A stretch of 64,000 nucleotides of DNA, taken from assembly GCA_040285825.1 (NCBI GenBank), contig JAUPSS010000003.1, forward strand, positions 3,472,001-3,536,000, written 5' to 3'. Below the pieces are notes generated by a model that was not told where the DNA came from, ran no database searches, and saw only the letters and a list, made by a program, of their open reading frames with translations. Source of the DNA: Eukaryota sp. TZLM1-RC. Taxonomy: Eukaryota; Protista; Metamonada: BaSk clade. This document shows, piece by piece, positions 1 through 64,000 of this stretch. A program made the translations under genes and the position numbers. Each line of letters begins with the position of its first letter. Within the stretch, counting starts at the first letter, position 1.

Positions 1-7
1 TCCGTAT

Positions 8-1519
8 TTGATTGCTCAATCAGTCTCCCGACCTCCATCCACGTCATCACTGCTAGTTTCCGGTTACATTCGAGGAGCACCTATCTGCGTCAATAGATTA
101 ATTCATTTAAATAATTTTGGGGACTTTATTGTCAATTCAATCAAAGTAGAAGATGATCCGCTCAAAACACACGGTCAAAATGATGACGTCATCATATCAC
201 GTGATCCAACACGTGGAGATGATCTTCAGTTTGTCAGACCAGTTGACTGGACAGCTGGAGAACAAACTTGGCCAACAGAAGAAGAGCTCAATGACACATG
301 TCAACAGTTCAGTGACGAGGAGGGTGAAAATTTTAGTTCGTCAGACGAAAGTTCTGATGATGAATGTAACATTAATGTCAATGAACTAGACATTGATGCT
401 GGTGAGGAAATAGGTCAAAGTATCACATCATCAGGTCAAAATCATGACGTGATCGATACCACTGACATGGCATGTGATCATATTTCGGACAATGATGATG
501 TTCCCGACTTTGATTTTGTTCCAAGAGCAGAAGATGAACTTCAATTTCCAGAGGAAGTTGAAACGTCACCGCACACGTCAGCACAGGTCTTATTTAAACA
601 TTTTAGGGGGTTAGAATCATTAAGAACCTCACCTTGGGATCCAAAAGAGAATTTACCAAAAAATTATTCAAGAATTTTTGGAATCCACGACTATAAAGTC
701 ATTAGTAAAATGGCTCAAAGGAGAGCTCAAGTAGTTGATAATGATGACGTGATTGCTTCAGGAAACTACGTGACCATTGAGTTATTCAATGTTCCTTCTG
801 ATTTTGAGGACAAGTTTTCTCAATTTGAGTCCATTCTATCCTTGTCGGGGTTAATGAAGAATGAGGGTAAAATGACAATGATCCACTGTGCATTAATCCT
901 TGAAGGGGAAGAAGACGAAAAACTTTTGGAATCTTTTAACGAGATCTCAGTCAGATTAGGTATCAAGAAACTGGTCATTCGCCCAGTGTTTTCTGAGAAA
1001 CTATCGGGTTCTGATAAGTTGAAATATTGTAAGAATGTCTATGCAAAAAGAACATATGTCATGTCATTTTATGGTCCTTTATTTTACGCTCCTATGCCAA
1101 TATTATTGATTAATCAATCAAAACTGATCGGTTATGGATCAGTGATTAGTTGCGATCCCGATTTGATTATTCTTCAAAAGATTATCCTCACCGGATATCC
1201 AATCAAAATTCATAAGGCAACTGCAACAATTAGATACATGTTCTTCAATAGAGAAGATATTCTATTCTTCAAACCTGTTCGTCTATGGACAAGAGATGGG
1301 CTTAATGGTAACATTATTGCCCCTATAGGAACTCATGGTCATATGAAGTGTAGATTTAGTGCCACATTAAAATCTTCTGATACAGTTTGTATGTCATTAT
1401 TTAAAAGAATTTATCCAAAATTTGATACCAAGTTTTTGGTTCATTTAAATGATCCGATCAACATGGAAGCTGACGTTTTAGAAGAAGAGTATTTACCTTA
1501 TGGTTTAGTATCTCCTTAG
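8..1519 (+). CDS. TSR1: Pre-rRNA processing protein TSR1 (5' part lies outside the window)
   Basis: Motifs EQTWPTEEE, FPEEVET, LRTSPWDPKENLP, GTHGHMKCRF and MSLFKRIYPK of the Tsr1/Bms1 C-terminal domain. Confidence 0.92.
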   Translation: MIAQSVSRPPSTSSLLVSGYIRGAPICVNRLIHLNNFGDFIVNSIKVEDDPLKTHGQNDDVIISRDPTRGDDLQFVRPVDWTAGEQTWPTEEELNDTCQQFSDEEGENFSSSDESSDDECNINVNELDIDAGEEIGQSITSSGQNHDVIDTTDMACDHISDNDDVPDFDFVPRAEDELQFPEEVETSPHTSAQVLFKHFRGLESLRTSPWDPKENLPKNYSRIFGIHDYKVISKMAQRRAQVVDNDDVIASGNYVTIELFNVPSDFEDKFSQFESILSLSGLMKNEGKMTMIHCALILEGEEDEKLLESFNEISVRLGIKKLVIRPVFSEKLSGSDKLKYCKNVYAKRTYVMSFYGPLFYAPMPILLINQSKLIGYGSVISCDPDLIILQKIILTGYPIKIHKATATIRYMFFNREDILFFKPVRLWTRDGLNGNIIAPIGTHGHMKCRFSATLKSSDTVCMSLFKRIYPKFDTKFLVHLNDPINMEADVLEEEYLPYGLVSP

Positions 1520-1843
1520 TTTTTAGTCTTATTACTTATAAATTAATAGTTTTTCCAATTGATTTGTTTTCAATGATGTTGAATATTTATTAAGTAAAGG
1601 TAATTGAAAGCAACAATCAATTTCAAGATGTGACTTCAATTGTTGAGCACATTATGTATATCAAAATGAACCAATAAAGTATTTGGTCTAAATACTGTCT
1701 GGAACTACAACAACAAGTCGGAACTTATGTTTGCTTTGGTTGACATGAGAGGAATTGAACCTTTGATCTGGTTGAACTTTGACAACTAATGGTGACTCAC
1801 CATGAAGAACTTGAGTTGTCCATTCACAACTTAATTTATACTC

Positions 1844-3040
1844 ATGAAAAGTATACTGCTACTTCTGCTCTTCACATTTTGTTTAGCCCACGTCTACTTC
1901 CAGGAAACCTTTGACAACACTGATGCATGGGTACAGTCTAAGCATCAAAATGGAGAGTTTGTTCTTTCTCCTGTCAACGAGGAGTATCCTGAAGACCTTG
2001 GCCTTAAAACCAACGTTGATGCTCGCTTTTATGCATATTCTGCCAAGTTTAATGCGGTTCATTCCAATAAGGACAAGCCTCTTGTTCTTTCCTATCAAGT
2101 AAAGAACACACAAGAGCGTTTCTCCTGTGGAGGTAGTTACATTAAGCTTTTGCCTGCAGATGTTGACCAAGAAAACTTTAATGGGGACTCAAAGTACATT
2201 ATTATGTTTGGTCCTGACCAGTGTGGCAGTAGCAAAAAGCTCCACTTTATTCTGTCCAAGGATGAGTCCACCCCTGCCAACCACCAATGGAAGCATGTAG
2301 ACAGCCATAAAGTTCGTCCCCCAACAGATAAGAAGAGCCACGTGTTTACTCTTGTTGTTTTGCCTGACAACACTTACCAAGTGTATGTTGACAAGAATCT
2401 CAAGCAAGCTGGCTCCATTGCTGATGATTTCGACATACTGCCCCCAAAAACCATTCCTGATCCTCTCCATGTACGACCTGACGACTGGGACGAGGAAGAG
2501 TACATTGACGATCCTGAAGACCTTATTCCTGATGATTACCCCAATGAATTTATCCCTGATCCAGAGGCAGAAAAGCCTGAAGAATGGGATGAAGAAGAAG
2601 ATGGCCAATGGGAAGCTCCTTTGATCAAGAACCCAGAGTACAAGCCCTTTAAGCCAAAAAAGATTAAAAATCCTAATTATAATGGAAAATGGCAAGAAAA
2701 ATACATTTCAAACCCTGAATTTGAGAAGGTTTCTCACTTGGAAAATTCCCTTTACATTGTTGAAAATATTGGAGCAATTGGTTTTGATCTTTGGACGGTA
2801 GAATCTGGTTCAGTTTTTGATAACGTTATTGTTGCTGATAACTTGGACGAAGTTTGGGATTTTGTAGACAACACCTATGGAAAACTACAAGATTTGGAGA
2901 ATGAGAAACATCAAAAAGCCGAAGAACAGAAGAAGAAAGAAGATGAAGAAAGGAGAAAGAAATGGGAGAAGGAAAGAGAGGAGAAGGTTGTTGAGCAATC
3001 AAATGATGAAGAATTTGATTCTGAATTTGATGAACTTTGA
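1844..3040 (+). CDS. CALR: Calreticulin
   Basis: Signal peptide, CGGSYIKL, IMFGPDQCG, P-domain repeats (IPDP...KPEEWDEEEDGQW), acidic tail ending FDEL. Confidence 0.95.
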   Translation: MKSILLLLLFTFCLAHVYFQETFDNTDAWVQSKHQNGEFVLSPVNEEYPEDLGLKTNVDARFYAYSAKFNAVHSNKDKPLVLSYQVKNTQERFSCGGSYIKLLPADVDQENFNGDSKYIIMFGPDQCGSSKKLHFILSKDESTPANHQWKHVDSHKVRPPTDKKSHVFTLVVLPDNTYQVYVDKNLKQAGSIADDFDILPPKTIPDPLHVRPDDWDEEEYIDDPEDLIPDDYPNEFIPDPEAEKPEEWDEEEDGQWEAPLIKNPEYKPFKPKKIKNPNYNGKWQEKYISNPEFEKVSHLENSLYIVENIGAIGFDLWTVESGSVFDNVIVADNLDEVWDFVDNTYGKLQDLENEKHQKAEEQKKKEDEERRKKWEKEREEKVVEQSNDEEFDSEFDEL

Positions 3041-3119
3041 TAGTTTAGTTATTGAATTGTAAACAATATACTATTTTGTACTAATTGTATTTGTGTTTTG
3101 TTTAAACAAGAAGAATTGA

Positions 3120-3249
3120 CCATTATGTTAAGTAATTCTAACTAGAGAGGTCTATTGTCCAAATTTTTAGACTACAACGAACTCTATTCAAATCATAGTT
3201 GGTGTAAGGTCCATTATGTTAAGAAATTCTAACTAGAGAGGTCTATTGT
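3120..3249 (+). repeat. 39 bp direct repeat pair (CCATTATGTTAAGWAATTCTAACTAGAGAGGTCTATTGT) with ~52 bp spacer; mirrored at ~3628-3757
   Basis: Copies at 3120-3158 and 3211-3249 differ at one base. Confidence 0.85.
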
Positions 3250-3836
3250 TTATTGTTACTAAGTATGTGAATTTGCCTATCGGTTCAATAAACAAATCCA
3301 AACTGCATAAATTCACATATTATTCAATGCAACTTCCTTATTCTAAACGTTGGCTCTTCTATAGAAATTGATAACTGCAGTGCTGTTTCATTCAAATCTG
3401 CTAGATTAAATGAAAAAACGGAATACCGTATTTGATAATGATGGAGAAAATTGGTATTCACCAACATCATAATCTAGCAGATTTGAATGAAACAGCACTG
3501 CAGTTATCAATTTCTATAGAAGAGCCAACGTTTAGAATAAGGAAGTTGCATTGAATAATATGTGAATTTATGCAGTTTGGATTTGTTTATTGAACCGATA
3601 GCAAATTCACATACTTAGTAACAATAAACAATAGACCTCTCTAGTTAGAATTTCTTAACATAATGGACCTTACACCAACTATGATTTGAATAGAGTTCGT
3701 TGTAGTCTAAAAATTTGGACAATAGACCTCTCTAGTTAGAATTACTTAACATAATGGTCAATTCTTCTTGTTTAAACAAAACACAAATACAATTAGTACA
3801 AAATAGTATATTGTTTACAATTCAATAACTAAACTA

Positions 3837-5033
3837 TCAAAGTTCATCAAATTCAGAATCAAATTCTTCATCATTTGATTGCTCAACAACCTTCTCCTCT
3901 CTTTCCTTCTCCCATTTCTTTCTCCTTTCTTCATCTTCTTTCTTCTTCTGTTCTTCGGCTTTTTGATGTTTCTCATTCTCCAAATCATGTAGTTTTCCAT
4001 AGGTGTTGTCTACAAAATCCCAAACTTCGTCCAAGTTATCAGCAACAATAACGTTATCAAAAACTGAACCAGATTCTACCGTCCAAAGATCAAAACCAAT
4101 TGCTCCAATATTTTCAACAATGTAAAGGGAATTTTCCAAGTGAGAAACCTTCTCAAATTCAGGGTTTGAAATGTATTTTTCTTGCCATTTTCCATTATAA
4201 TTAGGATTTTTTAATCTTTTTGGCTTAAAGGGCTTGTACTCTGGGTTCTTGATCAAAGGAGCTTCCCATTGGCCATCTTCTTCTTCATCCCATTCTTCAG
4301 GCTTTTCTGCCTCTGGATCAGGGATAAATTCATTGGGGTAATCATCAGGAATAAGGTCTTCAGGATCGTCAATGTACTCTTCCTCGTCCCAGTCGTCAGG
4401 TCGTACATGGAGAGGATCAGGAATGGTTTTTGGGGGCAGTATGTCGAAATCATCAGCAATGGAGCCAGCTTGCTTGAGATTCTTGTCAACATACACTTGG
4501 TAAGTGTTGTCAGGCAAAACAACAAGAGTAAACACGTGGCTCTTCTTATCTGTTGGGGGACGAACTTTATGGCTGTCTACATGCTTCCATTGGTGGTTGG
4601 CAGGGGTGGACTCATCCTTAGACAGAATAAAGTGGAGCTTTTTGCTACTGCCACACTGGTCAGGACCAAACATAATAATGTACTTTGAGTCCCCATTAAA
4701 GTTTTCTTGGTCAACATCTGCAGGCAAAAGCTTAATGTAACTACCTCCACAGGAGGAACGCTCTTGTGTGTTCTTTACTTGATAGGAAAGAACAAGAGGC
4801 TTGTCCTTATTGGAATGAACCGCATTAAACTTGGCAGAATATGCATAAAAGCGAGCATCAACGTTGGTTTTAAGGCCAAGGTCTTCAGGATACTCCTCGT
4901 TGACAGGAGAAAGAACAAACTCTCCATTTTGATGCTTAGACTGTACCCATGCATCAGTGTTGTCAAAGGTTTCCTGGAAGTAGACGTGGGCTAAACAAAA
5001 TGTGAAGAGCAGAGGTAGCAGTATACTTTTCAT
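3837..5033 (-). CDS. CALR: Calreticulin, inverted duplicate
   Basis: Intact 398 aa ORF differing from the first copy at about five residues (L>P in the signal peptide, F>S before CGG, KI>RL, Q>H). Confidence 0.9.
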   Translation of the reverse strand: MKSILLPLLFTFCLAHVYFQETFDNTDAWVQSKHQNGEFVLSPVNEEYPEDLGLKTNVDARFYAYSAKFNAVHSNKDKPLVLSYQVKNTQERSSCGGSYIKLLPADVDQENFNGDSKYIIMFGPDQCGSSKKLHFILSKDESTPANHQWKHVDSHKVRPPTDKKSHVFTLVVLPDNTYQVYVDKNLKQAGSIADDFDILPPKTIPDPLHVRPDDWDEEEYIDDPEDLIPDDYPNEFIPDPEAEKPEEWDEEEDGQWEAPLIKNPEYKPFKPKRLKNPNYNGKWQEKYISNPEFEKVSHLENSLYIVENIGAIGFDLWTVESGSVFDNVIVADNLDEVWDFVDNTYGKLHDLENEKHQKAEEQKKKEDEERRKKWEKEREEKVVEQSNDEEFDSEFDEL

Positions 5034-5374
5034 GAGGATAAATTAAGTTTGAATGGACAACTCAAGTTCTTCATGGTGAGTCACCATTAGTTGTCAGAGT
5101 TCAACCAACCCCTATACATTGTACAGATCATAGGTTCAATTCCTCTCATGTCAGCCAAAGCAAACATAAGTTCCGACTTGTTGTTGTAGTTCCAGACAAT
5201 ATTTAGACCAAATACTTTATTGGTTCATTTTGATATACATAATGTGCTCAACAATTGAAGTCACATCTTGAAATTGATTGTTGCTTTCAATTACCTTTAC
5301 TCATCAAATATTCAACATCATTGAAAACAAATCAATTGGAAAAACTATTAATTTATAAGTAATAAGACTAAAAA

Positions 5375-5670
5375 CTAAGGAGATACTAAACCATAAGGTA
5401 AATACTCTTCTTCTAAAACGTCAGCTTCCATGTTGATCGGATAATTTAAATGAACCAAAAACTTGGTATCAAATTTTGGATAAATTCTTTTAAATAATGA
5501 CATACAAACTGTATCAGAAGATTTTAATGTGGCACTAAATCTACACTTCATATGACCATGAGTTGCTATAGGGACAATAATGTTACCATTAAGCCCATCT
5601 CTTGTCCATATACGAACAGGTTTGAAGAATAGAATATCTTCTCTATTGAAAAACATGTATCTAATTGTTG
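5375..5670 (-). pseudogene. TSR1 3' fragment at the end of the palindrome arm
   Basis: 93 aa nearly identical to the TSR1 C-terminus; homology stops at 5670. Confidence 0.9.
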
Positions 5671-5818
5671 GTGAAAAAGCTATTGTTTTTCGAGTGATGA
5701 CGTGGTGATGACGTCGAGTTTAGTCAAAGAATCTTTGTGATGAATTTATTTTCAAAAACAATTTCTCAAGATTGAAAATTAAAGATAAAGAATGAAATAG
5801 ACTAAATTAAATAATAGA

Positions 5819-8800
5819 CTAAAAACTAGATAACAATTGTAGTTGACATTGAGGTTTAGTTGAAAACAATTCTTGTTTTTGTTCCTGGTTCAAGTTATTC
5901 AAAAAACATTTAATAAACTCAATCATTGAATTTTTGAGTGAATCAACATCAAAATCACGCCAGCTATCCACAAAGGGTCTGTCAAGTGTCAACATTATCA
6001 AAAAGCAATCAAAAATGATTGATTTTGACTGTGTACTGAAATGTCCAAGGTTTAACAACGCCTTGACAATGGTTGAGTCTTCAGATAAGTCCTTTTTTAG
6101 GGGTAAAGATGACTTGATGTGAAACAGAAATTCATCGCAATTAACTAAATTCAGAGGAACCAAAAATTCAGCCAAAGAAGTCAAACTGCTAATCAAATTA
6201 TCAACCGTATCAGTTTCAAAGGAATTCTGTTGACTTAGCGACTGTAGTGTTTTGAAAAGCTCAAAAACAGTCGTTGACTGATCCTTGCCGCAAATTTTGA
6301 CTATTCCACTAGCCAAAACGGCACCATTTCGCACCATAACCTCATAATTACTGGTCAAAGACTTGTGAATTAACCTGAACAAATCACACTGTGGAAAATG
6401 TTCAATTAAAACTCCAGCCAAATTAAAACTGAAGTCCGCCAACACCCCCACACAAGTAGCCAAAACTTCCATGTCGGAAACAGAGGTCAAAATAGTGATG
6501 ATTTGATTGATTAAAGGCACACTTCGACCAGAAAAAGAATGGCCACACGAGTAAACAAGAGCCGCAATAACATCACAAGCTGAATCGAATAAGTTTCTTA
6601 ATGGTCCTGAGAAGGGGTTAATTTGGTCTTCGCAATCATCATCGTCATCATTGAATATTGATTGACAGACAGTTTCCGCTTTCAGCACATTGTTGACTGT
6701 CCGACAGACCAAATCAATCATTGAGTCATCAGAATTCAATAACAAAGGCCCAAAATGTCCAAGTAGTTCTCTTAGACACTCCAAAGCACAATCAGCCACT
6801 TCAAAAGATTCATGATCAGTGATCATTTCACAGAAATTCTCAATCAAAAATGATTGAAACGGCTTTAATTCAGCTGGTAATTGACCGTCTTGACCACACC
6901 TCCATTGACGACGACTGGGATCAACACCTCCTTGACAGATGAACAAATTGCACAAACATTTGATTGATTCCGTAATGACTTCTGGAAAAGGAGTGTTCAA
7001 ACAATTGGAGATTAATGGGGCAAACACGAAGGCCTTTTGCTTGAAATAGACTGGTGAATGCTGTGCGACTGTGGAAATGCAACTGACAATGGATAGTAAT
7101 TCATTAGCAAAAGAAAATGATCGTGCAGATAAAGAATCATTGCAATCAGAATCGTCATCGACTAGGTCAAAAACCTGTTGATTTGGTTGACAAGAAACTC
7201 CTTGTTCCTTGAATTCTCGTGAACTTTTCGAATTTTTGAGCTCCTTGATCACGTCATCATGGCATTGATCACGTGACTGCAGAATATTCAAACACAGATT
7301 TTCAACCTTGTCAAATAGATGACTTCCCTTTTCTCCCATTACCTCAATTAATCTGGCAATATAAACCAAAACAAAAGGAAACACAACGTGAGAGTCAACA
7401 GAAGTCAACAAAGAAAGTGCTTGACTAGTTGCCGATTCTAGAATAGATATGATATATTCCCTCGATTCAGGAACCTTTGAATAGGTAGAAGAAAGCAAAA
7501 TTCCCAAGAACTCAATTGACCTTCCTACCACTTCTGAACCTTTACTCTTGAATGTGGAGTTTGATAGAGTAAAATTAATTAAATTCAAATAATTTACAAA
7601 ATCTCTAGCAAATAAGTGAGGTACTACTGAAGAAAAAGAAGAAAGAGTAGAAAATAAAAGTTCAATTCTTTTGAATGATTGATCAATTAGATTTGATTGA
7701 TTGTGTACAAGAGAAAGTGGTGAGGCAATGCCACGTTGCAAGTTTTCAATCAAAATTTGAGCTAATGGTTCATAAATAGAGCTCAAAAAATCCCCAGACA
7801 ACTCAGAAATCTCAACCAAATGCTCGACCACACTCCAGCAGCGCCATTCTAAATCAAATGATTTATTGCGTGAGTCAACAATCAAATCACGTGTTTGGGT
7901 CAAAATGATTGGTGCTTTTTTGATAAAAATGTTGGACAATTGACCTTCTTCCAATTCAGAAAAAGATTCTGCCATCAAAGTGATGGAATTTAAAGCTGAT
8001 GACGTGACTTGAGGGTCAGAATCCCGCAAAAAACTAATCAAAAGATCAAAAAGATTCAATAAATGACCTTCATGTGTAGAATCTCCTTCAACAATTAATC
8101 TGGTCAACAGAAGCCCTAGTGCTGACGTGGCAGCGACACGTGCCATGACGTCACCTTTCATTTTTGTTTGACAAAACGACTCAAGAACAGGGAAAACAAC
8201 TGCTAACGAAACATTCTCAGCAAAGGCACTGACGGCAAGAAAAGCCCCAAAAGAAGGAGAATTTTGGTCATCAAAAGAATAAATATTTTTTGATTCAATA
8301 ATTCCAAATAAAAGATTAATTGCTGAATTACAATTAGGAATTCCAGACTTGGAAAAACAATAAGGTTTTGATTCAAAAAACATCTGAACACAACCGCACA
8401 ACCTGTTCAAAAATGATGAATTATGATCTACATATCGAGAAACTTCAAGACTACAATTGACAACTTGGCAAAATAGTTGGAACAGTGCAGGTTTTTTCAT
8501 AAACTTCACAGGAGAAGAAATAATTTCTTCAAATACGTCAAAAACCTGGCAGCACAAATCAAAGTTAGGTAGCAACTTAATCAATAAAGGCACAAAGTTA
8601 CAGACAATTTGTTTGTGGGCCTTTGAAGAGTCCAACCAATCAATCAACAAAGAAAAGCAAGATAAAACAAGAGAAAGAATAACAATGTCTGAAGAGGAGG
8701 TAAGGTCGGCAAGAATCCTTGCAATGTTGACATATTGATGACGTAATGACCCACCAGATCGGTCTAATAAAGCTTTGAGAACATGAAGGGCAGGGATAGG

Positions 8801-9184
8801 GTTAGGTGAAGAGAGAGAGGTGACAAGAAATGAGGGAAGTTCAGGCCATGACCCAGAAGGAATGGTAGCGGCTGCAATGACGGCAATGACATCAGAAAGA
8901 GCGGAGACTAGGGTTTGAGAGGAGGTGACGAGAGAAAGGAGAGATGATTGTATAGAAGACTTTGTTCCAGTGGGGAGAGTTGGCCAGTGAGCGCATATAG
9001 ACCGACGGAGAAGGATACAAGCAACGTGGTGGATTTGATGAGATGATTGGGTATTCAATACAGATAGTAGATGTGTACATGATTCTGGGGACTTTTCATA
9101 ATTGAGAAGGAATTGCTCAGCCTCTGCTCTGTGTGAAGAGATGGGATCTATGAATGATGAAAGTGCATGGAGAAGAGTGTCCAT
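5819..9184 (-). CDS. Importin-beta family HEAT-repeat protein (importin-4/Kap123-like)
   Basis: IBN_N-like start (RAEAEQFL...ACILLRR), WPEL motif, C-terminal LPLKKDLSE. First ATG taken at MDTLLH. Confidence 0.8.
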   Translation of the reverse strand: MDTLLHALSSFIDPISSHRAEAEQFLLNYEKSPESCTHLLSVLNTQSSHQIHHVACILLRRSICAHWPTLPTGTKSSIQSSLLSLVTSSQTLVSALSDVIAVIAAATIPSGSWPELPSFLVTSLSSPNPIPALHVLKALLDRSGGSLRHQYVNIARILADLTSSSDIVILSLVLSCFSLLIDWLDSSKAHKQIVCNFVPLLIKLLPNFDLCCQVFDVFEEIISSPVKFMKKPALFQLFCQVVNCSLEVSRYVDHNSSFLNRLCGCVQMFFESKPYCFSKSGIPNCNSAINLLFGIIESKNIYSFDDQNSPSFGAFLAVSAFAENVSLAVVFPVLESFCQTKMKGDVMARVAATSALGLLLTRLIVEGDSTHEGHLLNLFDLLISFLRDSDPQVTSSALNSITLMAESFSELEEGQLSNIFIKKAPIILTQTRDLIVDSRNKSFDLEWRCWSVVEHLVEISELSGDFLSSIYEPLAQILIENLQRGIASPLSLVHNQSNLIDQSFKRIELLFSTLSSFSSVVPHLFARDFVNYLNLINFTLSNSTFKSKGSEVVGRSIEFLGILLSSTYSKVPESREYIISILESATSQALSLLTSVDSHVVFPFVLVYIARLIEVMGEKGSHLFDKVENLCLNILQSRDQCHDDVIKELKNSKSSREFKEQGVSCQPNQQVFDLVDDDSDCNDSLSARSFSFANELLSIVSCISTVAQHSPVYFKQKAFVFAPLISNCLNTPFPEVITESIKCLCNLFICQGGVDPSRRQWRCGQDGQLPAELKPFQSFLIENFCEMITDHESFEVADCALECLRELLGHFGPLLLNSDDSMIDLVCRTVNNVLKAETVCQSIFNDDDDDCEDQINPFSGPLRNLFDSACDVIAALVYSCGHSFSGRSVPLINQIITILTSVSDMEVLATCVGVLADFSFNLAGVLIEHFPQCDLFRLIHKSLTSNYEVMVRNGAVLASGIVKICGKDQSTTVFELFKTLQSLSQQNSFETDTVDNLISSLTSLAEFLVPLNLVNCDEFLFHIKSSLPLKKDLSEDSTIVKALLNLGHFSTQSKSIIFDCFLIMLTLDRPFVDSWRDFDVDSLKNSMIEFIKCFLNNLNQEQKQELFSTKPQCQLQLLSSF

Positions 9185-9270
9185 GCGTCCTAGTCTGAAT
9201 AGTTGCAAATATAATACCAAAGTATCCCCTTCGAATAATCAAGAATTGAAAAAGCAGAAGAAATATGCTT

Positions 9271-9495
9271 TGATGCTTTGTCAAGCTGCTTTTGTTGGCA
9301 GTGGAAAGAATTTTTTTTGAATTTCTCAATCTTTTCCCTGAAGATAGACAATTTGCTTAATCCATCACTTTCCAAATATTTGTATGAATTTGATGTTGTG
9401 ATTAATACAATTGCACCAGAAATTTGCTGTCAATGTTTTCCCGACTCAGTTCAAGAGATTCCTCCACGAAATTTAGTTAATTTAAGGTAATGTGT
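9271..9495 (+). mobile_element. RLE-type non-LTR retrotransposon fragment (older copy, left part; continues at 17524)
   Basis: CQAAFVGSGKNF...QCFPDSVQEIPPRNLVN matches the copy at 46387-46764. Confidence 0.75.
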
Positions 9496-10896
9496 AATTT
9501 CGATTATTGGTTCTTATGAAAGCATTTTTAGGGTTTCTCAAGGCATTGCTGCGAAATACAAAGACATTGGATTAGCCTTGAGTCCCGCAAAATTTCTCTT
9601 GGAAGAACAAAACAATCTCTATTGATTGATGATGTTCAAATTCCTTTCATCAATTATGAACAACAAGCGTTCAAGTTTCTTGGATGTTGGTTAGGTAATT
9701 TGGATGAAATTTATTCCCAACTGAACAATTTATTGGAAAATTTTGACAAGGATCATAGTTTTATTGCTGAATTTGATATCGAAAAACACATCAATTTTGT
9801 TATTTTAAAAATTTGTTATTCTGCAAAATTCACTCATATTTTAAGGTCAACTCCTCCTTCAGTATTTCTTGATTTTTGTAGAACTTTTAACAAGCTTCGG
9901 GACAAATTTTTTTCCTCATTATTGGAGGTAAATGAATCTTTAATTCGAAGTCATGTTTTTTGTTCTGCTGAGTTAGGTGGAATTGGTTTCACGAAATCTT
10001 CGATTTTATGTCAAGCAGCTGTTTTAGGAGGTGGAAAAATTTTGTTTTTGAAAGGTTTCCTGATGATGTTCATCTGATCCATGGTTAATCAAAATTTTTA
10101 TTTGAATCAACTTCAAATTGAATTAGATAATTTGCCTAGTGATATCTGGATTCGGTGTTTTTCTCAAAATATTCAAGAAATTCCCACCCGATCGCTTCCA
10201 AACTTACGTTTTTGCTTGAATAAAGCTTCAGCACCATCTGGTCAAATTATATGAAGGTTTGGATTATGAAGTAAGAATTAGCTTGGCCAAAACTACAAAT
10301 CCCGCTTTCGGTAATTTTTTTTAAAGGATTACGTAATTTTTCTGCTGCTGCGTCAGTAACTCAAATTCCCTCTGTTTATGGACTTTTGTTAAAAAACAAT
10401 GAATGGCTTCTAAACATGCGTTTTCGTTGTTTTCTGTGGCCAAACAATTTGCCCAATCATTTAACTTGTAAATGTGGTAAACCTCTTTTGTTTACTCATT
10501 TTTTGAACTGCAAACATTTCATTTCGTTTAGAAGCAAAGTGCATAATAACGTCAGGGACCATTTATGTAATGTGCAAATCATATCGAGTAGATTCCTTTT
10601 TAGCACCACTGTTAACCAAATTAAATCTTGATGATCCCAATATTGATGATACACGTTACAATAGAGCTTCTATGGGTCTGACAAGAAATGATCTAGTTGT
10701 TCCCGGTTTAAATGGTAGTTTTACTATTTTAGACGCCAAGTCTATTGACCCTTGTAATTCCTCTAACGAACATCTCATTAACTTGGATGTAAATAATCCA
10801 TTTCTTGCAGGCAAAAAATATAAAATTGCTCAATATGCGAAACCCATTTCCTCGATTAATAAAAATTCTTATGCCCAATATAATTTATGTCCCTTT

Positions 10897-11047
10897 TGTT
10901 AGCTGGAGCTAAACGTGACTTTCCTCTTTAGGAAAGAAGATCACGTCATCATTAGTTTAAATTCTAGTTATGTTTTATTTAGTTTGATTTCTTATATTCT
11001 GTTCATAAACTTCTGTTTTGTTTATGTTTAGTGCACGAAAAGCAACA
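10897..11047 (+). repeat. 5' LTR
   Basis: TGTTAGCT...AGCAACA, identical to 17062-17212. Confidence 0.97.
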
Positions 11048-14000
11048 GTAATTACTGGAGCCCGTAAGGAATCCATCCTGTCTCATGTCCCCGTCCAGAA
11101 TTCCGCGAACCTGATTGCTCCATATTTGAATCATACCGGTAGAGAGTCCGTCTCCCGATATGTAGAAGCATTGAAGGTTTACGCTCAGCGTATGTCTTGC
11201 CATGTCATGTCAGACATGACAAGATACCCTCCTGACGCTAACTCCCAGTCCCCATCCGCCAAAGAAGCCACCCGCTCCCCCTCCGCTCCCGACACTGACC
11301 CTACCATCTCCGCCATGTCTAAGGAGATAGAAGACTTGAGAAGCAGACTCTCCCAAGTCTCTTCTCAGTCCCAAGTTTTCGGTGAAGCCTCCGACTCTGA
11401 CACTGAGCCCATTCAAGCCAATGAGTGCTCTACCCCCGTTTCCTCTTGTCCTCTCAATGATCCTGCCGAAGACGCTGACCCTTTCCCATCTGATTCTCCG
11501 AACCACCCCGGATTAGCTTCATATGAGCTCCGAAGCAGTTCTGAAGAAGACCGCCTCTTCGAAGCCATGTTACCTTATGTTCCGTATACTATTGCTCCAA
11601 TTGTGATGGAAACATTTGAAATCTGCCATGGAATAGATCCTAGAAGTCCATCAGCCATCCTAACCCATCTCCTGTCCATGTGCCAACTCCAGGACCCTGC
11701 CAGCGTTTACCAGCGATTTCAGTCCCTCCGTCTTTCTCTCTCTGCTCCCACTGTTGACGAAGCTGTCACGTCTTACATTACCGAGTTCCTCAAACTCGTC
11801 CGACTCTGTCCCTCTCCTCTCCCTGAATCTGCAAGGATGAAGTTTTTCTCCAATGAAATCCGTCCTGATAAGCTCAAGATGATTATCAAAACGGACATCG
11901 AAGTTGGTACCATCTATAGCTTTGCCTCTCTCGTCTCCCGCCTCCGTGAACTCCTCCCTGCTTACCACCTCCCCTATTCGGCCTACTATGCCAATAGAGA
12001 TATTGCTCCTCCTCCTCCTAGAGACTCTCGCCCTCCTCGACGATCTTCCACTTCTCCCAGAACTACTAGACACCCTGCCTTCTCTTTCTTCTTCGGCAAG
12101 AACCTCCAAAAAAAATCTTCCACTTCTCCAACAACCTCTAGACACCCTCCTCGTAACTCTTCTTCCCATCCTGCTCCCTCTTCAGCCAAGCCATCCGCTT
12201 CCTCTCATTCTCAACGCTCTTCATATTCTACTCCTGCTCGTAGCTCTTCCGTGACCTGTTTCTACTGCAAAGAACCAGGTCATGTAATCAAGGATTGTCC
12301 TAAGTCTGGATGCAAAGCCAGCCAGAAGCCTCGTCGACGCCCTCTTGGAAAGAAACCCTCCCTTCAAAGGAAGCACTTCACCAGAAGAAGTGTAACTCAA
12401 GTAACTCATGCTGCCCATGATGACCGCCCCAACTCCGTGAACTCTATTATCGATTCCATCCAAGAAGCTATTCAAGAAGATGACCATATAGATGCTACTT
12501 ATCTTCATGGTTTGAGCTCTTCCTCCTCTTCCTCTGATAATGAGCCGTATAATGCCACTTTGAATCCTTTTTCTACAATAAACCATAGTACTTACTCTTC
12601 CTCTTTACATCAACACCCTGCTATAATACACCAGCAAACCGAAGATTTTCAGCACCTTTTCAATAATCTTGAATCTATTACCTCTGCCCTAGCTCCACGA
12701 AACAACGCCCTTATCTCTCCCTATCCGTCACCCTCTGATTCTGGATTGGACTCTTCCTCTGACTCTCTGTCCGAAGCGCCCGAAGTAGTTTCTAAAGTAG
12801 ACTCCAATAGCCACATGGTACCGCCAGGCAACGCTCCTTCCCGCCAAAATGGTTCTTTGCTGTTGGAAGCTAGTCCCGACCTCAGCTCCGAACCAGGGAT
12901 GATTGACGCAGACTGTGCTCGTTACGACGGTGGAGTAACGTGTGGACCTATGGAATCTCACTTTCAGAACTCTTCAAAAGCCAAAGACTCAGAGCCCTTA
13001 GGAACTGCTCCCGCCCAGAGTTTTGAACCTTCTGTCTCTTTATCGGCCCAGGAACTCAATAAGCCCTTGGATAAGAAGCTCCTTCATCTCAAGATCTATG
13101 TAGACCCTCAGACAATGCTCAATGGAATGGTAGACACTGGTGCTACCGTATCTTGTATTTCTCACGACCTTCTGAAACAAGCCAAGCTGAACTTAACCAC
13201 CAGGACTCTAGAAGTTGGATTAGCCGATAAAACCAAGCTCTCCTGTCCCCTTGCCACTGGAAAACTCGCTTTTGCTTTAGGTGGTGCTGCAAAGCTCACA
13301 TATGTAGATGTAACTCTCGCTGTCTTGCCCTGCTCGAACTCCTGCATTATAGGATGCGATCTATTAAGAAAGCTCGGCATTCTGACCCCCGATTACTTAT
13401 TCCTGAACCTCTCTGCTGGGAACCTTCAGATACTCGAAGATGAAGCCATCCCTGATGAATACATTCCATCCTCTAACCGAGTTTCCTCCGTTTCCTCTCT
13501 GCCTGATCTAGACAAGACTATCTTTAAGCTGAACGACCCGGAACTAGAAAACTCTGTTCGATCCCTCCTATTCAAGTATCCAGAAATTTTCTCGAAGCTC
13601 CCTGACCCCCAAGGAATTGACTGTCCTCCCATGCGAATTCCGTTCCATGATGAGTCCAAGATAGTGAGCAAGAAGTATCGCTATCTCCCTCCTGATAAGC
13701 TAAAGGTAGCTAACGAGGAATTCGACACTCTGATCAACAACGGTTTCGCTGTGCCTTATGATGGTCCCTGGAGCTCCCCAATTTGCCTCGTCCAACGCCC
13801 TGACAAACCCCCTAGATTAACCGGCGATTATTCTGGTGCCGATGGTGTTAACGAACTCTCCATCTCCGTTCCCGCTGACCTCCCTAGAATCTCTGATGTT
13901 TGCCATTTCCTATCTGGCAGTCACTATATTGCCACGCTAGACCTACCGAAAGCCTTTTGGCAGTTGAACTTACATCCAGATGACCAAGAGAAATCCGCCA

Positions 14001-14710
14001 TAGCTATCCCCGGCCGCAAGATCAAATACACCCGTGCTGCTTTTGGACTAAAGAATGTCCCCGCCATATTTCAGAACTTGATGAAGAAGGTATTTAAATC
14101 CGATGGTGTTTTTATCTACATGGACGACATCATCGTAGCCGCCTCCGATAAGAAGTCCTTCCTGTCCAGAATAGAATTCATCTTCAAGCAAGCCGCCAAG
14201 TATAGAATTCGAATAGGTCTTCACAAGTGCTCGTTCCAAACCAAGGAACATCCTATTAAAGTCCTTGGATCCATTTTTGAAAACGGCCAACGAAGAATAG
14301 ACCCCTCCAAGATCGTATCCATAACCAAGCTTGCCCCTCCCTCCTCTGTCCCCGAACTCAGATCTTTTATCGGATCTGTGAACTTTCTCCGTGATTGGTT
14401 GCCTTCTGTATCTGCTGAAATTGAACCTCTAACTGCCCTTCTCCGAAACAAGCCCAGAAGAGTACGATTAGGTCCCGCTGAACTCAAGAACTTTGAAAAC
14501 ATCAAGAACATGATAACTCGTAGCTTACCCCTTGCCCTTCCAGACTCTGATAGCAACATTTTAATCTCAACCGATGCCTCTGAAAAAGCCATTGCTGGAA
14601 TCATTTGGAAAGAACTGGAACCCTCTCCTCCCGGAACTTGTCTCTCCAAGCGTAAGGTGATGCCCATCTCATTCTACTCCAGAATCTTGTCCTCCTCCCA
14701 GCAACGTTGA
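11024..14710 (+). CDS. Gag-protease-RT-RNase H polyprotein (premature TGA within RNase H)
   Basis: CCHC knuckle CFYCKEPGHVIKDC, protease VDTGA, RT LDLPKAF and YMDD, RH STDAS. The frame continues past the TGA as STLQKELFAIV...FCDHKNL. Confidence 0.9.
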   Translation: MFSARKATVITGARKESILSHVPVQNSANLIAPYLNHTGRESVSRYVEALKVYAQRMSCHVMSDMTRYPPDANSQSPSAKEATRSPSAPDTDPTISAMSKEIEDLRSRLSQVSSQSQVFGEASDSDTEPIQANECSTPVSSCPLNDPAEDADPFPSDSPNHPGLASYELRSSSEEDRLFEAMLPYVPYTIAPIVMETFEICHGIDPRSPSAILTHLLSMCQLQDPASVYQRFQSLRLSLSAPTVDEAVTSYITEFLKLVRLCPSPLPESARMKFFSNEIRPDKLKMIIKTDIEVGTIYSFASLVSRLRELLPAYHLPYSAYYANRDIAPPPPRDSRPPRRSSTSPRTTRHPAFSFFFGKNLQKKSSTSPTTSRHPPRNSSSHPAPSSAKPSASSHSQRSSYSTPARSSSVTCFYCKEPGHVIKDCPKSGCKASQKPRRRPLGKKPSLQRKHFTRRSVTQVTHAAHDDRPNSVNSIIDSIQEAIQEDDHIDATYLHGLSSSSSSSDNEPYNATLNPFSTINHSTYSSSLHQHPAIIHQQTEDFQHLFNNLESITSALAPRNNALISPYPSPSDSGLDSSSDSLSEAPEVVSKVDSNSHMVPPGNAPSRQNGSLLLEASPDLSSEPGMIDADCARYDGGVTCGPMESHFQNSSKAKDSEPLGTAPAQSFEPSVSLSAQELNKPLDKKLLHLKIYVDPQTMLNGMVDTGATVSCISHDLLKQAKLNLTTRTLEVGLADKTKLSCPLATGKLAFALGGAAKLTYVDVTLAVLPCSNSCIIGCDLLRKLGILTPDYLFLNLSAGNLQILEDEAIPDEYIPSSNRVSSVSSLPDLDKTIFKLNDPELENSVRSLLFKYPEIFSKLPDPQGIDCPPMRIPFHDESKIVSKKYRYLPPDKLKVANEEFDTLINNGFAVPYDGPWSSPICLVQRPDKPPRLTGDYSGADGVNELSISVPADLPRISDVCHFLSGSHYIATLDLPKAFWQLNLHPDDQEKSAIAIPGRKIKYTRAAFGLKNVPAIFQNLMKKVFKSDGVFIYMDDIIVAASDKKSFLSRIEFIFKQAAKYRIRIGLHKCSFQTKEHPIKVLGSIFENGQRRIDPSKIVSITKLAPPSSVPELRSFIGSVNFLRDWLPSVSAEIEPLTALLRNKPRRVRLGPAELKNFENIKNMITRSLPLALPDSDSNILISTDASEKAIAGIIWKELEPSPPGTCLSKRKVMPISFYSRILSSSQQR

Positions 14711-14829
14711 TCCACCCTCCAGAAAGAGTTATTTGCTATTGTAATGACTCTCAACCAACCCAACTTGTCGTCTTTCCTGCTCACCAGACACCTGACAATC
14801 TTTTGCGATCACAAGAATCTTTCATACCC

Positions 14830-17067
14830 AGTCCATACGGTGAACAACTTTATGATTGGAGTCTTCATCCTCGATTCCACAAACATTCTGATCTACCTAG
14901 TTGTAATATACCAATAGGACCCCTCTACCCTGACTCAGATTACAAGATGTACCTGTTGAACCCATGTATCGACGTAACCACCTATATCCCTCTCTGTCTA
15001 TTGAAGCCCGTCATCCACCGAATCTACCATTATGACGACGATGAACTAACTCCTTGCTCCTTTGCCATCCCTGGAATAGAACTAGTCTATGGTCACCAGA
15101 TTGATCCCAGTGATCGATCGATTCACTATTACTTGAAGCCTCTTGATTACTCTTCCCTGTCTGAAGTTGATTTCAACAACCCTGATCCTGACTTCATCCA
15201 TGTTGATTCGATTACCTGTCCCCATTTTCCTAATCTACTAAACCTGTACTTTAATGGCCCCATTCAACACCATTCAAGATTGGATTTCATTCTCCAAGAT
15301 AAGCATCTCGAGATAGTTCCTCATCCTACCCGTTCTTATGCTTTCGCCTTGCCAGGATTCCCCGCAGACCAACCTAGGTACTACTTACCTTCCTCCAGAA
15401 GCGAATTGCCCTCCCGACTAGAAATATTCGAAGCCGACCCCGCCATGTTTAACCACGAACGGTTCCTCAAGGAACAAAGCATGTCTCCCACTGAAGATTT
15501 ACCTTCCCGCGAAGATCCTAATCAGCCCATTGATATTTCCTCCGATTCCTCTGACGAAGTCCACTTTGTCTCCACTATTACCTCCTCAAGTACCTCTGAT
15601 TCCTCTGTCCAAGAACTGCTCCCGTCTGGTCCTCCCAGCTCCCCTGTCGCTGCTTTCTTGAATAAGATCTTTAAGGACCAGCAGAAGGTGCCCGATAATG
15701 ATCCTCTGTTCAAAGACTGCATCATCGAAGCCAAATCCGGATTGAAGCTCAACAAATCTGGAAAGATCCTGATCCCTCCGTCCACACGTCCTGAGATCCT
15801 CTTACTCGTCCACGGTTCTATCGAAGCCGGTCACCCTCCCTTCGTTCAATGCTGGAAGTCCCTTCAACAATCTGACTTTCACTGGCCCAACATGCGTAAT
15901 GACTTGCAGACCCATGTTAGCTCTTGCATCCCTTGCCAGAAAACTGCCCCCGTCCCCAAGACCTCGATTTCTTCCACTGGATCTCTGAATTCCGTTCGCC
16001 GCCCTTTTGAGAGCTTACATTGTGACTCTATCGGTCCACTCTCAGCTGATACTTATGGTTATAAGTACGTAGTTCACTTCGTTGACGCTTTCTCCAAGTT
16101 TAGCATTCTCGTCCCTACCAAGGATCTTAAGGCCACTACTATTGTCAATGCTCTGATCTCCTCTGTCTACTCTGTCTTTGGTGCCCCTCGTAGTATTCAT
16201 TCTGATAATGGCCCTGAATTTGCCAATAAGATATTTAGTTTGTTGTGCCAATTCCTGAACATCGAACACACCCAATCCTTACCCCACTACCACCAATCCA
16301 ATGGCCTTGTTGAACGCCAACACCGAAGTTTCCTCCAGGTAATCCGACGTATGCTTCTTGATTTCTCAGATTACCACAATTGGTCTGACTATGTCCCTCA
16401 TTGCCAGATGGGCCTGAACTCCCAGGAAAGGAAAGCTCTGAACTCATCTCCGTATCCTCTCATCTTTGGATCCGACACCTCCCCTCGCCTGTTGCCCAAT
16501 CAGCTGCTGAACTCATTGTCCTCTCATCCCTTGCCTGCCGACAAGCCTGAGTTCATAGAACACCTAGTTACCCTTACGAAGAAACTATCAGTTTCATGGG
16601 ATGCTGTAATCCAGTCCTCTGCTCCTCCCCCCGTTGATTTACCTGAGCCTCCGTACATTCCCCAAGTCAATGATCGAGTTTTTGTTCTGCGCGAGAAGCC
16701 AGACAAACTCCACGGTCACTTTGTTGGCCCCTACACCGTTCTCAAAGTCCTCTCCTCTAGCTCTCTCCTGGTCCAGAACCCCGTTTCAGGCTCACCCCTC
16801 AAGACAGCCATTCACCTGGTAAAGCCCTGCTTGTCTTCTCTTCCACCCGAGATACTTAACGCTTATGTTGCCGCTGATTCTGGCGAGCTTATCCTGGACG
16901 CGATAATAGATATCTCCGACGATTCCGCCACTGTACTATGGTCTGATGGAACCACCACTGTACAGCCCGTCTCCTCCATCCGGAACACTGCAGCCTACTC
17001 CCGATACACCAAGCTTGCCGCCGATCCTCCTAAACCCCGCCGAAGAAGAAAGAGAAGGCAGTGTTAG
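14830..17067 (+). CDS. Unknown insert domain + integrase (HHCC, DDE) + chromodomain-like tail; shifted out of frame from ORF1, probably by a deletion
   Basis: H..AGH...CIPCQ, LHCDSIG, VDAFSKF, SDNGPEF, SNGLVER, GPY motif, then VLWSDGTTTVQP. The stop codon lies inside the 3' LTR. Confidence 0.88.
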   Translation, partial: SPYGEQLYDWSLHPRFHKHSDLPSCNIPIGPLYPDSDYKMYLLNPCIDVTTYIPLCLLKPVIHRIYHYDDDELTPCSFAIPGIELVYGHQIDPSDRSIHYYLKPLDYSSLSEVDFNNPDPDFIHVDSITCPHFPNLLNLYFNGPIQHHSRLDFILQDKHLEIVPHPTRSYAFALPGFPADQPRYYLPSSRSELPSRLEIFEADPAMFNHERFLKEQSMSPTEDLPSREDPNQPIDISSDSSDEVHFVSTITSSSTSDSSVQELLPSGPPSSPVAAFLNKIFKDQQKVPDNDPLFKDCIIEAKSGLKLNKSGKILIPPSTRPEILLLVHGSIEAGHPPFVQCWKSLQQSDFHWPNMRNDLQTHVSSCIPCQKTAPVPKTSISSTGSLNSVRRPFESLHCDSIGPLSADTYGYKYVVHFVDAFSKFSILVPTKDLKATTIVNALISSVYSVFGAPRSIHSDNGPEFANKIFSLLCQFLNIEHTQSLPHYHQSNGLVERQHRSFLQVIRRMLLDFSDYHNWSDYVPHCQMGLNSQERKALNSSPYPLIFGSDTSPRLLPNQLLNSLSSHPLPADKPEFIEHLVTLTKKLSVSWDAVIQSSAPPPVDLPEPPYIPQVNDRVFVLREKPDKLHGHFVGPYTVLKVLSSSSLLVQNPVSGSPLKTAIHLVKPCLSSLPPEILNAYVAADSGELILDAIIDISDDSATVLWSDGTTTVQPVSSIRNTAAYSRYTKLAADPPKPRRRRKRRQC

Positions 17068-17212
17068 CTGGAGCTAAACGTGACTTTCCTCTTTAGGAAA
17101 GAAGATCACGTCATCATTAGTTTAAATTCTAGTTATGTTTTATTTAGTTTGATTTCTTATATTCTGTTCATAAACTTCTGTTTTGTTTATGTTTAGTGCA
17201 CGAAAAGCAACA
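17062..17212 (+). repeat. 3' LTR
   Basis: Identical to the 5' LTR; preceded by the PPT AAGAAGAAAGAGAAGGCAG. Confidence 0.97.
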
Positions 17213-17523
17213 CTTTGTTTTTTCTTTGCTGGCATCTTTAGGTGAGGCTGTTATGGCTTTCCTTGAGGAGTTTGTTGTAGTTGTAAAGGAAAGAACTGGA
17301 AGAATTTTCAATCGTGTTTAGTGGCAAAACAGGATTTTATTTTCTATTTTTAAGGGAATGATGAAACTGATTTCTGATTCACTTTTTTCTTTGGGGAAAT
17401 TTTCAGAGTTTTTGACAATAAATTGTTTTGATGAAGGGGAGGTAGGATTTGAGGATGAGGAGTTTTAATTGTGTATTTTATGTTTTCATATTTGTTGTTG
17501 AATAAAGAAAAGTTCGTTAAAAA

Positions 17524-17675
17524 AAGGTATTGTGTGAAGAAGCTTCAACAAAAATTGACAGTAATATTTGAAGGCTTGGATTATGAAGTACGTCTTGGCA
17601 TGGCCAAACAAAAAAAATCCATTTTTGCAAATTTTTCTGGATGTTTGGCATAGTTTCTTCTTGTTTAGTTAACAA
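17524..17675 (+). mobile_element. RLE non-LTR fragment (older copy, right part)
   Basis: YCVKKLQQKLTVIFEGLDYEVRLGMAK directly continues the 9271-9495 piece, as in the uninterrupted copy near 46380. Confidence 0.75.
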
Positions 17676-18629
17676 GATGTTTGAAATTCAGAATTGTTAT
17701 CAAACGTACCCAATCAAAAAATAAAATCCTTTCAGTTCAAATCCTCACTCAATGTTGCAACAGATCGATTATTTTCTATTTTAAACCCATGTACCTCTGA
17801 AGGTAATTTTTTTCAACCAATAAAAATACATGATTAAATAAAAATAATTTGTACTCAAAATGTGTCATATTTTCGTCTTTCATGGATTTGAATGAAAATT
17901 TTTTGACCGGACTTGGTTGACACAGAACGCGATGTTCTGTCTCACAGCAGTCATTACACCAGATGCTACCAGTAACTCTTCTTGTTATTCTCTATGCCTT
18001 GCTGTAGATGAAAAAGAGGTCTTGAAAGTAGGCCATGGCTGATTTACTATTTTATCCTTTGAAGTAGGATAAACAATTTGAATACAACAATTGTATCTTG
18101 AAAACAATGAGATCCCAGTGTTTATCAGTGGCTTATTTGAATAAAGGTTATCTAAAAGCAATAAATTTCTGAACTCATCTCGAAGTTTGAGTTTTGTTTC
18201 AGCAAGCAAGTGATATGCTAAGCTGTTTAAAAAAGCCTGTTTCCTCATTTTAATAAATTTTTTGGCAACCAATAAAGTGTTTAAAATAGCAAAATTTTCA
18301 TAATACTGGACAACTTCCTTCCGATGTCGATAAAGAAATAACTCATTTACATCAATTTCACAGGGATGTGGGATTGGAAAAGGATTCCAAAATGTGATGA
18401 TCGCAAATCCAGCACATGTAATTTTGAAAATATTAGGCATAAAAACCAATTTTTTTACCATAAATAATTCTTAAAAATAAACTCAATAGATCTTTCTCAT
18501 AATCAATTATTTATTAAGACGTCAAAACCTGGTTTGTTGTGATTCGTCCATGGCAATACTCTAGTCGATTCCCCTAACTTACCAACATAGTTAATATTTG
18601 AGAAATGAAAAATGGTATCCCCATTACTG

Positions 18630-18925
18630 GTTTAAATTTATTAAACTTGCACACTTAACAAAATATACTTATAACTAATGGGATGAAATTCATTGAACCA
18701 AGATTTCCTCCACACAAGTTTGATCTGCTTGATCTCTAGCCAAAGCTTCTCTTATTCCATTGAAAAACCGAAAAAATCTATCAATTCTAGCAAATACAAT
18801 TTGAGAGTGCCATGAAAAGATATCAAATCTTTTCATTGTTTTTTCTTAAACCATTTTTTTGAAAATCATTAAAGTTTTTGCTTCTACTGATAGTTTTTCG
18901 TTTATCGAAAATGGGAAAATAAAAA
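18630..18925 (-). mobile_element. 3' end of an RLE non-LTR element (second subfamily)
   Basis: Reverse complement matches 57230-57520 (GATTTGATATCTTTT...TTGGTTCAATGA...AAGTGTG). Confidence 0.7.
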
Positions 18926-18949
18926 CTAGCTGTGTATTTCTACCAGCAT

Positions 18950-21530
18950 TGGCTGGTAATTTCATCTGATGACTGGGGAAATTACCTGTGTTTCTGACCC
19001 TGTTGCTGAAACGGGTGATCCGACTGTGAGGGGTCGTGCTCGAACTAGCTGATTCGTTTTCAGGAAGGGATGTTATTGATGATGTGTCCTCTTGTGTGTT
19101 TATATGCTTAATAGGTCTATACTGATCTCTGCCTTTATGTTTTCTAGAACGGCCACCTCAGCCCCTACTTCTAAAACTAGATACACTTCTATTACCACGA
19201 CCTCGGCCCCTTACTACAGTGCCACCTCTCGCAGGCGGATCACTTTCGCTGATCTTGAACCTCTGTTCTTTGGGTACCTTATTCCTGGTACAACGGGGGT
19301 CCTTACATTCAAATACCGTGTGGCCGATAGGGTTATTTTTTTGGTGACGTTGCAGAATGTGCAAAACTTAAAACCATCCCGTTCATGTCTTCCGTGGACA
19401 TATTGGGTTGGGGTAGTTCTTTTGGTTTCACCTCCTAAGCGTCGTTCAGAACCTGGACCAGATGGAGTTATTCCTCTAGAGTAAGTCCTCATGGTCGAGA
19501 GGCCTAATGAAATGTCTTCTCTTTCTGCTTGTTTCCTTAAAAGTTCCATGGTGTACCTGTTTCCCCACGTTTAACACCAAGCCAGGAAATGTTTTTTGAT
19601 GGTCGATATCAGGTCTAATAAACTTGTCCCTATGGAAGGATCCCAGAAATCTTCTCTTGTCCAGTGGCTTGATAGCTCCTTGGTGATGGCAAAATTATCA
19701 ATGTTCAAGAGAAAGTTTTCTGCAATGAGGGCGGGTGAAAAGGTTATTAAACCCCTGCTTCCCCTACTTGACACAGATAAAGAGGGATCAACCATGTAAG
19801 TGGTCATCCTCAGGACGTTTTTAAAATCTTCGACGAACCTACCAAATTCATTGTCAGCATCCATTCTGTTGTGAATATTTTTCCAATTTATACAGGGTTT
19901 TGCTAGAGCGGAGCAAGCCTCATGATAAGAAGTAAATTGCGTCCTGCTTAGCAGAAGGACCATTATATCTCCATCGGAGAAGTCCGGTCCCAAAAGTCCT
20001 TGACCTTGCCATCTAGAGATGAGATGAGGGTCAATCATACTTGATAAGCCGGACGGACAAATACTTATCATCATACTTCTAAACAAATCGTAATGATGAA
20101 TAGGGGGTCCCAGACGTTTTGTCAGTTCTGGTTTGATTCTTAAAAGTAGTTGTTTCATGTCCCTATCGATTTCTTTTCTGATATGAGCTGGGAGAGATAA
20201 GATGAGCTCAGGAGTAAACTGAGTCTTTTCTTCACCAAATATTTGGGTTGCTATCAACATAGCGCGAGACCAGTCAGATTGTCCTGAAGCTTCAAAGTTT
20301 CAATTGGCTATTTTACGCCCGTATTTGTCCCATGTTTGAAACTTAAGTAGAAAGGAGACGAGAAACATTTTATTGAGTGGGTTTTTCTCGGATAACTAAG
20401 GAGCTTTGTACTCTGCTGATTTAGACCGAGAGTCTATTCGTCTCTGAAAACTACTTGCAATACTCATGTCCAAAACATTCCTTCAAGATTGGAGGTCTTC
20501 CAAACGGAGAAGCTCGTCAGAAGGAATTCTTCTACGAAGAGGTTGAGGGGGAGGAGTTTCGTCTAAACCAGGCCCATTCAACTCTACTTCGTCTTCTGAT
20601 ACACTGCTACGCATGAATTGGGAGGAAGTTGATGGTTCCTGAACCACCCTGGTAATCACATGGACTGTTGGAATGTGTAAGGAAGTACATCAATAGAACA
20701 GACTTGTACCGGTTGCTCTTTCTCTGATAAAATGGGGGCAATCACCGAAAATTTTGGTCTCTAATGGAGCTCCGTTGATTGGTAGCCCGTTACCATCAAT
20801 CTAAACTTCTTCATTCTTGTTGTAGATTCCCCGAATTGCTGAATAAAGTTGTTTGGACGGCTGATAAATGTGGATACGCTTGAACGTTCCGTAAGTATGT
20901 TGTTAAGAGCGCCCGCCGTGTCAAAAAACTCGCTGACGGATTCCAGTTTGCTAGGATATACGCTGTCTACCTGTTCCATATACTCTTTGAAACAAGTCAA
21001 AGCCATGTCCGTAACCTCTGATCAGTTATGAATGATCGTGTCAAACCACAAATCCATCCATGACGAATCCATCCATGCCGGCAATTTTGTTTCCAGGAAG
21101 TCGTCGGTATCGGCTCTGCTCCTCCGTTCAATAGCTAGAAACTTGATCCTTCTCCCGTATTGATTCAAGTGAATGGCTTCCCAATCAAGTCTGTCTTTGA
21201 TTGGTTTTGCCAAAATCTCATGGGTTTCTTTGTCCATGCCGGTTACTCTGGGGCGGCGTTCCGCGCCACGTCCGCAGATGTTTCTGCTCAGAGTGTTTAA
21301 TGCCTTAATTAACTCTATCCTCTCATTTTGAGGGATCTCATCAACTCTGTTAGGGTTTCCTCTATGGCCCAGAATTTGAAATCCCACATTTCTTCCTGTT
21401 TTAGGAATTAGCTTCCTTCAAGCAGGGAGCTGCTCAAACAGACAGTAATCTGTAGGTTCGATATAAGCTTCCGCGTTCTTCATAATTTGCCGGCGAAGTT
21501 CTTTCTGTTCGTCATCCAGTCCAACTTAAT
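18950..21530 (-). mobile_element. Decayed gag-like retroelement region
   Basis: Broken ORFs with a frameshifted Zn knuckle (CTFC...GHTVFEC). Related sequence at 61420-61900; similar organisation at 47525-49497. Confidence 0.55.
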
Positions 21531-21589
21531 GCCACAAAAAGATTCATGAACGGGACCACCCCCCTCCCCACCAAAAAAACGCAAATGTT

Positions 21590-21900
21590 GGTCCAAGTTC
21601 TGAAACTTCGACAGTCCTTCAAGGGTATGAAGAATTTCAGTCCGTTTTAGACGAACTGGATGACGAAGAGAAAGAACTTCGCCAACAAATCATGAAGGAT
21701 CCGGAGGCTCACCTTGAACTTACAGATTACTGTTTGTTTGAGCAGCTCCCTCGTTTATGGAAGCAAATTGCAAAGACAGGAAGATGGCTCCAGTGATGGA
21801 TTCTACAAACTCCTAACAAGGGCACGGAGCCTTACCTAGAATCAATGGACTTTTATCCATTCGAGCAGCTCCCTTTCTTATGGAGCCAAGCACGAGAAAA
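21590..21900 (+). mobile_element. Oppositely oriented diverged copy of the same element's 5' region
   Basis: 21645-21785 is an imperfect inverted repeat of 21390-21530. Confidence 0.55.
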
Positions 21901-22379
21901 GTCAACCAAATACGAGGTTACAAGTAGAAACTCCACCTCCACTTTTACTGTACTACAATGCAAAGATACGGTTCTTGCTCCTCTGATATTTTTAGTCGTA
22001 AAGCCAGTACTTTAACAACAAAAGACGCCGCCTTCAGGTCTCTGAGGTTTGTTACTTTGCTTACTGTTGTTTTTGATCTAACATAGACCCTGCATAATCA
22101 TCAGCGAATCCATTCTTTGATTCCATGATACCTTTACTAAACGACACTACCACGTTTCTCGTTTACGAAAAAGGGAAGAAGCAGAGCATCATTATGTAGC
22201 GACTAAAACATACACAACAAAGTATTCAAGCACACAGATCTTGGTACGAGGCCCTTTTCAGTTATTGCTTACTGCCTTATACTAACATTGTTCTGGGAAA
22301 GTCATATTACATCAATTGTCGATCTTCCAAATGTGAACCCAGTGTTTGTGTGAATCACTACAATTACCACAAAGATAAT

Positions 22380-22574
22380 TGTAGACAATAGAAGACAGTA
22401 GAATTCAGTATTTAGTTCTTAGTATTTTTAGTTATTTAGTTATTTGTTATAATTTTGTTTCATATTCATATAAGCTGATTTATTTTGAAAAATGGAAGAA
22501 GCAGTGTTGGCGCCTTTGGGCTTATATTTTATGATTAGTAAATCAATCAATTTTTCCTCATTATCTTTATCTCA
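22380..22574 (-). repeat. Partial LTR (ends ...TGTCTACA), homologous to the LTR at 61128-61332
   Basis: Shared core TTCTTCCATTTTTCAAAATAAA(A)TCAGCTTATAT...AACTAAATA. Confidence 0.65.
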
Positions 22575-24500
22575 ACCACTTTTGCAACCTACGGCATCAC
22601 AAATACGCATCTGCGATGAGCCTGCTCGAATATTCTCGGCCAAGCAACAACTTGACAGTTTGCTTGTATTATATTCACTGGTTGACAAGTGCTTCACATC
22701 CTTTTGATAACACAACCATTTCCTAAAAGCCCTTGCTGATCCATATCGATTGACTTTTCGGCAATGAGAAGGGAAATTAGCAGAACCCACAGCAAGATAG
22801 AGTTTATCAGGATGTCCAGCCAGCCTTTGAAATTTGTTGAGACTCTCTCTAAACCGTCTCTCTTTTCGTCTGCGGTTTTCAAATTTAAGTATTTTCCATT
22901 TCTGGCGATTACTTTCCAAATACATTTTTTTGCTGACCAAATTCCACTGGTTCAAATATTGGTTGAAATTTTGAACGGAATATTAGTTGGGAGAATGTTT
23001 ACTGGGTGAAGGTTTTGTCATGTACCTTCTGCCAGTTGGACAAGGGATAACTCCACATTGATAATCATTGAAGAAGTAACCACATAATCTAGATTGGCCC
23101 AGATCAACACCAATAAGGGGCCTTTCAGGTAAATTCTCGACTGGGTGTCTACATCTTCGACGGGATATTTTTTTAGTACCCTTCAACTATGTTTCTCTGG
23201 TTTTGTTGGCATTAGGGTCACTTTTCATTTCTTTTTTCAATCCTTGTTTCTTTTTCGGTGGTTCATCCAGATCACCTGTGTTTTTTGAGTCATTAGTTTT
23301 GCCTTAAAGGGTCAAAAGCAGTTTATTACCATTAGTCTTGAATAACAATTTTTTAACTCTATTTTTCAAACTGTTTCTGTTGATATTGAATTTTTGGTAG
23401 TTATGATTAGTTATGATTTAATTTAATCAAGTGTGCGAATTCAATAAATTGATTTTTGGTAAGAAATCTGTTTGAATATCCGTTTCATAGACATGTATAT
23501 TTGATAAACTTTGTTTTGGAAGATGATCCTTCAATAAGTGGGAATTTTTTTTCACAGATTGGAAAACATCTGAAGGTATTTCAAGAAATTTAAAACCTTT
23601 ATGAGAAGCTAAAGGTATTATTCTAAATTTCTTCCAGCAATGCATATGAGAAAAGAAAGTGAGTAAGTATTGTGAAATTTTAAGATTAAAGAGAAATAGC
23701 TCACCAATTTCATCATCTGAAGACAGTAGGGAAGCATCGGTAGGAAATCTTTGAAGGAGATTCAAGAAAAACTTACATGCATTTAATAAAAAAAATCTTT
23801 CTCTTGAATTATTCAGATTGAAATTGATGTAGTGTTCAAGAACAGAATCAACAACTACTGCCTCGGGTTGGGTTAATGGTTCATCTGGCAAAAGGGAAAG
23901 AATATAATTGGCAGATACATTTGTTTTATCTAGAGCTCTACAATGAGCACGAATAAAGTTTTTTGTCCAAGATTGACAAATTTCAAGTAAAGTTGTCTTC
24001 ACATTAGACGCCAATTGACGAGCTCGACAAGCAAGGTAAGGAGAAAGCCCTTTTCTATTGATAAAATTACAATTCTGACACTGCAGCCAAGCATTGAGAA
24101 AAAGTTTGAATGAATTTCTATAAGGAACTAAAAAACTTTCCCATGAAAAAACAAGAGATCTGTCTTGTGGGCATTTAGGAAGAAATCCACTGTAAAAGAT
24201 ATGGAGTAATTGGCGTTGGCCTTTAGATGTGGAAGGCTTTGGAAAAGAACCAGTGGTGATGACGGTCATTAAAAGCTACCATACATCCTGTTCCACTAAA
24301 GCTCTAGATACCAACGGAACTTTTAGAAGAAAATATTGAAGCAATAAAGAAGCTTCATGACAAATCTCGGTGACCAAAAGGAGGTCAGTCCGAATTTGTT
24401 GCACCGCTGCAGGGGTCAGCAGCGAGTTAAGTGCACAAGACTGAGTGAATACACGTGACACAGAGTGGGTGTCTAACAAGTAATGAGAATAAACAGCTCA
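22575..24500 (-). pseudogene. Fanzor1 (TnpB-like) nuclease pseudogene A, truncated before RuvC-III
   Basis: N-terminal helical segment (VTEICHEASLLLQYFLL), FKTNG (TDG-like), RuvC-I IGVDLG, RuvC-II TSEYNTSK plus Cys pairs; contains stops and frameshifts. Confidence 0.8.
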
Positions 24501-25565
24501 TCTATCAAATTTTAAACTTGTCACCCCATTTTCGACTTTTTGTTGTTTCTTCTGGGAGGTTTTCACTATTCCCACACTTTCCCCTCATTTCATAAACTAG
24601 GTTCTTATTTCCCTCACTTAACTTCTTTTCTCGAGCTTTAGGACTCCCCTGTAATCTTTCAACTTCTTTCTATTACTCTCTTAGTTCATGCCCCACTACT
24701 GGATTTCCACAAACTGCAACTTATGCTGCTCTACCACCGACGCCTCACCCGGTACAGTCCATGAACACACCTCCTGCTGCTCACTCATCCGGTAATAATA
24801 CCAGGAAAACTTTCCTTGAAAGCTCTTATTGGAAGTTAAACAAAACTGTAAGTCATTCATCAAACAAAAACGCTTCTGTCCCTAGCGTTTCACTTGGTTT
24901 GAAGCTTTTTAATAGCATCTCGAAGTAAAATGTTAACATTGAGCTAAACGAACGAGAGCTGGAAGCACTTTTCAATACTGTTGAAGATATCTCTGTTCAT
25001 TTAGACAATCTGTTATAAAGAAAGTTATTTTGTAAATAAATAGTTGATGTTTTTTGTTGTTTATTTGAACATTGTTGGCACGTTATTATGCTAAGAAGCT
25101 CCTGAACTGTGTGTTCTAGGTTTTCTTTGTTTCATGTCTACACCATTAAGTAAAAGTTGAAAACTAAGGCCCATAGATGTCGTAGTGAGAAACCAGACGT
25201 TGGTGCAAGATCTGGTTTGTGAAAAATAATACACCAAAATGCAACTAAAGTGAAAACCACAGTAAATTGTATTGAACAATTTTAGTGAACAACAGTTTTT
25301 TTGGACAATAGCTGGAAGCACAGTGGCATGAGATAAGAAAGAGTGGTGATTAGACTAGTAAAAAGCAAAAACTAAGGCAGGGGGATTATGAGGGGGATTA
25401 GAGTCAAAGTGAGGGGGTTTTTTCCTCACCCTGAATGGCCACCATAAAAATAAAACTACAGAACAGAACAGAATCTCCTCAGTCTTAAAACCTCCTCTTC
25501 ACTATCGCTTTCATTATCTGTAGACCGCACAATTGTTGCTGAATCAGCATATTAATTCCTTAAGA

Positions 25566-26603
25566 ATGATCAACCCTTCTGAACAATTGCTAATACCAAA
25601 AAAACAGAACAATCCCACGATTGGTGGTGTTCTGGGGTTCACCTACCTCTCAATCGGAATTGCTATGCCTTTCTATAATTATGCACTTTTCCACAGCAAA
25701 GGTAAAGTTCTTCCAGGCTTTCCGTTCCCCATCACTTCTACTCTTCTTCAACTACTCGGAGTAGTCCTTGTGCTGTCGATTATTGGACTCTTTCGCAAAC
25801 TTCCCTCCCATCGCCGAGCTTTTGGTCGTTTATTCATGCAAAGACTGAGTATTCTTTGGCCAGCGTCCCTTTCCCAAGCAGTCAACATTGTCTTGATGAA
25901 TACAGGGCTCTTCATGCTTGATGTTTCGCTCCATGTGCTGTTAAGAGCCAGTGAAATAGTTTGGGTTGTTGTCCTCTCGTTGTGTTTCAAGAAGGAGCGA
26001 CCGACCTTGAAGGTAGTTCTTAGTTGTTTAGTCACTTTAATCGGTACTTGTTTCATTGTTTTACATATAGTTTCAATAAAAGGTATTAGTGGTGGAACAA
26101 TGACTGCATTAATTGTTCATTTTTTCACTACTATTTTATCTGCACTCAACATCGTATCATTCAGAGTGTTGTCCACAAAACTAAAAACATGCTTAATCCA
26201 CCCAATTGATGCAACGGAACTTACAATATTGAATTTGACTACAATGTCCATTTTAATCATACCCTGTGTAGCTATATGGGAGCGGGATGCAATATCAACA
26301 TTATTCAAGCCCAATCCTGCATTATGGATAATGTTATCTGCTGGTTTGGTTATTACTTCATTGTACAAGTTGTCATTCACTGCATTAATTACGCATACCA
26401 CAGCTATCACTGTGGGAGTTGTTGCTCAAATGAAGATCGTTCCTCAGGTGGTGTTGGATGTCGTGGTAAATGGAAAGTACGGCGGGAGGGGTTCAAAATA
26501 CCTGGTGATAGGTTCTTTGGTGACTTTTGTTGGGGTTATTTGGTACACAATTTTGAAGTACAACATGGCTAAACAACGAGCTCAATTAGAACTTAAGAAT
26601 TAG
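25566..26603 (+). CDS. SLC35/triose-phosphate-translocator-like DMT transporter
   Basis: About 10 TM helices, FPFPITST, TTAITVGVVAQMK. Confidence 0.8.
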   Translation: MINPSEQLLIPKKQNNPTIGGVLGFTYLSIGIAMPFYNYALFHSKGKVLPGFPFPITSTLLQLLGVVLVLSIIGLFRKLPSHRRAFGRLFMQRLSILWPASLSQAVNIVLMNTGLFMLDVSLHVLLRASEIVWVVVLSLCFKKERPTLKVVLSCLVTLIGTCFIVLHIVSIKGISGGTMTALIVHFFTTILSALNIVSFRVLSTKLKTCLIHPIDATELTILNLTTMSILIIPCVAIWERDAISTLFKPNPALWIMLSAGLVITSLYKLSFTALITHTTAITVGVVAQMKIVPQVVLDVVVNGKYGGRGSKYLVIGSLVTFVGVIWYTILKYNMAKQRAQLELKN

Positions 26604-26855
26604 TTTATCTTCTGCTTACTATTGGTTTTTTATTTAGTTTTTATTTTTTGCTTAGCAAATTAAATTTATTTTTAAGTATTTATTCAATATTTTGCAGTTT
26701 AGTTGGATGATGATGTGTTATTGAACCACTGTCTTGGGATTCCTGCCATTAACCTCCAGGAATTGCTGTGAATTACTTAAATTCCCTTTTTTTGTGTGAA
26801 AGTAGAGGAATCAAATAATTACTCTATGATTAAGAATTTCTCAAATTGCAGAATC

Positions 26856-27240
26856 TATTGGTGTCACAAAATTGTGCACATAATTTTAAAATCTTATCTT
26901 TTATCAATTTGTCTATACCCAACTCTCTTTTCGCCCCTAGACAGCTATCTGATCATCGTGGCTGCTCCAATACTGTCAATATGGGTTGTACCTTTAATGT
27001 CCTTCTCTATGGTAGGTACTGAGATACTGATCTACAGCATGAATCATATTAAGAACAGCATTGACACTATGATTCCATAGACATCCACACTTCTTGCAAG
27101 TGAGTAATCCATGTCTAAGGGCCGTTGAAGTCTTTGTTCTCCTGCAAGGTCTTGGGTTAGGTACTCAGTTTATTTCCTTCTTAGAACAGTTGTTGGACTT
27201 GATATTCAACAGAAAATGCATTTTCTCAACTGTTAGAACG
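26856..27240 (-). mobile_element. Fanzor1 3' fragment B with downstream non-coding tail and a putative Tc1/mariner-type terminus
   Basis: Not in the ORF track. The minus strand reads VPNPRPCRRTKTSTALRHGLLTCKKCGCLWNHSVNAVLNMIHAVDQYL..., with a stop at 26994. It ends at TA|TTGGTGTCACAAAATT (plus strand). Confidence 0.75.
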
Positions 27241-27256
27241 AATCAAAACCACTGAA

Positions 27257-30200
27257 TTGTTGCGAAATGATAATACAGAATATCTGGCTGAACATCTACA
27301 TCAAGTATTCCCTATTCTTGATGAAATGAGACTGTGTTTCTTTCATCCTCGTTTCCAATCTATTGTGGAAAAACCGCCAATGAAAGTTGTAAAAAGAGGA
27401 ATAAATAAAACAATCAAGGACCATGACAAGTACTTTGATTTCTAAGTGTTTTCACAATAGCCACTTTGCTACTGTCAGAGGAACATCCTTCTTTTTTTTG
27501 CTGTGTCAATATGAAGATACTGAGTATAAGAAGTTAAAGATTGATTTGATGAATGGTTGTGATTTTGATGCCCTTCAGATTGATACAACATTTTCCACAT
27601 ACGAAACTGCGTATTCAATGCATGAATACGAACATGATGCGTTATTTGATTTTAATGATTTCTCAAATAAACTACACGATTTAAGGGAATCAATTAAATT
27701 AGTATTAAGGGGAATGTTTGTTGCGAAGTCAAACGAAAATATTTCACATTTGGAACTATCAAAAATTGAAGCCAAAAAATAAGAGAATGTCTAAATCCAC
27801 AACTTCATTTTTTACACAATACTCAAACAGGACAATTTTTGTAACAACAATGAGCAACTCTGAGACTATTGCAACCAAACCGCCTCTTTATTCTTTTCAT
27901 TCTAAACAGGATCTTGTGCAAACTCTCAAGTTTTGGGTTTTCCAACGTCATTTTCTAGTTCTGATTCTTTTGTCTAACTTATATGGACGATTTAACAGTG
28001 TTATAAATGAAGACCCTCCGTTGAGTGTAAGTAGACAAGAGTAGAAAGAAATGTATTCTGTAAAACTCATAGTGGTAGGCTAAAGTAATTTGAAGGTTTG
28101 AGGAGTAAATCATGTTGCTATTGATGACGTCATACGGCAGCTTAGTTTTTGTGCAACAGAAGGTAAGAGAAAAATTGTTGCACGACAAAATTATGTCCTA
28201 TTATGAGGTTGTGTTAAAAGTGAAGTTGTGTAATAAGTTGTGGACTTAGACATTCTCAAAAATTATTAAAAATATGGATATATCGAATCGCACTTTGAAA
28301 CAGAAAATTAGTTTTAATTACCTGAATTTCTTTTATCCAATTCTAAAAAACCTTGATGATGAGCTTGGTCAAAGAAGGATTCAATTTCGAGATAATGCAT
28401 CAATGAATCGAGTTTTCCACTACACAGCCAAACAAATTACAATTAATTATGGCAATAATCTCAGCAAACACTTTTATGAATATGTTTTGCGCTGGTTAAA
28501 CATTATCACCTTCAAGAACTTCAGACTACAACAAATTCAGGAAAATCATTTGAAGAAAGAATTATTGACTAAACTCAACAAAGTCAGGGAAGCCATTATC
28601 GGTGTAAATTATGATGAACTTTTAATTTAGTTTGTTTAGTTAATTTCAACTTTGATTAAGGGTGAAAAATTTTATTATACTCAATCAGCCGACCCATTGA
28701 AATTTCTCTCTCATGCTGTATAAATTAACAGAAACATTCAATCATTTTGTTCCCAGGATGGCAAACCTTTGTCAGTGAGTAGGCCTTTTTCATTGACATT
28801 GATCCTTTTACATTGATTCCACAGCATATAAGACTCGATACTCATTGGTTCAATAAAAGATTTAGCAAGTTCAAAGAGAGAACAAATGACATAAGATCAT
28901 CAGTTTTTACCGAAATACTAACTGATAAGGCTTTAGATTCCTACAAACGGGAGACTAAAGGCTTTCAATTGAAATTCTCCTCAATTATAACAGACGGGAT
29001 TGCTTATTCAGTGGTCTTAATTCGTAAAGACCTGGTTGATGGAAATGGGAATGTTTTCAAAAAATTTACTTCCAAGATGTCAGCGCACCCAGAGCGATAC
29101 AACATTCCTTGTCTGAAAATGTGGAAAAAATGAAGTTAAAAGATAAAAGAAAAGTTGCCATTGACCCTGAACGAGTACGATTTAATGCACTGTGTTTCTC
29201 CAAATTCTGCTGTAACTATTAACCCAGAAAAAATTTCACAAAATGAGTTCTCTAAAAAAAGACAACTTCCAGAAATCAGAAATAAAAAACGCAAAGGTAT
29301 TAAAAGAAGAGAGAAACAATTACAAAATCTATCAATCTATTCCAACTCTGAGTCTGATTATGTACGGCTGAAACCCAAACACTGGTGAAACACGTTCAAA
29401 AATACAGCCGGTGAACGCCATTTTGACAGAAAAAGCACTAAATATCGTTCAACGGAAAAAAGAAAATTGGAAAATTGGAAAGTAGAATTACCTGATGGTG
29501 ATTACTCGGGTCAGGATATTTTAAATCAATTTTCTTTATTTTGTAACAGACAGACAACAAAAATCTTGTTTCAGTCAACATTTTGGTCATTACATCAAGG
29601 AATTTGAGCGATACAATGTTCATATGAATATTTTTTACCCAGATGTATGGTTCAGAAAAAGAAAATTTCAAACGTATTCGAAAAATCAAAGAAATGGAAA
29701 AAACATGTTGAAAAGATTCAAATTGACCTTTGGCTCCCCTGAAGACGTAGTTATTGGTTATGGTGGCTGGAGGTCGAAAGAAAATACAAGAAAGGGAAAA
29801 ACGTCAACCATAAGAGAAACCGAAATTCGCAAACTATTAAGGAGATTTGGTTATCGAATTTTCTTAGTTGATGAATATAGAACGAGTAAATCCTGTTCCA
29901 GTTGTGCTGTCAAGGGAATTTTTAGAGAATGTGTCAATGATTCTAGTGTTAAAGTGTTAGGTCCTAAGGGCAAACGACAACTAAAAAGAAAAGCAAAAAA
30001 GTTAAAACAAGAAATTGAACTATTTAATCAAAACAATCCTACTAGAAAAAGAGATTTTCAACAAGAATGGGGTGAACAAAAGGATTCACTAGAAGAAAAA
30101 GCAAAATCAACACCGTGGGGTTTAGTGAAGTGTCAGCCGTGCATCACGTAATGGAATAGAGACTTCAACTCTGCCATAAATATATATTCCAATATAACAT

Positions 30201-30496
30201 CTGTAATCAACGCTGAAGGTAGACCACCCATTTTCGAGAGACCAAAAACTCAAACAAAAGATTTCGAAAATGGACCATCTACTTCACAGAGAAATCAGAA
30301 AAAGAGGACTGCTGAGAAGGACAAAAAACCGAGAAGATGTATATGTCGCGGAGAAGGCCACAACAGAAGAAACTGTCCATCGCAAGTTCCTGAAACAAGC
30401 ACATCCTCATCGGGTGCTAAAAGAAGACAGGGAGGAACTAAAAAGAGAGTAGTCAAGAAGATCGATCTCTGCAGAAGAAAATACAGTCCATCTTAA
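27257..30496 (+). pseudogene. Near full-length Fanzor1 pseudogene C with a C-terminal Zn-knuckle extension; interrupted by a MITE
   Basis: KPPMKVVK, NYGNNLSKHF, IPQHIRLDT, ITDGIAYSVVL, RuvC-I AIDP, FRKRKF, FG...IGYGGW, RuvC-II LVDEYRTSKSCSSC, WGLVKCQPC, RuvC-III WNRDFNSAINI. Confidence 0.9.
27783..28257. mobile_element. MITE with ~60 bp TIRs (Mutator-like)
   Basis: GAGAATGTCTAAATCCACAACTT... and ...AAGTTGTGGACTTAGACATTCTC, with an imperfect ~9 bp A-rich TSD (AAAAAATAA/AAAAATTAT). Confidence 0.8.
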
Positions 30497-30647
30497 ACGA
30501 TATGGCAGTTGTAATGAAAAATGGATATCCAATGTAGGTTTGGTAAATGCGTTTGGATTTGCACTCACAGTCAAGAAAACAAGCAATTCTTATTGGAACT
30601 CTGCATGTATTTGGGTTTTATTTTTGCAAAATTTTGCTTCTTGTTCA

Positions 30648-33600
30648 ATGAAGACTGCTAAACCGATTCCTGACATTCTTCCCAAGGTCAAGGATCTCGA
30701 TCCTGACTTTCGCTATGTGGCCTTCATGGATCTCAAAGCTTTTGTAGAAACACATCGCTCTCTTCAAAATTATTCTTCTGACGTTGCCTCTGCTTTGTAT
30801 GATGGATTTTTTGATCAGTATGGGTTTCGTCAACGTACTTATTTACAGAATAGCAGATGTTCGAACCATTGCTGTTCGTAATTCTGCGACCATTCTTCCA
30901 TTCATGGAGGATTCAGACATCATAACGCTGTTTGAAAGGGTCAGCAAAAAACTCACCGTGTCCGATCCCAATGAACAGAAGGTTGCTGACAGTGCTGCCG
31001 TTGCTTTGCGATCAACAGCCAATGTAATCAAGTCTTTTTCTTCTGAACGACACCACATCTTTCACTCTGCTTTCAATACTTTGCTCTCCCTCACTTCAAA
31101 GGATGCTGAGAATGCCAGAATATCTGCTCTTGAATGTCTTGCAACCCTACTCCCCAACATTGAGCCAGACGTTCTGGGTTGCTACTCCAATCTCGACGGC
31201 CTCTTCAATGCATTCCTAGCCAACATGTGTCACCCTGCAGCCCTCGTCCGTAAGTCCTGTGTGTCCTGTCTTTCTGCAGTGGCATCCATCTTGCCGAGTA
31301 AGTACTTGTTAGAGGTGATGGAACAACTTATCAGAATGTTGGAAGGAACCCCCAATGGATTGGCTGTCTCAAAGTCAGTTCTTACAGCTTTAAAGGAAAT
31401 TATCAGAAATACTGGGACTTCAACAGAAAAGTTCATTAATGTTCTTTTTGGTCGTTCTTTTGAGCTGTGTGTCTCGTTGATTCCAGAAGACTTTTCTTCT
31501 GCAATCGGAATTGAAAGAGATTTACAAGATGACACTTTGGAAGCAGGGCTGTTGTTAATTTCCCAACTATTTGTTTCTTTCAAAGACCAACAGATACATG
31601 GTTTGAATGACCTTATCAAGCAGATTACTGAGAAGTGTCTATCCTGGATGAAGTTTGATCCCAATGTAGTTCACGAGGTACCAGAATCAATGGAGCATGG
31701 TTTCGATGGGGAAGGGGAATTTGATGATTTTGAGGACTTTCAAGAAGAATTTGGTGGGGAGGATGAGTTTGTCAGTGAGGAGGAAACGACTGATAGCTCA
31801 TGGAAAGTTCGAAAAGGAAGTGTTAACGTGATTAGAGGTCTGATTGATTGTCAATCATTTCATCACGTATTTGATGATGTCAGCAATGCAGGCTTTACCA
31901 TTATATCTTCAGTTATCTCTTGGTTACAATATGAGCGTTCAGTATTAGTTTTGAGTGATGTTTTTGATCTTTGCCGTACTTTGGTTACAAAGTTTCATCA
32001 GTCATTCACTAATGAACAAGCAATTATTCTATTGGAATCCATCGCTCAGCATATTCACCCTGCGAAGGACACTCGCCTTGAATTTGTTGCTTTTCTCACT
32101 GCAGAAAGTATAGTCAACTCCTTGGACCTTGAACCTTGTTTGGTTGAGTACTATTCGAAATTACTGGAAATTTGTAAAATTAAAGTCCAAGGCCTCGAAG
32201 TAAATAATGACATGAGTCTTTGCGAGTCTATGTTTGGGTTCATATGCTCAACTTATTCTAAAATTTTAAGCTGTAAGGAGAAAATTTTCAATGTGGAATC
32301 TTTCTCATTTATATCGGCAATTGTGCCATTCTTATCACCAATTCATACAGCCTTGTTGAAATCTCTCAATAAAGTAGTTGTTTGTCTGTCGGTTTTGGCT
32401 CGTTATTTGAGCCATTCAGACCCTAATTTCGATAATATCATTGATCTTTTAGGTCAAAATGCTCTGAAATTGCTCAACAGTTCGGAAGTGGATCAAACAT
32501 GCAAAATTTCAGTTCTGGAACTTGTCAAAGAGGTGTCAATCCAAAAATTTGATCTCTTTCAAAATATTTTGATTGACTCTATGATTGAAAAGGTATCTCT
32601 TCATAATTTACCAATAAGCTTATATGCTTTGAGAACCTTCACCACCATCCTGAATCACTTTCAGCAAGATTCAACCCGCCTACGTTCGATTCCCAGTGAT
32701 ACAGTTTTTGATGCAATAAATGCTGCACTTTTCCATTTGTCAATGGTCCAAGTTCCGCACCAACAAGCTGCTTTGAATTTTTTACATTCTATCTTTTGGT
32801 TTAATTCAGGTTTTGTTGAACAATTTTCTCAAAATGAGCAAATAGTTTCCTACCTCATCAAAACTTTAAACAGTGGCAACACTAATGTTGGTTTAATTTC
32901 TTCTTGCCTAGCAGTTGCCAGATACTTTATCAATAATTCAGAAGTTATGAAGTCTATCATTTCTTTAGCCAAGCAAGGAATTAAGTCGCCAACCCTAACT
33001 CAAATCTTGATTCATGTTGCTAAGCAAAATCCAACTCAAATTGAACATTTAATCTTTGAGTTAATTCAAGGGAAGAGCTTTGATGTCTCGTTCCATATTG
33101 GTCACTTATTGCTTAATCAAAACTCAAAGGATTTACCAGAATTAACTGAAAAATTAAAGGGGTTTGTGGCAGAGAATTTCTCAACTCAATCGGAAGCAGT
33201 TATTAACTCTCTCTATTCACTGGGATATGTCAGTCAAAAGATTGATCTTTTCGAGGAGCTTGTAGTAGTAGTTGACGAAATATTGAAAAATTCATCCAAC
33301 CAATCATTTAGCATTGAATTCAGAAGTGCATTATCTTGGTTAATTGGTTCTTTTACCACTGGTTCAATTTCGAAATCACTGAATAATTTTACTTTCCCAA
33401 ATATTAAAAAGTTCTCAAATAATCCATCATTATTGACTATTTATTTCAGTGGCTTGTACTGGACTGTCTCTTTTATGAGGAAAGATTTGTTGAATTATTT
33501 GCCAGATATTTTCCATCAAATTATTGACCCTCAACTGCTATCGGCATGTTCTGGTGATGTGGGTCAATCAATCAGATCTACAGTGTCTGATATTATAGGT

Positions 33601-34479
33601 CGCTTGCTTCTGATTGATCCCAATCAAGTGTCAAGTCTTGTCAAGTCATCTCTTGATTCAATCAAAACTTGTTCAAATTTGGAAATTGTAGAACTTATCC
33701 ATGTGGTATTGATCAATGGTCTTTCATTTTCTTTGAGTCAAAGGTCAGAAATTAACTCAGTTTTGGCCACTGATGAGATTTGCACTGTTTCTGACCGCTC
33801 CACGATTGCTGACGTCACCTTCCCAGTCGTTTTGAACTGTTTGTCCTATTTCCCTGACAACATTTCTATTCTACGGGTTTGTTGTGAATATTTCTCTTCA
33901 GTGCTTCATTCCATTCCTTTGGTTTTCTCCAAGTTTATTTCTCAGGAATTAGTTGATTACTTTATTACCCAGCTCAACTTTAAGGACGAAAAGTTCCAAA
34001 AATTTAAGGTCAAAATCAATATTGGACCTTTTCCAATTGAAATAGATCACCATTTACCATTAAGAAGACTTTGCATAGATGTACTGTCACAACTGGCTCA
34101 TCATGATTTACTCTCCACTCCGCAAGTCTCCAATGTTCTTGTTGTCTTTGCCAGTCAGTCTTTTCAAGACCAACCCGAGGCAGCTGTCCCTGCCATCACT
34201 ACGTTTAAAACCTTGGCCAGAGATTCGCGGTATTATGACACAGTTGCCACCAAAGCTGCTCCTCATGCTGCTTACTCGATATACGAAGCCTTAAGAAGAG
34301 AGAAGCCTGAGAAGCTCAGTCCTGATGAGTCTAGTTTATTTGATTCAAAAGTTAAGGAATGTTTGGTTGTTTTCAAGATGTTGACTCAAATTCCAGGAAT
34401 TAACGAAAACAAGAATGTAAAATCTGTTGAAAAAATGATAAATGGAGCATCTTTTAAACATAAGAAACTGTTGTCTTAA
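30648..34479 (+). CDS. CAND1: Cullin-associated NEDD8-dissociated protein 1; intron at 30818-30848
   Basis: DPDFRYVA, FDPN...acidic stretch...DSSWKVRK, IGPFPIEIDHHLPLRR. The 31 nt GTATGG...TACAG intron joins the two frames. Confidence 0.9.
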
Positions 34480-34552
34480 ATGTAAACCACAATAAATGTC
34501 TAATTTTTTTCTATTTACATCAAAAAAACATGTACAATTACCGCAAAAAATA

Positions 34553-35142
34553 CTATTCCTCGTCACTGACATCTGAAAAATCATCTACATTAGAACACTT
34601 AGCAGGGTGGTCAAAATCAACTGAGTTGGCCTCCACCTTCTTGACATGCTCCTTCCCTATACGGAAAGCATGTTGATCAGCATAGGAACGTGCCTTTTTA
34701 TGGAAGTCCTCCTTCGATTTCATGTATAGACGGGCAGCTTCACCATTCAGTGGATCCTGAGATAAGGTTTAACGAAGGCAGTACATACACTTGGATTTGG
34801 ATAGAGGAGAAGCTGTTGCAGAAAGGTGTCAAACACATGGTTCAGGTTGAAGACAGAGCTCCAATTCTGGCTGAGGACATCCAGACATATACTTCCACTG
34901 GAGAGATCCACGTTGCAGTGATATATCTTTGTTTCAAAGCCCACACTTGGGGACTTGTAAGGATAGGAGGGGGGGAATTCCAGTCTGATCTTGAACTGGT
35001 AACCATGATAGCAAGTGTCCTCTGGTCCATTGAAATAGACATAGACTGTATTGAGATTATCAGTCGTTTCCACTCTGTAACCAGCCATGAGAAGCCTCAT
35101 GATGTCTTTCTGAATACGAGCATTAGCATGTGCTTTGGACAT
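34553..35142 (-). CDS. Ubiquitin-conjugating enzyme E2 (Ubc8/UBE2H-like); intron at 34757-34788
   Basis: [17 protein letters not shown]...ICLDVL. Splicing the 32 nt GTATGT...CTCAG intron restores [13 protein letters not shown]. Confidence 0.9.
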
Positions 35143-35454
35143 GTTGGCAAATGTTCTGAATAGTAGGAGAACTTTTGCAGGATTTCAAATATTTTGAACA
35201 ATTTTCAATTCTAAGTGTTGCCAAGTTGCTTCTTTATCGAACAGTATTGGTCTTCTACACAGATTTTGAATTTACAACATAATATATGTATGTCATGGTT
35301 TATACATTAAGCGGTGTGGTTTTCATCCACTTCTATCTATTAGTTCCACAGCCAATATATAGATAGCACTAAAAATTATATGCACTGATGAATTACTTAG
35401 TTCCCAATATCGAATTCATTACCCAATCTATTTATACTTATTGATTCCAATGAA

Positions 35455-36060
35455 AACTAAACAACAAACCTAAAATTCTAAATCTGCATACCCCAAATCA
35501 GCCAAAAAGAATTGACTGGAAGTTTTTCTTTCTTAAAACCGACCAAAAGATAACAAAACAGAAAATAACAAGGGTACAACACCTTTGAAAATACAAAATA
35601 CAATTCTGTTCTGCAACAACGTTTTTTTTATTCCTTATTAGATAAATAAATGAAAAATGGTATAAAATAACTCTTCCTGTACCATGTTTCACAATTTCAA
35701 TGAAATCATCCAAGAAAGATTAAACAAAGATTAAACAAAGCAGCCATTTAAGGAAAAAGCAAATGGACAAAGGACATAAGGAGTATGCGATTCAGCATTC
35801 AAGGATAGCAATTTTGCTTTATATTTATCAATTTTAGAATTTTCATCAACACACGGCCGATTCTTGTGTTTTGACTGAGCTAATGGTATGAAAGAATTAT
35901 TACCCACATCAGTGGATCTCACATCAGTAATGATAGTCGTCCCTTCAAGACCTTGAAGCATTTAATCACCACTATTAGACCAAAAGAATTCAAAGTGTCT
36001 TCATCAACCAAACGAGAGAGCAATGGTTCTAAATAAAGAAGAATTCTGTGTGACTTTGAA
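35455..36060 (-). mobile_element. RLE non-LTR 3' fragment
   Basis: GLEGTTIITDVRSTDV...KIDKYK...CPFAFSL, closely similar to 46920-47474. Confidence 0.8.
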
Positions 36061-36639
36061 CTAGTTCAGGATTTTGTTCTTAGGTGATTGAACGAGTGGC
36101 AAAGTTCACGTCACATATTTGAAGTGGTTCTGGAAATGTTAGTAATTTCACCTGAATAACAAATTCCTAAGATAAAAAACTTAATATGTTTCTCGATTTC
36201 AAAAGAAGAAATTGTATCAAGTTCAGTCTCATTAACCAATCTGAGTCTTTGTGGTTAACTTCGCCCTCATTGTTATCTACCTTTTCATTTGAAGCTTCAA
36301 GATCATCTTCGAATACAGAATTCCACTCAAAAGAAGTGAGTGAAATCATGAATATGAAAAATAAATGATGTACCAACATTTTGGTATCAATTAGTTTTCA
36401 GGAACTTCTTCAATAGAATCTCAAATTTTTGCAGCATTTATGTGAAGATTTCAAAAAGGAAAAAATACTTGAAATCCTTGGAGTTCATTGTGAAAAGAAA
36501 AACTGGCTAGTTGTGGTCAATTTTGATGTTTTAAAGTGAATCTTCAAATCTTCAATTATCGATTTCTTTTCTAAAATTCAACAACACAAAAATCTGAAAA
36601 TACAATATTTATTGATAAAAATACAAGCCTTAAGCCTAC

Positions 36640-39336
36640 TCAAATTAAATAATCAACAGCATCATGACTGGGAAAAGACCAATATTTAGAAACTTTTGAT
36701 TGAATGATCTCAATTTCTTCTTGATTGTCAGGAACTTCTTCTTCCATCCTAAAACGATGTTTTCGTTGCTCCTTGTTAATTACCTTTTCATTTAATTGCT
36801 TTAAAATGACTTCATCCAAAAAAGGAAATTTCACCAGATTTCTGACGATTTTTGAGCTTTTCAAGGAATTAACCTTTGAGAAATTGCAACTACTGAGCTG
36901 ACTCGGAAGTAAATTTGAAAGAAAATCACTAAATCCATCATAAAATGATTGGTTTTTCCTATAAATTAGACTAAAGAAGTTACAATTGTCACCAACAATG
37001 GCTGGTTTTGAATCGTTGATCAAATCAAAATCACTCAACACAGAAAACAAAACGTGATCAACAAAATTAATCAAAAATACTGATTGATGAGGGTTAAAAT
37101 CAACACATTTAATCATCACGTCATCAATGATTGATTGATGAAAATTGATTGAAGGTACCAATTGTTTAGCCAATACTCCGTCAAATTCATCTTGACTTCC
37201 GACAAAGTCTTCAATAGTCAATTCCAACAAATCGTTAATCACATAATAATGGTCATTAAAGTCTCTCAATCTTAAAAATGATTGTCCATCAAAGTAATAG
37301 TAACCGAGGGCTTGATTTGGAAATCTCGGAGGCTCAACAGAAATAGACTCTTCGTAATGATTGACTAAAAGCGGTGAATTTCGTCCAGTAAAGTAAACGT
37401 GATTCTGATTGGTGATTACCAGGTTTCCGAAGGGGCCAGTTAATAACTGTTTAGGTGACTGAGAGGATTCCATTTGAATATTGAATGTAACCAAACTGAA
37501 AGCATTGGAAAACAAGCAAACAGAACCCACAAATTCTCTGCTATTTCCCACCAAACTTCTGTAGAAAAACAAATATTTGGAAAAGAGCTCAGATTGGGGA
37601 TCAAACGGTTCGTAGACCAAAATTTGGGTAACTTTTGATCCAGGTAAATGTTTGAAATAATCTGCAAATGACAAAAGATACTTCAACTTTGCAGTAATTC
37701 TGACAAATTCAACATTTAATAAAGTCAGTTTGTTTCCCAAAGAGTCAAGAACAGTCCTGCATTGATTACAATCAAAAGTGACCAAAAGGGAAGGTTCTGT
37801 GACCAAGGAAAAAGGTTGAAATAAATCATATTGATTTAAAATTGATTGTGCCGATCTCCTGATTTCATTTTCGAATAAAACATCACAATTGAAACTAATT
37901 TTGCCATTAATAGTGTTTAATCCAATAAAGAGGGAAGAACTGAAACAATAATAGAAATCATTGGAAAAATGGCAGCTTGAATGGTCAAAATTAAAGCTCA
38001 TATTTCCAAAATTGACAGTCATTGACACGTCATCATTTAATCCTGTCACGTGTACTGAATTGCCGAAATAGGAAAGAGTAAGGTTGCTGAGGGATGTTCG
38101 CGAAATAAAAACATCATCTCTTTCAATCAAAATTGATTGATCAGAAGGTCTAACAGTTAACAACGACCTATCAGAAGTCGTGATTGTTGATTGCTTGATT
38201 TGAATATATGATGGTTTCAATCCAATCAAATAGTAATCAGTTGCTTTAAAATCTCCACTCCTCCACTCCAGAATGTCCGCTGGAAATTGACGAGGTAAAC
38301 ACGTCATCAGATCAAAATCAATCAACTCTTGATTGTTTCTGGTGAAAATAAACAAATTATTTAAATATTTGGTTGGTTTGGAAACAAAAGAACTACATAA
38401 GCAAGAATTGCTTAAAACAAATTCCAAAAAAACGTCTTTAAAAGAATTCTCATGACTTTGCAACCATTTATGACCTGATGACGTGTCAAGGTCAAAAACC
38501 AATGGTAAAAAGTCTGCAATTTTCTTTTCAAATCCAAATTCATTCACTAAAAACCTCGAAATTTCAGCATTTAAAACAGAATCTTTTTGTAAATCTTTCA
38601 ATAAATCCTTGTAATAATCAACAATCAAATTGGAGTAGTGATTAATGACTGTATGGCTCCAATCAGTCATCTCTACAGCATTTGACACGTCATCACACGT
38701 CAAAAGTCTTCTGGAGTCAAGAACGATGACGTCATTGGTTGACTCGTCTTGAGAGACAAGGGGGTCTGTTATAGATGAAATGATAGACTCAAGTACAAAT
38801 ACTACATCAAAGCTGGAAGAAGAAAAGTTCGAAAGATGGTGCTTGTAAAAAGAGAGATCAAAATTTGGATCAAAATCATCAGGAATTCTAACCAGTGACG
38901 TAGCAGAGTCAAGGAAAGTCTGATAGTCTTCCCTTGTGTTCTGTAATTGTTCAAGACCTCTGTTGACTTCGGTAGGTTCAAACGAAGGAATCTCTTCGAA
39001 TAAATATTCAGAAGAAGATAAAGGACCATTGCAAAGAAGGTTAATAGTATCTGAAAAAGAAGTAGACAAAAAATGAAGAATTTCTTGGTTATATTCCTTG
39101 AGAAAGTTGAGAACAACGGCAGTATCAGCGGTGGAGTCCTCTGGAAGGGAAGACAAAAGTAACTCAACAAGTATGGATGCATCAGGGGATTTGAGTTTAG
39201 AAAAAAGTGGGTGTGACTTTGATGAAGAAGCTTTAGATAGAACTTGGTCAAAGAGAATAATATCAGCATTGGGTATAGACTCAGACGGGGCAGTAAGTGT
39301 GTCTGTAGAGACACAAAGAACAAGTGCAGTGTACAT
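36640..39336 (-). CDS. Large hypothetical protein, possibly a divergent SPAG17/PF6-like axonemal central-pair protein
   Basis: Open frame of ~900 aa from MYTALV. The family guess rests only on weak resemblance (beta-rich middle, EPPRF motif). Confidence 0.55.
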   Translation of the reverse strand: MYTALVLCVSTDTLTAPSESIPNADIILFDQVLSKASSSKSHPLFSKLKSPDASILVELLLSSLPEDSTADTAVVLNFLKEYNQEILHFLSTSFSDTINLLCNGPLSSSEYLFEEIPSFEPTEVNRGLEQLQNTREDYQTFLDSATSLVRIPDDFDPNFDLSFYKHHLSNFSSSSFDVVFVLESIISSITDPLVSQDESTNDVIVLDSRRLLTCDDVSNAVEMTDWSHTVINHYSNLIVDYYKDLLKDLQKDSVLNAEISRFLVNEFGFEKKIADFLPLVFDLDTSSGHKWLQSHENSFKDVFLEFVLSNSCLCSSFVSKPTKYLNNLFIFTRNNQELIDFDLMTCLPRQFPADILEWRSGDFKATDYYLIGLKPSYIQIKQSTITTSDRSLLTVRPSDQSILIERDDVFISRTSLSNLTLSYFGNSVHVTGLNDDVSMTVNFGNMSFNFDHSSCHFSNDFYYCFSSSLFIGLNTINGKISFNCDVLFENEIRRSAQSILNQYDLFQPFSLVTEPSLLVTFDCNQCRTVLDSLGNKLTLLNVEFVRITAKLKYLLSFADYFKHLPGSKVTQILVYEPFDPQSELFSKYLFFYRSLVGNSREFVGSVCLFSNAFSLVTFNIQMESSQSPKQLLTGPFGNLVITNQNHVYFTGRNSPLLVNHYEESISVEPPRFPNQALGYYYFDGQSFLRLRDFNDHYYVINDLLELTIEDFVGSQDEFDGVLAKQLVPSINFHQSIIDDVMIKCVDFNPHQSVFLINFVDHVLFSVLSDFDLINDSKPAIVGDNCNFFSLIYRKNQSFYDGFSDFLSNLLPSQLSSCNFSKVNSLKSSKIVRNLVKFPFLDEVILKQLNEKVINKEQRKHRFRMEEEVPDNQEEIEIIQSKVSKYWSFPSHDAVDYLI

Positions 39337-39389
39337 GGAAAAATCCAAAAATGTTCCAAAAAAATCATCTCTACCCAAACTGAATTTAA

Positions 39390-39896
39390 ATGGGTCAGGA
39401 AAGCAGCAGACCATCCGAAACTGTTGAGGATATAATAACAGTATCTTCAAGAGCAACTGTCATTGATGAGTACCATGAAAGGGTGGCTTCTTTGCCTTTG
39501 CCCCGTGTGTTGCTAGACCCGACTTCGGACAGGCCGTTAAAAAGTATTTCTAAACCATCAACTGTTGCGCTCTCCCCTGCCATTCAATCAATTCTTAATG
39601 ATCATTATCAAAGGACTTGCGAGATAATAACAACACAGCAATTGATATCTGATCCAATACTGAAGATTAGCAACACCTTATCTCATCAACAACGTTTGTT
39701 TGTTAAAAAGACCACAGAACTCAATGACTTCAACTTTGATACTTTTATAACAAATTCCTTGTCAGAGATTTGTACTCAATTAAATTCAGTTCTTGCACTT
39801 ACAGATCGCTGCCATGCATTGTTGGAGAATCTTTGTGCCAGGAGAATTGAAAGTTTTGACACCTTTTGCACACGTCTGGTGGAGAATCTGCCTTGA
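39390..39896 (+). CDS. BORCS5/myrlysin-like protein
   Basis: N-myristoylation-type MGQESS, EDIITV, then LP...LL and a C-terminal coiled coil; size fits. Confidence 0.5.
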   Translation: MGQESSRPSETVEDIITVSSRATVIDEYHERVASLPLPRVLLDPTSDRPLKSISKPSTVALSPAIQSILNDHYQRTCEIITTQQLISDPILKISNTLSHQQRLFVKKTTELNDFNFDTFITNSLSEICTQLNSVLALTDRCHALLENLCARRIESFDTFCTRLVENLP

Positions 39897-40444
39897 TCAT
39901 TGTTTTTTATTGAAAGAGTTTTGTATCTGTTTAATTATTTTTTTTCCTTTTTAATTATTTTAGTTGTATTGTAGATAGAGAATTTGCTTAACTTCAATAT
40001 CATGTTATTAATCTTTCTGAAATTAACCAATTCTTGATAAAATACCCATCCGTTCACTTCAATTTCAACGAGATAAGTTATATAATGCACGTAAAGCACC
40101 CTAAGTTGACAATTATTGAAGGAATGTTTTGAAGTTCTTAACAAATTATACTCCAACATCTTTCACAACGTTCTGGTCACCTTTTGGACTTGAGGTGTTG
40201 CTTATCAAAAACAATAACTCGTTAATAACTTGAAACATTAAGTAATTATGATTTAAACAAAATTATTCCTGGAAAAGATTTAAACATAGAACTTATCAAA
40301 TTGTGTAAGTGCAAGAACAGCAAAATCCTATTTTAAATGTTGCCAGATGCCTTCGATTGGCTTTTTGACCAACGGCCCATCAAAAAACGTTGGATAAAAG
40401 CCAATTTTGTTGTGAACCCTTTTGTTTTGGGGCATCTTATATGT

Positions 40445-40530
40445 TTTTTTATTAGAATTCCACACTTAACAAAATAAACTCATAACTAATGGACCGCAAT
40501 TGGACGAACGTCCATTTTTGAATTCATTAC
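40445..40530 (-). mobile_element. Short 3' tail of an RLE non-LTR element
   Basis: CACACTTAACAAAATAAACTCATAACTAATGG matches 18650-18681. Confidence 0.55.
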
Positions 40531-40859
40531 AAGTGCAGTCAAACATGAACATCTTAATTCTTCAGCATATTTAAGTTGACCAGTCAAAATTCTATTAAAA
40601 AATTGGGTTATTCCTCGGTATCAGACCAACTGGTCTAGGAACATCTCAGCCTCTAGAAATCAGCTGGATATTGCAATCAGTGAGTATTTCACTGGTACTA
40701 GGCCAGAACCATTCCGAAGACCAAGGCATGTAATACGTCTAAGGAGACAGCAGTTGCTGTTTTCATCAACGTATTTCCAAGGTGTTTAGTGTTTACTAAC
40801 TCTTGGTGCTGAGAAGTTAACATCAGTTTTGGTGAAATTTATTCAATATCCATCTTGAT

Positions 40860-43800
40860 CAGTGTTCGGAATGGACACGTGTCGAACATGTGTTGAAAAG
40901 CCATGTTCCCTCTCCACTATTGCTTTTCCTCAACTGTCCAATGTCGGATCCCTCCTACAAACTTTTGACACTGCATAACGAATCCTCTTGAAGAAACTAC
41001 TGCTTTGACAGACATTTTTGCCCCGAACTTCGACACAGAGGAGTTGCTCTGTTCGAAAAGCTTCATCTTGCTGATCGCACAACCTTGAACGAAATCCGCG
41101 GGTCTGCTTCACTCAATCTCTTACCAAACTCTCAAGCACCTACTCAACCTCCAGACAAGCAACCACGTATCAATGATGTCTTTTCTTCGGCTAACAACTT
41201 CAAGGCTAATTGTGATCTTGCCCTTTCCAACATGCTCGTTTCTTGTGCACTCCCTCCACATATTGTTCATAACCCTGAATTTAAAAGTTTTTCTCCATTC
41301 TTTTAGAAAACAAATACCAGGTAACAAGTGAGACCACCGTAAGAAAAAGAAATGATTCTTAATGCAAAAGAAGTCTTGGAACAAGAGTTGCAACAGTTTG
41401 TCCAATCACTAGACCACAGTAAATGTATTCTGGTTTTCGATGGGTGGTCAGACCAGGGATGACTAAAGTGGTCCAAAAAATGAAATTAAAGTACTTTATT
41501 TACTTTAAGCTTTACTTTAAACTTTAAGCTTTAAGCTCTAAAATTGGCTAAAGTGGTATAAAGTAGTGAACGCTTCTTTCTTTACTCTCCACCCCTTTCT
41601 CACTTCATTTTTCTTATATATTTTCTTTTGTTAATGACTTCACTCCCTTGTGAGGCTTGGACGAATGTCTGTCAAGTCAACGAAGTTGTTTCAAAGACTT
41701 GTGCGCGCTTTCAATGTCTATTATGCGATGAGGTCTATTCTGTCAACCGATGGGCAATGGAAGGGCATTATGTACCTGACCTACTACCTAAAAGACAGGT
41801 ACCGTTATGCAACCAAATAGGGTGTCCTGAGAGTAACAATGGTAAGAAGGTTGCAGACTTACGAGTGTATCTAGCTACACATTCTAGACAACGCAAAAGA
41901 CGAGCTTCCAGTATCAATAGTCCAGCTCCTAGACAAGCACTTCCGTCCTTTTCAAGTCCTTCTCCACTTACTCCTTTTAGAGGAGGAAGAAGTAGTTCAA
42001 AGAAGTATTGGGACTGGCTGAATGGTGCAGATGTCCCCAATGAACCTGATGAGTTGGAAGTAAGTAGCGGGGTGTCATCCGATGAAGATGTAATTGAGAT
42101 CCATGAGTAGAAGAGTGTTGGTGCTCATCCACCACATACTTAATTTTTCAATCAGTTTTTGATGAGTTTCTGAATAAATGTTAGGTTTTGTTATCTTATG
42201 GTGAATTGAAAAGTTACCTTACTTGAAGAGGATTTCGTAAATAGAATGTTCTCTATTAAAATGTACAACATGTTTGTCAAACCAAATAATGATGACTCTA
42301 CTTTATCAAAAAAAGATTCTTTAAAGTAAAGTAAAATAAAGTAAAGTGCTTAAAGTACTTTACCACTTTAGTTATGCCTGGGTCAGACCCATCAAAAAAA
42401 CACTATCTCAACTTTTTATTGGTTAGTCATTCTGGAGTCTATTTTGTAAAGTCAATTGATACAAGTGGTGTACACAACAATGCCATATATATAGCAACTG
42501 AAATAAAAGCTGTATTAGTAGCTGTTGGTCCATCAAAGGTCACTCAAATTATTTCCGATAATGCACCTGTTTGCCCCGCTGCTGTTGACATCATCCAAAA
42601 TGAATTCGACCATATTCATTTTTCCCCATGTAGCTCTCATACACTCGATTTCTCGATTTGGCTCTAAAAGGTTTTAAAGAAATACTTCCTTTTTCAAATT
42701 TGATACAAAATTCTATCAAACTTTCTACATTTATCATCAATAAAAATGTATTTCGAGAAGAATTCGAAAGGAGATCACCAGACAAATTATTGAAGCCTTC
42801 ACCAACACGCTTTTATACAAATTTTCTTCTTTTTGACCGGCTACTAAAAGTGAAAGAACATTTATTAAGTATAATACTGGCCGACAATGTTGAAAAAGCT
42901 GCTGAAAAATTGAATGCAGACACTAGATCCGAGTATACAAGACTGAAATTTCTAATCGATGGCATATGGTGGAATAACATTTAGGAACTGCTTGAATACT
43001 GGAAGCCTTTTGTTTCATTAATTCGCTTTACAGATTAATTAATTAGGAATAACGTTGTGCTCAGCAAACTTTTGAGTCGTTCAAGGAAATTATGCAACGA
43101 TGTGTTTGAAACAAATTTGTCGTTTTTGTCCTATGATAAAAATGTATCATTGAAGAGTGAGATACAAGGTCGATGTCACCAAGTAATTACCTATTTTCAT
43201 GTTGTTGCACACCTGTTGGATCCTGAATCCCATGTAGAATTAGGAGCAATGAATGACAATCAAGTGGCAGCACTTCAAAAAACAATTATTAAGTGTTTAG
43301 GAGTTGAAGATGGTCGCAAGGCTTATAGAGAATTTTTAGACTACGAGCATAGACCAGGATTCTACTGTAACTTTCTGATGTGGAATGAATGTGATAAAAT
43401 GAGTCCTATGACATGGTGGAAGATCTACGGTTCTAGATATGGTATGCTGTGTGATGTAGCTGTGAAAGTACTTGCTCAAGCCACATCAAGTGGTGCAGCA
43501 GAGCGCAACTGGAGTGTTCACTCAGTTATCAAAACGAAGAGAAGAAACAGAATGAGTCCAAAGTTGTTGGATGACTAGGTCTTCATATATGCAAACTCAA
43601 GACTGAAAAATCAGTTAGCCTGTGTCAATTCTTCAGAAGAATTTTTACCCTGGGATGATGAATATCTTATCGCGGTTCCAGACCCTGATGGTGAAGACTC
43701 GATTGTACCACTTGAAGACTTTGTAGATCCTTGTTATTACGAAAACCTTTAGTTTTGTTTCTATATTTTTATGTTTTTGCACCATAAAGTTGTATCAACG

Positions 43801-43883
43801 ATTTTGTCGGATAAACACCTGGACATGTGTTGATCAGCTTTGGACACGTGTCGGACACGTGTAAAGGGTAAATCCGAACACTG
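40860..43883 (+). mobile_element. hAT DNA transposon (decayed transposase)
   Basis: TIR CAGTGTTCGGA / TCCGAACACTG, 8 bp TSD ATCTTGAT, subterminal GGACACGTGTC. Transposase motifs FDGWSD, SDNA, CSSHTLD, TRF, WW...SSGAAERNWS. Confidence 0.93.
41454..42380 (+). mobile_element. Non-autonomous TIR element (8 bp TSD) nested in the hAT transposase; carries a zinc-finger ORF at 41628-42110
   Basis: TIRs CAGGGATGACTAAAGTGGT / ACCACTTTAGTTATGCCTG, TSD GGTCAGAC, subterminal TAAAGT/ACTTTA repeats. Confidence 0.88.
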
Positions 43884-43955
43884 ATCTTGATGTGAAATTC
43901 TCAGAGATCCAAAACTCAATCCCACACCTCATTTTAACATACAATATCTGTAAGA

Positions 43956-45932
43956 ATGACCCACAGCCTCAATGTTTCTCTTCTTGACATGGGACATAGC
44001 TTCTTTAAAGCAGGTATTCAAGCTGAAGAATCCAAATCGCTTCAAGCTGCTGTCCAGCACTATTGTGATGCTGCGGAAGCATATTATCGATATGCACAGA
44101 AATCATCTCCATGTACCGATAAACAAAAGTACATTAAAATGAGTCATGATATAGTCAGTAGAGCCGAACAACTGATGATCTCCTTTTCGCCTACTTTTCT
44201 ATCTTCTAGAAGTGTTTCTCTGTCTTCTTCAGAAATAGAGGTACTGAAGAAAGCCAGTAAAATACACAATCTTGTTTTTCTTCCCTGGGTACATGCTGAT
44301 TCACGGTCAGTTAAAACCTCACCCAATTATACAGATCCCAATGGCTTATTCACCCTCACTGAAAGGCAAGCTTCGTACTTCACCTCGTGGAGAAGGGCGA
44401 CTGAGTTTAGTAATTCAATGAAGTCGCCAGAACCCAAATCTATCAAACAAACGTTAATTTCTGATTGTTCTTTTGTTGCGTCCTTAATTGTGGCAAGTAA
44501 CTATGAAAAAACTTTTTCTAAATCCTTGTTCTCGTCTATTATTTATCCTCAAAGGAACTTCCAACCTCATCTAAGTCCTTCTGGACATTACATCATTCGA
44601 TTAAAGTACAATGGTGTCTTTAGGAGGATTGACATTGATGATTTCCTTCCATATTCTAATCGGACAAAATATCCTTTGTTGTGTTCATTCTCCACCACTG
44701 GTTCATTGCTTGTTCCTTTGCTGGAAAAGGCTTTTCTTAAGTTAAATGGTTGTTCTTATAAATTCAAGGGGTCTTGGTCTAGTTATGATTTAAACTGTTT
44801 ATTTGGATTTGTACCAGAGACGATTGATTTAAGCAAGGAACAAGAGCTGAAAAAGGCTTTGAACAGGTTCGTTTCAGGTCATCAGCATGGGTACTGTCTG
44901 GCCACCCTCTCCTCTGATAAATGTGGTCAATTGAATGATGCTACTCCTATCGAATCTCATCATGCTTATGCAGTTCTTGAGGTCAAGAATGGTAACGTCA
45001 AGATAATGAACCCATGGCAAACAGGAGGCTTACTGAATGATGGAGTCTTCTCGGTGGAATTGAATTCACTATCCACTTGGTTTAAACATTTGGACCTGTC
45101 GTGGGATGTTCACCAGTTGTTTCCGTCCTCAAAAGTGATTCATTTTTCTTTAGAAGCATCTCGGTTCTCTTCTCTATTCAATTCACCTCAGTTTGTTTTG
45201 AATTTCTCTCATTCAAAATCCGCTACTGATGTTTGGATATTGCTTGAAAGACATCGTAGCCTACATTCAGACGAACAGTTCTCTACCTGTCATTTGCAAC
45301 TTTCCACCGAAGAGAATTCACCTGACATGGACAAACAAATATTGAATTATGATTCAAGAAAGTTTTTTCTTCGAGGTTCTTATTCCAATTCGTATCATTT
45401 ATTACACAAGTTTGAACTTTGGTCCGATCAAACTGAATTGATTGCTGCTATTGACCAAACTTCCAGAGATCATTATGCTAGCTTCTCTCTCTCGGTGTTT
45501 TCCACTTCTCCCTTCTCTCTACGTCAACTCTCTTCATCTTATGCCTTCACCAGACAGTTCGACGGAGCGTGGGGTACATCCAATTCTGGAGGAAGAAGAG
45601 GAAGTGTTGGATGGCTCACAAACCCACAGTTTGGTTTGTTTTTGGGATGTAGTTGTAACGTTGTCATTGGAGTTAATGCTAGCTTGGACCTTAGCGTTGG
45701 GTGCTCGTTGTGTAGAGTGTCTACTTGGAAACAACCAATCACTGAGTCTTCAATTGTTTATGATGTTATTGAAACTGAAACTTATTACATCAAGTCAAAC
45801 CATTTGAAGTTAAACTTGTCAGCTGGAAGCTATATCGTTATTCCATCTACTTTTGATCCTGGTAACTGTGGAAGTTTTTCTCTCGCGGTTTATTCAATGT
45901 CTGACAGTATTGAGGTTTGTAAGTTGATATGA
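43956..45932 (+). CDS. Calpain-7/PalB-like cysteine protease (MIT + CysPc + calpain-III)
   Basis: MIT helices, catalytic QTLISDCSF, HHAY and MNPW motifs, NPQF, YIVIPSTF. Confidence 0.9.
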   Translation: MTHSLNVSLLDMGHSFFKAGIQAEESKSLQAAVQHYCDAAEAYYRYAQKSSPCTDKQKYIKMSHDIVSRAEQLMISFSPTFLSSRSVSLSSSEIEVLKKASKIHNLVFLPWVHADSRSVKTSPNYTDPNGLFTLTERQASYFTSWRRATEFSNSMKSPEPKSIKQTLISDCSFVASLIVASNYEKTFSKSLFSSIIYPQRNFQPHLSPSGHYIIRLKYNGVFRRIDIDDFLPYSNRTKYPLLCSFSTTGSLLVPLLEKAFLKLNGCSYKFKGSWSSYDLNCLFGFVPETIDLSKEQELKKALNRFVSGHQHGYCLATLSSDKCGQLNDATPIESHHAYAVLEVKNGNVKIMNPWQTGGLLNDGVFSVELNSLSTWFKHLDLSWDVHQLFPSSKVIHFSLEASRFSSLFNSPQFVLNFSHSKSATDVWILLERHRSLHSDEQFSTCHLQLSTEENSPDMDKQILNYDSRKFFLRGSYSNSYHLLHKFELWSDQTELIAAIDQTSRDHYASFSLSVFSTSPFSLRQLSSSYAFTRQFDGAWGTSNSGGRRGSVGWLTNPQFGLFLGCSCNVVIGVNASLDLSVGCSLCRVSTWKQPITESSIVYDVIETETYYIKSNHLKLNLSAGSYIVIPSTFDPGNCGSFSLAVYSMSDSIEVCKLI

Positions 45933-46099
45933 TATTAGTTGTTTTTGTTTGTGTAAATATTAAATTTTTCTTGAACGATTCATTTATCTTTTGTTATCCC
46001 ATATGATATAAGTCAGTCGCATAATAGGGTATATTTTATGGATTGTGAAACTCAGGCTTGGGCAGATAGTTACCCCAACCAAAGAGTTCTTGACAATTG

Positions 46100-47524
46100 G
46101 TTGGAGTGACAGACTTTCCACATTTACAAATTAATCCATGAGGAAGATTATCAGGCCAAATAAAAGATCGAAGACGCATAGATAATAAAAAGCAAGGGTC
46201 ATTGAGAAACAAACCATAAATTCTTGGTACTTGATTAATTAAACAAGAAGCAGAACTTTCGCAAACATTCAGTAAAAAATTTGCAAAAGCGGGATTTTTT
46301 TGTTTGGCCATGCCAAGACGTACTTCACAATCCAAGCCTTCAAATATTACTGTCAATTTTTGTTGAAGCTTCTTCACACAATACCTTTAATTAACTAAAT
46401 TTCGTGGAGGAATCTCTTGAACTGAGTCGGGAAAACATTGACACCAAATCTGTGGTGCAATTTTATTAATGGCAACATCAAGGTCATACAAATATTTTAA
46501 AAATGATGGACTGAGCAAATGAATTTCTTCAGGGAAACGATTAAGAAATTCAAAAATAAAATTTTTGCCACCACCAACAAAAGCTGCTTGACAAAGAATT
46601 GAGGATTTGGTAAAGCCAACACCACCGAATTGTGAAGAAGAGAACAAGTGAGCTCGAATTAGCTCAGGATTCCCTTCTGATAGGGAAGCAAAGAAAGTTG
46701 CCCGAAGTTGATTAAATGATCGGCAAAAATCGATAGACAATGAAGGTGCTGTCGACCTCAACAAGTGAGTAATTTTTCCGGAGTAACAAATTTTTAAAGT
46801 AAAAAACTTGATATGTTTTTCAATTTCTAATTCAGAAATTAATATAGAAAACTTATACAGTAAAGTTTATTACATTCCGATCAAAAGTCCATGACGCAGT
46901 TAGGGATCAACTCTATTGTATGTCTCAGTCACACAGAATTGTCTCCTGTTTAGAACGTTTACTTTCTCGTTTGGTTGATGAAGATACTTTGAATTCTTTT
47001 GGTCGTAATAGTGGTGATTTAATGCTTGAAGGTCTTGAAGGGCCCACTATCATTACTGATGTGAGATCAACTGATGTGTGTAATAATTCTTTCATACCAT
47101 TAGCTCAGTCAAAACACAAGAATCGGCCGTCTGTTGACGAAAATTCTAAAATTGATAAATATAAAGCAAAATTGCTATCCTTGAATGCTGAATCGTATAC
47201 TCATTATGTTTTATGTCCATTTGCTTTTTCCTTACATGGTACGCTTGGACCACTTGCTTTATCTTTTTTGGATGATTTTGTTGAAATTGTAAAACAACCT
47301 ACAGGAAGAATTTTTGACAAAATGTTTTGGCAGAACAGAATTGTATTTTCAATTTTCAAAGGTGTTGTCCCCTTATTATCTTCTGCTTTGTTTTCTCTTG
47401 GTCGCTTTTGTGAAGAAAAAACATTCAGTCGATTCTTTTTGGCTGATTTGTGCTATGAAGATATAGAATTTTAAGTTTTGTGTTTAGTTTCTCGTTGGAA
47501 TAAAAAAAATTAAATTAAAAAAAA
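46100..47524. mobile_element. RLE non-LTR insertion with an inverted 5' segment (~46100-46843 minus; ~46858-47524 plus with A-rich tail)
   Basis: The minus part ends at ICKCGKSVTPT; the plus part starts at KFITFRSKVHDAVRDQL, the sequence that immediately follows it in other copies. Confidence 0.8.
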
Positions 47525-49497
47525 CTCAGAATTAATGGGACGAAATTCAGTAAACCAAGCTTACCTCTACAAAATCCTGTTCTGCTTGTTTTCTCGCCAC
47601 TGCTTCTCTTATGTGTTGATCAAGGGTAGTTGTCTACCTTACAAACACCATGTCGAAGGGATACCTCAACGGTCTAAGAGCGCCCCTGATTGGGCAAATT
47701 TTGAACCTGAGACCCAGAAACTTCCGGAACATGATATATACAAAAATATAAACATATCCTGGATTTGAGCGAAAAGCTACCTTCAGAGGAAGCAAACAAT
47801 GTGTTTGTAACTCCTTCAGTAGTGTCATTTCCAGGAAGAAGATTATCATCTATTCCGTCATCTGGACAAAATACACCAATTCCGTCAACTGTAGCGGTAG
47901 CAACAGGCAGCTCATCAGCACCTACAGCATCGAGAGATCCTCTTGTCTTTTCCACAGGCTTATATGATAAACCTGTAACCTATGAAGAGAAACTAATTAG
48001 AATAATCGAGGAAAGGAAAAGACTAAAGAAAATAAATAAAAACAAATAATAAATTAAAGAAACTGGATGATGGATTTGATTCCAAAATTTTTTCAACTTT
48101 TTAGTCAATTTCGCTAATTGGGCAAAGACTAAAAGAGACCGTGATGGACCTATTAGACCTTTCCAGCCTATCACTAAATACGGGCAACCTAAACACGAAT
48201 ATGATTTCCTTAGGACCATGTTTTATGAGATAGACCTCCTCCATATTAGCGAAATGATCGAAGGTACTGTCTTGTCACAATGGCAAACTTGTTTAGGAGG
48301 ACGCAAAAAACCTTTAGGGACAAACGCAACCGACCACGTGATTTGGGAATTTTTGTTATTGAGCACCCAATATAAGACCATTTCCGAGGTGAATCAAGCC
48401 TTGAGTGCGACAAGATACCCTGAAATCAGTCTAAAATCCGCCGAAGTCATTTGAAACACGTTTATAGAGCAGTTTATTTAAATAATGAGACGGTCAACGG
48501 AAATGCCGGTAACCGACGGTCAACCTTCTGTTGTTTTCCTGCTAGGAGGATCTTAGAAGAAATCAACAAGAAAACTAACGATCAATTAGTAAATACCTAC
48601 GGTATTTGGATTGATGAATTCCCACAAGGTGGCAGGGACGTTGTCAAATTGGATGACGCCATATATGCTCTTGGACAAGCCTTCGTGCAGAAATTGAAAG
48701 AATTTAATAATCTGGAGTTATCAATTTTGAAAATATTATTTGGTAACAAACCTTCGTTTAGGGGACCAAGCCAGTCAAGAAATTCCTCAAGAATGCACCC
48801 TAGAAATTCTAAGGATAGTGGTAAACCTAAACATCAACCCAAGCAAATTCTTCCTGGGCAATGGTGTAGCATCTGTAATACAGATAGACACGCTGAAGAC
48901 AAATGCTTTTCAGTAGTAGGTAGACCCGGCAACAAAAAACGAAGAGGTGGTCCAGGTGACAAGTGTAAGTTTTTTAGTAGTAATAAATCAGATGAATACA
49001 CATCTTTTAATATCAAGTTATTATTAATAACCTTACACATAATTCAATCAATACCATTTATAAAATGAGCAAAATGGATTCGAATTATAGACACCTAAAT
49101 CCATTAAAAAGATTTAGAGAGTCGTCCAATCCTGTGGGTTCTATCCACAGTGTTAGACTATCCAGGGAGACAGAAGACTAAACAAGGTCTAACGGGAAAC
49201 TTTGGTTGAACTGTTCAATAAACAAAAAAAGTACAAGGCGAAATCGATAATGGAGCTGCATTCTCAGCATTGTCAATAAATTTAGCCCTCAAATGTAATA
49301 TGACGGTCAATAACAATAAAACCGTCAAATACCTATTGGCAAACGGTATTCGCTCCACGACCCTAGGATGTGCAAGTGGTTTTCTGGCTCTCAATGTCGG
49401 TAACTTGGCCACTCAAGTGTTTTCAAGAATCGAACTCCAGATCATACCTGATACCAACAATTTTTTGATCGGAAGAGACTTATTACAAACCAGCACG
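47525..49497 (+). mobile_element. Decayed gag-protease of an LTR retroelement
   Basis: CSICNTDRHAEDKC knuckle, protease-like EIDNGAAFSA and FLIGRDLL. Confidence 0.7.
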
Positions 49498-51303
49498 TGT
49501 TGCTGTTACTGATAAACTAACCTAGTGAACAGATGAGGAATTCACATGATGACGTGGCACTTGTTCAAGAACAAGTATTTTTATTAATAAAGCTCTCTTT
49601 TCTTCTTTTCATCTTTAGTCTTTCTGCCTAACGGCATCAATAATTGTTGGCCCTCATTGCAGATGTTATCTACACTCGTATTACATCCATTTCTTGCTTC
49701 TATGGAAGTGGATGATGTTCTGTTGTTCCTACAACAGTGGAAGGTGTACTTTTCTATTACACCAAAGTCGGACCTTGTTCCAGCAAGGCTCCTTGTTGAG
49801 CCCTTCTTGTAAGTATCATTGGTTCTCACAAGACCTGGGGTTGATTCATCCGATGAGGTGTTTCTGAATCATTTAAGATCCTCCACCTCGTTTTTCTCAT
49901 ACGAGGAATTCAACTTTATGATCAGATTCGCCAAGGGTATTCTTCCATTAAGATTGCAGAAATTTCTGATTTCTCGAATTTGGGACGAGGTATTCTTCGA
50001 TTTTCCTACATTGGTAAATACCGCAGAAGATGAACTACCTTATTGCACGCGAGTAGCTTCTTGAAACAGGTCTTCAAAGACTGTTTTTGAAAATACTGAC
50101 TCTGTGCGTCAACCTGGTATGAAGTCTCGTTCATCCCATAGGTTTCCCAATCTGACTGACAAGACATGTTTCAAATGTCATCAGAAAGGTCATCTAGCTC
50201 GTGATTGCCCCTCAAAAGTTAAGCACGAAGTAAATCATCTACACCACGTGTCTCAGTATCTCGCAAATCCCCTATCTTCATTATCCTAAATGGTTTACGA
50301 AACTGTTGAAAGAAAATAGGAAGATGTTGTGATGTTGTTACTGATAAACTAACCTAGTAAACAGATGAGGAATTCACATGATGACGTGGCACTTGTTCAA
50401 GAACAAGTATTTTTATTAATAAAGCTCTCTTTTCTTCTTTTTATCTTTAGTCTTTCTGCCTAACGGCATCAATAATTGTTGGCCCTCATTGCAGATGTTA
50501 TCTACACTCGTATTACATCCGTTTCTTGCTTCTATGGAAGTGGATGATGTTCTGTTGTTCCTACAACAGTGGAAGGTGTACTCTTCTATTACACCAAAGA
50601 CGGACCTTGTTCCAGCAAGGCTCCTTGTTGAGCCCTTCTTGTAAGTATCATTGGTTCTCACAAGACCTGGGGTTGATTCATCCGATGAGGTGTTTCTGAA
50701 TCATTTAAGATCCTCCACCTCGTTTTTCTCATACGAGGAATTCAACTTTATGATCAGATTCGCCAAGGGTATTCTTCCATTAGGATTGCAGAAATTTCTG
50801 ATTTCTCGAATTTGGGACGAGGTATTCTTCGATTTTCCTACATTGGTAAATACCGCAGAAGATGAACTACCTTATTGCACGCGAGTAGCTTCTTGAAACA
50901 GGTCTTCAAAGACTGTTTTTGAAAATACTGACTCTGTGCGTCAACCTGGTATGAAGTCTCGTTCATGCCATAGGTTTCGCAATCTGACTGACAAGACATG
51001 TTTCAAATGTCATCAGAAAGGTCATCTAGCTCGTGATTGCCCCTCAAAAGTTAAGCACGAAGTAAATCATCTACACCACGTGTCTCAGTATCTCACAAAT
51101 CCCCTATCTTCATTATCCTAAATGGTTTACGAAACTGTTGAAAGAAAATGGGAAGATGTTGTGATGTTGTTACTGATAAACTAACTTGGTAGACAGATGA
51201 GGAATTCACATGATGACGTGGCACTTGTTCAAGAACAAGTATTTTTATTAATTAAGCCCTCTTTTCTTCTTTTCATCTTTGGTATTTCTGCCTAACGGCA
51301 TCA
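49498..51303 (+). mobile_element. Tandem gag-only miniature LTR element (LTR-int-LTR-int-LTR, 832 bp period)
   Basis: 142 bp LTRs at 49498-49639, 50330-50471 and 51162-51303 (TG...CA), 4 bp TSD CACG, purine tract, internal CFKCHQKGHLARDC. Confidence 0.92.
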
Positions 51304-51499
51304 CACGGTTTCATCATTAGTTTAGATCGCGAGCATATATTTTTTTTACTATTTCGACAGATTCAAATATGTTATACTATCCAACAGGGTATTTTATATT
51401 ACCCAACAGATTCATCTCAAGTCGGTTTCCCGTACAACCAAAAAAAGTTGGGTTAGAAATTAAAACATCTTTTTTCATTGTTCATTTTATTTTAATAAA

Positions 51500-52010
51500 A
51501 TTTCTGTGATGATTGAAAAAGTTTTTGATTTGAGTTGAAGAAATTGAATTCACATCTTTTTAACAAAAAGGTGACATGAAGCTGATCGGGTTATATATAA
51601 GCCTTAGGGTTATAGCCTTGCCCTAAAAATTTGGCAAAACTGGTGATTACATTCTAGTGAATGGTGATTGGACTAAAGATTCCGGTTTTAAAAGGAAAGG
51701 AAAGTACCCATCCAAAGGTAGAAGTATAAGAGAAGTATTGAGACATGCCACTTACCCTGTATAGTTAATGAAACATTTACTTCAAAAAAACTTTCATAAC
51801 CGTACTAAGAAAAGTTAGGGTGAAGATGGAGAAAATGTAAAAACTTTATAGAAATATGATAATCCATACCTTACAAAAAATTGAACTCAATGAGACTGGA
51901 GATTCATTTCAGAAAGAAAAATTGGAAAAGGAAAGTTATTCAGCCAACGATAGATAGTGAATTCTGACACGATATAGTGCAAAGTTAATAATTAATCAGC
52001 AAGTGTTGTA
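51500..52010 (+). pseudogene. Heavily decayed Fanzor1 C-terminal remnant D
   Basis: Not in the ORF track. Reads KFGKTGDYILVNGDWTKDSGFKRKGKYPSKGRSIREVLRHATYPV, then VNETFTSKK (RuvC-II), then KCKNF..NPY and VNSD. Confidence 0.7.
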
Positions 52011-52092
52011 CTGTGGACAATTAGTCTAGTATGTAATAAACTTCACTAATAATGGTTTTTGCAAGGACCAGTGAATTTAGTAATATTTATTA

Positions 52093-55000
52093 GGGTTAAA
52101 ATATCAAAATACCCCTGAAACGAACTTCAGGTTCTATTACCCCTCGCTTTGAGCGTGGTGCTTATGGACATACATCGCCTCTCCTATACTGACCTCAAAT
52201 TCGGTTGTAAATTTTGAGGACCACAAAAAAAGAAACTTATACGACTGTATTGTTTAAATGACAACGCTGCTTTTAAACTAAAGAAAAGCGAACACAAAGA
52301 GAAAAGGGCAATCTGCGAATATAAAAACTGTACATTTGTGTGTTATGTTTCACGTTTTCAAAAAAGTGCTTATTGTTGGGTCAATATAGGCATGCATTAG
52401 GTAATGAACTACAGATAACCAGAAACGGGTAGTTTATCACAGCGGGTGTGAATAATCAAGGGAAAATTATACAAAAGTCTAATTGAATACGTGATGAGGT
52501 GGCAACACGTGATAACTGTAAGTACATATAACTGATTAGATATGGCAAAAAGCCAACACTACCTCTTCTTTCTTCTTTTGCCTCTTTTTCTGGATTTATC
52601 GAGGTTCAACATTTTTGTATATCGTTATAGGCTACAGTATTTTCAACAGTAACTACAGGTTGAGTCGACTGAGTACCATCGGATCACAAAATGATGGTTT
52701 GGTTATCAGAAATATCTAAGATAGCGTCGATAAGGAGTTCACCGGCGTCAGCGGCAACGTAGGCATTCAGTATTTTATCGGGAAAAGAAAACAGACAGGG
52801 TTTGACAAGGTGTACAGACGTTTTTAGTTGAGAACGGGTTACAGGGTTCTCTACAATAAGCGAACTACGGGTAAGTATTAGTTTAACAACATAAGGTCCG
52901 GCGAAATGGCCATGGAGTTTGTCAGGGTGTTTTCGGAGGACAAAAACTCGGGAAACAGGTTGGGGTTTGAACTTAGGTTCAGGCAGGTCATCTGAAGGCG
53001 GAGTGTTGATCGGGACAGATTTTCACTTTTCCTTGATAGTTAAGGAATGCTTAGACAGGAAGGACATATAGTCTGGGATATCAGGTTGGTCAGGTCTTGG
53101 ATCTAATAATTTCATTACCTCTATAGGAAACTTCCTTGAGAGAGACATCGGAGCCAAAGATGAGTTCATAGAAAGTGGCATTAAGAGATCTTTTGTAGCT
53201 GCTGTTGGCAATTATGTGGCAGAATGGAAGGTAGTCAGACCAATTGTCGTAGTCTATAAAATCGAGCAGGATTTTACGGAGGTTCTGTAAGATAATTCTG
53301 TCTTGTCTTTCAACAAGACCATTGGATTAATGGAAATGGGGAATAGACGTAGGGTGCGTAATATTTAGGAGCTGACAGAGGGAGTCGAAGACAGCGTTAC
53401 TGAGTTCAGTTCCATTATCGGAATAAATAAATGTGGTAGCACCAAATATAGAGTACACATGAGTTAGAATCGCATTGGCAACGGTTATTGCTAATAACTG
53501 ATTGTAATGAGAGAGTACATTTTATTACTATAAGTTCCATCTGGCAGTTGTCTTGGAAGAACTACAGCTTGGCGTTCTCTATCATAGAAGGCTAATTTAT
53601 AGTTATAAACTACGATGTCTAATGGCTTAGCTACTCGGATGTAGTTGTAAATAGAGAGATCATCTAAAAGAGAGCGGTGTACACTATCAACGTGTGAACA
53701 GAGATTACAGGAGAGGAGTTTTTGGGAGAGGAAATAGCCATTAGAAACAGGAGTCAACAGCTGCTTTGTAGCTGGACTATTATCAACTTCTTGGTGTCCA
53801 TATTGGTATGTCACCACGGAATGAGGGCACGTATTGCCTTCATCGCATCAATAATAAAAGTAAACAAATGATGGGTACACCAGGTATTCAGGGAGTGACT
53901 CGGTGGGAGTATCTCAGATCAGCAGCGGTCGGTGAGTGTTAGTGGCAGCACCAGAGATAGGAGGATGGACATAACAGGGAATGGATAAACCGGCGTTTTC
54001 ATCTCCTATTAGTTCTTGCATTTCTAATTTATGTTCTACATCAGTGTCGGACCAGGATCGGGAGCTGAGGAAAGGAGAATACAGAACTTCTTCGTAGATT
54101 TCGTCATAAAACTGGAAGCTATATTTAGAAAAAGGAATTGGGCTTTGTTGACTTGGATTCAAGATTTTGAATCTTAAGAACTCGTTAATAGGCAAAGTCA
54201 GAATATCATTCTCGGTGAATTTATATAAATTGTCACTAACAAATAGGATTTCTGAATTAAGAAAGATATCAGAGGCGTGATCAGGAGAAAAGGGCACCAT
54301 TTCGAGTGGCAGAGGTGCTAAGTGAAGAGGGGCAATATTGTTGATTAACTGTCCTAGGATAACACAAGCTGGAAAACAGTTCAGTCTAATGTAGAAGGCA
54401 TATGGGGGGATCACTTCAGGGAGGTACGATCGAGCAGGGTATGTAGGATCGTAGAAGTATAATCGGTTATTTCAATCACCATGTTGGATAATGTCGGCTA
54501 TTGGAATAAAGCGGTTATGGATTTTTGGTTGGAATGGAATATCATGATTCATACAAGACACATGGGCGTATGGATCATTGGATTTGGATAATGGGAAAAC
54601 GTGTTGGTATATAAAACACAGGTCAGTAGAGAGATTGAAATTATAAGAAGCAGTTCCATTATAGATATTCTCTACATCAAGTCTGTCGAGTAAGGAGAAA
54701 TGTTAAAGGGAATTCAAAATAACAAAGAGATCAGCAACGGAGAGAAGAGCGGTGGAGGTAAGGAGTCTCTTGGCGTCTAAATTATTTAGGATATACCACG
54801 AAGGTGGTGTGTCTCTGGCTAGAAGATAAAAGTATGTTTCAATGGGAGAGAAGGGGAAAATTTGGCTAGGAGCAGAGAAAAAGTATCGGGAGCTGAAACA
54901 GATTAAAGGAGTCAAAATGAAGGGAAGAGTAGCTTGCGAGATATTAATCTTGTCTATTGCTGGGGAACAAAGTTCATTAATGTGGGACAAACGGTTATCT

Positions 55001-56700
55001 GGATTGAGGTTTCCAACTTCAGTATAATACTTGTCATCAAGAACTTCACTAAATCGGGCTTCACCGGGGCAATAGTGGAAACCATGTCCGGTTTGGCAAG
55101 GATATAGCAGAGAGAGACAATCGGGGTTATAATAGGCTGCCATTTTTAAATATGATGCAGTCCGTAGTCTGGCTGCAATTTCTCTTATTCGATCGTCAGG
55201 ATCATAGCTAATTATTTGATGGAGGGGAGTCTTACTATCTTCAATAGTAATCAGAGAGTTTAGTTTCGGGGAAAGTTTTACGTTAGCAGTTCTGGTCTTC
55301 CTCTCCTTTTTTTCTTCTACTAAAAAAGAACGGGATAAGTAATCGGCCCAATAATTACTAGGTCCATTTACTTGGACGCAGTCAAATCAAAAAGACTGAA
55401 ATACGGGAATCCAACGCAGAACCACACGGTTGGAGTCGGGGCAGGAGAGCAGGAATAATAGATTTTTATGGTCACAAAACAATGTAAGATGTTTAGTTTT
55501 CAGATAGGACTAGAGGTTTAGCTGGTTAAGGGTCATGACAATGGCGAATAATTCTATCTGTATTGTAGACCTTCTTTGCTGGGAATGAGTAAGTATTCTT
55601 GAATAAAAGAAAAGAGGGGCAACATTTCTTTTGGATAGGCAGGTTCCAGACTCGGAAGGGGACAGTTCTTTCCAGATGATTCCGGCGATGCCTTTTTCGA
55701 AAGCATCGGTAGAGACTAATATTGGAGAATTATCATCAGGAAACTCCAGGGGAACACTGCCAGCTATTATTTTCTTAATATTTTGGAAGCACTCAAATTG
55801 TTGCTGGTTCAAGGAGATTTTGAGGGTGTTCCTTTCAGCAATTCGGTGAGCGGATTCAAATTCAACGCGAGCACAGAAAGTGCGGTCAGCATTGCGTAGA
55901 ATTGAAGCAACTAGGCTTGAATTACTCTTAGGGGCCACAGTAATTATTGTTGGGTCAATATAGGCATGTATCAGGTAATGAACTACAGGAAAACGGAAAC
56001 GGGTAGTTTATTACAGCGGGTGTGAATAACCAGGGAAAATTATGCAAGAATCTAATTGAATACGTGATGACGTGTGTTACGTGATAACTGTAAATACAAA
56101 AAGCTAACTAAATATGGCTAGAAGCCAACATTATGACAGTATTTGAACTGTAAAAGTGTTAATTCAACACTCTTTTCAAAATTTTGACAACACAACCTCG
56201 AAAACACGAGCAACACCTGGTAAGTATTTGGCATCGTTGCCCCTAGTGAGATTAACAATTCTTGATAATATATCTAAACGAACTATGTCACTGTTACGCA
56301 TTTTAGAATACATTTTTAAAACAAAAATCAGCAAGCACACCGTTAATACGGTTTAAAAATTGTGTAAGGTTGCCCTTTTAGGATCTGAGGAAGACAATTT
56401 CAAGCACCTACCTACGCACTTTGAAGAACTGGTTGCTCTACATCCAGTAATTCATTGCCTTATTGAGTTTAATGGCTTACAGTTTTCTCGATTTTTTCTA
56501 GCCTTGAAATGATCTATTGATGGGTATAAATATTGCATAACTACTGGTGCAAGTTGATGGTACTCACCTTCGTACACAGTACAAGCAAATTTTATTGACA
56601 TCTGCGTCATTGGATGTAATTTTGTGGGTTAAAAATACAGTGTATTTGATAAATGTATTTGAATATATCATTGTTATTGGAAAAGGTGATTGTGAAAATC
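52093..56700 (+). mobile_element. Mutator/MULE transposon remnant split by an LTR element
   Basis: Mu-type terminus GGGTTAAAATATCAAAATACCCCT, MuDR N-domain (FKLKKS...AICEYKNCTF), FSRFF and VDGTHLRTQYKQILL after 56131. Confidence 0.75.
52374..56130 (-). mobile_element. Internally deleted Ty3/Gypsy element, same lineage as 10897-17212
   Basis: Diverged LTRs at 52374-52558 and 55948-56130, TSD TTAT. The gag start is fused to RH (STDAFEKGIAGIIWKEL), followed by a long insert, IN core (SDNGTEL, NGLVERQ) and PPT. Confidence 0.9.
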
Positions 56701-56719
56701 AGTCATCAAATTCTTCACT

Positions 56720-57520
56720 TTTTGTAACCATTGTACCACGAAGATTTGGATTGTGTGCCACTAATGAAGCATTTGTAACAAAAATGAGATAATATTTGAA
56801 TATTCCCATTAATCAATTGTTATTTTAAAGAAAAATGTATTTGTTCGAATTCACCACAGCTCACTTTGCGTCATGCTCTGAATTGTTCTAAACTGATAAC
56901 CTTTCGTTCTTCATTACATGATGCTGTTAGAGACACTGTTTTCAATATGGCACGAACTGCAAGAATCTCGTGTATCAAAGAGCCTCTGCTGAAAGAAACA
57001 TTGTCATTGAATAATTTTGGTTCTGATATCAGAAATGATGTATACTGTAATTGGATTGAGAACTCTGAAGCTGTTGTTGATTTTGTCTCCTGGAATGTTG
57101 CAGATGACACTTTGGTTCAAAGAAGAAAACTTAATCTTGTAAGCGCTCTTGAATTTAAAGCTAAAGAAAAACATAGAAAATATGACAAAGATTTCGAAGA
57201 AGCTAATGCTGATAGAAATAGACCACTTGTTTTTATTGCTTTTCCATTTTCGATAAACGGAAGACTATCAGTAGAAGCAGAAACTTTTTTGAATGATTTC
57301 CAAAAAATGGTTCAAGAAAAAACAATGAAAGATTTGATATCTTTTTATGGCGCTCTCGAATTTAATTTGCCATTAGTAATAGATAACCTTGGTTTTTCAA
57401 TCGAATTAGAGAAGCTTTAGCTACACAGAAAGCAGATCAAGATTTTGTAGATAAAATTTTGGTTCAATGAGTTTCGTCCCATTGATTATGAGTTAATTTT
57501 GTCAAGTGTGTAAGTTTAAT
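56720..57520 (+). mobile_element. RLE non-LTR 3' fragment (second subfamily)
   Basis: HALNC...HDAVRD...IKEPLL...KHRKY...FPFSINGRL. Confidence 0.8.
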
Positions 57521-58462
57521 AAGTTATTGTGGTGTTGATTTTGTAATTTTAATTTCTTTTGATTTAATTTATCTAATTGTTGTTTCAATTTTAATATACA
57601 ATGTCTAATTGATAAGGTATAACAAATTCTTTTAAGAGTAATGTTGATATGATCAACTAACTGATCATATCGAGGGTCGCCTGGAGTTGATCAACCCATT
57701 CAAAGTTGCGGAAGCGTCTATCAACGACTTAACCATCATCACCCATCATGCAACGCTATTCTTTGCCTGCCTTTTTCACTGTTTCACCACCTGTTTCAGA
57801 AACTACTTCACCACCTACTACTCTACATTGATGTTCTTTGATTTCAGATAGCAATGTTGTTCATCCTTCAAACAAATGACCATTATCTCCAGTTGCTGAC
57901 ACAACAAATACAATACACCGACACCACTTGATTTCGACAACTATTCACACAACACGGAGCAGAACGCAACTATTCAGATTTCAAAGTTGTATGTACCAAA
58001 GAAAGAAGAAGAAAGAGTAGCCAAAGAGTCAATAACTGGGTATTAGTGAAGCATCATGTCAAAGGAGAGAGGGTTCCTTCCAAAAAGTGTTTTGAATGGC
58101 AGCCAGAACACGCACATGTGTCTGTGTTTGAGTAAGATCATCTTGAAGTAACAGATGAAAAAGTAGAAGACGATGTTGAAAGTGAAGTGGTGCAGATAGA
58201 CTAGGAATTTTATTAGTACCAGGTGCTCATCTGCTTGATTGATTGTATTGTAATGTAGTTTCTGCTGAGTTTCTACCATAAATTGATTTATTATCAAAAC
58301 AATAGTAATTATAATAATGTAATTGAAGCATGAACTTTACCTCAAAATTTCTTAAGATAAAGTAAAGTAAAGTACTTTAGCACTTTAAATTTTACTGAAG
58401 CTTGGGGGATTATTATTCACAAAAACTTGGCCCAACTTTAATAGGAACACATCAAATAGCTG

Positions 58463-59142
58463 ATGTCCTTTCTTTTCACTGTAATTGCACGTAATACAGA
58501 TGGCCTTCTTCTCTATGGTTCAATGGACCAGACTTCAAGCGAACTTGACGAGTTTCATCAACGAGCTAAGCAAATTATCAGTTCTCTTCGCTCCACAGAT
58601 CCCAGCCAATGTTCATTGTCTTGTACTAACTATCAATTCCAGTATGTTTCTCTAATTTCTTTTCTCATACAAGCTATGTTATTTCGTCAAATGTTTGTTA
58701 CCTGGTTCTGACTCACGTATCCTTTCAAAGAAGTCTTGCTTTCTCCTACCTAGAAGAAGTAAAGCAGGCCTTTGAGAAAACTTATGGTCCACGTGTTTCC
58801 ACTGCAAGTCAATCCTATGAATTTATAGCATTTGACACCTTACACTCCTCTATTAAACGTCAATATTCCGACATTCATGCCAGTTCAAATGTTCAAAAAG
58901 CAAGACAGAACCTTGAAGAAGTTCGTCGCATAATGACCAAAAACATTGACGAACTTCTAGAAAGGGGCGATAAGTTTGATTACCTCAAAGCGCAAACAAC
59001 AAGTCTTTCTGAAAGTGCAAGGAAATACAAGGCACAAAGCATCAAAGTGTGGAGACATCTGTTGGTGCAAAAACTTACGCCAATAGTTGGTTTTGTTTTA
59101 GTGATTTCTACATTCTGGTTTATAAAAAAACTTCGAAGGTAA
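58463..59142 (+). CDS. SEC22: Longin R-SNARE Sec22; intron at 58642-58673
   Basis: TVIARNTDGLLL, LAFSYLEE, SYEFIAFD, MTKNIDELLERG, C-terminal TM. The 32 nt GTATGT...CAAG intron joins the frames. Confidence 0.9.
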
Positions 59143-59193
59143 TCAAATATAATTTTAAATAATTTATTACATTACATATACAAATATGGTTAA

Positions 59194-60603
59194 TTAAATT
59201 GGAGGTAAAAGTCCTTCTTCAATAACTACTGGTTTGTCATTTTGTTCGTTTAAAAAAGGATGTTGTAGTGCTTGCGACGGTGTTAATCTGATATTAGGGT
59301 CCCATGCTAAGCATTGACGTAGAAAATCAAGGAACAATGGGTTCGAAGACCGAACTGCTGATGATAAATCTCGTGTACTTGGTCTTCTTTTCTTGCCTCT
59401 AGAATTGGCAACAATACGTGGTCCAAATTGGGAGTCAAAAAACAGTTTACGTCGACTTGCATTGGAGATTAAATGTTGTGGTGGCAACCCAAAAATTTCC
59501 ATTATACATAGCATCTGTTCATGTTCATTTTCCCCAGGAAATAGCGGAGTTCCACTTGAGAATTCAGCTAACATACACCCAAGAGACCACATATCTATAG
59601 CACAAGAGTAAGGAAGGCCAAGAATTACTTCTGGCGCGCGATAAAATCTGGACTGAATGTAGGTGTACACTCTTTCATCAGAAAAACAAGAAGATCCGAA
59701 ATCAATCACTTTGATTAATGATTTTGAACTCTTTAAAAATAAACAGTTTTCAGGCTTCAAGTCACAATGAATAATAGAATTTTTGTATAACAATTGCAGA
59801 CATTGTAGGAGCTGAATAGTAAAAGATTTAACTAATTGAATTGGAATCGGTTGAAAAGAGTTTGCTTTCATGTATTCATAAAGATTAATTGAGAGTAATT
59901 CAAAAGAAATACAGAGGTGATTTCTAAAATAAAAATGGTTGATGATATGAACCAAATTAAATGAATTATTAGAGTCAAGATCCTTTAAATACTTAAGAAC
60001 ACGAACTTCTACTAAACCTTGTTGGTGGAACCTTCGCTTGTTTCTTATGATTTTGAGTGCAACAACTTTATTCATTTTATGGTCCATAACTCTTAAGACT
60101 TGGCCAAAGGAACCTTTCCCCAAAGAACCCAAAATTTCATAGCGATACGCAATATGGTCTCTTAATACAGGAAGATAATCACCTCTATCATCATCATAAC
60201 CATTATTTGTACTTCCATTAGGCCGTGACTTCACAGAAAGGGAACCGGTGAAGTACACAGTTTGGTAACCAAGGATTTCACTCTCTTCCAAAGGGGTGAG
60301 TTGGTTTCTGTATTTTTTAAGAGCATCATTAGACGGCAAAGGAAGATCAGAAGTATCTAAAGTAGATAATGTTGATGAACGTCTTCCGGTTGAGACAGAA
60401 GGACGCGAGGTTTTCGGTAGAGAAGGAAATCTTTGTGAGCAAATTGAACTGTTGTTGGAAATACGAGTTGTTTTGGGGACCACAACAGAGGGACGAGGAC
60501 GATGATATCTGGACGTGATACGAGAAGCCTGGGATACATGCAATGATGATCGAAACTTAGGAAGATTTAGGGAAGGAATTGGTCGTGCTGTGTGTAGAGA
60601 CAT
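59194..60603 (-). CDS. Class 2 DYRK kinase (DYRK2/Pom1-like)
   Basis: DH box GYDDDRGDY, GKGSFGQV, HCDLKPEN, YTYIQSRFYRAPE. Confidence 0.93.
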   Translation of the reverse strand: MSLHTARPIPSLNLPKFRSSLHVSQASRITSRYHRPRPSVVVPKTTRISNNSSICSQRFPSLPKTSRPSVSTGRRSSTLSTLDTSDLPLPSNDALKKYRNQLTPLEESEILGYQTVYFTGSLSVKSRPNGSTNNGYDDDRGDYLPVLRDHIAYRYEILGSLGKGSFGQVLRVMDHKMNKVVALKIIRNKRRFHQQGLVEVRVLKYLKDLDSNNSFNLVHIINHFYFRNHLCISFELLSINLYEYMKANSFQPIPIQLVKSFTIQLLQCLQLLYKNSIIHCDLKPENCLFLKSSKSLIKVIDFGSSCFSDERVYTYIQSRFYRAPEVILGLPYSCAIDMWSLGCMLAEFSSGTPLFPGENEHEQMLCIMEIFGLPPQHLISNASRRKLFFDSQFGPRIVANSRGKKRRPSTRDLSSAVRSSNPLFLDFLRQCLAWDPNIRLTPSQALQHPFLNEQNDKPVVIEEGLLPPI

Positions 60604-60904
60604 TACTCTCTGACAATCAAGTGTATTGACCTTGTAACTGGGAAGTAAAGAATAATGTTAATTAATTTTTCTTAGATGATGTCCTCAGCAAAATTAACTT
60701 CAATCTAGTTGTCCAAATTATCAAATTTCCAAAAAACACAATAGACCTAAATGGAGACATGATTCAATTTAAAATAATTTTGTTAATACATATAAAACGT
60801 TTTATTAATAAAATACAATTTTTCCTTTTCACAATGAACGAGAAAAACTGAGTATGCAACACTGAGTGCGGGTGCGGGGTGTGGAACCCGCACCCTTTCA
60901 CACT

Positions 60905-61105
60905 TTTTTTTAGAACATTTAATTTTATTCAAAACCTATAAATCAACATCTAAAAAATCCATCTCTCCCAAAACAAAAACACTAGATGCAACTCTCTCAT
61001 AGTGAGAACCAAGAGACAGCAAAGCATCAGAAACCATCTTCAACATCCCCTTAAAAATAGAAAACACAATTCTATTTTGCCAAAACAATCTGTCAAACAC
61101 CCTTT
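60905..61105 (-). mobile_element. RLE non-LTR 3' tail
   Basis: Minus strand reads RVFDRLFWQNRIVFSIFKG, followed by an A tail. Confidence 0.75.
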
Positions 61106-61127
61106 CACACTGCTTATCTTTTCCAAT

Positions 61128-61332
61128 TGTAGCCTAAAGTCGTGAAGTTCAGATAATGTTGATTAATGCTCTATTCATATTGTATAAGCCTAAGCGCATT
61201 CAAAATTGGTTCTTCCATTTTTCAAAATAAATCAGCTTATATAAATATGAAACTAAACTATAACTAACTAAATAGCTATAAATATCAAGAATTAGCTACG
61301 CTTCCCAATTCTATTACTACGTCTAGGCTGCT
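61128..61332 (+). repeat. LTR (solo or orphan)
   Basis: TGTAGCCTA...TAGGCTGC inverted termini; homologous to 22380-22574. Confidence 0.65.
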
Positions 61333-61419
61333 TAGGGGGCGTAGACTCATTGGAGGTACCTTGACGTTGACTAATGGTACATTTACCAATTTTCTTGTTA
61401 TTCTTGTTTTGTAACTATA

Positions 61420-62000
61420 GATTAGCCGATTTTCGCCCGTATTTATCCCATGTTTGAATCTTTAATAAAAACGATATTTTGGACATTGTATTGATTGGGT
61501 CGTCCTGAGATAATCGAGGTCTTTTGTAATAAATTTTTTGGACCGAGGATTAATTTGTCTCTGAGGACTGCTAGCTATGGTCGTGTCAATAGCTCTTTGA
61601 AAGTGTTTGAAGGTTCTCTAAACTCATTGGGCTATCAGAATGTCCAGTTTCCTGAGGGGGTTGAAGAGAAGCTGTTTCTTGTAGAGCTGGCCCGTTTAAT
61701 TTTAAATCTTCTCCTATGTTTTCACTAATCATGGTTTAAAAGAAAGTGAATTCTTCCTGTTAATGGGCCTGTCGTTTTTTACAAGTTTTGGGACATTAAC
61801 TGTTGGAACGTGTTCAGAAATGTTGTCTATTGAGCAAACTTGTGGAGTCTGGCTTTTTTTCGATACAATGGAAGCCAAAGGTTATTATTTATTTATTGGA
61901 CCGAGGATTCTACTCAATAACAAGAGCTTTTATGAGTTCAAATTTTTCGTTTAGCGGAACCTCTAATTAATTTTCGGGTATCCCTAACAAAACAGAAAAT
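61420..62000 (-). mobile_element. Decayed gag-like fragment related to 20300-20760
   Basis: GCCCGTATTT.TCCCATGTTTGAA and ACTGTTGGAA.GTGT blocks are shared. Confidence 0.5.
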
Positions 62001-62244
62001 CTGGGGACCAACATTTCAGAGTCAGAGATGTCCTTCTGAAAGCTGGCTGACTTTTCGCTGATACCTTGCTGATGGCTGTTAATGATGAATCATCTTAGCT
62101 TTTGCTGTAGTTATGTGCGGTATACCTTTTGACTTTGTTGCCTCAGGTCGTGAAGTGAAGAAAAGTTGATTTATTTTCTATTCATAATATATCAACCTAA
62201 CGGCGCCAAAAAAGGACCTAAGGAGTATGCAATTCAGCATTCAT

Positions 62245-62995
62245 GATAGCAACCGTGTAGTGCTCGGTTGGATTCCCGTTCTCCAATCATTCTCATTCGA
62301 CTGCGTCCATGTAGATGGACCTAGTAATCATTGGGCCGATTACTTATCCCGTTTCCTGCTTACAGAAGTAAGTAAACCTGTAACGAAAAAGAAAAAAGAG
62401 GAAGACCAGAACAGCTAACGCTAAAGTCAACTCCATGATCACCATCGAAGCCGGAAAGACTTCCTTTCATCAAGTTACTATTCCTTGTTACGTCCCTTTT
62501 CCTGTTTCCGCTTCCTCCACAAACACTCACCGTCCCATGCTTTTCCGAGATACTTTTAGCGAATGTATTCCGGAATATTTAGCACGCCCTATCTTTGTCA
62601 ATATATACCTTTACTATGATGATGGCAATGCGTGCCCTCATCATGTTGTGACATACCAATACAGTCACCAAAAAGTTGAAAGAAATTCAGTTCCAAAGCA
62701 ATTATTGACTCCTGTTCCCCGTAATCATTACCCTTCCCCTAAACTTCACTCCTGTAACACTTGTCCAGACGTCGATAATATCCGCCGATTTCCCTTAGAT
62801 GAATTCTCAACTGACAATCACATTTCATTAGATACCATTGCTTATAATTATAAATTAGCCTTTTACGACAGAAAACTCCAAGCCGTAGTTCTCCCAAGAC
62901 GACTCCTAGATGGAACATATAGTAAAAAAATGTATTCTCTTATTCCATTCGAAGACCCTAATTAGTCACCTTTTCCTGAATTAGCTTGTTCTGCA
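62245..62995 (+). mobile_element. Gypsy pol fragment: end of RNase H plus part of the unknown insert
   Basis: DSNRVVLGWIP...NHWADYLSR, then IPCYV...TNTHRP...CPHHVVTYQY...NYKLAFYDR, homologous to 53491-53985. Confidence 0.85.
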
Positions 62996-62999
62996 GTTA

Positions 63000-63890
63000 A
63001 TTTTTTTAACTGGAATATTTATTGAGATAAAAAAATTTATCTAGAATTCAATATCCTCCAAACAAGCGTCACTATTACTGAACCTACTCACAGCATTACG
63101 TTCATATTCTACACCAATAGCTAAAAGTGCCTTTGAAATCATTGTTGGAATAGACTTGAAAATGCAAAAAACAATTCTATTTAACCAGAAAGTGGAATTC
63201 ATTGTTGCACCAGACCTATTCAGTAACACTTTTTTGAAATTTTCAAAAAAGCGCAACCCTGAAGGTCCAATATTGCCAAAAAGAGAAATTGCAAACGGCA
63301 CAAAGTGATATTTCACATGCTCCACTCTACCTAACTGTGCCAAAAGCTCTTCATATTTTTTTATCTTCTTTTTTTCGGCGTTAGATAACGACGAATCAGC
63401 GTAATACACTAAACGAGCAGCAGAATTTTTGCAAACATCAACTGAGACAACATCTACAACATTGAGAACACCATCGATCCCTGGAGCTACTAAATCTGCC
63501 CTTCTTTTACCAAAGGAATCATCAGTTTGATCTGAAGACAGCTTACGTACTAATGGCTCAATAAATGCCTCTATATTGAAACTTTTGCACATGGCATATA
63601 ATTGATCACGAACTGAGTCATGAACAATTGAGCGATAAGTTATAAAATACTTACAGTTTAAAATATGGGAAAGCGTAACAACACTCTTGCAGCGACAGAT
63701 TAAATCATTTGGTAAAGAACAAGGCCATAGAAAACATCTCATTGTCATTGCAGTGGTCCATTGGTGATCATTAAGTAGAAGGCCATAAATGTTGGGAATT
63801 TGGGAGATTAGGCAACTTCAGCAACTGTCTTCAAGATCAATCAAAAAGTTTGCAAAAACGGGATTTTTTTTTTAGCCAAGCTAAGACGTA
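63000..63890 (-). mobile_element. RLE non-LTR 3' fragment
   Basis: CRCK...HILNC, HDSVRD, FIEPL, RRADL...DV, KIKKY, and an A-rich tail. Confidence 0.85.
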
Positions 63891-64000
63891 CAATAGCAGT
63901 TAATGTAACCACAAGATCTCAAGTTTCTGGTGATCAAACATCCAAGGTGAGCAGACATCCAAGAGGTTAACCCTGAACCCCTGACTACTGAGTCTACTTC

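Follow-up and report, generated by a model that had tools for sequence, protein, structure and literature searches.

To our knowledge, the extra domains described so far in this part of the Ty3/Gypsy Pol polyprotein are RNase H copies, small bridge modules and DAM methyltransferases, all of which are recognisable. The Tat elements of plants and the Chronos and Archon elements of oomycetes carry a recognisable extra RNase H, and their native one lacks catalytic residues (PMC5348765). Errantivirus and Tf1 bridge domains are small RNase H-like (mini, pseudo) or three-strand modules (PMC13524379). In DAM-LTR elements of the Chloro-Ochrophyta clade, a DAM domain, the Asn-Pro-Pro triplet of which is called almost universal, lies between reverse transcriptase (RT) and integrase (bioRxiv 10.64898/2026.05.21.726589). 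Burro/GYPSM1, giant Gypsy elements of planarians, have extra MATH, BCL-2, Env and dUTPase domains upstream of RT (PMC6431247).

The Ty3/Gypsy family analysed here features a conserved domain of 500-600 residues, referred to as domain X, in frame between RNase H and integrase. The host, Skoliomonas litria (TZLM1-RC), is a soda-lake protist. As in DAM-LTR elements, an accessory domain is found between RT and integrase in a Ty3/Gypsy-like element of a unicellular eukaryote; however, domain X is three to four times longer and has neither detectable DAM similarity nor the Asn-Pro-Pro triplet. DAM-LTR elements are a known precedent for the extra-domain layout, which the preliminary description of this DNA overlooked; the main text of the preprint (bioRxiv 10.64898/2026.05.21.726589) mentions neither metamonads nor Skoliomonas. 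The additional domain adjoins the native Gypsy RNase H, as in Tat, Chronos and Archon, but the Skoliomonas family keeps the native D-E-D-D positions (P0005, P0007 and P0009), and domain X bears no likeness to RNase H in comparisons with Pfam and with the family's own RNase H. The errantivirus and Tf1 bridge modules are likewise lineage-specific and lie between RNase H and integrase, but they are small, and domain X shows no such match. Burro/GYPSM1 also has large extra in-frame domains in a Gypsy polyprotein; these are recognisable and upstream of RT, whereas domain X is an orphan between RNase H and integrase. Yeast Ty3 (PDB 7q5b, 4ol8) shares with the family LTRs with TG...CA ends, the polypurine tract, the target-site duplication (TSD), the Gag-PR-RT-RH-IN order and the HHCC finger, but its RNase H-integrase interval is ~520 residues shorter. 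The distance between equivalent RNase H and integrase points is 599 residues in P0007, compared with 79 in Ty3.

Organization of the window copy

The window, the whole 64,000-nucleotide stretch of DNA that was analysed, contains one copy with most of domain X, a second element and a fragment. Their features are as follows.

56131..56134, minus strand: left copy of the TSD, ATAA; the identical 4 bases are found past the 3' LTR (52373-52370)
55948..56130, minus strand: 5' LTR, 183 bp, TG...CA ends, 85% identity to the 3' LTR
55330..55863, minus strand: RT end and RNase H, acidic D-E-D-D residues present, 2 stops (PF17917 E=1e-13, PF17919 E=1e-11)
55267..55329, minus strand: Lys/Glu-rich linker following RNase H, read from the sequence
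55243..55266, minus strand: candidate protease site at the start of domain X, proposed from motif ranking
54799..55242, minus strand: N-terminal part of domain X, including ~125 residues exclusive to lineage A in the alignment
54289..54798, minus strand: middle block of domain X, where conservation between lineages A and B is highest (E=2e-10)
53506..54288, minus strand: C-terminal part of domain X, with conserved Cys501, His512, Cys544 and His546 (dN/dS 0.30)
53491..53506, minus strand: junction created by a deletion, at which the frame shifts to that of the integrase core, from comparison with P0004
52600..53491, minus strand: integrase remnant (rest of the core, a motif that we take to be GPY/F-like, chromodomain-like tail), 66-74% identical in DNA to the second-element integrase
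52561..52590, minus strand: polypurine tract
52374..52558, minus strand: 3' LTR, 185 bp, with the TSD adjoining at 52373-52370
62236..62962, plus strand: additional, fragmentary lineage A copy comprising the RNase H end, the beginning of X and, past an internal deletion, its C-terminal 160 residues
10897..17212, plus strand: second element (lineage B1), with a TSD of CTTT, two identical LTRs of 151 bp and a single gag-PR-RT-RH frame
14824..15486, plus strand: second-element X, C-terminal part, sharing its frame with the linker, the HHCC finger and integrase

The window copy features paired LTRs with TG...CA ends, a polypurine tract and a TSD (ATAA); the TSD of the second element is CTTT. The PR-RT-RH-IN order is present in the second element and in P0008. 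In the window copy, the 5' LTR is joined almost directly to the RT end; gag, the protease and most of RT have therefore been deleted. RT, RNase H and integrase of the family are of the Gypsy type (PF17917, PF17919, PF17921 and PF00665), and the best PDB sequence match is Ty3 Gag-Pol (E=1e-44). Pfam RT_RNaseH matches residues 68-183 of the window frame (E=1e-13). The integrase tail looks chromodomain-like by eye and has no Pfam chromodomain match at E<=1. An internal deletion has cost the second element the end of its RNase H together with the first part of X. For the fragment at 62236..62962, identity over the C-terminal 160 residues of X is 58%.

A single frame spans positions 55938 to 53488 of the minus strand, in which the RNase H end motif terminates at 55330. 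According to the preliminary description, one long frame with isolated stops continues past RNase H, shared by ORFs starting at 55938, 55143, 54414 and 53817. The spacings of these starts are indeed multiples of 3, and the 612 codons that follow RNase H (55329-53494, a basic linker of ~22 residues included) contain 4 stops, at 54705, 54474, 53916 and 53850, vs ~31 expected at the composition of the segment (P about 6e-10). The remaining two frames contain 39 and 66 stops. The long frame terminates at 53506-53494, and a different frame encodes the integrase core, from ~53491 on. That a deletion joins the two was also correct: compared with P0004, the loss at the junction amounts to ~200 codons and runs from the last few residues of domain X through the linker and the HHCC zinc finger to the first catalytic Asp. 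The window copy is thus a decayed LTR element, dead by virtue of 4 stops in X and deletions on both sides. The segment had been described as rich in Pro, Tyr, His and Cys. This holds for Pro (8.0%, vs 4.0% in five host genes of the window) and Tyr (7.2% vs 2.6%); in contrast, the window copy exceeds these genes only slightly in His (3.1% vs 2.6%; lineage B has 5.7-7.5%) and not at all in Cys (2.3% vs 2.4%).

Domain X as a feature of the family

Relatives were collected with X as query, a search in which copies lacking X could not appear, and all come from one genome, Skoliomonas litria (TZLM1-RC). These are predicted gene models, in which false introns may bridge breaks; compared with the window, P0018 has such a join. 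In six of the eight proteins featuring both borders, the RNase H-integrase spacer is 519-584 aa long; in the other two (128 and 210 aa), both ends of X are kept and the middle is lost. Domain X continues the RNase H frame in the window DNA and in P0005, and it shares a frame with the linker, the HHCC finger and the integrase core in P0004 and in the second window element. Low-complexity acidic and basic linkers are found on its flanks.

Domain X is common to three sub-lineages (A, B1 and B2), at 23-54% identity. Homology between lineages A and B is evidenced by phmmer (E=2e-10 among 1.84 billion proteins) and by profile comparison (hhalign probability 98.9, E=2e-17, 382 columns). The two window inserts are homologous by way of P0004 (1-2 of 1000 shuffles) and of the profiles, the direct BLASTP comparison between them being not significant. 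The same majority residue occurs in A, B1 and B2 at 97 of 421 shared columns. Four conserved residues of the C-terminal part, Cys501, His512, Cys544 and His546, may form a zinc site; a separate Cys/His cluster, at 55119-55069, falls within the stretch found in lineage A only. No internal repeats were found in X.

Domain X is under purifying selection. In a comparison of the window copy with the fragment at 62236 over 154 codons, dN/dS is 0.30 (95% interval 0.19-0.47), and when other copies, from contigs, are compared, 24 of the 36 differences listed are at third codon positions (P=4e-5). The borders of X lack termini of their own, a TSD and long repeats. The segment is therefore neither a nested insertion nor neutral, and the unrecognised in-frame Pol domain of the preliminary description is a feature of the family in all three sub-lineages.

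Lineages A and B are 23-28% identical in X, compared with 76-84% in RNase H and with 53-60% in the N-terminal part of the integrase. On the A-B branch, X accumulated 2.4 changes per column vs 0.12 in RNase H, i.e., ~20 times more divergence. The slowness of RNase H may stem from recombination of modules, as P0013 pairs RNase H of the B1 type with X of the B2 type. Rapid change of X can also reflect relaxed constraint, rather than conflict with the host.

Searches for relatives and fold

None of the 12 members of the alignment has a significant match in Pfam, PHROGs, NCBIfam, PADLOC or PDB sequences. The best sub-threshold matches, each obtained with one member, are to SEC-C (E=0.09) and to two PHROGs (E=0.13 and E=0.37). 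The ESM Atlas returned no usable match for residues 120-626 of P0011, and sub-0.9 leads only for the first 208 residues of the segment. Single-protein pattern scans, which see close relatives only, revealed no relative of X among 86 candidate stretches from metagenome contigs, among 16 from viral contigs or in phage records. In the databases searched, relatives were found in Skoliomonas litria (TZLM1-RC) and not beyond it.

AlphaFold2 models reached a pLDDT of 29.8 for the whole domain (12-row alignment) and 37.3 for the C-terminal 217 residues (21 rows). Foldseek found nothing at E<=0.001 in PDB or BFVD with these models, which are too poor for the result to count. As had been proposed, X matches no described Gypsy accessory domain. 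The proposal that it is a captured protein fared less well, as no host or viral source was found, and none of the functions put forward for it (capsid-like, anti-silencing or nuclease) could be shown, either by fold or by motif match. A capsid-like function is the least likely of the three, because the family keeps its own Gag.

Possible processing and roles of domain X

The reading that we prefer, at a probability of roughly 45%, is that X, translated as part of Pol, is an accessory protein released by the element protease. It would fold as a soluble, perhaps zinc-binding, protein. One cut is placed ~25-30 residues ahead of the first integrase helix and, with less certainty, another one past RNase H. 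Carried in the particle, the freed protein would accompany the newly made DNA copy and target the cDNA-integrase complex, probably by shielding or steering it against the host. Gag and Pol form one frame in lineage B (P0007, P0008 and window positions 11009-14710), so that X would be produced together with Gag.

Cleavage motifs were ranked with a score over six residues, for which four candidate junctions chosen by the analyst upstream of RT served as training set; scores are inflated by the Ser-rich linker. With this score, a candidate site 24-30 residues before the integrase start ranks first in four of the eight proteins that have an integrase start, second or third in three and is unranked in one. 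The site on the RNase H side (55243..55266) ranks third of 700 in the window copy and first of 405 in P0005, but falls outside the top 5 in all seven lineage B proteins. The earlier claim that X is processed from Pol thus finds motif-level support that is fair on the integrase side and weak on the RNase H side. A further, more tentative reading is that X is a fourth mature Pol protein of undescribed fold, excised from between RNase H and integrase, packed with the cDNA and engaged in an arms race with the metamonad transposon defence; we consider this possible, although we would not expect it.

The same ranking is compatible with X remaining fused to RT-RNase H, where it would form an oversized bridge extension aiding reverse transcription or RT-integrase assembly, since the top-ranked site is on the integrase side and the RNase H-side site ranks well in lineage A only. 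Bridge domains at the same position are described for errantiviruses and Tf1 (PMC13524379). We regard this as unlikely: X spans 500-600 residues, aligns to the family's own RNase H with an hhalign probability of 0.1% and has no Pfam RNase H match. Moreover, a charged linker separates RNase H from X in all copies, and 23-28% identity between A and B, vs 76-84% for RNase H, is low for a component of the reverse transcription machinery.

It is improbable that the middle block is a degenerate DIRS-type DAM adenine methyltransferase, which would make the family a highly diverged DAM-LTR marking or binding its own DNA. A faint DAM-like look at 54639-54406, without statistical support, consists of a similar order by eye (an Asp-ending strand, Trp, aromatic-x-x-Pro and a hydrophobic strand), with DPTY in lineage A, in the one copy covering the site, where DAM has [NF]PP[YF]. 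In an unfiltered hmmsearch of 12 sequences, a DIRS profile matched P0011 in the same register, although with E=0.3. This profile is shallow, as four sequences were kept from 6 motif matches in 237 pattern loci, the two others being unrelated phage proteins, so that a very distant DAM origin could escape notice. The hhalign probability is 0.02% against 12 phage DAMs and 0.3% (E=0.2, in a different register) against the 4 DIRS DAMs, whereas the control comparison of phage and DIRS DAMs was found at 93.6% (E=2e-7). Pfam Dam, NCBIfam and PADLOC matches are absent in 12/12 members, the Asn-Pro-Pro triplet is missing (lineage B has His-Pro-Lys/Arg-Met), and a DAM would account for only ~150 of the 500-600 residues.

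No more probable is another enzyme, such as a nuclease, deaminase or cytosine methyltransferase, diverged past recognition. Gypsy elements have repeatedly captured enzymes, according to PMC5890265 and PMC9289625, and His, Asp, Cys and Arg positions are conserved over A, B1 and B2. However, 51 of the 97 shared positions are Pro, Leu, Tyr or Phe, which is a structural pattern, X matches no family in five libraries, and a PCQ triplet recalling cytosine methyltransferases is confined to the lineage A insert.

Fast evolution, Pro/Tyr richness and Gag-level production, if Gag and Pol are one frame, would suit a structural particle protein, either a second capsid layer or an Env-like entry protein. 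We deem this very improbable, as the family already has a Gag region with a CCHC knuckle, and PHROG, PDB-sequence and phage matches are absent. An Env-like protein is further disfavoured by the position of X inside the polyprotein, without a signal peptide, and by the lack of a conserved membrane segment: the peak 19-residue hydropathy is 1.0-1.3 in 5/7 copies, and the peaks of 1.65 and 1.79 in the other two occur at non-matching places. Finally, a nested insertion or neutral DNA open by chance, which the dead window copy might suggest, is largely refuted by homologous in-frame junctions in three sub-lineages, by the dN/dS value and by borders free of termini or long repeats.

Full-text literature searches for Skoliomonas transposable elements and for metamonad gypsy LTR elements returned no title on such an element, and the terms 'gypsy' and 'retrotranspos' do not occur in PMC11316075. 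The LTR elements of the metamonad host group thus seem unstudied. An orphan domain of 500-600 residues under selection in three diverged sub-lineages, albeit of a single genome, suggests a retrotransposon function that has not been catalogued. As X changes far faster than the adjoining enzymes, it may point to the way in which this protist restricts transposons.

Organization of the element carrying X and of neighbouring repeats

The sequence encoding X, an unrecognised domain of 500-600 residues between the RNase H and integrase of Ty3/Gypsy Pol, resides on the minus strand of the window in a decayed element. This element, which is 3.76 kb long and bounded by two LTRs, also features a TSD of 4 bases as well as a polypurine tract; deletions have removed gag, protease and most of the RT. 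Its features and the other X-related copies of the window are listed below.

56130-55948 and 52558-52374, minus strand: LTRs of the element, 85% identical, TG...CA ends
55330, minus strand: close of the RNase H end motif
53506-53494, minus strand: end of the X frame
~53491, minus strand: start of the integrase core, in a frame other than that of X
62236-62962, plus strand: fragment of a related copy
10897-17212, plus strand: second, longer Gypsy element with identical LTRs

A single reading frame extends from 55938 to 53488 (minus strand), and the Pfam Gypsy-type RNase H corresponds to its residues 68-183. The 612 codons following RNase H contain 4 stops (~31 expected, P ~6e-10), and 39 and 66 stops occur in the other two frames of the same stretch. 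Compared with the related protein P0004, ~200 codons are missing, comprising the end of X, the linker, the HHCC finger and the first catalytic Asp. The preliminary description of the segment, as one long frame rich in Pro, Tyr, His and Cys, was correct overall, apart from the composition of this copy, which shows no enrichment of Cys and hardly any of His.

Although the two LTRs of the second Gypsy element are 100% identical, its RNase H contains a stop and an internal deletion shifts its frame. The element is therefore either a recently mobilised defective copy or one with homogenised LTRs. In both elements, a similar short tract follows the 5' LTR (55947-55925, minus; 11048-11070, plus). It features AATTACT and then a TGG-containing run, and is a possible primer-binding site, 8-10 bases off the LTR.

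The window also hosts other repeats. A third LTR-type remnant (48424-51303), with zinc-knuckle-like and protease-like motifs recognised by eye, includes an 832-bp tandem duplication (49497-51303). TnpB/Fanzor-like fragments map at 29525-30151 (plus) and 22572-22982 (minus). The former weakly matches Cas12f1-like TNB (E=0.001, short of the Pfam cut-off) and also RuvX (E=0.02), while the latter shows a similar motif by eye and no TNB or RuvX match. Fragments of one repeat family (9273-10902, 18635-18954, 35430-36055, 46230-47612, 56800-57525 and 63041-63891) resemble, in a motif, the C-terminal endonuclease portion of a non-LTR retrotransposon; the 63044-63817 stretch has no Pfam match. At 43039-43578 (plus) lies a fragment of the C-terminal dimerisation region of a hAT transposase (PF05699, E=3e-10). 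Finally, a 4.4-kb near-perfect inverted duplication (1224-5670, 97.5%), containing two calreticulin genes arranged tail to tail (PF00262), is either a real palindrome or an assembly artefact.

Copies and distribution of X

Isolate TZLM1-RC is identified in PMC11603281 as Skoliomonas litria, an anaerobic, free-living metamonad from soda lakes. An initial search revealed two relatives among 6326 candidates: P0005, which spans RT and RNase H and runs 250 residues into X, and P0004, which contains X together with the linker, the HHCC finger and the integrase core. Queries with the insert carried by the second window element retrieved 12 proteins among 591 candidates, a profile search 13 among 4487, and phmmer 7 among 1.84 billion representatives. 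All species-labelled matches derive from TZLM1-RC; P0019 is the window's own fragment, and P0018, a protein labelled Eukaryota sp. TZLM1-RC, shares 100% identity with the window along 208 residues.

Among these copies, all recovered with X as bait and, for NCBI relatives, gene models compared as proteins, eight feature both borders. The spacer from RNase H end to integrase start measures 519-584 residues in six of them; the other two (128 and 210 residues) retain both X ends and have lost the middle. In pairwise alignment, matching points are 599 residues apart in the related protein P0007 and 79 in Ty3 Gag-Pol.

X copies group into lineage A, which includes the minus-strand element, and lineages B1 and B2. 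Homology between A and B extends along X (phmmer, E=2e-10; hhalign probability 98.9 over 382 columns), and 97 of 421 shared columns agree in A, B1 and B2. Lineage A has ~125 additional residues near the X start. Cys/His clusters differ in place, being found within this insert in lineage A (window 55119-55069, minus) and as a C-x4-C-x5-C-x-H run in lineage B, while a C-terminal Cys/His set is common to both. The claim of an unrecognised in-frame domain between RNase H and integrase holds: X is in frame, family-wide in A, B1 and B2, and unmatched in libraries.

Selection and evolutionary rate

Between the minus-strand element and the fragment at 62236, dN/dS is 0.30 (bootstrap 0.19-0.47) over 154 codons of C-terminal X and 0.15 over 36 codons at the end of RNase H; the comparison among copies proposed earlier thus indicates that X is not neutral. 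In N-terminal and middle X, third codon positions hold 24 of 36 listed differences (P=4e-5), which come from low-depth contigs of two runs of one sample. A-B identity is 23-28% in X, 76-84% in RNase H and 53-60% at the integrase start. The A-B branch measures 2.4 changes per column in X versus 0.12 in RNase H, in a comparison of 11 rows, two of them less than half filled in the X tree; the slowness of RNase H may be overstated by recombination. P0013 joins a B1-type RNase H to a B2-type X, and at the integrase start P0015 shares only 59% identity with P0007 (82% for P0011). Both are signs of module exchange between sub-lineages.

Possible nature and role of X

None of the 12 alignment members significantly matches Pfam, PHROGs, NCBIfam or PADLOC; a search of PDB sequences with the X profile gave nothing at E<=10, and ESM Atlas gave no usable match. 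Two AlphaFold2 models of X had pLDDT values of 29.8 and 37.3, and fold searches were consequently uninformative. A second RNase H was not supported, as X does not resemble the family's own RNase H; moreover, the acidic residues of the native RNase H are retained, in contrast to Tat, Chronos and Archon as described in PMC5348765. Gypsy elements with additional in-frame domains, including at the RNase H-integrase position, are already known, and X matches none of those reported in the accessible portions of PMC6431247, PMC5890265 and PMC9289625. Full-text searches of largely open-access literature listed no publication on X. The Ty3/Gypsy variant with this large orphan Pol domain is real and apparently undescribed, and so far comes from one genome.

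Bridge domains, as presented in PMC13524379, are the comparison for one alternative. That X is an uncleaved bridge extension of RT appears unlikely.

By eye, the middle block of X resembles the pattern of adenine methyltransferase (DAM) domains, and an unfiltered hmmsearch hit the DAM register guessed by eye (E=0.3 among 12 sequences). Profiles were built from 12 phage DAMs and from 4 DIRS-type DAMs of metagenome loci, two of which weakly match Pfam Dam. With hhalign, X scored 0.02% against phage and 0.3% against DIRS DAMs, whereas the phage-DIRS control reached 93.6% (E=2e-7); the Asn-Pro-Pro triplet of DAM is also absent from X. A degenerate DAM is therefore improbable, although X elements share the layout of one clade of DAM-carrying LTR elements, in which, according to 10.64898/2026.05.21.726589, the additional domain likewise lies between RT and integrase.

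That X is another kind of enzyme is quite improbable. A particle or Env protein is very improbable; X has no conserved membrane segment, and an Env-like nature was not supported. Neutral or nested DNA can be virtually dismissed, since X is under constraint and its borders in the window DNA show no termini or long repeats of their own.

A conserved domain that evolves far faster than the enzymes beside it is more readily explained as a host-facing accessory factor than as a core enzyme. A protease-released accessory protein acting on the cDNA-integrase complex is therefore the best reading, with a probability of roughly 0.45. Putative cleavage sites were ranked with a score trained on four author-picked candidate junctions upstream of RT, and the ranking is weak because these were hand-picked and the linker is Ser-rich. 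A candidate site that precedes the integrase start by 24-30 residues ranked first in four of eight proteins, second or third in three, and was unranked in one. After RNase H, the rank of a candidate site was 1 of 405 for P0005 and 3 of 700 for the minus-strand element; by the same score, it falls outside the top 5 in lineage B. It is established for retroelements that every part of Pol is produced together with RT and integrase and enters the particle with them. X would thus be made within Pol together with these enzymes, freed by the element's protease at flanking RNase H-side and integrase-side sites, and packaged with RT and integrase. The freed protein may then act on the cDNA-integrase complex as a host-facing factor.
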